Assembly: GCA_030704615.1 (NCBI GenBank)
Contig: CM060731.1
Coordinates: forward strand, 80,538,001-80,602,000
Direction: 5' to 3'
Length of the DNA stretch: 64,000 nucleotides
DNA from: Takakia lepidozioides
Lineage: Eukaryota > Plantae > Bryophyta
In this document: positions 1-64,000 of the stretch, piece by piece
Layout: each line of letters starts with the position of its first letter
Numbering within the stretch: position 1 is the stretch's first letter
Notes under the pieces: model-generated
What the model was told of the DNA's origin: nothing
Databases searched by the model: none
What the model saw: only the letters and a program-made list of their open reading frames with translations
Made by a program: the position numbers and the translations under genes

Positions 1-297
1 GAGATAATTTGTGTTGATTTGGAGCAATTGTCAAGTGATGAGGAGACAAATGCATGATTGCTCGGCAATGGAGATATGGTAGTTTGCAATCAAATCCCAA
101 GGACTAGAAGGGGGATTGATTTGGTGGACAATGACTTGCAAGTTGAGTTGGACCACTCTTGGTTGCACATTGGGGTGGAAAAGAGCAAGAAGATGCCTCT
201 TATGACCACCTAGAGACCATATTTTTGCTTGAGTAGAAGCATAGAAGTCAAGGACTTGCATTCTAGCTCTTCATTACAAACCCTAGTAGTGTATGCT

Positions 298-690
298 CAG
301 ACTATACCTCTGTTAGTATACCAAACAGGAGCTTGTCCCTTTGACTATACCTCTGTTGAGGTATCACCATATGTGAACCATAATGTGAGACTATACCTTT
401 GTTAGTATACCAAACAAGAGCTTGTCCATTTTACTATACCTCTATTGAGGTATCACCATATGTGAACCCTAATCAGCTGAGACTATACCTCTGTTAGTAT
501 ACCAAACAGGAGCTTGTCCCTTTTACTATACCTCTGTTGAGGTATCACCATATGTGGACCCTAATCAGCTCAGACTATACCTCTGTTAGTATACCAAACA
601 GAACCCTCATTTTCAGACTATACCTCTGTAAAGGTATCATCAACATAAGGGACCCTAGCAATCCCAGACTATACCTCTCTTAAGGTATCA
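298..690. repeat. Higher-order tandem repeat (~90-bp unit built of two ~45-bp subunits, core GACTATACCTCTGTT) upstream of gag
   Basis: ACTATACC core recurs about 9 times at ~45-bp spacing; alternate subunits continue AGTATACCAAACA or GAGGTATCACCATATG. Confidence 0.9.
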
Positions 691-719
691 ACAGTGAAAG
701 GACTTAGTGAAATTTAAGG

Positions 720-852
720 GCCTTTGGAGGATTGTTTGGAAGATATTTGAGGGCCCTTGGAGGAGTATTTGGAGGATCTTTGGGGTCCTTGGAGGAGTGT
801 TTGGAGGATCTTTGGGGTCCTTGGAGGATCTTTGGGGTCCTTGGAGGACCCT
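720..852. repeat. Short tandem repeat (GGATCTTTGGGGTCCTTGGAGGA-like, 21/33-bp periods)
   Basis: Several near-identical copies visible; explains the repetitive ORFs at 688-1229. Confidence 0.85.
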
Positions 853-1525
853 TCGAGGAGCTTTGGTGGACAATGTTGAAGAGCTCTTGAAGGATTGATT
901 GAGGGATATTGAAGGATACTTGCCACGGCCATACAAGCGAGTGGATAGAGACAGGAGGGAGAGTGGTGGGATGAGAGCATTCTGGGGTTAGGAATTGCTT
1001 TAGTTTCTCTTCTCCATAGTCTTTCACCCTCTCTGTAGGCCAAAACCTTTCCGTAGGTGGAGGCAAGAGTCAGTCCGGGTATGGGCTGGGGTGTCCTTGC
1101 AGGAGCGACACTGTGGAGTGTTTTTGGTGTGGGGGAGTTGCTGTCTTGATTTTCTTGTGTTTGGATCCCCTCCACACCTGCATGCTTGACTGTGCGCCAT
1201 GTTAGCTTTGTGTGGGCGCTTGTTTTCATAGGAGGTTGGTCCGGATTTGATCACCGGCCAATCCTAGAGTATGCTGTCGGTGGTGAGGCTGAAGTGATGA
1301 CCAACAAGACCACTAGTGTTTCTTCTATGGTGAGGCTGGGTTGATGACCAGCAGACCATAGGAGTGCTTGCGGTGGATGCAGGTGCAGGTACAGGTCTAC
1401 GTTAGAAACCTATTATTCCTGCTTGAACCAGTAGCCGCAACAGGTTCTTTACCCGGTTACCTTGTAGAAAGTGGGGATTAGAGACAGGTTGACAACCGGT
1501 TGGGTTGTGAGTTTTCATCACGGAG

Positions 1526-3142
1526 GTGCCACCAGCTACTGAGGGGAGTGCCGGTACAAGCACCAGCGATACTAGTAGGTACACAAGACAAGGTGTGCGG
1601 TTTAGGCCACTTTCACCTTCAGTGTCTTCTGAGGAAGGTTCAGACTCGGAGTCAGGAGGATTCTCGCCCAGGGTGCAAGTCATTTCCGTGCCATTGTTGT
1701 GGGACACGATGGAGGAGATGTATGGGGCTACCAAGGGGCCACGTAGGTACTCTGGAGCTGTGGGCACCATCGAGCTTGATGACTTTATACAAGAGTTTGA
1801 CAGTTGGTGTGATTTGCAGCAAATGCGCAATCCACAACTGTTTACGCCATTTATGGCGTGGAAGGGGCTATTCCAGCACCTTGAGGGGCCGCCCATGGAT
1901 GATTACCATGAATTTCGGCGGGGACATGCGGTGGAGATTGAGGAGTGGCGAGAGTATTGGTCACCTAACTATGTCTCAATCACAAGAGGCACAAGGGCAG
2001 CGGTGACACCAGCAACTACACAAACATCTCCAACTACAAGCACTAGTAGTGGAACAAGTAGTGCCGGCACTTCTGCAGGTGGTACCAGTTCAAAAGGTGC
2101 TACTACTCCTCCTGCCACAATTACAACACATGTGCCTAGATTCAACCCGGTGGTGGAGTTCTTCCAGGAGTTGCGGAGGAACTACCAAGGTGTATGGACA
2201 GAGAAGCTGCGAAGTTTGCAAGACTTCCAGCGCAAATCCAGTGAGAGCTTGCGAGAAGCCTACACTCGTATGAGGCGCTTGATAAGTGTGACCCAAGGGG
2301 TTACTGAAGCTCAGGCAGTCCAGTTCTGGTATGGAATTTTGGACAAGGAGCTCAAGAGAAGGGTGCGGGATGCAACCCTGTTACAAGCGGCCCAACCCAC
2401 ATTAGCGGATGTGTTTCTGCTGGCTGAGCGGATTGAGCTCAACATGGTGGAGGAACGAGTTGTTACCATTGGATTTGGCAAGGACATGCCTGCACGAGGT
2501 GCAACTGCCAGCCAACACGTACAAGGGACTGCCCAATAGCGTGGTCAGGGAGGCAAGATTGCCCAACCCAAGTTCCATGGAGCTTATAGGGGACCTCAGG
2601 TGCAGAGACCCGTGGCATCTTTTGCAGGTCAACAACAACCAGGGGTGATGTGTTGGACATGTGGAGGACCCCATGTCAAGAGAGATTGCCCAAAGAGTGG
2701 CAGAAGGCCGGAACAAGCACAGCCTGCACAGTTGCAGTGTGGGCATTGTGGCAAGTATGGGCATGGAGATGCCCAGTGTTATGACTTGCACCCTGAGTTG
2801 CACCCAGGCCAGTTCCAAGGGAACAATGGTGGCCGGGGGCGAGGTGGACCAGCCCAGAGAGGACGAGGTGGTCGGGCACAAGGTGCAGGCCAAGGGCAAG
2901 CTCAACATGGCCAAGGACGCGGAGGTCAGGGTGTTGACCAAGACATGGCCAACCGGCTTCAACAGCTAGAGCAGAGGCTCGCTGCCATGGCTACAGCTCA
3001 GGTGGTACCGGCTCCCAGACAAGATGGTCCACCTCCTACTCCTGAGGGAGGAGATATGGGAGGCATGGGATTCATGTGCGGAGCAGCACTACCACTAGTG
3101 CAGGTGGAGTCTGCTGCAGCTGTGACTCGAGGAGCAGCATGA
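1526..3142 (+). pseudogene. gag: Retrotransposon Gag with two zinc knuckles (in-frame TAG at 2537)
   Basis: Capsid-like LQDFQRKSSESLREAYTRM; CWTCGGPHVKRDC and CGHCGKYGHGDAQC knuckles; RGG-rich tract; true start may lie further upstream. Confidence 0.85.
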
Positions 3143-3699
3143 GTTCCTGAGCCACGAGGTGCAGAGGTGGAATTGGATGCACAGCGTGGGGAGGCAAGCC
3201 GTCAGGCGAGGCTTCCTCAGTCATTCACATTGGCGGAGATAGTGTCGACGTCATCCATGGCACCTAGTTCTCGCCCGACTGTTACCGAGGTGGAGGTTAC
3301 TATGCCATTGGGGAGAGCTACACGTGCAACACTGACACCTGCTACCAAGGCTAGTGCAGCCGATGTGTTATTGGGGGCAGCCACCTCTGTGTGTCAAGCC
3401 CCACTGTTCTTGGCAACCATGATTGCGACGCCGGGGGTAAGACCAGCTGCAGTGTTCAGACTAGCAGCAACACTCTGCGAGAGTGGGGAGGTCATTTCAT
3501 CTTCTGCGGAGTTACTGGAAGGTGTAGTGGCAGAGGGATCCTCGGATTTGAGGGTCAAGACTACCACGGCTGCGCCATGGCAAGCTGCAGCTGCCAGGTT
3601 GACGGAGCTGCCAGCTAGGCCAGCCTTTGAGCGCTCCATGGTGACACCTGGAGTTGTCTTGTTAGACAACCAGGGAGGCGTTTTCACTTTGAGTGGACC

Positions 3700-4010
3700 G
3701 GCAGGCAAGAAGTACCGGCCACTGCGGGTCTTGTTGGACTCAGGAGCTCAGCCACTGATGTTGGGCAGAGCTGCTATTGCAGGTTTGGGCCTCATGGAGG
3801 CGGATATGGAGCCTTGTCCTTTCCAGATACAGACATCTCTGGGAGGATCAGAGCAGGCTCGGGGCATGACACGGCGTGAGTTGGTCATTGAACTACAACC
3901 AGATCATCCTGTAGATGGCTCAGTGATGCGAGCCAAGGCCATTGTGACATGCGGTCTCTTACGATGTCCTTGTTGGTGGGGCAGTGTTATATCCCATGGG
4001 CTTCACCCTG
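3700..4010 (+). pseudogene. Retropepsin aspartic protease domain
   Basis: VLLDSGAQPLML active-site motif; C-terminal YDVLVGG motif recovered after a frameshift near 3950. Confidence 0.85.
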
Positions 4011-4439
4011 GACTTTTGGGAGGAGTCAACATCCTACAGGCTTGGATGGCAGTCAGGGGATGGTCGTCGTGCACAGCTCCCTGTGACATTCATTGGGGGT
4101 ATTGCGGCTGCCCAGTGGGGCAAGATGCCAACACTAGCCGCCTTTACAGCTGCAGTTAGTTGGCCTGGAGAGTTGCTGGAAGGCAATGCCCATGCAGAGG
4201 ATGTGCCACCTCCAGCAGAGCATGATGACATGCATGGTACGGCGGAGTTGTCTGCCATGGTTGCTCACACTCCATTATGGGGTACGAGCAAGGATTTGCA
4301 GCAGGCTGCTGATGGACGGGTACAACAAGCCTGGGTAGAGGCCTTCGTACCGTCAGGAGAAGGAGAGTGCGGTGATTGCACCAGGACCACCTCATTGTCC
4401 ATTGGACACCACACCTCTTGTGTGCAGTGCCCGGATGAA

Positions 4440-5390
4440 GACATATGCTTTCTGGACTTGTTTGGCAGGGATCAGCACTGGATTGGTTGCAGTACTGCAG
4501 GCAGGTGTACGAGTTTGACGTTACCTGTATGTGGAGAGGGATGAGACTTCACGACGCGTCTCACTGCGCCATGTTGCTCAGTTGGTACAGCAGTACCTTG
4601 ATTTGTTGCCAGTGTCTGCAGTTCGTGGATACCAACAAGCCTTGCCAGCAGACATTTCGTTGCTGGGGGGCGCAGGATTTGGAGCGGGTTGGCTCCATTG
4701 ATCTGGTAGTGGCAGGCTGACCCTGCCAAGGGCATTCATCAGCCGGGCATGGCAATGGATTGCGAGACTCGAGGACGGGTCTGTTTTGGGAGATGGTGCG
4801 GATTTTGCGCCACTTGCAGCTTCATCAAGCTGTATCTCCAGCATACATCTTGGAGAATGTGCCACTGATGGGTGATTCTCGGGCCAGGGTGATGGCCAGT
4901 GTGCATCAAGTCCGGTCGTGGATTGGGTCAGCAGTGTTGCTGGATGCAGCTGCAGTGGGGTCATGGGCTCATCGTCCACGGCTATGGTGGACTAACTTGA
5001 TGCCACCCGCACTGCTCAAGCGTGCATTTGATGGGGTGCAGCGGCTAGCACACCTCACAGTGGATAGCATTTTGGACACAGGGAGGCAGTCTCAACGTGT
5101 GAGACACGATGACCGTTCGCCTTTGGCAGTAGTCAACAGGGTGGGTCAACCACGAGCAGCATTATCTACACTGCTCAGCTTCCCAGGATCCCATGCTTTT
5201 CGGGATGGTGGACCTGGCCTCTTGTGGGATAGCCAGTTGCAACAATTAGTGGAGCCCAATGCTGACGAGCTTGAGCGGGCGATGGGTTTTACCACAGGTA
5301 CCACGACCGTGCCATCTCTTTCTGAGGCATCACGTCGTCAGGTGTTGGGGCAAGCAATGGATCTCAATTGCTTGACCTGGATTATCAGCT
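4440..5390 (+). pseudogene. DNMT3-like C5 DNA cytosine methyltransferase domain inside pol (2 frameshifts, 2 stops)
   Basis: Reconstructed motifs in canonical order: I FLDLFG/ISTG (4449-4482), II YLYVERD, IV IDLVVAG*PCQG (catalytic PC 4721-4726), V RTGLFWEMVRIL, VI YILENV (4853-4861), VIII AHRPRLWWTN, IX DELERAMGF, X RRQVLGQAMD. Confidence 0.9.
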
Positions 5391-5479
5391 TTGGCGGGCT
5401 TCCCGGCAGGCTTCAAGGGCATCAAGAGATTCAACAAGTAGAGTTCCAAGTAACATTTCGGAGTAACATTGGCGGGCTT

Positions 5480-6290
5480 ACAAGAACTGCTTTGCCTTTA
5501 GTTTGAAGGACTTAGGAGCACTGAAGGGTCAATAGATTCGCATTGAATTGGCTACTGACACGCCAATCTTTCGGAGACCCTATAGATACAGTGACATGGA
5601 GAGGTCCTTGATTCAGATGAGAACTCAGGACCTTTGGGAGGCTGGTTTGGTGGAGTTATCTCGGGGAGAGTATGCTTCAGCCACAGTGATGCCAGCCAAG
5701 AAGGATGTCTTTGGCAATTGGACGGAGAGACGTATGTGCGGTGATTACCGGCCTGTAAATCGTCAGACCAAGTCCGATAGGTATGCCATGCCAACACCAG
5801 AGGAGATCTTTGATGCCATTGGGCATGCCAAGGTCTTTAGCACATTGGATTTACGATCCGAATATCACCAGTTGCCGATCAAGGAGGCGGATAAGCAAAA
5901 GACGGCATTCTAGGGGATCAATGAGTACGGGAAGGATTGCCTATACCAGTGGCGGTTCTTACCATTTGGGCTTAAGAACGCTCCGGCAGAGTTTTCAGAG
6001 AGTCATGGATAGGATTCTAGCAGGGGTGGAGTTTGCTCGGTGCTACATAAATGACATCATCATCTTTAGTGCTACGGTGGAAGAGCATGAGAGACACCTT
6101 CAGGGGGTATTTGAGCGCTTGAGGGCGCACGGATTGAAGTTACATCCGGGAAAGTGCAAGTTTTTCCACAACCAGATTGAGTATCTGGGTCACATGATAT
6201 ATCCTGGAGGATTGGGGGGTACAGTAGACTAAGGTAGAGTCCATTGCACAGGTTCCACGCCCCACGGATGTGAGCTGAGTTCGAGCTTTC
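5480..6290 (+). pseudogene. Reverse transcriptase domain
   Basis: PIFRRPYRYS, RMCGDYRPVN, FSTLDLRSEYHQ, KTAF*, LPFGLKNAP, catalytic YIDD degraded to YIND, KLHPGKCKF, YLGH. Confidence 0.95.
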
Positions 6291-6840
6291 ATGGGGTTAG
6301 CAAACTATTATAGACGGTTTGTTAAGGGATTTAGTGCCATTGCAAAGGCTCTAACCAAGTTGACCAAGGTGGACCAGGAGTGGCAGTGGGAAGATGAGCA
6401 AGAACAAGCTTTTCAAGAGCTCAAGGCGAGGTTGACCTCGGCGCCCATCTTGAGACGACCTATCAGGGGGCGTCCTTTTTAGCTGCATACAGATTGGAGC
6501 ATGCTGGGGCTTGGAGCGGTGCTCACACAAGTGGACGATGATGGAAGAGAGTTCGTAGTGGCTTATGCTAGCCGCTCGAATAACGTTGCAGAGTCTAAGT
6601 ATAGCTCATATGAGGGAGAATGCTTAGCTGCAGTGTGGGCCGTGGCACACTTCAGGTGCTATCTATACGACAATCTCTTCACCCTTGTCACGGATCACCA
6701 ACCACTCAAGTGGTTGATGGAGTCAGACAAGCTTACGGGGAAGCTTGCACGGTGGGCACTCATCCTTCAAGAGTATGACTTTCATGTGGTGCATCGACCG
6801 GGTTTGGTCAATCGCAATGCAGATGGGTTGAGTCGCAATC
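6291..6840 (+). pseudogene. RT connection domain and RNase H
   Basis: FMGLANYYRRFV, F*LHTDWS, GLGAVLTQ, YSSYEGECLAAVWA, TDHQPLKW, RWALILQEYDF, NADGLSR. Confidence 0.93.
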
Positions 6841-7229
6841 CATGCACGAGCCAGCAGGATGACACTGGAGCTCGGTGGCATGGTGAGACGGACGAAGAGA
6901 TGGTGCCCGGATGGCATGCATCTGCATTTCTGTGTATCTTGGCAGCGGAAGGCCAGGTTGGACCTGCAACAAAGATGACTACAGATCAAGTGTCTGAGGA
7001 CCCTGAGGCTAGCAATGAGCAAGGTGGTGCCAAAGATATACATGAGGATTCAGTTGTGTTGGACTACCTCCGCACTGGAGACACTGCAGCCACTGTGACT
7101 GCCAAGGAGAGGGATCGGATCCTACAACGAGCCAAGAGGTTCAAGTGGGAGGGGACACACCTGCTCCGAGTGTGGGAGGATGGTCGAGTGAGGATTGTGC
7201 CTCACCCAACACAGCGGGCACGGTTAGTG

Positions 7230-8280
7230 CGGCATGCCCATGAGGAGTTGGGGCATTTTGGGGTGCGACGCACTCATAGTCTACTGCAGGGGCAATATTG
7301 GTGGCGTGGTATGCACACAGAGGTGCAACAATTTGTGGCTAGGTGCATGGTGTGTGACAGGGTGCGTGCTTCATTCAACGCCCCTACTCCACAATTGCAC
7401 CCTCTTCCGATCATGGGATTGGGCTACAGGTGGAGTCTTGATTTTGCAGGGCCGTTGCCACTGACCATGCGCCACAACAAGTACGTGTTGGTGATGGTGG
7501 AGCACTTCTCCAAGTGGATTGAATTGGTTCCATTGCCTGATAAGGCTAGTGAGGGAGCTGCGTATGCATTCTTGGATTGTGTGCTTAGCCGATTCGGTGC
7601 TCCAGCTGAGGTACTCACGGACCAAGGGAGAGAGTTCTTGGGGGAGTTTCAGGCTTTGTGTGAAAGGCCTTGATAGACCACCGCACCACTTCTCGGGATC
7701 ATCCTGAGGCCGATGGCTTGGCAGAGAGAGTTGTTCAGACAGTAAATAGGGGTTTGCGCAAGTATGGTTTGTAGAAGGGACACCTAGGAGATTGGGACCT
7801 TCAGTTACCCTGGTTAGCCATGGGCTACAGGTTCAGCAAGCAAGCATCACTTGCCTCCTTCTCACCATACTTTCTTCTCTTTGGCCGAGAGCCGGATTTG
7901 CCTACATCCATTCGCAGAGAAGCTGCTACAGTTCTTAACCTTGACGATCCGGACGTGTGGGCGCGTGCATGTGAGCAGCGTGCAAAGTTGTTCAAGAAAG
8001 TCATGCCTATGGCTTTTGAGAACCTTGCCATTGCACAACATCGTGATACGTTGAGGTATGCTACCATACGTGGTGGGGGCTATCGTCCTGGGGTTCGGAG
8101 ATTCAACCCTGGTGACTATGTCTATCTGCAGCAGACTGCTCCTACGACATTGGATGTGACTGCAGGACGTGTTATTTTGAGGGTTCGAGAGGTTTTGCTC
8201 TCAGGCGTCTTGGTCTTGGAGGGTTGGGATGGCATAACTTGGAAGGACCATGTGCGTAATTGTGCGCCATGTCACCTTCC
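7230..8280 (+). pseudogene. Integrase (HHCC zinc-binding domain, DDE core, C-terminal region)
   Basis: AHEELGHFG...CMVC; WSLDFAGP, VLTDQGREF, PEADGLAER; frameshift near 7665, TAG at 7772; SPYFLLFGR. Confidence 0.93.
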
Positions 8281-8335
8281 GAATGTCGATGGCAGGATTG
8301 ACCCAAACGTGGCAGTGGTATCTGCAAGTTTGAAA

Positions 8336-8470
8336 TGCATGTTGTGTGGGTCTGCTAGAGGGGCAGCCACCATGCTGGTGTGTGATCGATGCTCTAGAGG
8401 TTGGCATATGGGATGCTTGACTCCACCTCTTGAGATGGTTCCTGATGGGGATTGGTTATGTCCGTATTGC
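8336..8470 (+). other. PHD finger (C4HC3) fused to the integrase C-terminus; pol stop at 8477-8479
   Basis: CMLC-x9-MLVCDRCSRGWHMGCLTPPLEMVPDGDWLCPYC. Confidence 0.93.
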
Positions 8471-8721
8471 ATTGGATAGTGAGAGTGGATACAACCATGG
8501 AAGGCTAACAAGAAATGCAAGGCCAAGCTACTAGGAGACCAACACACGAGATCCTGACTCAAGTTCACAGATTGCAAGACGGCGACTAACGATGGGGTTG
8601 CTCTTGTACCCGGCCTCTTGGTCTATAGAGTTTGAGTACAATAGGGACAGTGATAGAGGACTTAGTACGGCTGTGGCTATTACATCTTGTAGCTATCTGG
8701 AGTTAGAGGGACCTAACCACC

Positions 8722-8736
8722 AGCTAGGGGGGCGAT
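8722..8736 (+). promoter_or_regulatory. Polypurine tract
   Basis: AGCTAGGGGGGCGAT immediately before TGTGG. Confidence 0.7.
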
Positions 8737-9334
8737 TGTGGTATAGCTTTCTAGGATTGTGTGCTTAGATTATGTGGTGGACAACGATGTATGTTGTGGC
8801 ACGATGCTTAGGTGCACGACAGCTGTCATGGTTTTAGTCATGGTTATCTAGAATTACCTACTTCTAGTTAACTAGGACATTTTAGATATTTTATATTTAT
8901 ATTTTGTGTGTTGGGACTTCATTTGGTCTCACATGCCAAGTGAGGTGTCGAGCCTCACTTGAGACATGGAGATAGGTTTTCCCTTTTTGAGTGTTGAGGA
9001 GGTTCATCTTCTTGTAGTTGAGCCTCCATGAGCTTCTCTCACCTCCATAGCTCTAGGTATTGAGAGGGAGTGTGTTGAGGGCTTTGTAGGGTGGATTCCT
9101 TTAGCAAAGGTGCCCTTGGCTTGACTTAGTTTATGTGATAGAGTGGATTTCACTTGGAAGGACTAGGGCTTGTTCTTCATGTGATTGCTTCATGCTTTGA
9201 GAGCTTTCATTGTCTTCTACTTCTCTCATTTCTCATCTCTTATCATTGTGGTATAGCTTTCTAGGATTGTGTGCTTAGATTGTGTGGTGGACAGCGATGT
9301 ATGTTGTGGCACGATGCTTAGGTGCACGACAACA
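8737..9334 (+). repeat. Putative 3' LTR (~598 bp) with an internal ~85-bp terminal direct repeat
   Basis: Starts TGTGGT after the PPT, ends ACAACA (5/6 inverted match); 8737-8821 is repeated at 9247-9331; no 5' LTR in the window to confirm. Confidence 0.65.
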
Positions 9335-11563
9335 TCAACAACTGGTGAGCGGAGATCACCAGTTGGCTAGGGTATCGCCTTCCCCGAAACCCTAACCATA
9401 TCCTACATGTAGGTTATTCTACGGATTTCCGACCTATATGGAACCGTCTGGTAGGGGCTTCCATACCCGGGTTGATACTCGAGCTTTTGTATATACCAGA
9501 CGGGGGTTGGTATCCTGTGAGCACAACATAAGCATGCTCACGTGAGTACAACCCTTGGTCATGGGGTTTGTATGTTTTTAAACCGTGGTCATAGGAGTTA
9601 CATGTTTTGAGGCACGATGCATTTATAGGGTACAGTTGCACCAAAACGATAAACTATATGATCTATCTATACATTCATGAACATTCGATACATTTCAAAT
9701 CATTACTTGTAAGCCAAAACATAATATACTAAGGGAATCATTTTAATATTAAACTATTATGTGTGATTCACCACCTAACGAAAAACTATAAACATCATCT
9801 ATAAACCCTAATTCGACGAAAATTTCACAAAACGAAACCATGGCCATGAACCCTAAACATGCGATGGCGGGGTATCGCAATGAGAAAGCTTTGGTTATAT
9901 AGCTACAAACATAAGAGGCGGCGGATAGTGTGAGGAAATCCCACGCCTATAGGATAACATATTTATCATGTATTGGGGTTACTTGTTTCTTAAGTGTAGT
10001 TGTGAGGGCCTGTGTGAGCAGTTAAAAATAGTTCCACAAATTTTTAGTTTCTCAATTTTCGTTTCGCTCCGGAGGCATCTTAGGAATATGAGCAATATGA
10101 GCAATATGCGCTTGTGCTTGCTCACGCTACCCAACCTCATACCAGACCAGCACTGGTACATACCAAAGAGCATAATCCAAAATAACCGCCCCATTTCCTA
10201 GTCAGGGAGTCATTTTTATCAAAAGCCAAGTAAGATCCTAGTCACATACACGGCACTATAGGTCCCTGGTCAAGTCATTGTATGTTAGCCGCCAAGCATA
10301 TTGACGGTACTCTTACGTCAATGAGTATCTCAACGGCATACCTAAGGAAGTGTAGAGCATCAACCACCACAGCTCTATACATAATCTCATGACGGTTACC
10401 TTTAATTCATCTGTCGAGAAGAAAATCTGAGAAGGAAAATGTGGGCTGTCACAGAGTAGGTCATGAAAACAACTTTGCAAGCTTTCAATGTGCAGTACCA
10501 CATCGACCTCGAGGTACTAGCCAATATTTCCAACAAACAGGTGCCAATTATGCTTGTATAGATGGAAAGCTTTTACTTGCTATTTTCTTGCGATCACCCT
10601 TCATTCCAAATAGTGGATGTAGGTTGAGTAGTTGTAGCCCTCAGGGGAAATATTAGCTCCCACAGACCAATGTGGTACTATCTTTAGAGGGGTGGCCCAT
10701 TGGATGAGCCTTTGATGAACAAATGAAATGTGCAGAATGTGGACATTTTGTTGAAGAAAGCGTCACTTATGGTATCCTGGTATCACTTGACCCAAGCCCT
10801 TCGGATGGGACGGTTATGACATCCAACACACACGTGTTTGAATCCACAGCCACTAGTGACATGGTATTTTGCCCTTACGCCTTGCATAAACAAAGGTCTA
10901 ACAAGGGAAAACCCTATTAGAAGGGATTTTTGTTTAAGAGAACCTTCCAAACTTGGCGTCTGCTGTCGGTCCAGTTTGTTGGATGGTAGCCAAATCGCTT
11001 GCTACTTTCAGCTTGCCAGTCCCCAATTCTTCTTGCTCGGCCAGCTCGGCCAACAAATCAATAATAGAAGGCCGAGTCCTATCTTTTTGCCATATTGGAA
11101 CTTGCCACATGCGCATTGGACTGCCACATGAACATTGAGTTTTTCCGTTGAAAGCCCATGTAGCCGTATCCACATACTGAATAAGCCAATTAGTCCAATG
11201 ACCGGAAACCACCACATTTTGGACGCCCATTTGTAGTTAAGTCGCGCTAACTCTCAAACAATAAATAGACAGCTGCCACAACAGTGACAAATGAAAGAAA
11301 ACATGTACATCAATCATCATCCCCAATCGAAATTATACCAACCAGTACAAATCAATAATCATTAATCAGTGAAATAATGCTCAATAATCTTTACAAGTAA
11401 CCGTCTTTTCCTGCCATATTTGACCTCTCACTATAGCTAGCTTAATCCCTTTCCTGTTTTTTCTCACCACTACTGGTAACGACAAAATTGAGATGATGAA
11501 AATTAAGTTGACACTTGTCCTGAGACAACCACCTCAGGTTCAGAAACAAGATTCAGACAGCTA

Positions 11564-13634
11564 TCACACACCTTTGTTATAATGAACCTCATTAATCGGA
11601 TTCCCAAATCTATCAACTCTATTATGAAGCAATGGCTCCAATTTCATGACATCCACCGATGCCTGCTGCTTGAAAACACCGAAGCAAAGTGGCACAAATA
11701 TCTGGATGGATGCACCCACCATGGCCATCAGCGTCGGTATCCTCAAATATGGCCTGTTTGTGTACATCCTTGTGCGTTCCAATCTGAAAAGCATCATAAA
11801 GAGATGCACGGCAAAGGCCTTTTGCTGTCGGATTACCATTCCATTAAGTTATACATAATTTAAAGAAGCAAACGGCACTCATTCAGATATCTTGGTTCAC
11901 CTAGTCTGTAGAAACTAGTTTCTCATGTCTACAGAGAATGTTTTTATTCTACCCTGAAGTGAATGGGTGAATGTACTCATGAGATGTGTTTGCAGTAGCC
12001 TTGTGGCCATGGATCCTGTGCCCTTTGGGCAGATCGAGAAGGAATCTGAGAGAGGGAGGGAGAGAGTATGTACTCAATAAGACTTTGTTTGCCGCAACCT
12101 TGTGGCCATAGACCCCTTACCCAGTTTTTACGAGAGAGAGAGAGAGAGAGAGAGCTGCCACAGTTGTAAGGTTGCGATCGAGGTTTTGGTTCATAAGTTT
12201 GGGAAGTTTCTCCTCACCTTGCTAAAATGTATAATATGCTCAATACACTATGGGGCAAGGAGTGAGAAACAAACACACTAAAACAGAACAGAAAATATAA
12301 CGGGAACAAAATGATACACATGATAAAACCATCTGCAAGGGCACATACCTATGCATGACAAGAGGTGGAATCACCAAAATTGGAGCAGCTGCAGCTATCC
12401 GGCCAGCGATGCAGGCACTCACAGCCCTGGCACCAGCGAGCCGGCTCTGGCCAAGTTCATCACCATTACTGTCCAACACCTTGATGCCCTCCAGAAACTC
12501 ATCTCTGCGTGTAATTCCCAAATTCAGCAAGTCGGCTGCTGCAACCGCACAAAATGGAACTATTCTCCTTGCTACAGAAGCCCTGCATTGCTTGAGATAA
12601 TGCAGTGGTGCTGTGTAAGTGTGGTGAGTGAAATCTCTGTGTGGCAACATTTGCCATATCACCTGTGGAAGATAAGTGGGGTTACAGTAGCATCAACATC
12701 ACTCCTTCATGCTGTCAATGTTAGCACTTAGTCTGACACCAATCCCTATAGACCTACTGTCATTGGAAAAATTCCGTGTGTGGAGGGTAGAACTCCACAG
12801 TAGGCTATGGGGAGGGTTGATACCCCACTGGGTATATACTATAACTGAAGGGTCCATGGTGGCCAATATATCCATGGAGTGGGCACAGGGTATACACAAA
12901 CTTACCCCCTCACCCTCAGCACCCCACCTTTCTCTCTCTCTCCAGCTTGCTCGCCTTCCCAAACCTGCTCCCTCATTTTTGAAAGAGGTGGTAAAGGACC
13001 ATCATTAAATTATCACGGGAAGAACTGTAGGTATTGAAGAGAGAGAGAGTTTCTCCTTGACTACCCTCATGGACCATTTATCTGTCCACTTAAGATTGAA
13101 ATCATGACAGATAGCATAGCCTTCAACAGAGGTACAAGGTTTAAACAAACTTTACCAGGGTCTGCCAGGGGGAACCTTATCCAAGAGAGCATGGAGACCA
13201 ACAGCAGCACCCACAGAACTGGCGCTTGCACCTACATAAGCTTCAACAAGTTTCTGAATCCCTTCCTCGTTCGAAGCATTCCGATTGGCATAATAATGCA
13301 AGCAATTGTATGTCTGATTAAGCCATTGGGCGCCCACATTTTGCATACATCCCCTGGCTGATAGCATCAGAGTATCCAGAACCAGATTGCAAGGGATCAC
13401 AAAGGAAAGACGGAGAGGGAGGAAGATCTTCTCTCCAGTATCAGGATGGACAATTGCATCCTTAACTTTGCGGGCTTGCTCCAATTTTTCTGAGGGGACT
13501 GAGAGGTCCCCATTTTGATGAGACTTCAAAAGCTGGACTGCTGCATCAACTTGGGAATCTGTCACAAATGCTGTTTGAATGTCCATCATGTTGAAAATCC
13601 TTTGAACTCTCGCCCAGTACGTGCCTTCATCCAT
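11564..13634 (-). CDS. Sideroflexin (mitochondrial tricarboxylate/serine carrier family); 3 exons 13634-13156, 12582-12349, 11783-11564; ~310 aa
   Basis: DAIVHPDTGEKIFLPLRLS, QWLNQTYN..YYANRNAS, RRIVPFCAVAAA, GQSRLAG, C-terminal YNKGV; GT-AG splicing keeps frame (933 nt). Confidence 0.88.
11968..12152 (-). repeat. Two copies of dispersed intronic repeat family A plus (GA)n
   Basis: AATGTACTCA..AGAC..TGTTTGCCGTAGCCTTGTGGCCAT matches copies at 18445, 54100, 54445 and 54708. Confidence 0.75.
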
Positions 13635-16600
13635 GCTCCCCTCTTGGTCAAGTGAAAGAATGTTCAATAACAGAATTGTCTGGGTTCAAGGCCTAACAGA
13701 GACAGTCAATATGCATTCAGAGACAGGATAGTGCCAGAATAAGTGGGAGATCGCTTTGAGAGAGTGAACCGGAGCCTTGCACCATCTCCACATGAGTTGA
13801 TGTTCCTACAAGAATACAGCCTAAGTCAGTGGAATGTTCTCTACCCTGGTATGTAGTACTGGGCTGAGACAGTCAATCTAAGACTATGAGACAGCGTGAC
13901 ACTCTGTTATCTCCCCACTGTCTTCCTAAGTTCCTGGAGGGTGGAGAACAAAGAAAAGTCCAGACTTGAACACAAAAGAAAGAGGGAGAGAACCTAACTA
14001 ACAAAAGAGGGCTGAAGAAAGCTCCCCATTTAAGACTGAAGAACTCTGTTCTTGATCATTTTGAATAGAACAAATGCTGAAATGCCATAAACTTATGAGT
14101 ACAGAGAGTTTTTTTCTTCAAAAGGAGATGCAATGTATGCCCTTTACCTTGAAGCAGCTTTACTTTCATGAACATTTCAGACACAACAAACTCCTTAGAG
14201 CTGCAAAGTCTGGAAAACCTGTAGAACTGGTTTGCAATAATACGCTACTTAGCCATGTCCAAAATGTTGGACTCAATATGAGACAGTCTTATCTTTGAAT
14301 ACCAGCACATTCTTGTGAGAGTTTGTCAAAAACTGTCAATTACATAACCTTAAGGACTGAATGATTGCAAGTTACTGTCTGCTGAAAATCCTGATGCTAA
14401 CTAGAACCCCCCATTGAACCCTTCTTGTGAATAGTATTCGATGTCCTGAAGCACGGAGGAGACACACGTAGAACTTACTATACCGACCCAATGAAGATCC
14501 CTCCAGCGACAAGGTTGTGGTAAAAGGCAGACAGCCCAGAACGAAAGAAGGTCCCTGGTGTTCAACTCCTTGTCATGTGAAAACCAGAGAGGGCGGGAGA
14601 GACAACAGGTGCTGATTTTTCTACATTTCAGAGTGGGTTACCACTGATCGCGGAACAGTTAATATAGTCCCGACGCAAGCCTTTACTTCATCTCACCAGC
14701 ATATAAAACTGTGCCCGGATGTACCACAGCCGACGATAACCCAGTCGGAGGGGCTTCATACTTGTGGCTGGTAATCCAAAGCGTACATGTTTTGTCAGAG
14801 GAGAAATCATCGTACGCAAGGATCGCGAGCTTAAAGTTCCATACAACCGGCCCGAAGAAGAATTCTACTCAGTTTCTACCTGGTTCAGGTTTCCCAGCGA
14901 AATCCAACCAAATGTAGACCTATCCACCTCAATCCCTTACACTAGCACAATACTTTGTGACACTGGTGGAAATCACTGGAAAGGCCGAGTACTGTCACGT
15001 AGCTAGTGCAATTGAGCTAGTTAAGAAAAGATTATCAATTGGTGTTCCGCAACTTCATAGACAATACTTGGAACAAAAAACAAGTTCCGGCCCGGCACAC
15101 TCCAGACTCCAGACCTGGGTATGAAACGCACGAAGAACTGAGGATAGAACTTTCAATTCTCATGAGCTGAATCCAGCCAATTGGCACAGAGACCCACCCA
15201 CTTCACGTCTCAGATTAAAAATCCATAGACACATGCAGCCAAAGATGCAGACATTAGCACATAGTTTCATTTCATATTCAACAAGAAATAGGCTTTTCGA
15301 GCATCCACCACCATAACTGCATTGGAGTGAACAAGACTTGCAACATAAATGCCAACCCACCAGAGATTTGATGGAGCTTCACCACCCACTGCTGCAGCTT
15401 GCATGAGCAGGTTTGATGAACAGCCGCCAGTGAGAAGGGCGAAGATTTCCATAATAAACTCCGGAGTTTAGTAAGTGAGCGAGAAGACCTAAAAGGACAG
15501 CTCCATATAGTAAAAAGTCTGGGGCTGAACAGGAGCCCTCCATTCTGTCTGTCAGTGTTCATAATTATGGGAATCTTCGGATTCTCCAGGGGCCATCCAA
15601 TGCGCCCAGCCTTCCATTGGAGAACAAAAGTTTTCGGTTTGCGCTGTCTTTTTCCTTTCAAAAAAGTAGTAGAAAGCAGAAAAGGACGACAACATAAAGA
15701 GAGACAGAGCGTCTAGGAGAGAAAAGTCAAGTAGAGCAGATGAACTTGAGAAACCGTGTAGGGTGCATAGTGGTGACGCGACGATTTGTACACTGAGTGC
15801 ATCAGCAAAGGTGATCTTGTGAGTTACCGAAGTAGACATTGTGCAGAAGTCATCCAGCTTTGGGGAAAGGTCAGTGATAAGTCATTTGGTTGAATACAGA
15901 TCCCATATGGGTCACAAGTAATAGTCACAAGTGGGTGAATTTATTTCAGACAACGGTCTTTTCATCAAAGATGCTAAAAGATAAATTATCTCCTTGCAAT
16001 TTGATCAGTAGCCCCTCAAACCGTATTTCATAGATGAAGTCTGATGGGCTGAAGTCTGGGCCCCAGAATGAGAGCTGCGTTATGATTCCCTGCAAGTCTG
16101 GAATTTCAACCAGCAGCCCAGAGCCATTCTTGCAGACCCATTTTGGCTTACCAAACTGCATTCCGATTGGCATTGAAGATCACAGATGTGAAACTAGCTG
16201 TTAGTGGCATTGCATGACATCACAATATACTTTTTACTCTAATTTAGAGTACTTCAAAGCTGAACTTCTGTTGCAATAATTTTGCCATCCTCACATGAGA
16301 GATTTTAAACGGCGACTATGACCAAAGCTACATACATCTGTGGACAAAACCGGGAGGAAGTCATCGACTGGGCACAGCTCCATGACACTAGTGTGATTAG
16401 GCAAAACCACACGTTGAGAACCTTTGCTGCAGTGAGGCTATGAAAAGTGGCCTTATTGGAGTGGACCCTTGAAGCATGTCAGATTGGGTCCCTATCTTCT
16501 GTTATTCCCTCTCCCTCTTACATCCTCCTCTCTTCACCCCACGAATATTAGAACACTGAGAATACTGTAGTCCCACATTATAGTCAAGATCTGTAACCTG

Positions 16601-17469
16601 GAGGAGAGAGGGAGAGAAAAGTATTTCGGGTGTGTCAATTTCACTATATCCAACTTAAAGCTGAGACTACAGATAAGCAGCTTGCTTTACCTTTACACCT
16701 TAGGATGCCACAAATGTACCCTCGATTGTGGCAACCTAATTGGAGCAAGCTGCCCTTACCCTATGAAACATGTTCTTCTCTCCTCGATGCCGCTTGGTAT
16801 CAAGAAACTACCACATCTGTTAGACTTAGTAGCCACCTTCTTCTACCAAGCTGGTGAGATCATATAATAGCATAAATTGGCCACTAATGTACAAATCATC
16901 TAAACCCAGTCACGTACCCTGGGCTACAGAAGAATAATCCCCCTAAGAGAGATTTGTTACATCCTCAATGTAGGAGCATTATTGGTAAGCAGCCTTGGAT
17001 GCACATAAACATGCTTTCAGCAGAGACTTGCCCCCTGCTTCAGGGAACCACTCCGCCTCTAGAGGAAGAGATTGATGATGACATGCAGCTAGCTGTGTCA
17101 TCCAGACCAGAAAGCCAGCCCACTTACCCAGCCACTGAAGCTGTCACATGATTCCTGAGTATCCTGACTAAATGGAGATCATTATCAATGAACAAAAAAG
17201 CCATGTGGTACCTAGGTAGTCCCGATGGAACGATTGTGATTGCAATTTCTTCATATGCAACCTTGTCTTCATCACCTACCTGTTCACATCACCAAATTAT
17301 CTTTCTCTTTCGCTCCCAAGGGTAGACACACAAATAAGTGATCTCAAGTGTTGGTTCAACATGCAACCGCAATATCACCGGTTTCTGAGTCAGAAGTCCT
17401 ACCTGAAAGCAGTCACAGGTCCATTTAACTCATGGCTGGTTCCAAAGCAAACTAATGTTGCTGATCGGT

Positions 17470-20400
17470 TTACTTGATAGACAGGCGGAGCTTCATGTCC
17501 TCATACACAAGGTAGGTGATGCTGGCAGCGGGTGCCACCTTCAGCATGTTGGGCAGCAAGCCTTTGTAAAACCCACGCACACCCTCATGCTCAAGGGTAC
17601 GTCTGAACACATCCACCATGCCCTTGTATCCGCCTTCTACCTTGAGTGGCTGTGCTTGCAGTCTGCATTTCCAGCAAGAACCTTGCTTAGCATCCCTGTC
17701 ACTCGGAGCTGCTCTCTTGCATATGGCCTCTAAGATAAGGTAACACACCTGGTGCGAATGAGTTGCAATGGGTAGACACATGTGGCACCAAGGGCTCCTG
17801 AGACTGTCCCACATCCAAGCTGCACCAGGGCTCCTGGCCCTGCACATGACCCATTACCTCCTGTTCTTTCACTGTATGACCAGACTCCACCCTATGCACC
17901 ACAGGGATGTGTATGGACATAGCTTACTTGTGTATAGGTGTACAGAAAACATCTGCAAGTGTTGCATGGGAAGCTTTCACACATTTGCAGTAGTGTGCTC
18001 TCAGAAGAGGCCCCAAATTCCCTCATTGATTATGGGTGCCATCCTTAGCTCTTAATGCATGACATGTAGCTGTAGGGTTTTCATGCTATACATAGATACA
18101 GCACTTTGCAGTTAATTCTGACACGTAATCCATTGATTGCAACAGTGCTGTCACCAGCTTCCACCACAATAATTTCCCTCATGCCAAGGCCTCATAGGTG
18201 GATGGGTGACGAGGGAGGACCAGTGGCCATTTTCTGAGATACTATGAAAGGTGACAGGCCACCTCTTAGTTCAAACTTTAACAGGGGGACGCGTTTTGAG
18301 GCCATCCACGATTGCATTAATGAGAAAGGCTACAAAGCTAATCCATGCCACGATCTTAAAATATGAAGTTAGTGGCCTCAATCATTAAGTCCTTGGCCAT
18401 GCAGCACAACCTTGATGGAAATAGAATCCCGACCTATAGCTAGGAGAGAGAGAGAGAATGTACTCGTAAGACGTTGTTTGCCGTAGCCTTGTGGCCATTG
18501 ACCCCGGGAACGCCCACTTTGAGTGGAACATAGGAGGGAGAGAGAGAGAGAAATGAAATGAAATGAAGTGGAGCTTTATAATGTCCGTGGAAAGCTCATA
18601 GAGCTTATGGGACAAAATGGAGAGAGAGACAGTCTTGCCCAAGCAACCGTAACTTATGGTGTCACTTCACCTTGACATGACTACTGCCTTCTGTTTGGAA
18701 GGTGGACACCTTCTAACGGCTGTAACAGGGGCAATGCGGTTGCCCAACCCTCTCCGAAGGACTTCAAAGTCCCCAGGTACCCACACAATCAGTAACCCCC
18801 CCTATTATAGTTGAGTTGGCCATAATGCGTGACATCTATGTGGCTTTGAACCCACGAGTGCCCTAACCACTGGGCCATCTGTTAGATGCTTGAGCGGACA
18901 CATATCTGATTGGTGGAGGAAGTCTATCGGCTTTTCACAATTTAATGTTGACATCTACAGGGGTTGTCAATTACCATATCATTGCCCAATTTAAGGTGAA
19001 TGGTGCTACTATTTGCTGCAAGACTTGCTATTGAAAAAAGGGAGACTCTTGCCGAAGCAAGCGTACTGATGGTGTTACTTCACCCCGAAGGGCTACTGCC
19101 TCCCATTTGAAAGGTGAACACCTTCAAACGGCCGTAATCGAGACAATGAGGTTGCCCAACCCTCCCACAAGGACTCAAAAGTCCCCAAGTACCCACACAT
19201 TAAGTAACCGGTCGACACAGGTACCCCCCTTTTATGGCTGGGTTGCCCATAATGGGTGACATCCAACATACACGTATGTGGCTTCGAACCCACAACCTTT
19301 TGTAAGGCGGCCTTGTGCCCTAACCACTGGGCCATCTGTTGGATGCTGACCTGCTATTACACTAGCACCAACAACTGAAATGTGGGCTATTCATGTCCAC
19401 CATTGAATTGGAGCTAAATGTGACAGATATTTTTGAGTAAGGCCAACCCTGTCCTTGTATGGAGAGGCTGTGTTAAGAAAAATCTTTCCTAGACTTGAAT
19501 GTGGCAATTGATGATGGCGATAAATCCTAAGATATACAGCATCTCAAATATATGATCCCTCAAGAGCATTAATATTCTGACCCTTTATTTCCTTTGACAT
19601 TAAGGGACACTGCCGATGCTGTTAGTGATGCATCCCACTCATTCCATTTTGAGCTCCCTGACAACATAAGAATCTCTGCAAAGACATACCTGTATCTAGT
19701 GGTACAAACTGGGCAGAGAAGTCCTTGAGAGTTTCATACACCGTCAAGTCAATAGCTGCATATGGCACCATACCCAGCAGGGATGGAACCAAGCCACGGT
19801 ACAATGCTCTCGGGCCCTCGTGCACGACAATGTCCCGTGAAAGCGACAGTAATGCTGGTGCTGTGCCTGGTGAACTGTGACACTGCAAGCGTGTTTTGAT
19901 CAGATCCAAAGGATAGATGGCCGTCTGAGCAATTGCACCTGCACAAAATAAGAATAGTTAGCAAGTGCCAGGGGAGAGAGCTGGGATGAGCTTTCAAAAG
20001 CTCAAGGAGCTTAGGGGACAGTAACCCATAACAAACAAAAGCATTAGAATTGAAATGGCTGCAGAAAGATGGATGACCTCCTGAGGTTAAGCTGCTGGCT
20101 CTCAAAACTAGATGCTCCCGCCAGTGATGAGAGAAAGAGATGTTAGACTTTAATTACGCGAGACAAGAAGGAGGGGGTCATGTTTGGACAGAAACTACAG
20201 ATGGGCACATACAAGGCGGGAACATCTGCATTCAGACATTTGGCTAGACGTAAGAGAAGAGGTCAGCTCCCACAACTCTTGTACTTTCTATGGAAGTTAC
20301 TGCAGGAGAGGGAAAGGAGGGTTGGCCTAAAAAGCATAAACCTGCAACGCCTCCTGCAACCAGCCGCCCCCAAGTTCCGATCTCGCCTTGCTTCCCGTCA

Positions 20401-21639
20401 CCCACCACAATGCCTTTCATCATTTCATAGGCATAGAATTTAATCGCCGACTCTGGGGCTACTTTGAGCACGTTAAGACCATTCCCTCGAAAGAACCCCA
20501 TCACACCATTATTTTTGTAAATGTGCAAAAGGCCGGCGATCACACCCTCACCATTGGTCTGCACTTGCAGAAGCACCTTGAGGCGGTCCAAGGGAGCTGT
20601 GGCAGTGCGGCTCAGCGCCCCAGCCACTGCACCTGCCAGCAGATAACGGGCAGCATGGTGGCCACCAATGCCCTCAGGAATGACGGCCTGTTCTCCGATG
20701 TCCACCAAGGACACCTTCTCCCAGTACTGATAGATGTTAGCTAGTGTGGCTTCGTGTGGAAAAAGCAACAGGAAGTCACGCCACTCACTGTAAGTGATCC
20801 TTCCATTCTTGTCCTGGTCTATGTGCTGCACAAATGATGCTAGCTCCTCATCTCCTATTTGAATCCCTGCGCTCATAAACATTCCACTTCAACTCAGTGG
20901 AGCAAAAAGGGGGAAGGGACAGAAGATTTCCATCGTTCTAGAGTGCAGAAAAATTTGCCACAGAAAACCTCAAATAAAAGATAGGAATGGTGACACAGTA
21001 CTCCGCCAGCCCCTGTCTAGTGCCCAAAGCCATAGGATCCCATTGTTTCGTACTACCTCTGGGGCAATTCAAGAACAAGGTAGAATCTAAAGCCCTGTCA
21101 TGCTGCAGCAATCAAAACTGAGGACACATGACACTACTTCATGAACTGGAAAAGCGACCTCTACTTCCATCCAGCTGCGCCAATCTAAATGCCCATTCAT
21201 CACTATCCTTTCACCCCATGCGGGTGTACATATCAATGTCCGAAGACAGAAAAAACCGACCTGCATGCAAGAGAGCATCTCGAAGCTCAGCGGGCTCGAG
21301 AGCTCCGTCGTCGGTCACATCGATGGATTTGAAGAGATTGTAAAGTTCTCCTTCTTTATCGTCCATGTATTTCCGGAATTCGGCAAAGTCAATGTGTCCA
21401 TCATGATTGGAATCACAGACCTCCAGCAAGTCCCGGGCATACTTGTACTGCAAGGGAGTCGAGAGTGATCGTAATCCCGCCTCTATCTGCGTGTGATCCA
21501 AATAGCCAACCTTGGCGCTGTCAAACGAATCAAACAGATTGCGAATTCGTAGCTCCCTCTCATCCTTTGTCTCCTGGGCTGCTGCCTCCACCTCTCGGGC
21601 CTTCTCTTCTCCTCTGTCCCCAATGCTACTACCTTTCAT
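17470..21639 (-). CDS. Calcium-binding mitochondrial ATP-Mg/Pi carrier (APC/SCaMC type); exons ~21639-21261, 20866-20342, 19938-19690, 17839-17749, 17662-17470
   Basis: EF-hands ([26 protein letters not shown]) followed by three carrier repeats ([29 protein letters not shown]). Confidence 0.92.
18445..18630 (-). mobile_element. Family A repeat plus a 5'-truncated LINE 3' tail ((CATTT)n) flanked by (GA)n
   Basis: Reverse complement of 18551-18620 matches the LINE 3' UTR at 26704-26772. Confidence 0.8.
18636..18889 (-). mobile_element. tRNA-derived SINE, internally deleted copy
   Basis: Similar to 19049-19346; box A TGGCCCAGTGG, box B-like GGTTCAAAGCC. Confidence 0.75.
19049..19346 (-). mobile_element. 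tRNA-derived SINE, near full-length (~300 bp)
   Basis: Pol III box A TGGCCCAGTGG (19334-19324), box B GGTTCGAAGCC (19290-19280), stem CATCCAACA/TGTTGGATG; five related copies in the window. Confidence 0.8.
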
Positions 21640-24327
21640 CTCTCTCGCCCGCACCCCAAAGAGTATCCACCAGTACAAACTATATGTTTGTGAGAATGAG
21701 TATAATCTTATGATACAGCTCAGCAACGGCTCCCTGCTTACACCCAATCCCTCCCCTCCTACATCCTTACATTGCCTCCGTCCCTCCCTCTCTCTCCTCC
21801 CTCCTTCACTCTTCAATCGACTTGATTTGGGTATGCAGCGAGATTAAAAGCAATAATGTTACCCGGCAGTGCACAGCTGCACTGCGGTGCAAGCCGCTGT
21901 CGCAGGAGAGAGCGACCTCGACAGTAGAGAAGGGTGTGGATGAAAACGAAGGGCTCATCGATGAATAATGGCTTTCATTGATGAGGTAGTTGTAACGGAT
22001 GGACGCAGAGAGTCCTCATGGATGGAAAGTATGGTTGTACAGACCTTCCGGATTGAGAGCAGCAGTCAAAATGGCCCACCTGCCAACGAGCAGCCATATA
22101 TGTACAAGTGGCCGCTGCATCATAGCACGCCACACTGTCACCCAATGGACCCTTGCCTTGGAAGTCTTTTTGTAATAGAGAAAAGGAAATCGCAGAAGTG
22201 TTGTTTGTGTGTTTGAAAGACAGCGGGGTGTTAATTTCTTGTCTGTATGATGATGAGAAGCAGGCGAGGGGATTCAAGGTTGTACTGGGTTGTACAAACC
22301 ACAACCTTGTAGGGTTCTTGAAAGAGTTGTTGGGGTGGGGGGGTAGAGACGTTACGTTTTGGTTTCTGAGTTCGGAGGAAGGCACGGAAGGGTGTGCGCG
22401 TAGGACCATATCTGCACAAATGCATTATCAGTAGCATTGTTCTGCCTGCGCCTCCATGGGATCTCTCCAGCTCATATTTCAGGTTCGTCTCTCCCTCTCT
22501 TTGACTGACCAAATTCTTGATTCCCTTCCTCAGTTTGAGTACAAGACATTTATTTAGTCATGTATGAAGGTAAACCCTAATGTGTGACATTCAATACAAT
22601 CCTATGGGAATGTGCGGATCATTGTTCGAAGTCTGAATGCCGGCATGGATGACGAAATTGAACCTCACATTGCGTTTCACTTTGCAGCCCGCTGCATGCT
22701 CTTATGTGCCCTCTCAGATAGCAATGGCTTGGTACGCCAGGGTTTTCCGCGATTGAAGCATGTCTAGTTTTGGAGGGACTTGTTACTTTCCACATTGTTG
22801 GTAGTAAGATTGCAAAAAATTTGTGCTGCACAGCGACATCTGCCTGCCTTATGGGCAAAGGGGGTTTCTCAGCAGGCTTGAAATTTGATGGTCAGGCCAG
22901 GAATCACCCCTTACAAGGTTTTCCCCCGCCAAGTGAGATTACATGTCTAAATTAGCTGATTCTCTTTCGTTGTCTGCCAATCTGCACCACTGCTGCAACG
23001 TGGAGGGTTATGCCACCATTCTACTGGAGGGGCGATTTGTTTCCCCTGACAGAAAAGTCCCTCTTATATGGAATTCTCTGATCTGGGTGTGGCCTGCTCT
23101 TCCAGCTTGAGTCTCCCTGCCTTTCTTCTTTCAGGAATAGCATGGTGATTATTGAACCTCTGTTTTACCCATATGTTCGAATTTGGAACAGCTGATCCTC
23201 CCATTGACTGCTGCTATCTTGTAACTCTGGGTTTACTGCACCTGTCCAATATGTTCAGAATCAGAACTGTTGCAGGATAACATACATGGTTTTCTTTCCA
23301 ATCTATGAAAACAGGGAGCTATTCACTCTGATCTTAATGACATAGTGTAAAGTACCATAGTATACAATTTTTGAAGCTCTGCCCCATCTTCTTCTTTCCT
23401 GAAGCCAAGAAACAAACAAATCACACTCGTGGAACCTGATAATGCAGTCATTGTCAGCTCCCTCTGTCTTTATTTGTAGATGTCTCAAAATTCTGTCGAC
23501 TAAGTTGCAGTTTGAGTTATGCATTTTGTGAAGGTCGGGGTTTAGTGAGTGCATGTCCCAGGGATCAGTCGCAGTGATGAGTTCTTCATCACAGGATACA
23601 ACACTGGTGAAGCAGGTGAAGCCAACCCGCATAATATCAGCCAGCCCCACCCTGAGCATGTCAAGAGGGGTGAGCCTTGTGAACAACCTTCCTTGTGTTT
23701 CCTTATGGAGGGTTAAGCAGTATGTGCCTTGCCCTGTTCCTTTTCACGACAACCTCCTTAGTATGTTGTTGAGAGAGTATTAAATGGAATGAATGACCAA
23801 CATCCACTGACTGGGCACTTTCAACACATATTCAATGATGCCATTCTCAATACCAATTAAGTACTGTTGGGCTGAAGAATGGAAGTGTCTATTGGCAAAG
23901 AGTTGGATAAGAGTTGGATAAGAGTTGCCTTTGGTTCTTCCCTGATCCACCACACTTGAAAATTTTGTACTTAAGGGGAATTCTTCTGTGTACACCAAGA
24001 ACCAGACTTGGATGAAAATAATGTGCTGTCTTTAAATCCTATCACATGCACCTTTGCATTGCTTACCCTGTGTTCCGAATGAATGTCTGGGGAGAGGGAA
24101 GAATGAGGGAGGGGGTTGATTGTGAGTACCCCCAGTTCTTGAATAATTATTCCTGCTGGGGCGTAATGTATTTGTGTGGACAAAGTAATCGTGGGATTTC
24201 ATATACATTTATCAAGTAGTAGCACAGGTCTGATGCCATGTTTTGTTCATGATTACCTCAAATGCACTTTACTTTATATGGTTTCTCCTGTGAGTGCCTG
24301 AGACCATTGTATTGTGTGCTGGTGGCA

Positions 24328-27300
24328 GTCATCAATGGGGGGGAGGGAGGATCCATTGGCAAACCTGTCAGAGTCGGAGCAGGAGAGCCTGAAGCAACCA
24401 AGAGGAGAAGGCTGGATCAGCCTCTTGGCCAGCATGCCACAGCCTTCAGTCCAAGAAACAATCAGTGGGGGTGGAGACACCCATCTTGTTGAGTTTTCGG
24501 ATGCCTTGCATGGTAAATTTTTTCTCATCAGTAATATTCCGTCTTGATATGACATGTTGCAGCCTGTAATTTGTGGTATGAGAAGATTTTCTCTGCACTT
24601 TTGAGAAGTCACATGCACAAATTTGAACATCAAATCCAGACTAATGTGTACTTGTGCAGCTGTGGGGAAGGCTCTCAGGCAAGTGGCAGAGAGCAAAGCT
24701 CGGGCTCAGGATGAGGCTGCCAAATGGAAGCTCAAGTATGAGATGGAGCTGTTGCGATGTCGCCAATTAGAGTGCCTCTGTGCTGATCAAATCCTTTCAT
24801 CTCCTGGATTGTAGATCTTGTCTTTGGTGAAGAGGCGTGGAGGGGTATATTTCTGTAGTTGGTGTGGTATCTTTTGTCTAGAATCATGCAAGTGAGATGC
24901 CAGCTAAGATTGATAGATTGAGAGGGATGATTACAAGCTCTACTTGTTAGAGCTTGACTGCTGTAACTCTGACATATAAGCCCAACTCCAAGTAGTCATG
25001 ATGGCATCATGGAGGCTGGTGATGTTTGATAGCAACATCTTTGCTTTGGATTGACAAAAGTGAGCAAAACTGTATTAGGGCAGTAAAGTGTAAATTATTC
25101 CGTTCTTCAATTAAAAAGGCATGCAAACTTTCTTGCAGATCCTTCAAGAATGGAAGATCCTCTAGAGTTGGAAAAGCAGGAGACTGACTCTGGCGAACCA
25201 AGTTTATTACAATCACCAAGTGGGAAGCAGACACCACACAGCAATGGGCAGTGTTGCTTGAAAGAGGGTATATGCAATCAACAAGTCTTGCGTAGCCACA
25301 CTAGCTCCTTTGGCAGTGGTGCCCAGGACATTCGGCCTGATGGAAGTCCTCCATCTGAAAAGGTAGTGGCAGTTTTTCTGGTTGACATCCTGTGTTCACT
25401 GTCCCTGAGTCCTGTCATCTGTTTAGTTCTCTCCGTCCTTTTCCCTCCATCTGTTCTCCTATCTCATTTCTGGGGTGAGTTTTTTTGTATCACATTGATG
25501 CAATGCTTAACAGCTTTCTGCTTTCTGAAGAATGTCTAGAAGGGCCAGAACAAATTTTTGAGGTAAGCCCTTTGCACTACCACTGCAAAAGGCCCTTTTC
25601 TGGTCCCTCATGTCTGGTCCTGGGTTCTTTGTGCACAAGGCAATGAATTGCATAGTTTTATGGGTACACAGCTGGTTGCTGCACTTTCTCTAACCCCAGT
25701 ATGATTGTTAGTAAGCAAGGGTTATTTATCATTGAGATCTGGTGAATGTCTTTGTCCGTGAGCTATATGCTATTGCTGTTTTTGTCAGCAATGCTGGGAG
25801 CACAATTTCGTGCAAGCACACTCCAAACATATGCTGCTGCTTTCTCTGCAATTGTTGTGCTGCTTATGTATGGGATGAAATGAGTGTGACTTATTCTCAA
25901 GTGGTAGAACCTGGCAACTGCAGGCAGTGTTTAGACTGGCGTGGGACAGTGAGGGCAAGCCGAGCAGAAGACACAAGCATGACGTTGTGTCGTTTGAGTC
26001 GGGGAATATCACTACACTGGTACAAAGTAGCAAGCAGGTGAGTTGATTGCTAGTAATTCTGCTGAGCATTTGCTTGATGGCCCTCCTATACCCCTTTTCT
26101 GGTCTGACCTGCGCATCTCTATGAGCATCCCTGTCTTTCTTGTTTCTTGTCTTGTCTTTGAGCTTCCCATGGACATAATGAAGTTTCTTTCCTTTCTTCT
26201 TTCTCTCTTCATGTCTCTTTCTTTCTCTCTACATGTCAGGAGAATTTGGAAGCTACCCAACAACAAAGCTCCATTTCTATCGAGAGACATTCTTGGTTCT
26301 CCGAGATGATAAAATCTTGCGACCCAATTACTTTTCGACGCCTTTATCTCCTTCCCTCTTGAGGGCATTGGGGCGGTTCAGGGTGGGCTCCCACAATGTA
26401 CGGATAGAGACTGGCAGATGGGAAAACCTGCAACGGGAGGACCGCCTATACCCAGCTTGCACAGGGCGCAACCAGGAAATTGGAACTGAAGAACACTTCT
26501 TCTTTTATTGCCCTCTATATTACGAGATCCGTGGGAGATTCCACAGTCTATTCCGCGGAACTCAAATCTCTCACTGAAGTCTTCCGCTATGAGGATCAGA
26601 AATGCTTGGCAGCTTACCTGCACGAGGCCTTCGCCCTTAGACAATCCCTCGAGCAGTAGTTTTTTTTTGGCTCTGGTTTTGTTTCCTCTCTCATGTTTTT
26701 TTCCCATTTTGTCCCATAAGCTCTACGAGCTTTCCGCGGACGTTATAAAGCACCATTTCATTTCATTTCATTTCTTTGTAGAGCTTCCTCATCCTTTGTG
26801 AAGGGGTTCAGTTATAAGGACATGCTTAGCAGCTTGCCAACATGAGCAAGTCTGTTTCTGTGCAACCTTTGGGGTTTGGTATGCTCTGTTGGTTTCTTTT
26901 TTTTTCTAATATGTTTGTTGTCCCACGGGCCCTCCGGGCCTGCCATGTATGGGAATATCTTAATCTGTTTGTTTCTTTTCTCCCCCTCAACTCAACTTGG
27001 GTGTTTCAAGCTAGTGATCCTATGGCCTTGCCCCGTTTGTTTTTGTCAGTCGTGTATGTGCTACTGTTGGATTCTAAACTGGCAGTTTTGAGTTAACAAG
27101 TTATTTGTGATTCACACTGTAGATCACACTGGTGTGGGACTCGCCTCCACACTCAGTCTTCATCCTTTCGAAGCCCAACTCATCAACAGTCGAGAACCTC
27201 TGTAAAGAGATGGTTAGGTGAGTGCCAAATCATTGTGCCAAACTCTCAGGACAGAAGTGCACTGTCTAGAGGTGTCTTTTAGTAAGAGCATTCAAAGTTT

Positions 27301-30300
27301 TGGCTAGGGATGGCAGCTTCATTAAGAGTGATCATATGATGCTATCCAACCTGTACATCATTCTTTTTTGTCCTTGAACCACTGCAAGCCTGTTGACTTG
27401 TATAGGGCTGTTGTATCCTGAAGAACGCTCTTTGCTATGCTTGAGAGTTAGTATCCTGTGAAAGGTGTTTGCCCAAGTGACGTATCATGTGCATCCAATA
27501 GGCCCAGTTGTTAGGGCACAAGGCGGCCTAATAAGCGGTCATGGGTTCAAAGCCACATGACTGTATGTTGGATATCACCCATTATAATCAAACCAACTAT
27601 AGAAGGGGTAAGCTGTACTCAGGACGGGTAACGCTGCACCTATCATCAAAGAAAACTCTAAACAGCTTCAGCCCAAAATTCCTTCTCAGGCCTTGCATCA
27701 TGGAGCATGGACCGTGCCTTCTCCTTTTATTGGAACTCTCTAGAACACTTTACTGGATCATCATGGCCTGGTTGGTTGGAGCTATGCAGGTGGCTCAGGG
27801 AGGAGAAGGGAATGGGAGTTTATGTGGAGCCACGTGTGAAGAAGGAGCTGCTCAAGGATAGCTCATACTTCAGCTTCGTACAAACTTGTGAAACTGGTAA
27901 CCCTTTCTTCTGCAGTTGGCCATTTATCCTGCTGAAGCAAATTTGACTCTGGTTTGGAAGGATTTCTTTCATCCATGAGTAGGATTCAAATTGTCAAGAT
28001 GTGTGCTTAGAAGAAGAAATCTATTTGTTGACTGGTTGCTGCAAACGTTCGCTATTACACACCCTTGACGGCATTGTCCCCACTGCATTCCAATCTTCCC
28101 AGAGCAGTTTTGGGGTTTGGTCCACCGCGATTTTACATTGGCGTTCTAGTACAGGTGTAGACAAGGAGGGGAACACAGAGTAGAACATGGAGAGAAGAGA
28201 GACAGAACAGACAGGAGACTGCTCAGCAAGGAGAGAGGTCGATAGCGTCCTGATGATGGCAGTGATATGTGGCAGAGGAGGAAGTACTATACCTGCACAA
28301 GAAGGTGGACTTGGTAATAACTCTCGGCGGCGATGGGACTGTGCTCTGGGTACTCACTTGATATGCCCTCATTCGCGCTCTTATCAACTCAAATTATCCC
28401 CTCCCTTTTGTAGTTGCTGCGAGAATGTGCACACTTGACTTCATAATCTCTCCCCTACAGTGTGACTAGTTGTATATCATGGCTACATATGTCATGTTTG
28501 TTCTAGTGGTGGAGCTTCATTCTGCTCTGATCTCCACGTTGCTTCCCCAGCCACATATCCCATTGGAATCATTAGCTGTGTTCGAAGTGCTAGACTGTGT
28601 TTCTTACCGTGGTTAGGTAGAACCCCACAACAGTCTGAGGAAGGGAAAGTCTCAAGGGAGAGTAACCTATCATTGTGAAACCAAAGACTTCTGCTGACAC
28701 AGAATGAACTTGATGTATCGATGAGTCTTGTGGTCCTCTTTTCTTGGGAGCTGAGAAGAAGTGGTTGTGGAAATTTTGCAGGCAGCATCAATGTTCAAGG
28801 GTCCAGTACCTCCTGTGGTGTCATTCTCCATGGGCTCCCTCGGCTTCATGACTCCTTTTCGTATCCTCCTCACAAGTCGCCTTCCTTTTATCTTTGTATG
28901 TAATATGAACTGCCTCCTTCCCTCTTCTTAGTTTGTCACTCAGTTGGGGAGTTTGAAATTTGGAGCATGCATTCATGCTCATTTCCCTTGCTGGTGTCAG
29001 TTGAGCAGCTAGTGCTGAACCATGGGTTAACCAATAACCGTCCTCCCTCCATGATTTGAGCTGTGCGCAAAACTGTCCAATGCTGGGTCAACTGGTCACC
29101 TGATGTGTGGGTACCTCAAGTCCTTGGGGGAGGTTTGGGCAACTGCGCTGTCCCGGTTACAGCTGTTAGGTGTCCACATTCCAAACCTTCCAAATGGAAG
29201 GCAGTAGCCCTTCGAGGTGAATTTACCCTTGCTTCGAACCTTTTGCTAGATGAACCCTAAACCCTAAATGCAGCAAAAGGAAAAATAAATCCGATTCTAA
29301 ATAAGACTGCAATAGCCCTCTTACAATCATGGGAACTCAGTCGTGAGATTAAACTTTGCTGAAGTTGACCAATGCAAGTAGTGAGTCATGGTATTAGTAT
29401 ATTAGAGGTCTGAACAGTGGACTTGATAAGAAGGGATAGGTGGGCAGAGAAATTCATTGAATAGTGCTACATACAGATGTCAGCTCAAGCGCAGATCCCT
29501 AACTCACCAATGTATAGAAAGCGAACGATACAAAGAGTGTCTCCAAACAGTGATGGAGGGCCCTGTATATATCACTCTTCGTCACCGCCTCCATTGCCAG
29601 ATTGTTCGTAACCCAGACAACCTTGAGGAGGGAAGTGGATCTGACCCGGAAGACCATCTGGTGTTGAACGAAGTATCCATTAATCGGGGGATGTCCTCTT
29701 TCCTCACAAACCTGGAATGCTATTGTGATGGTCTCTTTGTCACTTGTGTGCAAGGAGATGGCCTCATTCTTTCCACTCCATCTGGAAGCACTGCCTATTC
29801 GTTGGCAGCTGGAGGCTCAATGGTTCACCCTCAGGTAGGTGTTCCTGTTGTTTTGACCTGCTTTGCCTGCTTTACTTTCTGAAGGGAGATGTTGGTCAAG
29901 AGACGGGCAGGAAGAGGCTTGAAGAAGAGGTTGCACAAATCTGAATTTGCAGTTTGGCCATTTGCAGGTACCCGGTATTCTTTTCACTCCAATTTGCCCC
30001 CATTCTTTGTCCTTCCGACCATTGATTTTGCCGGAGTACGTGACACTAAGAGTCCAGGTACTTTTTTACCTGATAAAAACCTGATTCAAATGCCTTCCAT
30101 ACCTCATGCTGCCATGTTTGGTTGATGGAAGGTGGATCCAAGGTCAATGCTTATGATTGTGAACAAAACAATTGTGTCTAGGGTTTGACTGATGTCCATT
30201 GTGTTGCATCCAGAAATGAGTTATTGGCTATTACACCTGTGTATAAATTGCGAGGCTTTGCCTTCACCGATGTTTACATCCACTTGGCCTCGCAAGGCTA

Positions 30301-30756
30301 GGAACTACCACCTACTCGTTAACATAGTGATTCACAGATTTATAGTGTTACCTAATGTGTGGATACAATGTCTCGACCTTCTGGCAGAGCACAATAATCT
30401 CTTCGGACGGAGAATATGTAGATTGTGGTACAAACATGTTGATCCTGAAAATGTAGGATGCATTTCCAGTTGATTGTAGATTTGTCAGAAGCCTCTTCTG
30501 CATTTTTTCTGATCAAAAGCATGGTCCAATGCAGGTGCCTGCAAATAGTAGGGGCCAAGCATGGGCAAGTTTTGACGGCAAGGACAGGCAGCAGCTTAGT
30601 GGTGGTGACGCCCTTGTCATTCACATGTCAGCATGGCCAGTCCCAGCTGCCTGCGATAAGGAATCAACCAATGATTTTCTGCGCAGTGTGCGGGATGGTT
30701 TGCACTGGAACCTGCGAAAAAGTCAGTTATCAGACGGGCCTCCTCAACCTACCTAG
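24328..30756 (+). CDS. NAD(H) kinase, cytosolic NADK1-like, multi-exon; start codon probably upstream (possibly near 22248)
   Basis: [35 protein letters not shown] (~28318-28350), [56 protein letters not shown]. Confidence 0.9.
26233..26775 (+). mobile_element. 5'-truncated LINE (RTE-X/L2-like C-terminal zinc knuckle, 3' UTR, (CATTT)n tail) in an NADK intron
   Basis: [16 protein letters not shown]...[15 protein letters not shown]; tail CATTTCATTTCATTTCATTT. Confidence 0.8.
27491..27608 (+). mobile_element. SINE 5' (tRNA-like) portion
   Basis: GCATCCAATAGGCCCAGTTGTTAGGGCACAAGGC...GGTTCAAAGCCACA...TGTTGGATATCACCCATTAT, homologous to the 19049-19346 copy. Confidence 0.75.
29104..29238 (+). mobile_element. 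SINE 3' portion
   Basis: TGTGTGGGTACC...GGAAGGCAGTAGCCCTTCGAGGTGAA homologous to the SINE 3' half. Confidence 0.7.
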
Positions 30757-31804
30757 TTAACCAGTGAATCATGTGATGCCATCAAGTGCAATAACTGGAG
30801 GTTGCTAACCTCGCATTTATTGCCTTTGTAACCTTGTACATGTTCGGGTTCAAATGATGTAGAGAACCTTTCTTAGAACATTTTGGATTCTCTTAGTGAG
30901 TTGAAAACCAGGAAGACTGCCGGTCACAAAATTGAACTTGCAGTTGGATCTCTAATATTGTTGCTCAAGGAACTGAGCCTATAAACATTCATTGAAAAAG
31001 TAAAGTAAACAATGCTTACTGTGTGGGTCCTCCCTTCACAGTCCTGTGAGGGCTTCATGTGAAATGTTGCACAGTAAAATGAAATATACTTGGAATACGC
31101 AATTATAAGAATCACCTCCAGCTCTACTCTGATCGGAAAACCTCGATGCAAGACTCTTCCGTTCGAAAGCCGAAAATGGACGAATTGACTGAGCCTGTAT
31201 GACCGAAACAAACTGCTTCCCCTTGCCTGGTCTTCTAGGATTTCAGTTGCGACCTCAGCGTACTCATAACTGCGTCGAGAAACGTTGAAAGATCCCCCGA
31301 ACTTTAGATCATATTTTACGACTTTTACTCTAAGCGAACATCAGGCGGCTATCAACGTCAATATTGTATCTACTGGAGGAATATAGCGGTTTGAACAACA
31401 GACAATGTTTGACTAGAAACCTCATGATATATCAAACAAAAGGAGGCAATCAAACTACGAACTGTGTTTGTTGCAAACACTGCTCGTCTGTTCTACTTCA
31501 TATGCTGAAATTACATGACATCTGGAATAAAGTTTTCCTATCATATATTGTTCCGATTTCAGCAACTTGGATACCTGCATTGTCGTTCTTGCAAATGTTC
31601 AGTAATTTTCACCATCGTCGCGCTTACTCCTCCGCATATTGTTGCTCTATCTAAACTCGAAGATGTGTTGAATGAATGAGGAAAGCGTTACTATCATCCA
31701 ATTGAGATGAATGAAGAACGGGTGGCCCTAAAGCTGCTTGGATGGATGGATGGCCGATGATGTTTGTGGACGGATGGACCGCATGCACATCCCCTGCGTC
31801 TCTG

Positions 31805-31862
31805 GCTTCTAGAAGTGTGTAGCCTCCCCGGTGTGTTTTGCTATGAGGATTAGGGTTTAGGG
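31805..31862 (+). promoter_or_regulatory. HSE-like core (TTCTAGAA) and telo-box (TAGGGTTT) upstream of p23
   Basis: GGCTTCTAGAAG about 150 bp upstream of the ATG; TAGGGTTTAGGG at ~31851. Confidence 0.5.
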
Positions 31863-31958
31863 TCTGCTATCAACGACATCTGCTTGTGTTCCCAGGTCTG
31901 AGGCAGTTGTTGGGGAGGCATCCATTGCTGTTTGCGGTGGAAGGAGTCAGTGGAAGAG

Positions 31959-32555
31959 ATGAGCCGTCATCCGGAGATAAAGTGGGCGCAACGGACAGAC
32001 AAGGTGTTCCTGACGGTGGAGTTGCCTGATGCAAAGAACCCGCAAGTGAAGCTGGAGCCTGATGGCAGATTCACATTCTCTGCCACGGCTGGCGGAAACG
32101 ATCAGTTGTATGAATCCGATCTGGAGCTTTTTGGGAAGGTGAACGTTGATGAAAGCAAAATCAGTGTGGGGCTGCGGCACACGTTTGTTGTGATTGAGAA
32201 GGAGGAAAAGGTGTGGTGGAAGAGGCTGGTCAAGTCCGAGGGAAAGGCACCTCCTTTTCTGAAGGTGGACTGGAACAAATGGGTGGACGAGGATGAGGAG
32301 GCAGATGCCCCCAAGCTTGACAACTTCGATCTCGGTGGAATGGGCGGGATGGGCGGAATGGGTGGAATGGGCGGAATGGGCGGAATGGATCTGAGTGCCT
32401 TGGGTGGCATGGGCGGCATGGGTGGCTTGGGTGATCTGAGTGGCATGGGTGGAATGGGTGGAATGGGTGACCTTTCGAAATTCGGTGAGGGAGGGGACGA
32501 AGAGGATAGTGAAGATGAAGAAGGCCTTCCAGACATGAAGAAGGCTGAGATTTAA
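31959..32555 (+). CDS. HSP90 co-chaperone p23 (CS domain), intronless CDS with GGM repeats and acidic tail
   Basis: MSRHPEIKWAQRTDKVFLTVELPDAK...WWKRL...FLKVDWNKWVDEDEE. Confidence 0.93.
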   Translation: MSRHPEIKWAQRTDKVFLTVELPDAKNPQVKLEPDGRFTFSATAGGNDQLYESDLELFGKVNVDESKISVGLRHTFVVIEKEEKVWWKRLVKSEGKAPPFLKVDWNKWVDEDEEADAPKLDNFDLGGMGGMGGMGGMGGMGGMDLSALGGMGGMGGLGDLSGMGGMGGMGDLSKFGEGGDEEDSEDEEGLPDMKKAEI

Positions 32556-35500
32556 AGTTCATTTTGTGAGGGAGTGCAGATAAGTTTCCATTTGTCATTG
32601 CTTACTGGGGCAACCGACATGATGGGCGGACCTTAAATGCATCCATTGCAGAGTGCAATTGGAATTTACCATCGTCCCTACGTTCACTCCTGTTTATGGA
32701 ACTTAGCAGTCGCCTTGCTTTCCTAGACCTCTTTGCCGTAATTTGGTGCTTGGAGTGTGCATCTCAAGAGTCATTGATAGGGTTGTGTTACAGATGAGAT
32801 AGAACTTAGGCCCTTTGACGTTATAAGGTTTCTTTTTTTGACCTCTTTTGTAAGATGTCTCAGAGACCCAAAATGTGCACGTAGAGAGGCACACGTAAAT
32901 GTTCTACATGGACGGGAAACAGCTCGATCTGAAGAAGACCTTCTTTTGAAAAAAAAACAAAAGTGTCGCGTAATCTACTGCATTCTGTATTGGATCACGA
33001 ATGGCGCTCTTTGTCTATCGCTCTCCTTTTGTTTTAATGATAAGGAGTAGAAGTCTGTATCAAACCTTACCAGAAAGCCTCCTCAGAAGTACTTTAGCAG
33101 GACCCAAATGGCTTAAACAGAAGCTCTGCAAAATAGTAGCTTAAGAACTCGTGAAGGAGTTGAAGCACTGGCCAGCTGCACCCATCTCTTTGCTCTGATT
33201 CAGCGACTTACACTCTGGTATTATTTGCCCCTGACCAGACAACCCTTTGTCTAGTCCAAGTATCCATCTACATGATTCTGCTGCTGCAAGCGAAGTCTAG
33301 TGATTCCATGATCTTTCTTGTTCTGCATAGCAAGAATGCTCCTGGTTGTTTAACAACTCGTAGAGGCAATATTTGCAGATCAACCTGGGAAGTTTCTCCT
33401 AACAGCTTCCGTTTTCAGATCATTGCAAGAGTAATTTGCGAGGTGATGGGATATGCTAAGATGGGAATTGAGCAATTGGCCATGTCGGACTACTGTACGA
33501 TAGCTGTAACCCTCAGTACTGAGGGGTTGCCTTTGACACGACGCGATTGTGACATGCAAGTCAAATTTGTGTTCCTTTGTTCTTCAGTCAGTCCCTACTT
33601 ATCAGCTGTTATTGCAGGGCTTTGGTTGTTCCCCCTTCGAGCACATTTTCAAGCTACCTGGTGCAAACTGTATGTCTGCTCATGAACCATCGATGGTTTT
33701 GACATACTCTAATCAATGCTGCATGGGTATCTTTATTTGACCCCCAGCTTCAGTGCTCAAATATTCCCAATGCATCATTCAAATCAAATGCAAAAGTGGT
33801 TGCCACTACAAGTCCTCATCATGTTCTTTATACATCCTTTTGTCTACACAAAACAACCAGGTAGAGGAAGGCTTAGGAGGAAAGAGCCTGTACCTTCTTT
33901 GAGGTGCCCCCGCAGTTAGGTTAAAATTTCCATTGCATTGTGCCTTTGAGGCTTAAAACACAAATTATCTCTTGAGTATGATGAAGATTGTAGAGTAATG
34001 TCCATGACTTTTCTGTTACTCAGGCCACAACATTTCTGACAGGAACCACATCATGTAGCGATTGCTGGCAGTTTTATACCCTCTTCTTCACTGCAATCAA
34101 TTGTCTCAGATTAGTGTCCTTGCCACTGAGAGATCTGTCTACATGCATACCCATACGTTTCTGCTCCTTCTCATGCATAAGGAGTTACCATACTAGTCCC
34201 TCCTCTTTTGATTGGTTAGTTCAATTGATTAGGTCGACATTTAGCTATCAACTGTTCAAAACACAACCTGCCACAATCCAGGAAATGGAAGGCACTTTCC
34301 TAGACGCTCAATCTTGATGACAGCAAGCTGTATTTAACTATACCGAAGCGGCCATGACAGCAAACTCAGGGTTTGAGAGAGATCAGTGTAACCTGTGGTG
34401 GCAGGGTTATACCCAAGGCCATTACCGAGACAGGGAAATGCCCTCTACAATAATGCCCAACAAATCTTAAAACAACCCACTCCGAGATGGGTTCACAACA
34501 AGCAATAGCGAATTTGCCGTGGCCAAGGGGGAGGATTTGTTTTTAATCTTGCGTAGTAGAAATTCAAGTTTATCTAATAAAAATGGGGATGGATCGTCTG
34601 GCACGTATTGCGGCGACCTGCAGCCCGACTCCCCCGTACTATTCTTGTTAGGGTTTTTATTTTAAAGTGTATACTTTGTCTACAGCAGAGCACCATGGAA
34701 GATTCTCTTCCAAGCTCTTTCTTGAGTTATCTTTTAGATGGAGTTGAAGGGTCGTCTTCTTCTCATCAAGGTGTACGAAATAATGTGCAAGCTCTTCAAA
34801 CTCTATGTACCATTAAGTCCAAGCTCCGAAAATTATGTGCAGATAATTTTGGCAGCTAAGGGGAAATGGTAGGAGACTGTGGACAAATCCTTACATTCAA
34901 TGTTTGTTGGATTTGTGGGTGGGAATACAATTGAGGACACATGAAAAAGGTAAATTGAAAAGAGTTTGCAAAGCTGTTGAACATAAACTTTGCAAATCAT
35001 GTGCAACGGATCTGGAAGCAATGCATAGACAAAATCAACAAGATGAAGGACAAGGTTTTCATGCAATAGAAATGGTGATGCTCAAGAGAGAGGATGAGTG
35101 CCGTGAGGTGCGCAAGCAGCATGTAATGACCAATACAATATAGATAGGTACATGCTGACTTTGGAATTTCATAGACGAGCTTCGAGGAGAATGCTTTATG
35201 AGATCTTGTAGGACATCGACACTGTAAACTCTTCTCACACTAAGTACAGGCATATCTGCGAATGGTTAACAGTCGTGAATACTAGGGCACTTCCTTTCTT
35301 GGCTGTAATTCTTCCCTGGCATAGTATTCTCTAGCATCTATTTTGGCAACGTATTGACGAGGATGAAGCAGAAAAAGAATGCATTTGGCTACTAGGAAGG
35401 TACTAAGGACGAGCGAAGGACTTCTCTCAGCTGTAACTACAGATTCTTCAACTTTCCTAAGTTGAATACCCCCAGGTGAACTCCCCTGGCCTGATGTCAC

Positions 35501-35579
35501 CAAGTTTTTCCTCAACATGAGATTGATATAGGCTCGTTCAGTTATGGGGTATGAGCGAACGGGGAAAACGTTTGGTACA

Positions 35580-38544
35580 TTACGAGTTAGGACTCCCTGG
35601 TCGCCTTTGCCCCCTAAACTGCCTTGTCTTTGACAACGTTTTCAGAGAGTGCGCGAAGAGCATGAATATGGTTGATTCGAAATTTGCGCCCATGACTGGG
35701 AAACGAAGGAGTACGGGCATTGTCCTCCTGTCCTCCCCCAATGAAATTTTTCAAACTGATTAGCTTCATCATCTTTTCTGACTGCAGCTATAAGATCTAC
35801 TACAGAAAGCTTACTTGCAAACAAGTGGTGGTGTCACGACAGGCTTGAATCCTGCCTAGCAACAATTTGCAGACTCTATGCTACAAACGGCAAGCGAAGT
35901 ATCTGGTGTGTACATATATCTAGACTTCGACACACTTGAATTTGAGCTGATTTTTCGCCTACACTCCCTATGTACGTGTCTCTCTTTCCATGTACGCAAG
36001 TTCGTAGTAGAAGGTGCTCGTTGTACACATATATGCATTTAATAAGACTACATGAGTGAAGAGAAGAGTGTACATACCGGGAAAATGTCTTTGAGCTGTT
36101 GAATTTGCTGATCGGAGATTGTAGGCCACTGGCACCACCAGACCAAGTCCCACTTCGGATGTTAATTCAGAAGGGAAACGCCAGAGCATGACATCAGAGG
36201 AGTCAATTCAGGCCACAGCACAAATACCGGACAATCAGACAATCAGAAAGTTGCGGGAGTATTCATGTTACTATATGTTACAGATTCCAGAGGCATGCAA
36301 AGTGGCCGGTCAAAGTGATTCCATTGATGAAACACGGTGTGTTACAGACGAATCAAAACTTCGAAACTATGATTGAGGTCAGAAGGACTTACATCCCACA
36401 ACATGACAGTCCAGATGACCTTTTCGGTGCAAGGAGGTGTAGTGATAGACCCACGGTAGCGGCCATACGTTCTCCCCAGCTTCAGCTTCTTACCGAACAA
36501 CTCCATCAGCCCTATCTGTGCGGTGTCTCCCTGATTCGCGACCAAGGGGAGCTTGCCGAAAAACTTCGAGACCCATCAAGCGAGCACCCATCAGGACCAC
36601 CAAAGGTACAACTTCATATCCACTTAAATTAAAAGATAGTTCCGTTTTCTTCGCCGGACCGTAACTAGACCTCGCTTCCTTTCCTTTACTAAAATTGGGC
36701 CGCAAATGATCTAGCAATTCTGATCAACTGGGTAGTATGTACAAACAAAATGGCGTCCATGCCCTTGTCAAATCATGCAAGTTGTAGACCTGAATGTTTT
36801 ACCTTTTCAATGAAATGAAATATATGTGCAAGTTCCTTCACCGACCCATGAATTTCTTTCGATTTCATCTAGTATTGAACGATGAGTCATGTAATAGAGC
36901 GGGGAATTGCGTGTCGATTTACGTATACAGTTGTACCATGAAAGCTGTAGTTCTGAAAGCAGCACCTGTGATAAGAAAGGGTTTTCGGCGCCATAGTAGA
37001 ATAGGATTGAGATTACTGCCGTCTTGTTGTCAGCCGACTGATGTACCAGGTGCATCTCCAACGGAAACCTGGACCCATATACTACCCAGTAAGTTTTTTT
37101 TCAGCTTTCAACCTTCTGAGATGTCAGTTGAAATGATAGAACTTTCAAGAAGCCCATATGGCTAGCTACTAAGATCAAAAATTGAATACAACAGACCTGT
37201 ATATTTGGATGTTAGCGTGCTTTGAAATTCAAAATCATGGGGAGAAACAACAGAGAGCTATAAAGACTCGTGGATGACAAGTATATCTACCGATAGTCGA
37301 GGATTCGGTGCTCGCTGGGAGAGTGGAAATGGAATTGCTTGGGTTTGTATGCGACGTTGTAGATATTCAAAATCCCTGTATCTTGTCCCAGTTCTACCTG
37401 TTCATATATACACAGAGCGTAGTTCAAGCAAAGCCACATTCATGAGTTATGTACACACCCCTGATCTCTCCTCGATCTCTCCTCCATTTCGACTGGCAGG
37501 AATTCTCGAGAACTCAAAAACTTGTGACTGCACCCTATCAGTAATTGTAAGAGTTTCCAAGGACGCTGACCTCAACAGCACGGCCATTGTTCCGAATTGT
37601 CGCGTTGATGAGATTGACATACGAAGCGTCTAGCTCCCCCAGAGTAGGGTCTGTTATGATGATGTTTGGAGTGATGCGAAGCGGTGATTGAGCTGTGCCC
37701 TCTTTGCATAAGATCCAATCATCCCTGATATCGCCCCAGTGAACAGGCCCTTTGGGCCCATCACTGTAGTCGTAGATAAGTGAAGGAGGCGAGGTCGGCG
37801 AGACCGGCGCTGCATGAATCCACAATGGCAAAGGTACATCCTACTGATCGCCATTTCAAACTCCTTAACACGTCTTTACCCTCAGGTGTCATTTGCTTAG
37901 GCTAGAAATTTGGAATGCATGCTTTTCTATACAAGTACAGTGAAGTAGACTCGCTAAATATTTGCATCATCCACGTGAAAAGAGAATAGTTATTAAATTA
38001 TATCTAAGTTGTCTTGTTGACTACGAAGCCTGCCACTGGGACCCCAAGTTTTCTCCCTTTTCTAGGCTATGCAAGTTACGACGCTCACAGTCAGATTCCA
38101 TTGGATTGTTCTCGATATCCAGTCGAAGTTACCCAGCACATGAGTCCACCACATGTCCGGGACCAATTTTTAATGCATGTGGTGCGTTCGCTCAAATCTA
38201 CATTGCATTTGTTTTCGATGATCCACATATTGCTCCGGTCTAAGATCGTCTGACTGCCGGGAGAGAATCTAGAGATCAGCTAACAGATTCAAAACTCAGT
38301 GACCAGGAAGGTGTCCGTTGCGTGAATTTTCAAATTTGTTGTTTTATGAATGGACCTCGCAAGACCTCACCGAGCACACCTCACCTATTATTTCTGGTGC
38401 TGGAGCTGCTGATGGAGCTGGCGCCGAACTCGGTGGTGGACTGCTACTGATATCGGCTGCTTGGGCACAGACAGTGGTGACCGCAAGCACGAATGAACAA
38501 ACCAGAATAGCAGCAAGCGCGCTGAGGTACTGGATTCTCCACAT
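35580..38544 (-). CDS. Secreted alpha-carbonic anhydrase, ~7 exons, with signal peptide and Pro/Ala/Ser-rich linker
   Basis: GPVHWG, GTAQSP, NNGRAVE, QFHFHSPSEH, LEMHLVH, YGRYRGSITTPPCTEKVIWTV, DNART; the first exon (38544-38385) and last exon are less certain. Confidence 0.85.
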
Positions 38545-39395
38545 CTTCACTTGCACCCACAAAAGTCTGTTACAACTAACCGCTGCCTCTGCTATATGCA
38601 CAACGCCCTCTAACTGGAAGAGCACGAGCTCAAAATCAAGTCGGACTTTGAACACTAATATATGTGTAGGAGAATCGGAAAGTCGAGAGAAAGTGTGGAG
38701 CTAGTTAAAACGTTAAAACAGCTCTTGAGAGCCACATTTGACAGAGGCTCAAAGAACTATATATACCTGCTGGCATTTGTTTCTGTTGGAAAACTGTATG
38801 ACAAGGATACAATCTGCACTGGCAAGAAATACACGGGCAGCGCAAGGGGGCAGAGTAGGTGTAGTGGAAGGTGGCCTGCTCTCGGCCCTTGGCTGGAGTA
38901 CAGAGTCTGTACCTCCACCGAAGTACCAATTCAGTTCTGGTAAACCCACTGAACTGTTTGTGTTCCCTTGAACTTTGCAGTTGCTTACATGTAATTCTTT
39001 TACTAGCCCGGCAGCTTCATGTTTGACAGCTCCCTCTTTCTTCAAATCTTTCACAGGGTTGGATAAGATGCGGTGGTTCTCATGTTCTCCTTGCCAATGC
39101 TGTACATACTCCACTTGTAGCTTATCTCTACAGGCTGCATCTTATCCACTTTCGGGATGACAGTTGATGCTTATAAATCTGAGACATGACACTGAAAAGA
39201 CCAGTGAGTGGCTTGCGAAGATTTCTATATCCATGTAGCGCAAAGATAACTCAAACTGATGAAAATTGCCCATAGAGGTTGACCAAAGTTAAGTCGCCTA
39301 CGATTTGAGTGATCATGGGCTATACCAGAGTACACCATATGACAGTTCCAAATTCAAGAAAGATAAGTTGCTACCATAAATCTGGAAAATAACCA

Positions 39396-42369
39396 CTACC
39401 CACCAGCCGAATCGGGAGATTCCTCCTCCACATCAGGCACAACATAGAATTCAATGTATGAGACCCGGGCTGCCTGTGCCTGTGATGGATCCACGTAGTG
39501 TTGATGCCCTGGTGTAGGGCGTACAGTGACAAGATGCTGGACTTTAAGAAGGCCTGTTTTTCCGATCGTCACCTTGCTGCCTCGGTTATCCTTCAAAAGG
39601 TTGCTTGGGATTTGAGCTGTTGTCGCCCTTAAGAATTTGTACTTGTACCTGTGATTGAGGTGAAATTAACCAGACAGAATTACAGATACTGCTGCGGAGA
39701 TACATGTGGTTACTAATCCTGGAAAATAAATGAGCAACAAATGCAAGCAGGCTTATAGCTCTTCAAGTTGATGGTAGTGACATTCATCCTTTTTAACTTC
39801 ATTTGTCACAAACAGGCCTTAACGGAAGGGGAGAGCAAGTCTATATCACCTGTGAGAGACGTGGCGATTGCACTGAAATGCAATGAAAAGATCCTGTTGT
39901 GTATCATAAGGGAAGGCAATCTGGTCCCCACCAAAAATGAAGTTGCCAGAACACAGGGTCATGAAATAACCACAATGCTTTTCTCCTCCATTCTTGTTGG
40001 TGTAACTAAATCACATCTCATGATAAGAACGCCAGTAAGATGTGGTTGTCAGTTCTTTGCTTCTTATCATAGCCCTGATACTTGCATAAAAGTTGAAGTC
40101 AAATACATATCTCTTGGATGCACCCCTATTGCAGTGAACCTGTCCGCCAGGTGCAACAACTATGGCAGTAACATAAGAGGTAATAGCAAGTCTTGTATGT
40201 ATAATAATATTCTGCATGTACCAACATCCTGCTAGAATCGAAACAAGATTTAGACATGCACCTGTAAATCACCATGACCCTCACCACGAAAGATGACCCC
40301 AGGAGGATCTGGACAGAGTGTGATGCATATGCTCGAGCCTGGCCACTCCAGGTCATCAATGGCTTCCTTCAATGCTGCCGACTGTCACTCTTGCATGTCA
40401 GGTTCGTCTCGCTGAGGATGCAAAGAGACAATGGGTAGAATATGGAGAGAAACAAACAAAGAAACTGGACATATGTGCAACTGCAGGCATACCTTAACAG
40501 CAAAGCAGGTAGGCAACCCACTGTCATCTTCAATGCTGTACTCTCTGGGAGTGGTGTCAGGAATACGAGTACGAAGTTCTGCATTTATGCATGAATCATT
40601 TGCATCTATCAACCTGTTTAAGAAAAACAGTCCAACTTGAGCAAAACAGATTTTACTGATCAACGTCCCCATAAGGAGCTCAGTTTGATCTTTCTTGAAG
40701 TTGGTTGGTTTAAATAGACATGTACAAGCTACTGTACAGATCACAACAGACAATTCATCATACGAAAAATGACATTGACATTCTTAACTTCCATATGCTA
40801 CAGAAAGCTATGGCATGGGTTGTATGTTGGGGACATGCACACTCTGAAACAAAGCCATCAATGAAAGGGCAGCTGCAATCTACAACTCATTCGTGAGTAA
40901 GGTCCCAAACAGGGATTGGACTTCCCACAGCTGTACTATGCCGTCTTATCCGGAACAAAACAAGTAATTGGTGAAATTTTAAGGCACCCAACGAAAATGA
41001 CATTGGCAATACACACCACACATTTCCACAGCAATGTAAACCGAAAGCAAGCAAGCACGCACGTGAGAAGCAGCTGCATGTCAGAGCCTGGATACCGAAG
41101 CTCAAGAGCTGTAGTGCCTGTGGAAGAGGTGAAAGTGTTGAGGCAGTCAACCAGCAGGCCCAGGCTGACCCCAAAGCGGGGACGAACTTCTGCACAGTAT
41201 TCATATTCCCGAAACAGCTGCCCAGATCCCAACCAGCAGAATTTGTTAGCATTCAATTTAGGCATCACAGATATCTCTGAAAGGTTACTCACACCTCTGA
41301 CCTGAGGTGTGGATATGGTTGGATTGAAGCTCACACGATATTATTAAATACTAAAACTTGAAGTCCCACATGTTACCGAAAGGCACAGACGTCTTAGAAG
41401 AATGTCTGTCACTCCCTAGTGCAGCAGATAAAATAAGGTTGACTCCAGCCGACGCAAGTGTAAATTATGACATCACTTCACCCTGAAGGCTATTGCCTTC
41501 CGCTTGGAAGGTGAACTGTCTATGTGCATTGACTGATTGTACTAGGAGACAACCTGCACTTCAACCAACCCAGATGTAGATGTGAAATGTTATATGCTTA
41601 CATAGCTGCCAAACACTCAAATACATTGGCAAGACAGCTCAATTCCTACAACTATTGTGCTGGGAGAAGACCTAGACTTCCACTATCCCAGGTTTAGATT
41701 GGAAGTCTACTACTCTAACGCAGTTGCCAGACACTCAAATCTGTTGGCAAGACAGCTCAATCGATTCGACCAATTGGCCTCCTTCAAACTCCATGTAGAG
41801 GATGTGTGGACTGGAGTTGGGGTTTAGGGTTTAAGATTACAAATACGTACACTCAAGAGGGTCAACCGACCTCTTTGCGAAAGTAGACACGTGCCTGAAG
41901 ACATGCCCAATCTTCCACTGTGATCACCATTCCATGCTCTGACAGCTCACAGAATGCATCCTGCACTCATGCTACACCACCTGTTCTCATTTGCCCGACA
42001 AGGGCGAAAGTCTAATACAGAATCATACAAAATCAGGGGACTTCACCTCACACACAAAAGATCCAACAGTTGCGGCACGTATCCGATCAAGCAATTGTCA
42101 AATTCTAAACTTGCTGGAAGTCCCCGCACCAAATAAAAGTTTCGCGAAATCCTCGCAGATGCAAAAGTTAGGTTAGACGTTAAGTTGTAATTTCCTTGAA
42201 TGTGATTACGATATAACATTAAGAAAGCGCCAAAAAGTGTACAGAAAGAAAGCAGAAGACAATTCACCTGCTGTTTTTTCCATCGAATGCAAGTTAGAGC
42301 GTCCACAAGGCCCTGCACATTGTCCAGCAAACAGCGTAGGCCGAACTCCATTCCAGTTGCTGAATCCAT
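39396..42369 (-). CDS. RAD1: RAD1 cell-cycle checkpoint protein (9-1-1 PCNA-like clamp), multi-exon
   Basis: LRCLLDNVQGLVDALTCIRWKK, RPRFGVSLGLLVDCLNTF, LKEAIDDLEWPG, YKYKFLRAT, GLLKVQHLV, IEFYVVPD. Confidence 0.88.
41448..41517 (-). mobile_element. SINE 3'-end fragment in a RAD1 intron
   Basis: CACTTCACCCTGAAGGCTATTGCCTTCCGCTTGGAAGGTGAAC matches 19077-19119. Confidence 0.65.
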
Positions 42370-43209
42370 CCTCAGCGCGGGGAAGAGTCCAGCAGAGAGA
42401 GACAGAGGGGAAACATAATGTGTGCGCTAATCACATGGCCCTAAATACGGAGCGATCACCGACAATAGAACAACAATGTCCTCCCCCCGCTCATCTCAAA
42501 ACACCAGTGGGCACAAGATTCCAAAATTCTGAAAAGCAAGTTGCTATCCAATACTAGACGTGAAACTGAACAAGAAAAAGAACCCCCCGGCTTTTTGAGT
42601 TCTCCCTCTCTTATATCCCTCTGCTCTCTTTCCTTCAATACCGTCCATTGGGCCCTCGATGGCCTGTGTGTTGAGCAGTAGGCTCTGTAAATTCACCGGA
42701 CGTTAAAGAATCTTTATCTTATCTTATCTTTTCTTCCGAAGATAATAGGAATAATGTAAGAACTTAATGGACGCGTGCGATCTTAAGGTAGTTTTGCCGG
42801 ATTCCGGCAGCCTTGGCGGGTCCCTGTCAAATCCTCCCCACCCCATCTTACCTCACTATTAAATTCTAGCGACGACTGAAGGTCGGAGACCAGTTTAGCA
42901 TAGAGCAGGAATAGGGTTCCATAGCGCCACATCATATTCGCCACATCATCATGACACGTCACATAGCCATGTCATCGTTGTCACGCCACGCCACATCGTC
43001 GTCGTCAACCACGTCATCGTCGTCATGTTTTTTGGAAGGTGCCCGGACTGCCCCAAAAAACTAAAAATAACTTCTTGAGCTTCTTAAGCTCAAACTCAAG
43101 CTCAAGTGCGGTGTTTCATGGACAGAGCAGGGGTAGCACCTCCACCATCACTACTATTGCTTTTGAAACAAGACCAAGAAAGCTAGTTAGTAGGAACCCT
43201 TCGAGTGCC

Positions 43210-43340
43210 TGTGAGGATGTGAGGGCACTCTATAAGGAAGGACGACTGAAGAGACGCTGCACATTGTGAACCAAGGAGGCGATTGGGCACACCAAGGGCT
43301 CACCCCAAACAAGGTGACATTCGTCTGCGTTCTCATCTCT
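43210..43340 (+). pseudogene. PPR-protein gene fragment
   Basis: DVRALYKEGRL(KE)TLHIV and QGLTPNKVTFVCVL are typical PLS-PPR motifs; frameshifted and truncated. Confidence 0.55.
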
Positions 43341-43990
43341 GTAAATGCTGTGTATTCAGCTGGAATGCCTAGGACGAGTAGGCCTTGTGATGGTACATTT
43401 GTTGAATGCCAAAAGTCTGCATCTCTAAGTGCTGAGCACACCCTGGCGACATCCCATGGGCCCTTGTGCCCCTCTGTGGACAAAATCAAGTCCATTTCTT
43501 GTTTCCAACTCTCCATAGTAATCTAGTGCTATCCTTCCAGTTGGTGACCAGAATGACATAGTTTAATTTAGTCTAATATAGTAATCAGAGTTTACTAGGG
43601 TCTCACATTTGATATGCAGATGTTGATTTTCCACTTCCTTTGTATGTAGTTTATACCAATGTCTCTTGTGTACCTCGCTTCTGGAGTGGGGAAGTGATGA
43701 GAAGGAGGCTGAGGAGGGAGATAATATCAGGGAGTTATTGATCTGAAAGAATAAACGAGGAAATCTAGGTCGGCTTACTGCCCTTTATAGTTCGGAGAAG
43801 CAGAACAATGCAGCTATCTTTTAATGTTAGGTGAAAATAAAGAGTTGTTGAGTTAGGTGAATAAAGGGCCCCGGGTTTGAAGTTGGTGTGAAGATTAGAG
43901 GGTCGTCCGGGAATTAAAAAGGGGGGGGTTATAGTATGCTACGCCAGGAGTGGAATTAATAACTGCCATGTAAGGGGGTATTAAAAAAAG

Positions 43991-46900
43991 GGCAAGTGAT
44001 AAAAGAGGCCCGGGAGTTGAATGTTGCCTCAGCGGGCCTGCCTACGTAGCCCCACCCCCGCCCTCCGCCTCCCCCACCCTCGCGGTAGTACTGCGGCCCG
44101 CGGTCGCCGCGCCAGGCGCCCCCCACTCGCCGGCCCCACGCCAGGAACATTGCTCGCAAAAATGCTCTCACACCTTGAACTAGGTATTACTGTATTTCAC
44201 GCATCCATCATCCATGCCCCATGAATGCAAGAAATACATCCATCGCATCATCACTTTGCCATCATACAGTCCCGTATATGTGCACATGCCTCCTCATACA
44301 CTCATATTGGAGACCGTGAACATTCAAATTTGAAATTTGAAACTGCATTGAATGTACCTCCAGAACGAATGGACGTCATTTCGTGGATGATTGTTGTCAT
44401 CCATGTGATTGACCACCTGTCCCCAGTGTCTTCGTCCCCTCATTCTCTGTCTCCAAACTTGTGTGTGTTCTTTCTCTGTGTGCTTCGACTTGCTTCCAAA
44501 GACACATGTATGCAAATGACATAACTAAAGAGTTTGTCCCTCCTGTTGTGCCCCATCTGAGAGCGTAAATGATGCCCGTCAAGTGTTTGACAATATGGAG
44601 TGTGCGCACAGATATGCGATGCACATTATTGGCAACCAGATTTCTCCCTCTCTCGCCAACGATGAAGTTGCCATGGTGATTTAGGGAAGCCTGGCTATGG
44701 CAGCAATAGGCCTTTGGTCCTGCTGTTTGTTACTCTCTCGCAAGTTGATGTTGGGGTGGTTTGTCTCCTCCAGGTAGATGACCCAAGTTCTTGCAGTATG
44801 GAGTTGGTGCTTGATGAAGCTGTTTGGAGAGAAAAGGGATTCCACGTGGAGGAGACAATCATGTGGCAATTGATCTGATATTGTAGCATATCCGCACTAA
44901 GCTTGGCCAACATGAACTTCGCAAAATTTATCCGAATGTTTACGTAACTCAATCTACATTTCAGGTTTGGTCATACTGGCCTATATTGTGAGCTGGCTGA
45001 TAGTGTCTTACTTAGTTTTCCCTCTCTGGTGTAGCTTGACATTGTGAGTGCATGTGTTTTGTCAAATGGTTTTCTTTTTTGTCTCTTTGCCCTTTCTGGC
45101 AGATTTGAGGCATGCATACTCTCATTCGTGATCAGGAGACAACGAAGCATGACTTTGTATTCTATGCGGACCGCCCCATAATACGCTTGATATATATGTT
45201 ACTTTTTGTTGATCCCATGCAGTTGTTTTTTTTTTCTATGAAGAACTCAACCCTGTTGGAGACACATGAAGAAGCCAAAAAATACAGGGTTGCCTTAGAG
45301 AGTAGCATATGTGATGTGCTACATTAGAAATACCAAGGAATTGGAGATGATGCATGCAGGTGGTTGAACATGGGCTAGGCCATTTGCCCTTCACTGAGAA
45401 GCAGGTTATCACTCCCACAGGTATTGGTTGATGTCATAGTTTGGTAGGGACTGCTTCGTTTTGCAGAATCAAATGGTTTCAAATATTCAAGGAGATATAC
45501 CACAAACATCTTTAATCTCCATGAATTGTATTGGTTTGTGAGGCCTACTAACAAGCTTTGTTTGTGGAGAAAAGGACTACTTTGTTTGTGATTCCTAGCA
45601 TGAACTTGTTGTTTTATTTAGAGTTTAATTCTAGTGAAGATGCTTTGAGTAAGAACAGGGGAGCATAGTGTGTCTGTTTTAGAAGTGTGACTTGCATGAC
45701 TGGGCTAATTACTGGGTTTTGCTGATATGACCAGGAGATACAAAGCTTCACTGCTAAAATATGGTCTCGTCTTCTTTTGGTGGTTGTGTGCAGGCGCTAT
45801 CTACATTGGGGTGGATTTCTGCAAGCAGCTTTGTGGGGTTTCAATCATACGCAGGTAAAATGTCCAGAAATGGGGCATGTCACCACATGTAGATGTTTTA
45901 CTGCCGGATTTGGATTCAAGGCATGTTTCATTCATTTCAACTACTTAATATTCTGAACTTTGGCATTATTAGTGGCTAGTGTGGTCCACTTACATTCAAC
46001 TTTCTATCATACGTGCCCTCTTAAAGTACTATAAATGTTTTCTCAAGAAGGTGGGAACAACTACTGAATAAATGACATATTTATGTGCACATGAGCAAGA
46101 GATGCCTTGTTTTTACATGACTCTGAACCACTGTGCACCATGGATGTGACCAAAACAGAGTGACCAAAAAGAGCAGTTGTTTTCTAATATGTAGCGTATT
46201 CTGTATAGAGGTTTTGAGTTAGAGTTAGAATGGTTGAATTGTCAAGTGTGGTGATGAGTCGTAGGCGAGCCAGCATTGGATCAGTTCTGCCTACAATCCA
46301 TGTTGGTGTATTGTTTCTGCTTTGGGGGTTGGTGTCAGATATTTTGTTGCTTGTTGCAGCCAGAGCATCAATTGAATGTGGATGGTTTGGATGGAATATA
46401 GGATGTGAATATATGTGCTTGGATATGTGTTCATATTTCGCACACATTTGTTCATACACATATGTGTATGACATGTGAATATGTGTGCCTGGATATGCGT
46501 TCATACACATTTGTTCACCCTCCCTGTCACACCTAGCCGGAAGCATATATCACCGCACCATGCTTTTGAAACCTCATCTGTATTGCATGTGATATTGGCG
46601 GGAAGATTGAACACAAGAGGGAATGAATACGCACACTAGACCCTTAACAGACTGCACAAACTGCATACAATGACGAGCAAATGCAAGAAGGGTACGGTGT
46701 AAGAGACTGCACACAACATACAATGAGCTGAAGGCTAAGCTCATATCCCCTCTTCAAAGTGTGTGTATGTGGCCCAGACGAGTAACATAATGTGGTCATG
46801 CACATTGTATCCCTATTTGGGGGTGCATTAATGTCTTCCTCCAAATCTACGCCAGTGCATGGTGGTTGTGTATACACTTCAGTGGAGCCCTTCACATTGA

Positions 46901-48419
46901 TGCCATTGTGGACAATGGGTGCTGAACTTCCTACAAGAACAAAATCTTTGTAAGCCTACAATGGGAGCAATGGTGGCCATAGAATTAGTTTCGTTTTGTA
47001 CTACCATACTTGTTCAAAATCTGGCTGAAATATTGAAATACTTTATGACAATATGCAGGCTGAAATACTGTAATACTTGTTGATAGTCTTCATTGAAATA
47101 TTGAAGTACTGAAATATTGTAGGCATTTCGATCTGCTGAATCAACATCCAGCCACTGTCCAGCAATAAGTTGCAATGCACCTTCGCAAAACTTAGGCCCT
47201 CGGTAGGTATCTGTCTTTGAAGAACTCTGGGGACAAGTCTCGTTGCAAATTCCAGCTCTGAGAGCTCATGCGGTGTACTCATAATCTGCAAATGTCTCCA
47301 TCTGCTATGACACATTGATAGGATTGAAAGAGTGGTTGTCACCAGGAGCTGCAATGCTGGTGACTTGGCCATGAGAGATTGTCGAACAAGAAAGAAATTC
47401 GCTCTCTTGGACCTCAGAAAGTCCCCCATATCCGTTTTCAACTTTCATACGACCTTCCTGCACAAAGGCAACCAAGAGTCAGTGCCCACGTAGCTTCCAT
47501 GTTTCGATATCTTTCCATGGACAGCCCTCAGTGTGGCTTGATCAAGGATTTCTTCTGATGTTGTAGAGCAAAGATTTCGAAAACAAAACCTCCAAATGTT
47601 CGGTGTGTGCCCAACGAGCCATTGTACACACTGCAATATGCAGACGTCAAACTAACTGTAATAAAGTCAAGCAGGAGACTTCTTTATCTTCAAGTGATAC
47701 GTGAAGTATCCACTGTGCTCATGATTCTTGCAGTTCCTCGTCTGGTAGCTAACTGATCCATGACAGATCCCATGGCGACTCCATGGAATGTAGGCCACTT
47801 CAGCATTGTCATTTCCGTCAGGGATTTCATGCCATTTGGTAACGCCATTGTAGCATTGTGTGATTGAAAACACCTGCTGCCGGAGATTGCAGCTGGATTC
47901 GAAGCATGGAGATCAGATGGGGCACAACAGGAGGGACAAACTCTTCAATTATGTCATTTGCAGACATGTCTCTCGGGAAACGAGTCGAAGCACACAGAGA
48001 AAGAACAAGGCACTGTGTGAAAATTCGTCACATACAAGTTCGGAGACAGAGAATGAGGGGACGATCGAAGACGCTGGGGACAGGTGGTCAATCACATGGA
48101 TGACAATAATCATCCACGAAATGACGTCCATTCATTCTGGAGGTACATTCAATGCAGTTTCAAATTTTATTTTGAATGTTCATGGTCTCCAATATGAGTG
48201 TATGAGGAGGCATGTGCACATATACGGGACTGTATGATGGCAAAGTCATGATGTGATGGATGTATTTCTTGCATTCATGGGGCATGGATGATGGATGCGT
48301 GAAATACAGTACTACCTAGTTCAATGTGTGATAGCATTTTTGCTAGCAATGTTCCCGAGAGTGGGGGCGGCTGGCCGCCGAGGTAGCATTCCACACCCGG
48401 GCCTCTTTTATCACTCGAC
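43991..48419. mobile_element. Non-autonomous Mutator-like element (Pack-MULE) with ~0.5-kb TIRs
   Basis: 43991-44560 is the reverse complement of ~47913-48419; termini GGCAAGTGATAAAAGAGGCCCGGG / CCCGGGCCTCTTTTATCACTCGAC; flanks TAAAAAAAG (43982-43990) and AAAAAAAAG (48420-48428). Confidence 0.85.
44839..45854 (+). pseudogene. Captured fragment of a uridine kinase-like/UPRT gene: 4 exons with introns
   Basis: IPRGGDNHVAIDLIL*HIRTKLGQH..QSTFQ (44839-44963); I*GMHTLIRDQETTKHDFVFYADR (~45103-45189); VVEHGLGHLPFTEKQVITPT (45360-45420); AIYIGVDFCKQLCGVSIIR (45794-45854). Confidence 0.88.
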
Positions 48420-49959
48420 AAAAAAAAGATAGGAAGGTGAGACCTATTAAATAGGGGATGGTCACGCTTCATGGGGGAAGCAAGTGTTATCTAGGGGTGA
48501 CATGTGTCGCAGGCCAACCTTCTAGACCCCACCGCTTGAGGATGGCCGGCTTCTAGAAGGTCCCACCGGCCTGTGAGGGTATATAAAGAGAGCCGGGCTC
48601 TCTTCCCCTGCGTCTTACTATTTATTAAGTTACTACTTACTAGTACCTAGGGGGCTCTGCACATGCAGGGCCCCAAACCAAAAAAAACGCAAATAGCGGT
48701 ACACCATGCCATAATAAATTAATATCAGCAGAGCAAATGAATAAGGTGAATGAATGGTTCCCCTGTTAGGTTGAAATAATTAGTGGAGTGTATCAATTGT
48801 CCCACAGTCACTGCACTTAAGAAGTTATTATGGTCGCTACTTCTTACATAATTTAACCTAATTTTGAGAATAACATTTATTGAGGCAGAGAATATGACTG
48901 TAATAGATAACAAATAAAACTTAGCCTTGTGGGAGTATGAAAAGTGTAACAAACATAGAGGAATAACACTTCCTGAGGGGAACACTTATTGAGGGTAGAG
49001 GGTAGAGGCTTGTAGAGGCTTGTCCCCACTACCATCAAAATCTGCAAAGATGATTCTCTGGCTTCAGCCACCAAATTCCCTAGAGGTGTAGAGGGTAGAC
49101 TTCGCAGCCAGCCCTGAGTCACTACCATCAAAGTCTGCAGAGATGATTCTTTGACTTTGTCTGCCTACAGGTATGTATATTGTCCACGATATAGGCTGCT
49201 AGCTAGGGAATTACCAAAAAGACTGTGATTTGCAATGCATTGCAATTCAATTGGTCACATACCAAAAATGCACAATTCAATTGAACTACCAGAAACACCT
49301 TGAACTCAGGAAACTACCCAAAGTCACTTGGATAGGTCATAAAATAGTGAAAATAGAGCTTTGTCACAGAAGTCTCAGTCCGCAGTGTGAATGGCTACCA
49401 CCTATCACTATCTTAGTCCCTTTGGTACTCTACTGCTTACCAGGAAGGACAGATTACCATAGCAAACCCGCCTTCTAAATTACTCACCATTGAAAGCCCT
49501 AAACTACCTAGCCTCCGCCACACAAATTTGGTTGGGGCGCTCAAAACAAGAGGCCCTACGGGGTTTCGCAAGTCAAAAACGTCTGCAAGACTGGACCCCA
49601 CAAACTCTCTCTCTGTCTCACTCTCTCTCATAGGCCATAACTACAACCATTTGTCCCAGATTGAGCCCTACCCAAGGCATTTAAAAGGAGCAAATTGGGG
49701 AGTTTATTACCTCTACAAGAACAAAAGATTCCCTTATCGAGGACTCGCTGGGCCTGAGGCTCTGTGGCTATCTAAGCACACTGGCCTTGGGTCACCTTCC
49801 TCTTCCTATCGTTCTTCTCCGCCCTCCTCCTCTTTCTACTTTCCCCAAACTGGGCGTGGGGTTTTATGGCGACAATATGGAAGATTAGTCTAATGACTAG
49901 ATTGGTTGCTATCTAGCAAATGAGCTACTTTAGAAACAATGAGGTTCTGCATCCATGCA

Positions 49960-52900
49960 TCAAATAGTGGGCTCTTTCCTGTACTCTCTTAAGATCACCG
50001 GTACACTGGTTGGAGGAACCTGCAACCATTCGAGTCCACAGGAACCATCAGCAGCCAGCAACAGAGAGCTTACATGATGGACTATTCACATACTGACCAG
50101 AAGTGGAAGAAATTTTACTAAACCCTACCTCACTTTTGCACTGTTTCTCCAATTGGTCTTCAGCAACAGAAACACTACAGAGACGACTAGACTGTAAGTT
50201 TCCATCCGCCAAGATCATACCCTGTATCCTGGCCAAACTCAGCTAGGAATGCAGTTTAAAGTGAATCCTGCTAATCTGAAAAGACCTAGGTGATTAGATG
50301 CCAAACAACAGCATGCAGTCCAATGACTGCATGGCAAAAATTCCCACACAAGACCTTCCTTGAATTCTAGATTTTTTGGCATCATCCACTTGGCAAAGGT
50401 GGCTTTGACCAGTGGCTGCTGGGTTCTACAAGACTTGGTCTCTATCAAGAACGCATATTCTTAGTATGACACCATCATGATTTAACGTTGCAGGCAACAA
50501 GAAGGTCTTTCATAACTGACAAGTTTTGGATATCACATACCATGCCAAGCTCAGTGATGATCATAGACACATAGTCTGCGGGCGTAGCATCATAACTGCA
50601 CCCAAACCCCATTGGTGTCATCCTGGAGTGATTTTCACACAGACCAGTGATGACTGATACACATTGTCAAGCAAAGTTTCATGGCACATTATGAGAGAAA
50701 GAGAAACGGATCTACCCATCTGACTTCAAACCCTTGCACCTTATTTGGATGAAACGGGAATAGGGATACCAGCAGGGGAGAAACCTGTTGGCCACTATGG
50801 TTCCAAGATTGTAGTGGGACATCCATTCTGCCCCTCCAAATTTTCTGAAGGGGCACTATGGAGCCATTATTTCAAGATAGTAGTAGTGGAACTTACATTC
50901 TAGCCCTCCAGGTTCTCAGAAAGCTCTCACCATAGCACAATTTGATTCAGACAAACAATTCAAAAAACACACAAGAAAGGGCACACGGGACACAGTAGAA
51001 TACCAACAGTTGAAACTAAGACAGACTCATGCAAGTAAGCAGCCAAAAACATTGTTTCATCAAAAGTAAAGACTTAAGCTAGAGAATAAAGCTTTCCGTC
51101 CACTGGGGGCCAACAAAATAAAGTAGAACTCGGAGAGGGGAGAAAGAGAGCAAGAGACATGTACTGAGAGCATAGTCCCCACTGGATACTAGCCCTCCAA
51201 AAGCCAGAATTTCGATCTGAGGTTCACCCTAAAATTGCAATCGCACAATCCAGTTACAAGGGATTGTGTCTTTAAGCATGAGCTAGTTCAGACGTCAAAG
51301 TAGAACATATCTGGAAATCTCAAGTAACACGTCGAGATGTAGTGCCTCATGCAAATAAGCTGCTAAGCACTTGGTCCTCATACTTGAAGGGCATCTCCCA
51401 GGGAGAACGAAATTTAAAAAAGGAAAGAGAAGAAAAGGGGGAAAACATGCACCTCCCCAAGACCCAGAAATAATGTATTGATGGCCCACCAACAGTGTGT
51501 ATCATCTACCCTTAAGCCCATAATTCCCACCCTTTGGGACCTGATTATGGGGTTTCAGCCCACCCAACCGGACTCAAACCCGAAATTTCTCCCGTATCGC
51601 CAACAACACTCCAGTTAGAGGGAATGAGGCTATGATGAACCACCAGCCATAGACATCATGTAAGAAACTGAAGTGTTGAGACACAGACATTACTAACCTC
51701 CCCTACATGATGGGAATTTACAAACTACACAAACAGAAGTACCGCTGGATTACCAATGCCCACAATTGTATTTTCAGCGAACTTGCCTGTCTATTGACAC
51801 GTGCCACCATGGACCTATTGCCTTGGGTAAAGGAATGGGTCAAAGCACGGCTTGATACTTATGAGAATTTTTTCAAAGTGTCCACTTCCATGTGTACTAC
51901 ATTCACAACTATGCTTGACCAATCTACAAAAGAAATAAACAGTCAAGCGGAAAAATGTACGAAGGCAGAAGAAGGTCCAAGTGAAGAAGGGGAGCCATCA
52001 TGGCGTCATAAGGTCTGGAATCAAGACAAAAAGCCTCGCAATGGAAAACGCACGTGAGGTTAAGTAATTGCAGGTGCTCATTGTTGGCCCAGCCATCCAG
52101 GGTGCTCAAATCACTCCTCCCGGGTACCTTCACCAATGCGTCAGGATCACCTGTAAACCAGCCTTCCACATCTCAATACAAGAGCATTCACCATTGCCTG
52201 ACCCTTTCCTTCTCACTCTTTCAGGAATCAAATAATGTATTTCGATCATTGAGCCTGGATGGCGAAAATGAAGGACACTCAGAACCAGAAAGATACTTAG
52301 AGAGCCAATCTAAGAGTACCAGACAAACTGACTGTATCGTGACAATGACCACCAATTACCCCCCCCACTGACTTCATCAGTTCCCCACAGAGGGTACAGA
52401 CGTACATTTTCTGTCAACACAGAAAGACTCAGCCAAGACATTGTTGTAGCCTTCATATCATAGAAACTCCAGACTCAACCACAAGAAAAGAGAGAAACGC
52501 ACACAACCTAGCTAACATGCACCCAGAATGTCTCAATTAGGCTGGCCACAGTTGTATTACTTGCACTGATGTCTAGTGTTATAGAAAACACTTCAGTCCC
52601 AGCCTCCATCCCATGTTTTTCACTTTCCAAAGGGAGAAGGTGAGGAGGTACCGAGCTCATTGGAGCAGATAGAGTCAAGCTGCACTCGCTCATGGAATTT
52701 GTATGTCTCACAGCATATCATCACTGGCACACTGAGTGCATGTGCCACCATGGCCACACATGCCGTCCCGACTCTTGAATAGACAGTCCCATTTGACAGG
52801 ACAGAGGAGGCACCCAGAAACACTCGTGTCACCTCCTGCATGATATATGATGATGCATTCATATGGGTATATGTACATTGTAATCCCCCCTGTAAAAGAC

Positions 52901-55900
52901 GGCGCAAGAGACCTCTTCCCTCAAGCTTTGGTCGCGAGTCTACAACCACCACCCGGAACTTCTTGCCCATCTCGTGGGCCCTCAATAGAATCATTTCGAC
53001 CACACATGAGTAACCGTGTGTTAGAAGTACGTCACCATCACGAATTTTCTCTACGGCATGACGCACAATTTCCTTGTCGGCGAATACAATCTTCTCTTGT
53101 ATGAACGTATCGATGTCAGCCACCAAAGATGCCTTTGCCTCTGCCTCAGGAAGAGTCACTGTCAGCTTCGCAATCCGTGTCTTAAGAAATTTGATGGCAT
53201 TGCCCATGCTGATAGATAAAGGCCTGCAACAGATAAATACTACTTCAGCTAATGCTTTCAACCTGGCAAGTCTTTGGTTGCTATTTTGTGGTGTAACAGA
53301 ATGGATAATTACGATCTGGATAGCCTTTACCATTTGAAAGAAAGCCATTTTCTAGGATGGAGGATTCCTGTCGAATCCTGTCCCCTGGCATTGTCAAAAC
53401 AATGCTTATGAGCCCCAAGACGGGGGAGGGGAGGGGGACACTATGAATTGGATGGGACGATTATTATCATCCTTTTTAGGTGCCGGGGCATATTACAGAA
53501 TGTGACACTGCAGGCCGGTGGCTATATTTGCTTTCCTGAATCCTGACACTACATGAGAGAGAAATATTCTGCATGAGCTAAATGGCACAGGCAGGGGGTG
53601 GGGCCACTGCAAATTGGATGAAACAACTTCCGTCACCTCATGCAGATCACTACCACTCTGGAATCCTTACAAGGCAGTAAACTGCCCAGGCACAGAAAAG
53701 ACTATGACCCTACAGGTAGCTATGTTTACTTGCCTGGATCCTCACGCTGCATGAGAGACAAACGTCTACATGAGCTAAATGGTTCATTCCTTAGAGACGA
53801 GGGAGAGCTGGATAAAAGCTTTCACCCTCAATCCTCATCAAACCAAATAGAATGGTAGAAATCTTGAGCTTCCTCCTCTAAGTTTTACTTGCCTGCAAGT
53901 AATGAGAAACGAGACATGGCTGTTGATCTTAGCCATTAAATCGCGCACCAACGTCTTCTCAGCAGGGGTGCTGTAGTCCAAAATCATGTCACGCAGTGCC
54001 ATCAACATGGCCACGCACCGTGCATTACCCCCTACAATATCACCTGTAAGGTATTGAAGGCCCACCTGCAACCACCCAATAGGGCATTGTTTTAAATTGA
54101 GAGAATGTACTCATAAAACTTTGGTTGAGAGAGAGAGGTGTTTGTGTGTGTCTACTCATGAGACATTGTTTGCCATAGCCTTGTGGCCATAAACCCCGCA
54201 CCCAGTTTGGGCGAAACAAGTGGGAACAGACACTACCTTTGTGAGGGGCTCACTCCAGTAGTCGGATTTACCTTAATATAAACAATTGATTTGGGCTTTC
54301 CAGATTTCCTCTAGAAATCCCTTCACACAAGCATCAATCTGCTGTGTCAGCAGCCCAGCAACTAGACCCCCAACAGGGCCAGGGCTTTAGGCTCAGTCTT
54401 GAGATTTGAAAGTTGGTGAACAGAGGTGCAGTACTATGTTCTTGAGAGAATGTACTCATAAGACGTTGTTTGCCGTCGCTCTCTGATGAGAATACCCCGG
54501 ACATAGTATCAGAAAATGGGTCTTGTCTTTAGGCCGCCTGCACATCAGGCATTGACGAACTCCCTTTCCTCTCTGCATTTCAAAGGTGGACTCCCCGCTT
54601 TAAATTTCAGTCTGGCGCGGAGGTTAGGTAGGCCCTTCAGATCGTCCTTGAGGCCCTCATGAAAGTCACAAACTGGAAACAAGTTCAGGGAAGTTTTATG
54701 CTATGTTGAGAGAGAATGTACTCATAAGACATTGTTTGCCGTAGCCTTGTGGCCATTGACCCCGTGCCCAGTTTGAGCGTTCTTGAGAGAGAGAGAGACT
54801 GTATGTGCAAAACAGACCAACCACTGGGTGGAAAGGATCTACTAACCTGCAAAATAGGAGAGTCCGGAATTTTAAGTGATAGTACCTTGTAGACAGCTGG
54901 ATGTGGATGGAGGATATCATCTTGAAAGAACTTTGCCTCCAAAGAGGGCAGCTGTGTTCCATGAACAAACTGTGGCAAATGCCTGAAAAGCTCAACTCGG
55001 TTCTTGGTCTCTGTTTGATCAACTAGTGAGCGACGTTTAGCCTTGGCCACACGTTGTTCATCATCAAACTGCAGGCGGGGTGCCGGCACCTCTTTCTTCT
55101 TCTCCTTTTCTGTTCCCTTTTCCATTCCCTTCTTTTCCGATGTCTGAGGTGCCTTGCGCTCTGTCACAGTGTCCTTCTTCAACTTGGGAGCCTTGGGTTC
55201 CCTTTGTACCTCACCACCATCCCCACTTGCTGTCTTACTTCCGACTGCAGGGAATAAATTTTGACAAGCACATGGAGTCAGGTGAAACTCATAAAACCAG
55301 GAGCGCATGTTGGCTTTGTAGGATTGCCCTGATAGTACATGGCATCAATAGAGCAAGGGAAAAAGATGAAGCTGATTGAGTGCTGAATAGCTCTCTCTAG
55401 GGCTCCTCATCTGAAGGTCGCAAGGAGAGCAACCTGAAAGCCAGAGCTTTGTTTCTTGCTGATAATAAAAGATATACTGAGGGGTAGGGACAGGAGAAGG
55501 GTGATTATCCACACCACAACACTTACTGGTTTCTTTGGCAGCTGCCTTGGCAGCCCGCTGCGCCTCCTGCATTGCACGCCTTTCTGCTTTTGATGTCCTC
55601 TCCTTCAGTGGCTTGGACACTATCATTAAACATAAGCACAAAACAGTCACCCTTTTCACCACCTTAATCACACTGACCACCACTTCTCAGGAACAAACTG
55701 CAATATGTCTCAACATCCCTAGGCAGAATTGCATCAGATCAGATATGAACAACATTAATACCTTCAGATGCAACTGTAGAGGACTCCGTAGCCACATTCT
55801 GTGGTACGCTCCCTGCCATGACAGGCAGCCCTTGCTGTGGAGGCACCCCCTTGTTAAGCCTGCCCCCAATCGAGCCAACCACTGTTGGCATCGATGTTGC

Positions 55901-57403
55901 AACAGAATTTGTGGTACGGTTATTTACCCTGTCTGAGAATCTCTCGATTGTGCTGGCTGTCGGACGGCGCACGGGTGACAGCTCGCTAACAGTTTCGGTT
56001 GCCACACTGCCAAAGCCCCCGTTGATGCTCCCTGCGCTCAGACATGTGAGTTTCCTTACAAGGAAACTAAGAAGATTATCATAATGCTGAAAGCTACTGC
56101 AGGCCAGTTTGATACCTTGAAGAATACGGGAAACTAACTAATGTAACCCCTGGACTCTAAACTTTCATCCCAATGCGCTGCATAGTAAGAACCCAAAAGA
56201 AAAGTTGAAAATAAAGAGGTATCTAGTCAAGAGATGATAAATTGATAATAATTATGAACTCCTCAGTCAACCAAAACTTGGCCACCAGATATGGACAGAA
56301 AAATTGAGACTAACAACAGGCACCAAATCATAGGGACAGCCCAGCTATCCTCTACCCCTCCACACGGGGATCACTTCAGGGGCTAAACCAGTACAGAGCT
56401 GGAGCGAGACAACCACTCAGTTATCTGCTGCATGAGCCACTGGCGAATGCTTTTGTGTATGTAGTTCATAACTGATGGTAGGTTCTTTGTTAATGGATGT
56501 AAAGTAATTTCCAGTAGTGTAGAAGGAAACGATTGGGTGTAGTGGCCCCTTTTCCCCTCACTTGGAACGTGTTACTGTTGCAAGCAGGTCCGCCCTCTCC
56601 CTCTTATCTATATAACTGTAGAGAAGGGCAGGTTTGTTCTGTCCATTAAAGTGTTGACTTACGTGGAATTGTGGTCAGAAAACAACTCAATCGGGAAGTA
56701 GAGGTGAATAAGTGGTCAGGTCTAAGGTCCTCGGTGTTACAACTTGTAAACCTGTAGGTGGGGCATTGCCTCTGCGGGCCTGCGAGTTGTGACCCAATTG
56801 TTGCTTCATTCAGACACACATCCGGGTAGACAAACCTTGGATTGTTGCAGGGTAACACAGGTAGTCTCCATGGAGTGATCCTAATTACAATTTCAGAAAC
56901 TCCGAGATTTGGAGACTGACTTAGCAAATTACTGATGACTGAGACAAGAATAAAAGCTAGGGCATACCGACCATACCGACGAGAACAATCTTAAGAACAA
57001 AGAGAACGCTACGACCTGATTCAGAGGATAAGCACACCATTGATGTGATCGGAAATGATGGAAACAACAGCATACCTATCTTGCTCGACGGTAAAGACGA
57101 ACTCCCCAGTACGGTATCAGAGGGATTGTAGCTACCCAAAGGCATGGAAGGCTCTCCCGCATCCCCAACCCGGTTGCGAGTTGGCGAGGGTACATTCATT
57201 GGCGCTGCCTTCTGGGGAATATCCAGGGGCCGCGGGGGCGCGATGATCACAGGTGATGGTGAATTTGCAGCTACCACAACGGCCCCCCCTGCAGTGCCCG
57301 CCCCAGGGATACCTGCCGGCTCGGGAGCCTCGGAGCCGGGGGTGACAAAGCCGACTTGGCGCACCTTGGGATCTATCACACTGCGCCCGCGCCTCGCATC
57401 CAT
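49960..57403 (-). CDS. Translation initiation factor eIF2B subunit delta, multi-exon
   Basis: MDARRGRSVIDPKVRQVGF, KAERRAMQEAQRAAK, VELFRHLPQ, GGNARCVAML, RPLSISMGNAI, VVVVDSRPKLEG, CETYKFHERVQLDSICSNELG, VPPTSVPVILREY. Confidence 0.92.
51295..51430 (-). mobile_element. LINE fragment related to 26233-26775
   Basis: [12 protein letters not shown] matches [11 protein letters not shown] near 26596-26630. Confidence 0.6.
51690..51900 (+). mobile_element. Possible Penelope-like reverse transcriptase fragment
   Basis: LPYMMGIYKLHKQKYRWITNA resembles the PLE RT motif LPxxYxxPKxHK...RxI. Confidence 0.4.
54098..54800 (-). repeat. Cluster of family A repeats interrupted by a LINE C-terminal fragment (~54478-54680)
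   Basis: Family A cores at ~54100, 54150, 54445 and 54708; minus-strand ARLKFKAGS...DKTHFLILCPGYSHQR. Confidence 0.7.
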
Positions 57404-57749
57404 GGCTGCCTCGCTCAGAACTAATCCAGGTACATGCCCTCCTCCGTCACCCTCTCTTTCTCCCGTGCTGCTTCTACAGCGGTCCTACCTATGCCGGCAT
57501 TGTATAATAATCATGCTTCTCCTTCCCAATCTTCCACCTTGCTTCCCCAAGACGCTAAGTTACTCTTCTCCACCTGCCATTGCGCCAATTCGCACACGAG
57601 GCTGATGAATCCAGCACCAACAACCCTGCACATCACGATTCACTCCCCGCACAGAAATCCTTGATGCATTTATGGCCTGGACGATTGCTTGCCCTAGCTT
57701 TGCGGGACTCCGTCCAAGTGAGCTCCCCCTCCATAGCCCTCTTCATTCC

Positions 57750-57773
57750 GAAACCCTAGGCATAAACCCTAAA
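57750..57773. promoter_or_regulatory. Paired telo-boxes in the eIF2B-delta / sHSP divergent intergenic region
   Basis: AAACCCTAG and AAACCCTAA; telo-boxes are typical of plant translation-factor promoters. Confidence 0.5.
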
Positions 57774-58137
57774 AGTAGGCAGCCACGTCGGCGGGTTGTT
57801 AACTAACTTGACGATGCGCTGCTACAATTATAGTTAGCGACAGTTAAGGGTTATCATTGGGAGTGGATGATGGATGATAAATCGGTGCATCCGACTTGGC
57901 AGGTAGGCCACCTGAACCACTCCACAGTGGTGTCTGCTCGTCTGCTCGTCTGGACTGGACCAGTCAGTGCATGTCCCTCCCACCGAGGATCGTAACGCCT
58001 GCTGTGCTGTGCTGCTGCTGCTGCTCCTCTTACGATTTCCGTATCCTTGTTTATCTCTGGTTTCTTGGTTTCTGGGTTTTTTTCGACTCTGGAATTTGAG
58101 CGTAGTTAACTTCTGCCTAGAGGTGAGAGATTTTGCA

Positions 58138-58999
58138 ATGGAGGTTCTCGTATTGGACACAGACCCAATGTTGACTGCGATTCACCAGGTGATGCATCAT
58201 CCAGAAGAGATGCACAAGATAGTGAAGACCTCTGTGCAACGTCCACAGGTGAATGACTCAAAGGCACTGGAAGGTACGCCCGTGGATGTGAAGGAGCGCA
58301 GCGACTCCTATGTCTTTGTTGCCGACATTCCTGGCCTCAAGCGCACTGATATTGAGGTTCCTTTTCCATACCTGCTCCCCACCCCCTCTCGAAATGCTCG
58401 TAGAACGTTTGTGGCAAGGTCATTGTCCCTGCGGTCTGCTAGCCATCTGCAGGCGCTAGTCTCAACCACCAGGTTATGAAAATTTAACCCACATTCCGTA
58501 GCTCGGTCACTCTCAGCCGCTGACTATCTGGTCATAGGACGTGAGGGTTGATGTCGGGGCTGGAATAGGAAGCATCTTGTTGTTAGCTAGAAGCAGTGCT
58601 GTCGTAGCCCTTTGACAGTATGAACTTCACTAGATGGTGCATTTTTGCTGCTTCGGAAGATTTCAGAGTTCGAAGCAAAACACAGAATCATTCCATAATC
58701 GCCAATTGTATTGCAGTAGACCGGGGATATAAGAACTAAATCACATCCTCGCTCTTTCATGCAGGTGCAAGTTGAGAATGAGAATGTCCTGACTATGAGA
58801 GGGAAGAGAAAACTTGAAGAAAAGGCAGAGGAAGATACTACATATCTGCGACGTTAATGCGCAAGTTCACCCTCCCCGATGATGCAAACATGGATGCCAT
58901 ATCTGCATCCTGTTCAGATGGTGTGTTGACAGTCACTGTACCCAAGCTCCCACCTCCAGAGCCTACAAGCCGAAGACTGTCGAAATTCCAGTCAGCTAA
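58138..58999 (+). pseudogene. Cytosolic small heat-shock protein (class II/III-like) pseudogene; exons 58138-58356, 58765-58999
   Basis: [31 protein letters not shown]; the conserved MERxxGKF segment is deleted, causing a frameshift and TAA at ~58855; second frameshift near 58963. Confidence 0.82.
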
Positions 59000-60825
59000 T
59001 GGGGCATTACTTCATCTTCAGCTTCTCAGATGACTTTGACATGGAGTTTCTGAGCAGATGAGATGATACATCACTGTCTCTCCTGGTGAGCCTATGAGTG
59101 ACACGGGTGGAGGTGCAAAGCGTTGAGAGTTTGAAGCTCTAGGTGTACTAGAATTGACTTTGAGCTAATGTAGAGACTGTGTCCTTGGTCCCAGGAGAGA
59201 ATCATTTCTATGTGAGGGAAATGGGGGGCTACAGATAGCAGAAAGCAAAGGAGTTCAACATCACCAGAGGATGAAGTTCTAGATCATTTTGTGTACTCAG
59301 GTTCTTGAACTTCAAGGAAATCAGCCAAATGCCTGTCAGGCTGAACTATTAATGTTGTTCTGCTGAACGAGATAAATTCCTAGATGGTGCAATATGAGCA
59401 GATGTGTAGAGTTGAAGGAAATCTCATCTGATCCAATGCGAATATGATCTAAAGGATTATTGGGAAAGAAAACGTGAATTCTGAGACGGAATGGTTGCGA
59501 CTGGGTAGCATTTTGGGCTCTCCTTCATTGACCATTGTTTGCGACGAGGGTAAATTATTAAGGTTTTAGAGTGAATTCCTGATCAAATCTTATCTAGAGT
59601 CTACAAAGACTGAGAAGCAGACTTTCACCCACAGCCGGCATTCAGCTAAGAATGTTGTATACATTGTAAGAAGAAAACTATCATTGCAAGTCCCTAGTGT
59701 TCCACGTCGATGGGCCAGCTTGCTAGTTCAAAACCAAGAGACAGATGTAATCACCTTCCCGCCCAACGGGCAGGAAGTACATATGGGGGAACAGTACTCT
59801 CATCTTACTATCTGAGCTAGTGCTCTGTCGCCTGAGAAAATCCTTCAGGTTGTCACCCCTCCTTCCACTACCTTCCATAGCCTGACAGGGAGTGTTAGCC
59901 TGTCCTAGCCTTAGGACTGTAAGGACGTCGGTCCTAATTTCCATTAATGCAAAGAAGCCTTGTGCATATGAGCTGTGTGTATTATGGATGCATGTACCAA
60001 GTGAGTCAAAACTTGGTTGATGTTACAGTGTATTGAAGCTACCTCCAATAGGTTATGGGCCCACTCCTACAGTTTCTTTTCACAAAGCTGCGTCAGAGTG
60101 ATCCAGAGTCCGCACCTAGTACCAAACCAAGTCATACCACATTCAAATCATACAGTTATCCATAGAATCCTGATTCTTCACCAAGGCCAGACCTCTACCT
60201 CCTCCTCCCTCAGCCCATTCTTGTGTTTCGGGCTGACAATGACAGCCTAGAATTGTTCCACCAAACACCCCAACCCTACACGTATCACACTAGGTCCTAT
60301 GCTGACTTGCATCTGCTTCCAACAGGCATCTGTATTTCGATACTTTCCTGTCGACCACATTGTCGTTAACAAGTCAAAATCGCTCCAAAACCACCATAGA
60401 TCCACCAACGAGCTAACTTGCAGAATTCAACATGAAAATTTAGGGACAACTCTGATAACAGGAAAAACAGGCTGAAATGTGTTGAAGAAGGAGCCTTCAT
60501 TAGCAATGTCTTGTTCTATCAATTGTGCTGCTGCCGCTGTTGTTTCCAGTTGACCATCTACCCACGCAGGTTTCTTGTAGCTATTGATCCACAGGGAATC
60601 AGAAGTAATATTGTGTTTGAGATCCGGCCCTCTTGGATGAATCTGGACCTCTATCCCTGGTCCTTCAGCTATACCTGCCTGTGTACCAATCATGAATACA
60701 ACCTCAGCCTTGCTGCTAGCAGCTGACACCGACGGCGTGAAGTTCTTCCAGCAACCACCCCAACCCTAATGATGAGAGGGCAGTCTACCCACTTATTAGA
60801 AGGCACTGGTTGGCCTTCATCCACG

Positions 60826-61146
60826 GCATTCATCCAGAGGGAAATGGCTATTGCAAGTGCATGCGAGAGTGTTGGATGAGGACGTTTTCATCCATTCAAG
60901 AATCATGTGGCATTACGGCATTCACCCATAGAGAAATGGCTATGGCGAATCTTGGATGAGGACGTTTTCATCCATTCAAGAATCATGTGGCATTACGGCA
61001 TTCACCCAGAGAGAAATGGCTATGGCGAATCTTGGATGAGGACGTTTTCATCCATTCTAGAATCGTGTGGCATTACGGCATTCATTCAGAGAGAAATGGC
61101 TTTTGCGAATCTTGGATGAGGAAGTGTTCATCCACTCAAGAATCAT
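60826..61146. repeat. 80-bp tandem repeat (~4 copies) containing nTTCnnGAAn HSE-like cores
   Basis: TTGGATGAGGA starts at 60872, 60952, 61032 and 61112; CATTCAAGAATC / CATTCTAGAATC in the first three units. Confidence 0.9.
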
Positions 61147-61245
61147 CTGAATAGTATGCGTCGTTCATCCATACCAACCTATTCAACAGCCACCGGAAAC
61201 ACGTTGGCAATCAACCGATAACTGCCACGTGTTGGAGCACACGGT

Positions 61246-61292
61246 TGGAAGGTTCTGGGCCCGACGCTTCTGGAAACGACAGTCGTTATATT
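61246..61292 (+). promoter_or_regulatory. Proximal HSEs and TATA-like box of the sHSP
   Basis: GGAAGGTTCT, CTTCTGGAAA, then TTATATTT about 120 bp upstream of the ATG. Confidence 0.6.
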
Positions 61293-61406
61293 TGCTCGTG
61301 ATCACTCGCAGGCATCGCTGCTCTCTGTGTTTCTGATCACTTGCTTCGACTTTCCCTGCCCGAGAGATTGTAGATTGTCTTGAGAGCATTGTTGGTACAT
61401 CAAGCG

Positions 61407-62490
61407 ATGGATCCGCTGGTGGCGGTGTCGCAGCTTCTGGCCTTTCCAGATGAGCTGGATAAGCTCTTGAACCCGTCCGCCCAGACCCCTGCCCAGAACT
61501 ACGTGCGTGATTCAAAGGCGATGGCTGGCACTGCGGTGGACGTGAAAGAGCATTCCGATTCGTACGTGTTTGTCGCTGATATGCCAGGATCAGCTGACGT
61601 CAAGGTTTGTACATTTTGTTGTGAGTCTTTACTCGAACTAACCTCTGATTGTGATTTTGAGTCATTTCTCTTCAGATTTCTGGTGAATTCACTCTCAGCT
61701 GATCGATGTTCTCTCTTTCCCGGTTGATGGCATTGGAAGTTTTGCATAATTTGTCGTGTGCTGTAAATACAGGGGGATTTGTTGTTCCTAGCCGTAGTCG
61801 GTCATCGCAAGTCGACTCTAGCTATATTCTTTGAACACAGTTTTCCCGGTCACATTGGATCATTTGGCTTAACATAGCCTTGTCCGAAACCCTTCATCCT
61901 TCCGGAATGTTTAGAAGGAAAGATCGTTGAGAGTCAATGTTCTATAGCCATCTTGCCGGCTCAAGCACTGAGCATAGGTAGCCGATGGCTGCATTTTGGA
62001 GAATCTGTCAGGCAGGCTGTAGACAGCTCCACCCTTTATGTGTGAATCCGCCCCGTAGTTTCACCCTGTTGTAGCATGGCGGAGCTTATAAATCGGTACA
62101 ACTTATGGCTACCTAGTAGTTGAGAGTAGTAAATCTCATGTGCGTGTCAGGTAGTGTTTGAAAGTGCCTTGTTTAGGACCCGCAAAGAAACGTTATGTGG
62201 CTTCTGGTCTGGAACAACACTTTGACGGCAATGTGCAGGTGCGATTGGAGAACGACAATGTGCTCATAATTGGTGGAGAGCGGAAAGTTGAGGAACAGGC
62301 TCCAGGTGTAAGATACATTCGAATGGAGCGCAGTGCCGGAAAATTTATGCGGAAATTCACTCTTCCGGGAAATGCTAACTTGGATGGTATTTCGGCTTCT
62401 TACAAGGATGGCGTGCTGATTGTGACTGTGCCCAAGATCCCTCCCCCAGAGCCGCGGAAGCCCAAGATTATCGACGTCACAGTTGGATGA
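61407..62490 (+). CDS. Cytosolic small heat-shock protein (~17 kDa, class II/III-like); exons 61407-61604, 62239-62490; 149 aa
   Basis: [49 protein letters not shown]; phase-0 GT-AG intron. Confidence 0.9.
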
Positions 62491-64000
62491 TTTGGCTTCT
62501 GGAAATGCGTCCTACGAACGATCCTAACGAATTGCTGCAGACGATATTGCAAGTCACTTCTGTTGAATTCCATCCCTCTAATTGCCAGGGTAATTTTGAG
62601 AGCTACTACTGAGGCTGGTTAATTGAGAGTCGAGACATAGTTTTCTGGTTAAGACATAGATAGTGAGGACCTGAAGTGCAATCTCAGTTTCAGACTTGCG
62701 AGCTTTGCACCAAGCTCCATTATCGATAGAATATTCGTCTTTGCCTCTGGAAAAGTCAGAAGACTCGTAGCATCATCTACAAAGTAAGTTTTCCAAATGT
62801 TTTTCATCGAAGGCTCTACATGGTGTGAAAAGATCGCACTGACAGATTAATTGATCAAAGATGCCTGGCACCATATCTACTGGAACGTTTCTGGAAGATG
62901 AACCGTACTATTCGGGGATCTTGGTCCCATAAACTCTTTAAAGCTTCAAATGGACATTACAAAATCTATTTTCTCTCTCTCTTTCAACTATTTCTTTCTC
63001 TCTCTTTCAAAGTCTCTTTCCAAATAGGTGTTATGATTCTCGCTTTGTTCCTTGGGCCCCTTACATCCTGGGACTGCGACAGGAGTTAGAAAAATTTCAT
63101 TGGTTGTTGAGTATGTAGGAGTCGTATATTCTCACATGAGCCTTGATCTAAACCTCCCATGTATGAATGTCTCCTTTATCCCATCGGTTGATTTCGTACA
63201 GCTTGCTATGGTTGAAAACCTGCAGTCACCAGACTTTGGCTTTGACTTTGGCCCACCTTGCTATGGCTGAGACTACTCACCTCCACAAAGTCCATTTCAT
63301 ATGCATTTTAGGACTAATTTCCTAGTGTTAATATACTACATTTGTTTATGCAATTTGGAAACTCTTTTGTTTCTATTTTTGCTGCAAAACAATCGACCTA
63401 GGGCTATATTGTTGCCAAAAACTGCAGATGGACATCTTGCAAACATTTATATGAAAAGTTTTTACATTCTATACTTTTTGAGCATGCAAATATGTAATGT
63501 CCAGAACACTGTTTTTTTCCCAAGTCCTCAGCTAATTGTCAGTTTGACAACAGTACGCATTCCACGAATTATGCATTATAAGTCCTTGCTACATTTCTAC
63601 TAGATCCTAGCTAGATTTCTAGTGGAGGTAATGTACACAGAACCTGTACGCCCCCAAACTTTTTAGAACTGTTCACTTCATGATGTATCAACCTTGCACC
63701 AGGAGACCCACACCTACAGAGGCAACGAGCTAGGGTCAGCACATCACCCCTGCACCAGCTTGCAATAAGAAAGCATTGACAGCAACTAAACTATACAGCA
63801 GGGAGGATGAATCCTTACAACACAAGGAAGCTGTTCTCGTGCAGCAGGAACTAGACTCTAGGCGCCTTGTTGCCCAAAGGAAGATGATGAGCACTCGAAA
63901 ATTGAAGTCTACAAAGGGTTACCACACATCACCGGCGCAAATATGCTCAAAAATGCGCCCCACTGCAAAGCAATTCAATTACACCCATGCTTAGAACATT

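Follow-up and report, generated by a model that had tools for sequence, protein, structure and literature searches.

A decayed Gypsy-DNMT3 retrotransposon in Takakia lepidozioides and the conserved stop codon between methylase and reverse transcriptase in its relatives

The analysed stretch of Takakia lepidozioides DNA (64,000 nucleotides, here called the window, in whose coordinates positions are given) contains a Ty3/Gypsy retrotransposon of the Gypsy-DNMT3 clade, a dead member of a high-copy family. Its coding span runs on the plus strand from 1709 to the stop codon at 8477-8479, in the order gag, zinc knuckle, protease, C5 DNA methylase, reverse transcriptase (RT), RNase H, integrase and PHD finger. 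All domains of the gag-PR-DNMT-RT-RH-INT-PHD architecture proposed in the first-pass annotation were thus detected, in that order and all on the plus strand. The profile matches of Retrotrans_gag (E 0.003) and the protease (E 0.03) are weak, and those of the C5 DNA methylase, RNase H, rve and PHD have E-values of 1e-8, 3e-33, 2e-12 and 7e-11. The profile search of the window copy gave no chromodomain match. The gag-PR-RT-RH-IN order with a DDE (rve) integrase, the polypurine tract before the 3' repeat, the TG...CA ends and the 4-bp target duplication are those of Ty3/Gypsy elements. Assignment to the DIRS or tyrosine-recombinase class was rejected on the rve integrase and the 4-bp target duplications. 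The features are as follows.

295..690, +: tandem 92-nt repeats, possibly the 5' leader of the element (membership uncertain)
1709..2536, +: Gag (capsid part), frame +2; premature stop at 2537, private to the window copy
2636..2812, +: Gag zinc knuckles, two CCHC (profile match weak)
3632..3949, +: aspartic protease, N-terminal part; DSG at 3737-3745; resumes past a frame break near 3950
4447..5395, +: DNMT3-like C5 cytosine methyltransferase; motif I broken near 4467; ENV at 4853-4861
5392..5473, +: 82 nt of other sequence replacing the ~435-nt DNMT-RT linker
5473..6229, +: reverse transcriptase, broken; stops at 5533 and 5911; frame break near 5992; YIND at 6044-6055
6240..6902, +: connection and RNase H; stops at 6276 and 6480
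7044..8299, +: integrase (H2C2 finger, rve core, C-terminal part); frame break near 7663, stop at 7772
8330..8470, +: PHD finger (C4HC3), integrase C-terminus; ORF end at 8477-8479
8692..8733, +: conserved block with the polypurine tract at its end; G run at 8727-8732
8735..8821, +: repeat B, copy 1, 87 nt
8818..8827, no strand: palindromic B/A junction, GACA-gc-TGTC, in which 2 nt separate the right end of the element from its left end
8824..9244, +: repeat A, 3' copy (the 5' copy lies outside the window)
9245..9331, +: repeat B, copy 2, the element's right end; 98% identity to copy 1

The segments scanned of the window copy contain nine premature stops, and the frame changes near 3950, 4400-4467, 4665, 5992, 6214-6230 and 7663. 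One stop (4718-4720) lies inside DNMT motif IV, immediately 5' of PCQ (4721-4729), and the RT has YIND in place of the YIDD of intact relatives. Family depth at the tandem 92-nt repeats is about one tenth of that from ~982 onward. Gag and protease share frame +2, as noted earlier, but the frame is interrupted by in-frame stops at 2537 and 3140. The premature stops and frame changes also agree with the earlier view of the downstream breaks as point lesions, except at the DNMT-RT junction. Only 77 nt separate DNMT motif X from the RT in the window, compared with 349-483 nt in 51 relatives; at 5391 other copies of the window's family continue into a linker, and a contig of 5009 nt carries 435 nt in place of the window's 82 nt. 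These differences in linker length indicate that the DNMT-RT break is not a point lesion.

The single polyprotein ORF initially proposed is not upheld, as the DNMT-RT junction is missing in the window and intact relatives have a conserved stop there. Among the 51 loci examined, all 35 in-frame relatives spanning the junction have a stop between DNMT and RT, and the remaining 16 are frameshifted decayed copies. The homologous codon was located in 49 loci (34 TAG, 13 TAA, 2 other). Because many loci are near-duplicate assemblies, these counts overstate independence, and the independent support for the stop is four lineages. The divergent lineages have TAG CAA CCA (L026), TAG CAG TTA (L047 and L048), TAG TAG CCA (L056) and TAG CAA CCC (a Sphagnum-like family), which correspond to TAG CAR YYA exactly in L026, L047 and L048 and with one base off in the others. 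This context persists although the window, L026, the Sphagnum-like copies and L048 have diverged from one another to near or full saturation at synonymous sites, and CARYYA follows none of 662 lesion stops. The 71 codons 3' of the stop have a dN/dS of 0.15. In the intact L048, ORF1 (976-5085) is directly followed by ORF2 (5086-8229), and Gag-PR-DNMT database proteins (e.g. P0002, P0004, P0033-P0039) stop 96-147 residues past motif X, without RT. By sequence, the coding region of intact land-plant-type relatives consists of Gag-protease-DNMT and RT-RNase H-integrase-PHD, separated by a conserved in-frame stop. The stop thus makes the DNMT part of the Gag-protease ORF, and the PHD goes with the integrase; for the window's own family, it is inferred from the relatives, since the junction is missing in the window copy.

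In plant viruses CARYYA 3' of UAG promotes readthrough, and readthrough of MuLV gag-pol is ~5% (PMC4132726, PMC2194720); all six hexamer bases count in a mammalian assay (PMC4132726). The conserved stop of the element is probably read through at a low rate as well. Such readthrough would set the methylase at Gag level and RT-RNase H-integrase-PHD at a lower one, and a likely leaky stop after the DNMT would mean that methylase is made in bulk with the capsid protein. Alternatively, the stop could be tight, with pol expressed by reinitiation at a nearby AUG, from its own promoter or from a spliced RNA, and land-plant DNMT and PHD would never be in one chain. An AUG does lie 3 codons downstream of the stop in the Sphagnum-like family and 5 codons downstream in L047, the Sphagnum-like CAA CCC is an imperfect signal (5/6 bases of CARYYA), P0237, from a transcript assembly, is a pol-only ORF labelled 'complete', and a similar junction in Tca2 is described as giving a new mode of pol expression rather than readthrough (PMC2194720). 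However, GUG replaces this AUG in L026 and in the intact L048, where the first AUG after the stop is found only within the RT core, and CARYYA and the reading frame are retained across divergent lineages. Pol is also normally packaged through Gag fusion, which speaks against a tight stop, and this alternative is unlikely.

The window DNMT scores 91 bits against the DNMT3A profile, 55 against the DRM-type and 41 against HhaI. The predicted fold of an intact relative's DNMT (pLDDT 94.7) has DNMT3A/3B as its best Foldseek matches (E 1e-19). By profile and by this predicted fold, the methylase is DNMT3-like; it is non-permuted. The catalytic Cys and the ENV Glu, on whose conservation among copies the earlier proposal depended, are retained in 198/201 and 199/201 DNMT domains, and a dN/dS of 0.12 between L047 and L048 indicates purifying selection. 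Packaging of many DNMT copies, with methylation of the cDNA in the particle, is slightly favoured from the sequences. That the DNMT leaves element DNA unmethylated and instead targets host chromatin or RNA, or contributes to the particle structurally or by binding nucleic acid, seems improbable. Such a role would fit the Glu found instead of Pro just before the catalytic Cys in 86/201 domains and the failure of the isolated KnitGypsy DNMT to methylate DNA in yeast, which its authors considered inconclusive (PMC5890265). A decay signature specific to the element was likewise not seen: C-to-T decay in the paired repeats (CG 26/97, CHG 11/38, CHH 72/711) is compatible with methylation by the host and is not specific evidence of a mark made by the element. 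However, all catalytic and SAM-binding positions are retained at 88-99% in the 201 domains of this very old clade, and the related retrotransposon DNMT3 of SymbioDIRS methylates CG de novo (PMC5890265).

The clade includes elements of liverworts (Marchantia harbours copies), Sphagnum, Closterium and a chlorophyte-containing sister clade, and its RT and DNMT trees are congruent. In the sister clade the DNMT lies between RNase H and integrase in a single ORF, so that the clade as a whole has two DNMT positions but a single one for the PHD, on the integrase. DNMT and RT share an ORF in P0222, P0242 and P0081; in land-plant-type loci the stop intervenes.

The PHD, at the tip of the integrase, is a plain finger resembling KDM5 PHD1, ATXR5 and CHD4. 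A Gly two residues ahead of the His in 95% of 173 PHDs means that there is no cage Trp; the methyl-lysine aromatic cage is absent, and the residues are those of unmodified-H3-tail readers. The KDM5B PHD1 residues that contact H3 R2 and A1 (PMC4225485) are retained as Asp (96%, for R2), Pro (98%), Gly (84%) and Trp (90%), the last three forming the PxGxW pocket for A1. The K4-reading acid of KDM5B (D308) is not conserved: ahead of the first PHD Cys, an Asp lies at -4 in L048 and 10% of the 173, an acid lies at -3 in about half, and the window has none. Judged by these residues, the PHD probably binds the H3 N-terminus, and chances are even that it is used in target choice.

The first-pass annotation paired methylase and PHD as writer and reader. 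The pairing itself stands, as a DNMT3-like writer and a genuine PHD co-occur across a large old clade, whereas the analogy drawn with the DNMT3 ADD does not. In animal DNMT3A/3B the catalytic domain is coupled to an ADD domain; a comparable unit here would have the PHD dock on H3K4me0 and direct or activate the methylase at the insertion site. Consistent with such coupling, 100 proteins in the analysed set hold DNMT and PHD in one ORF, which the earlier proposal required. The PHD is present in 39/39 DNMT-query proteins whose integrase end is complete and leaves space for it, and in 26/29 loci with such space, the three misses being rearranged or interrupted copies. Moreover, the PHD is of the unmodified-H3 class, and readthrough would still yield a full-length precursor containing both domains. 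However, no ADD (GATA-like finger plus PHD) adjoins the catalytic domain, and no ATRX or DNMT3 ADD chain is among the 60 of 83 PDB matches listed for the PHD. The two domains lie on opposite sides of the stop in the land-plant-type lineage, in separate ORFs and likely in different amounts, and the position of the DNMT varies in the clade while that of the PHD is fixed. Furthermore, each domain occurs without the other: DNMT in P0190, P0216 and P0221, and PHD in the pol ORF P0306 and, according to the figure legend, in Gypsy-7a_cRei. The resemblance of the PHD to unmodified-H3 readers rather than to ADD, together with these relatives, leaves ADD-like coupling unsupported, and it is unlikely. 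The PHD would instead act as a separate integrase tether to unmodified H3 tails; as in Gypsy polyproteins, the element's protease would free the domains from each other.

The relatives have the repeat layouts A-body-B-A-B or A-body-B, and the window has B-A-B. Two complete identical LTRs around the body were not found, and B precedes A in 0/18 left ends. All seven loci with both ends (6 insertions) start with TGTC and finish with GACA, or one-base variants, and have a 4-bp duplication; a copy close to that of the window, on two contigs, has the same type of ends and duplication. The block at 8692..8733 is 87-93% identical to relatives whose repeats otherwise fail to align. The window and L080, a locus of the distant sister clade, match at all 17 nt of the junction; in that clade the junction motif occurs in only 1/8 loci, several of which end early. 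In 11/20 loci, a stretch of 10-17 nt 3' of the 5' A is complementary to A (<=9 nt in controls), and no TGG start follows the 5' repeat. This pattern points to minus-strand self-priming just after A; Tcn1 chromovirus elements are also predicted to self-prime (PMC6317226). Self-priming after A and the polypurine tract before B would produce a BA-body-BA cDNA, and a one-repeat or two-repeat circle cut at GACA-nn-TGTC would give A-body-B or A-body-B-A-B. The split repeats, 4-bp duplications, internal junction and likely self-priming thus suggest integration by circle cutting, and it is a balanced question whether the integrated forms are circles opened at the internal site. A plain two-repeat circle should also yield A-B-A-body-B, seen in 0/18 left ends, and recombination between two B copies can also produce A-body-B. 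No account of circle-cutting integration by LTR retrotransposons was found in the literature searched.

Taken as a whole, a Gypsy-DNMT3 element with a leaky stop, a Gag-level methylase acting on its own cDNA and a PHD as a separate integrase tether is the moderately favoured explanation. A broader picture is tentative: a clade as old as green plants would combine self-priming, Gag-level DNMT, cDNA methylation, a DDE integrase opening the circle at the palindrome and PHD-guided insertion on unmodified-H3 chromatin. What was a one-alga curiosity becomes a clade across chlorophytes, streptophyte algae, liverworts and mosses, with copies in Marchantia, a genetic model, and an intact relative, L048. 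By predicting where and in what amount the methylase is produced, the stop codon makes the role of transposon-encoded DNMTs directly testable. The terminal structure suggests a DDE integrase acting on an internal junction, which bears on retroelement circles as dead ends or intermediates. LTR finders requiring two full LTRs will miss such elements, and Gag-PR-DNMT ORFs annotated as hypothetical genes in bryophyte genomes may inflate DNMT3 counts.

A DNMT in a Gypsy element and the idea of self-methylation (PMC5890265), PHD-bearing Gypsy elements (PMC9940879) and chromodomain-plus-DNMT elements (10.64898/2026.05.21.726589) have been published. The closest known system is KnitGypsy-Dnmt3 of Klebsormidium nitens (de Mendoza et al. 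2018, PMC5890265), from whose description the clade is inferred to be the KnitGypsy-Dnmt3 clade; no named Klebsormidium sequence appeared among the matches to the element. KnitGypsy-Dnmt3, too, combines Gypsy domains with 'DIRS-like' A-coding-B-A-B repeats and a DNMT3-like domain that is non-permuted and under purifying selection, and cDNA self-methylation was proposed there. Its description covers a single alga and places the DNMT in the Pol ORF, whereas here the DNMT ends the Gag-protease ORF and the host range is wider. In the available text of PMC5890265 'PHD' is absent, and the KnitGypsy description there mentions no stop, target duplication, junction palindrome or priming. EpiLTRs also join a reader and a DNA methyltransferase in one LTR element, but have a chromodomain with DAM and a DNMT4-sister enzyme, in Cymbomonas and Euglena, in place of PHD and DNMT3; the same paper names streptophyte 'Gypsy-DNMT3' as a separate acquisition (10.64898/2026.05.21.726589). 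Chlamydomonas Gypsy-7a_cRei (PMC9940879) and chromoviruses (PMC6317226) share a histone-reader accessory domain with a proposed insertion bias. They differ in the ordinary LTR layout, with no DNMT listed in the parts of these sources available, and chromoviruses have a chromodomain, not a PHD. The single in-frame stop with the plant-virus hexamer resembles MuLV gag-pol, SIRE1 pol-env, Tca2 and TMV-type UAG CARYYA (PMC2194720, PMC4132726). Unlike in MuLV, SIRE1 and Tca2, it follows the protease and an accessory enzyme, leaving the methylase on the abundant side.

The catalytic fold and motifs are those of animal DNMT3A/3B, without ADD or PWWP and with a plain PHD ~1000 residues away on the integrase. 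In split-repeat DIRS/PAT elements and IS3/IS30 circle junctions, abutted ends form a recombinase substrate. The palindromic junction, proposed here as such a substrate, also resembles the 2-LTR circle junctions cleaved by foamy-virus integrase (PMC1180852). Unlike in all of these, the junction is permanent inside the repeat and the integrated form permutes the expected cDNA, and unlike in DIRS/PAT, a DDE integrase that leaves 4-bp duplications takes the place of the tyrosine recombinase.

On the + strand of the window, positions 1709-8479 encode gag, zinc knuckles, protease, a C5 methylase, reverse transcriptase (RT), RNase H, integrase and a PHD finger, in the order that the first-pass annotation had read from the sequence (gag-PR-DNMT-RT-RH-INT-PHD). 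The segments scanned contain nine premature stops and several frame breaks, methylase motif IV has a stop and the RT catalytic motif is altered. Thus, the window copy is a dead element. Comparison of public contigs with the window showed that positions 2537 and 4718-4720 are sense codons in most family copies. The methylase-RT junction is absent from the window copy, with 82 nt there versus 435 in another copy. The family is high-copy, as 80,925 records of the public contig set X1 matched the window, and the closest named proteins belong to Marchantia, Calypogeia and Sphagnum (identity up to 72%). Together with the intron-split genes in the flanks, these matches point to a bryophyte host. A contig of a second public set (X7) aligned with window positions 4138-8764 has an element that is ~97% identical and apparently single- or low-copy in organism B, whereas copies are highly numerous in organism A; the two organisms may be closely related, or the element may have been transferred recently. 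Within the window, CpG depletion of the element is no different from that of its flanks.

The family methylase can be classed as DNMT3-like from its profile and model. A profile from 26 family methylase domains scored DNMT3A at 91 bits and DNMT3B at 79, compared with 42-55 for DRM-type and <=41 for bacterial enzymes. The predicted methylase domain of the intact relative L048 (pLDDT 94.7) likewise has DNMT3A/3B as its best structural matches, in agreement with the DNMT3-like writer proposed at first pass. Loss of the catalytic Cys or ENV motif among copies would have spoken against the reader/writer pair of the first pass; in near-complete family methylase domains the Cys is conserved in 198/201 and the ENV Glu in 199/201, and the motif VIII Arg pair in 196/201 and 198/201. 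Comparison of L048 with a second related locus, L047, gave a dN/dS of 0.12 for the methylase, 0.09 for the protease and 0.08 for RT. The methylase looks active across the family. In motif IV, Glu replaces the Pro before the catalytic Cys (GWECQ) in 86/201 domains, an oddity among C5 methylases. Viral contigs gave only three short methylase-motif matches, without retroelement domains.

In the window's lineage, the methylase and RT are separated by a conserved stop. A metagenome scan yielded 93 related loci, of which the best 80 were retained; 51 of these span the methylase-RT junction, and all 35 that keep the frame have an in-frame stop there. The single polyprotein ORF first proposed is therefore divided in the window's lineage. 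The stop lies 16-23 codons upstream of a conserved pol-opening motif. Of the 49 retained loci in which this codon was located, 34 have TAG and 13 have TAA. Across four divergent lineages, the six bases 3' of the stop are CAA CCA, CAG TTA, TAG CCA or CAA CCC. The plant-virus readthrough signal is UAG CARYYA in the accessible portions of PMC4132726 and PMC2194720, and CARYYA follows none of the 662 lesion stops in the same metagenome loci. The 71 codons downstream of the junction stop are under purifying selection, and the first AUG after it in the fully intact L048 lies within RT. From the conserved stop, its CARYYA context, the selection after it and the position of the L048 AUG, we infer that the stop is read through in the land-plant-type lineage. 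Reinitiation or a pol-specific RNA could instead supply pol, given that the stop is followed by an AUG or GUG within <=5 codons and that the similar stop junction of Tca2 proved to work otherwise than by readthrough (PMC2194720, in part). With either route, the stop leaves the methylase with Gag and the PHD with pol. RNA folding showed no significant structure in the post-stop region or the polypurine block (z 0.35 to -1.7), and thus no pseudoknot or hairpin is claimed. Database proteins that appeared to be DNMT-RT fusions (for example P0006, P0009, P0013 and P0054) were rejected as ab initio gene models spliced across the junction.

An unfiltered protein search gave 1047 clusters (E up to 0.001; best 150 inspected). 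Two layouts occur. The methylase is upstream of RT in the first (named members Marchantia, Calypogeia, Sphagnum and Closterium); the second is a single ORF with the methylase between RNase H and integrase (Scenedesmus, Volvox and Tetrabaena). The layouts are split both in an RT-RNase H tree of 90 rows (quick IQ-TREE, SH-aLRT only; SH-aLRT 99) and in a methylase tree of 147 rows (FastTree; support 94); neither tree includes the 17-18 sequences that were spliced models of genes or near-duplicates. Because both trees split the same layouts, they fit co-inheritance of the methylase with RT and one relocation in either direction, as read from midpoint-rooted trees without an outgroup; a double capture of the methylase may also apply. 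The methylase-PHD pairing is old and widespread. ORFs holding both domains, as expected from the first-pass reading, were found in 100 proteins, a set drawn partly from a query that contained PHD, and 4 of them are in methylase-RT order. Of the proteins from methylase queries whose integrase end is complete and leaves space for a PHD, 39/39 carry one. P0190, P0216 and P0221 terminate without a PHD, and the pol ORF of P0306 has a PHD without a methylase.

Among the 60 listed of 83 PDB matches to the family PHD, the best are CHD4, PHF12, KDM5B PHD1, ATXR5 and KDM5A PHD1, and none is an ADD domain. The family PHD is a plain finger on the integrase, in the place that a chromodomain occupies in chromoviruses. 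Of the reader/writer pair proposed at first pass, both domains are present, but the analogy with ADD and coupling between PHD and methylase are unsupported. Craig 2021 is reportedly the source for PHD-bearing Chlamydomonas elements. A PHD-bearing Gypsy element is known from Chlamydomonas in the available text of PMC9940879. In 173 family fingers the cage Trp is absent; the residues with which KDM5B PHD1 grips H3 A1 and R2 are conserved, and its K4-reading acid is not (residue roles from part of PMC4225485). The PHD therefore likely binds the unmodified H3 tip, and its K4 sensitivity is uncertain.

The 3' end of the window element contains a split terminal repeat with two pieces, A and B:

8735-8821, repeat B, first copy, 3' of the polypurine tract
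8824-9244, repeat A
9245-9331, repeat B, second copy

The B/A joint reads GACA-gc-TGTC in the window; it is conserved in L048, and the sister-clade locus L080 matches the window over 17 nt without a difference. An exact junction match in a viral contig (L084), which has none of the element's domains, was treated as chance. The ends of relatives take the form A-body-B-A-B or A-body-B (8 loci). In 7/7 both-ended loci (6 insertions), a 4-bp target duplication lies outside the beginning of A and the end of B, and a near relative of the window copy has one too. The bases 3' of the 5' A are complementary to mid-A over 10-17 nt in 11/20 loci (controls <=9), as expected for self-priming, which is predicted for Tcn1 (REXdb; PMC6317226, in excerpt); window positions 1-1700 gave no stretch complementary to A. 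Priming just after A and just before B would generate a BA-body-BA cDNA, and the integrated forms would therefore be circular permutations of this cDNA opened at the joint. Foamy-virus integrase cleaves palindromic circle junctions of this kind, according to the accessible part of PMC1180852. However, A-B-A-body-B occurs in 0/18 left ends, and B-B recombination may also yield A-body-B.

The two B copies differ at 2/87 sites despite the heavily decayed coding region, which may reflect either gene conversion or the small number of sites. The window (8692-8743) and 16 Sphagnum-like loci share, at 87-93% identity, a 54-nt block that closes with the polypurine tract (10192-10245 in the related locus L055); it has no significant fold and is followed by repeats that scarcely align. 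The block is probably a conserved cis signal. Upstream of gag, the splice-acceptor-like TGCAGGTGCAGGT is common to window 1378-1390 and L048 945-957, and is absent in 26/26 other loci.

The flanks of the element contain eukaryotic genes split by introns, and one further ORF was noted by eye:

13152-13685, sideroflexin gene, host gene
20244-21843, EF-hand mitochondrial carrier gene, host gene
31902-32555, p23/CS-domain co-chaperone gene with a GGM repeat, host gene
52620-55344, eIF2B subunit gene, host gene
57916-58479, ORF resembling a small heat-shock protein start, no Pfam match

A 4.4-kb unit at 43995-48415 has long inverted repeats at its ends (~450 nt, four pieces, 88-97% complementary) and a largest ORF of <=133 aa, and resembles a DNA transposon, non-autonomous and of the foldback or Mutator type. 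Inverted dispersed repeats lie at 18534-19333 and 26704-29226 (81-88%). Another dispersed repeat, 75 nt long, recurs at 12077, 18466, 54158 and 54724, with GA runs at the end of two copies; these repeats are possibly SINE- or MITE-like.

No report of DNMT3+PHD Gypsy elements in land plants, of the junction stop or of these ends came up in the literature searched, which left out theses, Repbase Reports and the bulk of subscription journals, as well as figures and bioRxiv supplements. The closest known element, KnitGypsy-Dnmt3, resembles the window element in methylase type and repeat layout, and self-methylation was proposed, not demonstrated, for it in the available text of PMC5890265, whose Fig. 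4c may already draw a PHD or two ORFs. EpiLTRs also combine a reader and a methylase (10.64898/2026.05.21.726589, in part), and TE-PHD fusions are common in the portions seen of 10.1101/2021.11.30.470311 and PMC8557442. The reader-writer combination is thus already partly known. Three things did not turn up in the literature searched and appear to be new: the conserved stop that divides the writer from the reader, the chlorophyte layout on which the RT and methylase trees agree, and the evidence on the junction, the target duplications and self-priming. The features of expression and integration are specific and open to test, and would be unexpected to those who study transposons.

Follow-up and report, generated by a model that had tools for sequence, protein, structure and literature searches.

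Decayed Gypsy element with a DNMT3-like domain in the window

The window (i.e., the whole 64-kb stretch of Takakia lepidozioides DNA that was analyzed) carries a Gypsy element on its forward strand, in which a DNMT3-like cytosine methyltransferase domain (DNMT) follows the protease (PR) and precedes the reverse transcriptase (RT). The parts of the element are as follows.

980..1708, + strand, 5' leader of the Gypsy element; the high-copy part starts near 980
1709..3142, + strand, gag, with capsid-like and Cys/His-rich regions; in-frame stops at 2537 and 3140
3716..3950, + strand, aspartic protease with the motif LLDSGAQ; weak PF13650/PF13975 match (E 0.03)
4445..5391, + strand, DNMT3-like C5 cytosine methyltransferase domain; ~315 codons with four breaks
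5392..5473, + strand, 82-nt stretch apparently private to the window copy; flanked by an 11-nt direct repeat
5474..6800, + strand, RT and RNase H, frameshifted and with stops; PF00078 (E 5e-14) and PF17917 (E 3e-33)
7200..8290, + strand, integrase, H2C2 zinc finger and core; PF17921 (E 1e-16) and PF00665 (E 2e-12)
8336..8479, + strand, C-terminal PHD finger and stop; PF00628 (E 6.6e-11)
8726..8735, + strand, polypurine tract, read from the sequence; same position in sister loci
8737..8821, + strand, split repeat B1; 98% identical to 9245-9331
8815..8830, + strand, near-palindromic B/A junction, CACGACA-nn-TGTCATG; joins the element's two end sequences
8824..9245, + strand, split repeat A2; between B1 and B2, as in sister loci
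9247..9331, + strand, split repeat B2, the 3' end of the element; depth drops past ~9330

The order gag-PR-RT-RNase H (RH)-integrase (INT), with a DDE integrase, is that of Ty3/Gypsy elements. No chromodomain was matched at the integrase C-terminus, where a PHD finger is found in its place, and the element is therefore not a chromovirus. REM1 is reportedly among the PHD-finger Gypsy elements of Chlamydomonas. The Chlamydomonas element Gypsy-7a_cRei also encodes a Gypsy polyprotein with a PHD finger, but a cytosine methyltransferase is not mentioned in the covered text of its description (PMC9940879).

Summed contig depth in run X1 (a run of this organism) rises from 37 to 76 thousand in bins 1-981 to 400 to 700 thousand from 982. 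The 5' terminal repeat (A1) is not within the window, and 8822-9244 has no match in window positions 1-12000. The gag-protease region (1709-3949) aligns in one frame with residues 1-709 of the Marchantia protein P0004 (52%); the gag match to PF03732 is weak (E 0.003 in a profile search), and the PF13975 match is stronger in the relative P0365 (E 1e-8). Frame breaks also occur between the protease and DNMT and in RT, and the window copy is a dead, decayed pseudogene of a high-copy Gypsy family. Upstream of gag, ~92-nt tandem repeats (283-691) and a short GGAGGA-rich array (720-870) sit in the part with ~tenfold lower contig depth and represent either a subfamily-specific leader or a second repeat.

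The 82 nt at 5392-5473 stand where the end of ORF1, its junction with ORF2, and the beginning of ORF2 would be expected (see below), and no source for this filler was found in the window or in sister loci. A 5-kb contig of a second organism (run X9), which extends from DNMT through the 3' repeat with ~97% identity, has 435 nt at the place of these unrelated 82 nt; thus, the window copy has lost the DNMT-RT stretch. Forty contigs of run X1 diverge from the window sequence at 5391.

Three-frame translation of 4300-5560 revealed C5-methyltransferase motifs I to X in linear order, not circularly permuted as in DRM: FLDLFG (~4448-4466), GISTGL...YVERD, DLVVAG followed by a stop and PCQ (4721-4729), ENV (4853-4861), AHRPR (with Arg at 4973 and 4979), ELERAMGF (5267-5290), and LGQAMD after it. 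The SAM loop (I), catalytic Cys (IV), Glu (VI), and Arg-x-Arg (VIII) are all in the window. The domain is broken by frameshifts near 4467 and 4665 and by stops at 4516 and 4718. These results confirm the original prediction, made from the letters of this DNA, of methyltransferase motifs in unpermuted order with frameshifts at ~4470 and ~4670 and the same two stops. The match to PF00145 on which that prediction was staked was obtained above the curated cut-off of 22 bits, both for the unbroken ORF from 4721 (E 1.2e-8, 35 bits) and with X placed at the 4718 stop (E 6.4e-13, 49 bits), and, compared with the unbroken relative P0342, the domain pieces show 75% and 74% identity. The prediction had further described a complete, intronless, element-encoded DNMT3-like methyltransferase; an intronless, element-encoded domain of this kind is supported and its motif set is full, but the copy itself is a pseudogene with breaks and gag stops.

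All 10 PDB sequence matches of the unbroken window ORF are DNMT3A, at weak scores (E about 1e-3). A family profile of 48 sequences ranked DNMT3A (E 1.5e-25) above DNMT3B (9e-23) and DRM (2.6e-14 to 4e-11), with M.HhaI (1e-9) and then DNMT2 further down, and gave no match to DNMT1 or CMT up to E 1. For L002, an unbroken sister domain with 71% identity to the window, a structure was predicted (pLDDT 95) and searched with Foldseek, and the matches listed were all DNMT3A, B, or C (best E 8e-21, TM 0.74, 22% identity). ESM Atlas returned generic C5-methyltransferase clusters only, and NCBIfam returned only the dcm superfamily, below cut-off. The earlier impression of a DNMT3 resemblance is thus borne out by the profile ranking and the L002 fold; the domain is DNMT3-like, and it looks catalytic.

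In a redundant set of 219 full-length domains, the catalytic Cys is kept in 214, the motif VI Glu in all 219, and the two Arg of motif VIII in 215 and 218, respectively. The residue preceding the catalytic Cys is Pro in 99 of these domains and Glu in 110, a replacement that would fit a domain kept for some role other than DNA cytosine methylation (e.g., binding nucleic acids in the particle, methylating RNA, or protecting target cytosines from host enzymes). We consider such a role improbable, since the catalytic Cys and Glu and the Arg pair hardly vary among the 219 domains, down to ~30% identity, and the predicted fold matches DNMT3-DNA complexes. The host proteins PpDNMT3a/b of non-flowering streptophytes (Yaari et al. 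2019, PMC6453930) likewise have a linear DNMT3-type catalytic domain, but they are encoded by stand-alone genes with a C-terminal DUF3444 and not within a polyprotein. DUF3444 was not found on the intact ORF1s of the element family, where PF00145 was the sole domain match.

Elsewhere in the window, a gene-dense host region (12240-13685, 20244-21843, 29430-29882, and 52620-55344) contains genes for a sideroflexin, an EF-hand mitochondrial carrier, an NAD kinase, and an eIF2B subunit. An intronless p23 co-chaperone gene with a GGM repeat (31959-32555) has its closest named protein in Riccia (81% over 118 aa) and was weakly placed beside mosses in a gene tree. This placement, weak because it comes from a single short gene, indicates a non-seed land plant, likely a bryophyte. 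Long nested inverted repeats at 43995-48415 (arms of 41-194 nt, 88-97% complementary, ~4.4 kb span) possibly represent a DNA transposon with long terminal inverted repeats. A 75-nt repeat occurs in four dispersed copies (12077, 18466, 54158, and 54724), two of which end in a GA microsatellite. No tRNA gene was found in the 64-kb window.

Spread of the family and co-descent of its domains

In run X1, 22,672 contigs map to positions 3900-6300 and 80,925 to positions 1-9800 of the window. Summed contig depth, which serves as a domain-to-domain comparison and not as a copy number, was 0.4-1.2 million for DNMT, similar to that of RT and integrase (0.9-1.3 million). The share of depth without the window's breaks was 98% at 4467, 90% at 4516, and 99.9% at 4720; at 4665, inside a G run, it fell to 42%. 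The 67 longer homologues (up to 72% identity over the full query) included 20 named Marchantia, which span several assemblies and are therefore partly the same loci, 2 named Calypogeia, and 3 named Sphagnum. A 50%-cluster protein library yielded 1054 matches at E 0.001 and 123 at 1e-30, and further relatives were identified in Closterium and Monoraphidium (third search) and in Scenedesmus (cluster look-ups).

Among the best 80 of at least 269 confirmed metagenome loci, 76 have a further retroelement domain on the strand of the methyltransferase, and the remaining 4 are contigs of 1.1-2.8 kb; a protease lies upstream in 59 of the 80, and RT lies downstream in 64. Four tested loci of the closest group were 90-97% identical to a named Sphagnum jensenii protein. 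A single distant locus (L001; 36% over 89 aa) came from a scan of viral contigs and was left out of the analyses. The protein P0028, labelled as from a bacterial metagenome-assembled genome (Candidatus Obscuribacterales), is 94% identical to the domain of the Gypsy element L034, and its source is probably a mis-binned eukaryotic contig.

The domain is thus present in sister elements, the point on which the original prediction could have failed, and it is a trait of an abundant Gypsy family, not a one-off feature of a single copy. The private rearrangement directly after the domain in the window copy might have hinted at a chance capture of a host DNMT3 retrocopy or fragment by this copy alone, or at an assembly chimera. 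We excluded this as having practically no chance of being correct, because sister elements have the same domain order in liverworts, mosses, and algae, the DNMT depth equals the RT depth, the DNMT and RT trees are congruent, and a single run X9 contig runs from DNMT to the 3' repeat.

DNMT and RT-RH trees were built for 38 elements, with element domains only and no host DNMTs; the sample comprised 11 of 15 DNMT-RT proteins (4 near-duplicates were dropped), 16 of 84 RT-DNMT proteins, 10 of 39 loci, and the window. The two trees recovered the same main groups and had 17 of 35 splits in common, and the DNMT and RT patristic distances were correlated (r 0.83; 0 of 2000 permutations as high). Because related elements share ancestry, this agreement demonstrates that the two domains descended together and does not speak for co-adaptation. 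The window is placed together with Marchantia and Sphagnum-type elements (support 99 and 98), L034 being the next closest. The window element falls outside Marchantia and Sphagnum in the DNMT tree and also in the RT tree (support 94), a position that by itself would suit a hornwort host, in a comparison that contained no hornwort.

Substitution ratios across copies indicate that the DNMT domain is under purifying selection, with dN/dS of 0.13 for L034 versus L033 (RT, 0.04) and 0.29 for L052 versus L060 (RT, 0.25). For the window versus Sphagnum-type copies, the DNMT pN was 0.17-0.20 and pS was saturated. Within the Sphagnum-type copies, dN/dS was 0.6-0.7 for DNMT and 0.65-1.15 for RT, because dead copies drift.

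ORF layout and element ends

The coding region of L034 is intact and consists of ORF1 (1369 aa; gag, protease, and DNMT), one TAG, and ORF2 (1047 aa; RT, RNase H, integrase, and PHD finger) in the same frame. Of the 64 loci with DNMT and RT (from the best 80 of at least 269), 24 have a 432-nt in-frame linker of the Sphagnum type. All 24 have a stop at codon 86 (19 TAG and 5 TAA; next most frequent stop position, 7), although these loci represent one subfamily, including repeated insertions, and count as one event. The stop is followed by CAACC in 24 and by CAACCC in 23 of the 24, and 6 of 9 frameshifted Sphagnum-group linkers retain the same words. Marchantia and Calypogeia-cluster proteins terminate 84-86 residues past motif X.

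In three other subfamilies, three different perfect CARYYA hexamers follow the TAG, in L033/L034 (TAG CAG TTA), L059 (TAG CAA TCA), and L029 (TAG CAA CCA), against a background of 42 perfect CARYYA in 19,444 TAR sites. UAG CAR YYA is the TMV-type readthrough signal, which requires no RNA structure and works in plants (PMC13517186). The Sphagnum-type context CAACCC matches CARYYA at five of six positions; an ATG lies two codons past this stop, and reinitiation is therefore possible there. By analogy with the TMV signal, the stop at the end of the Gag-protease-DNMT ORF is likely read through. In MoMLV and in fission-yeast Tj1 and Tosmo, an in-frame stop between ORF1 and ORF2 likewise keeps Gag in excess of Gag-Pol; in Tj1 and Tosmo, however, the stop precedes the protease, whereas here the protease and methyltransferase are on the Gag side. 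A stimulatory RNA structure past the stop was considered and rejected: three of three first folds had z of -2.5 to -3.0 and then failed a control, in which z was -2.8 for L034 and -2.5 for L008 but -1.1 for L011 and -0.6 for L033.

The domain had originally been placed between the protease and RT, within pol. It does lie between them, but in the nearest relatives it ends the Gag-protease ORF, and placement within pol appears doubtful for the window element as well. We infer that the window's own subfamily would have the same stop, in the stretch that is deleted in the window copy. The DNMT-RT linker of the run X9 contig, itself decayed, is 436 nt by count and not a multiple of three, and a frameshift signal in the window's subfamily is possible from this out-of-frame linker. 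All 17 in-frame linkers of a second moss clade lacked a conserved stop, and DNMT lies inside the RT ORF in Closterium and chlorophyte elements; these layouts indicate that Gag-level dosage is not required.

Three layouts were distinguished: RT-RH-DNMT-INT-PHD (84 of 99 proteins with both domains; named, Scenedesmus and Monoraphidium; e.g., P0097, P0396, and P0348), set against single-ORF PR-DNMT-RT (15 of the 99, in Closterium and the second moss clade; P0367, P0078, and L052), and the stop-separated form. The DNMT and RT trees both split the RT-RH-DNMT-INT-PHD layout from the others. Many RT-DNMT proteins have no precomputed PF00145 call.

The 3' end of the window element reads polypurine tract-B-A-B, and the whole A-coding-B-A-B plan, in place of two full LTRs around the coding region as in Ty3/Gypsy elements, was found in L039, L042, L043, L051, L052, and L060 among 18 loci examined, two of the six being one insertion. 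Sister elements start with TGTCATG and finish with CACGACA (i.e., TG and CA ends), and inspection by eye showed target duplications of 4 bp in L039/L043, L042, L052, and L060. The B/A junction motif, in which both element ends are joined by 2 nt, often as a 10-bp palindrome, recurs in 11 sister loci and the window, and one run X9 contig continues into unrelated DNA at 8823. As read from these ends, the integrated DNA corresponds to a two-LTR circle that has been circularly permuted, an odd product for a DDE integrase. No tRNA-type TGG primer site was seen after A1 in the sister-locus sequences. Troyka, considered as a kindred split-repeat Gypsy element, was rejected as unrelated (animals, CG termini, and 3-bp duplications, as described).

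Known relatives and possible role of the methyltransferase

Gypsy elements with a DNMT3 have already been published. The study cited in the original prediction (de Mendoza et al. 2018, PMC5890265) exists and deals with Klebsormidium nitens. Its KnitGypsy-Dnmt3 resembles the family described here in being a Gypsy element whose Dnmt3-like domain is intronless and unpermuted, keeps the catalytic residues, and is under purifying selection, and in having DIRS-like split direct repeats; the figure legend gives the repeat plan seen in the sister loci, of which the window has B-A-B. It differs in that DNMT is in Pol and shares an ORF with RT and RNase H, whereas in the window's nearest relatives DNMT is at the Gag-protease end, before an amber stop, and in that it is a low-copy algal element, whereas the present family has land-plant hosts and a high copy number. 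No Klebsormidium-named protein was among the sequence-search matches, and kinship with KnitGypsy-Dnmt3 is by description. In the main text of that study, as far as covered, neither a PHD finger nor Marchantia or Physcomitrella comes up.

KnitGypsy-Dnmt3 is also cited as a streptophyte case by a 2025 paper, and "streptophytes (Gypsy-DNMT3)" are named as previously described in a preprint on EpiLTRs (bioRxiv 10.64898/2026.05.21.726589). EpiLTRs, SymbioDIRS-Dnmt3, and SymbioLINE-Dnmt (the latter two in PMC5890265) are likewise retrotransposon-borne cytosine methyltransferases, but they belong to other retroelement classes or DNMT clades; the EpiLTR DNMTs are sister to DNMT4 and occur with an adenine methyltransferase and a chromodomain. 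In line with the earlier statement that a characterized land-plant family is not known, no description of a land-plant Gypsy-DNMT3 family or of its readthrough stop was found in the full-text literature, a scope outside which most subscription papers and theses lie. Land-plant sequences could be included in the figures and trees of PMC5890265 and PMC12344493 or in the bioRxiv supplements, which also lie outside this scope. Within it, nothing was found in print on an abundant family in bryophytes, on the range of the elements from chlorophytes to bryophytes, or on the readthrough layout of the nearest relatives.

On balance, we lean toward a mechanism in which DNMT is synthesized at Gag level, packaged, released by the protease, and applied to new cDNA, probably at CG. 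Leaky readthrough of the amber stop would yield a rare Gag-PR-DNMT-RT-IN-PHD product and an abundant Gag-PR-DNMT product, and, because DNMT lies upstream of the likely readthrough stop, its production and packaging would be at the level of Gag. The protease would free DNMT within the particle, the freed enzyme would methylate the cDNA before integration, and the new copy would arrive pre-marked, perhaps avoiding detection as unmethylated DNA or complete de novo silencing by the host. SymbioDIRS-Dnmt3 domains methylate CG de novo in yeast, and cDNA methylation has been proposed by the authors (PMC5890265). The KnitGypsy-Dnmt3 domain gave no methylation in yeast, a result that the same authors call inconclusive; this would also suit the other role considered above, as would the absence of excess CpG loss in the window copy. 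The CpG observed/expected ratio is 0.49 in the window copy versus 0.47 in its flank, with no element-specific signal and therefore no sign of self-methylation beyond that of the host, and CHG depletion in the window copy is likewise without an element-specific signal.

Gag-level expression would also give abundant nuclear enzyme, and an active DNMT could instead act in the nucleus on integrated DNA. Its targets would be the insertion site, repeats of the element itself, or elements that compete with it, and the PHD finger of the integrase would read chromatin. The integrase terminates in a PHD finger both in the window and in most full-length relatives, heterochromatin in moss receives de novo CG and CHH methylation from the host enzyme DNMT3b (PMC6453930), and in Marchantia met mutants transposons are up-regulated and non-CG methylation is strongly increased at transposons (10.1101/363937), a rise that the authors credit to an RdDM-like pathway with no link to element enzymes. 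Nuclear action nevertheless seems rather unlikely to us, since the Gag fusion predicts packaging, the element domain is without the DUF3444 of host plant DNMT3s, and the Klebsormidium methylome resembles that of an ordinary plant (PMC5890265).

Building on methylation of cDNA in the particle, we tentatively sketch a wider history, which is less than an even bet. One ancient green-plant Gypsy lineage (in chlorophytes, zygnematophytes, and bryophytes) may have captured a DNMT3 once and retained it, although its place within the polyprotein shifted. In the bryophyte branch, the enzyme would have been moved to the Gag side, ahead of a readthrough stop of the TMV type, such that many methyltransferases per particle would pre-methylate the cDNA. 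Integration would proceed from a permuted two-repeat circle cut at the palindromic junction, and the family would add to de novo methylation in Marchantia and Sphagnum.

Enzymes of this class serve to silence transposons, and one carried by a transposon itself raises the question of what is methylated, and why. With the readthrough layout, each particle would be expected to receive a large amount of enzyme, and the split repeats suggest that integration follows a route uncommon among DDE integrases. One Marchantia methylome study counted five host methyltransferases, with element DNMTs not among them in the covered text (PMC5784723). Unbroken Gag-protease-DNMT gene models are present in Marchantia polymorpha (Mp_4g09160 and Mp_8g17980), for which methylomes and mutants have been published, and the question is therefore directly testable in this liverwort.
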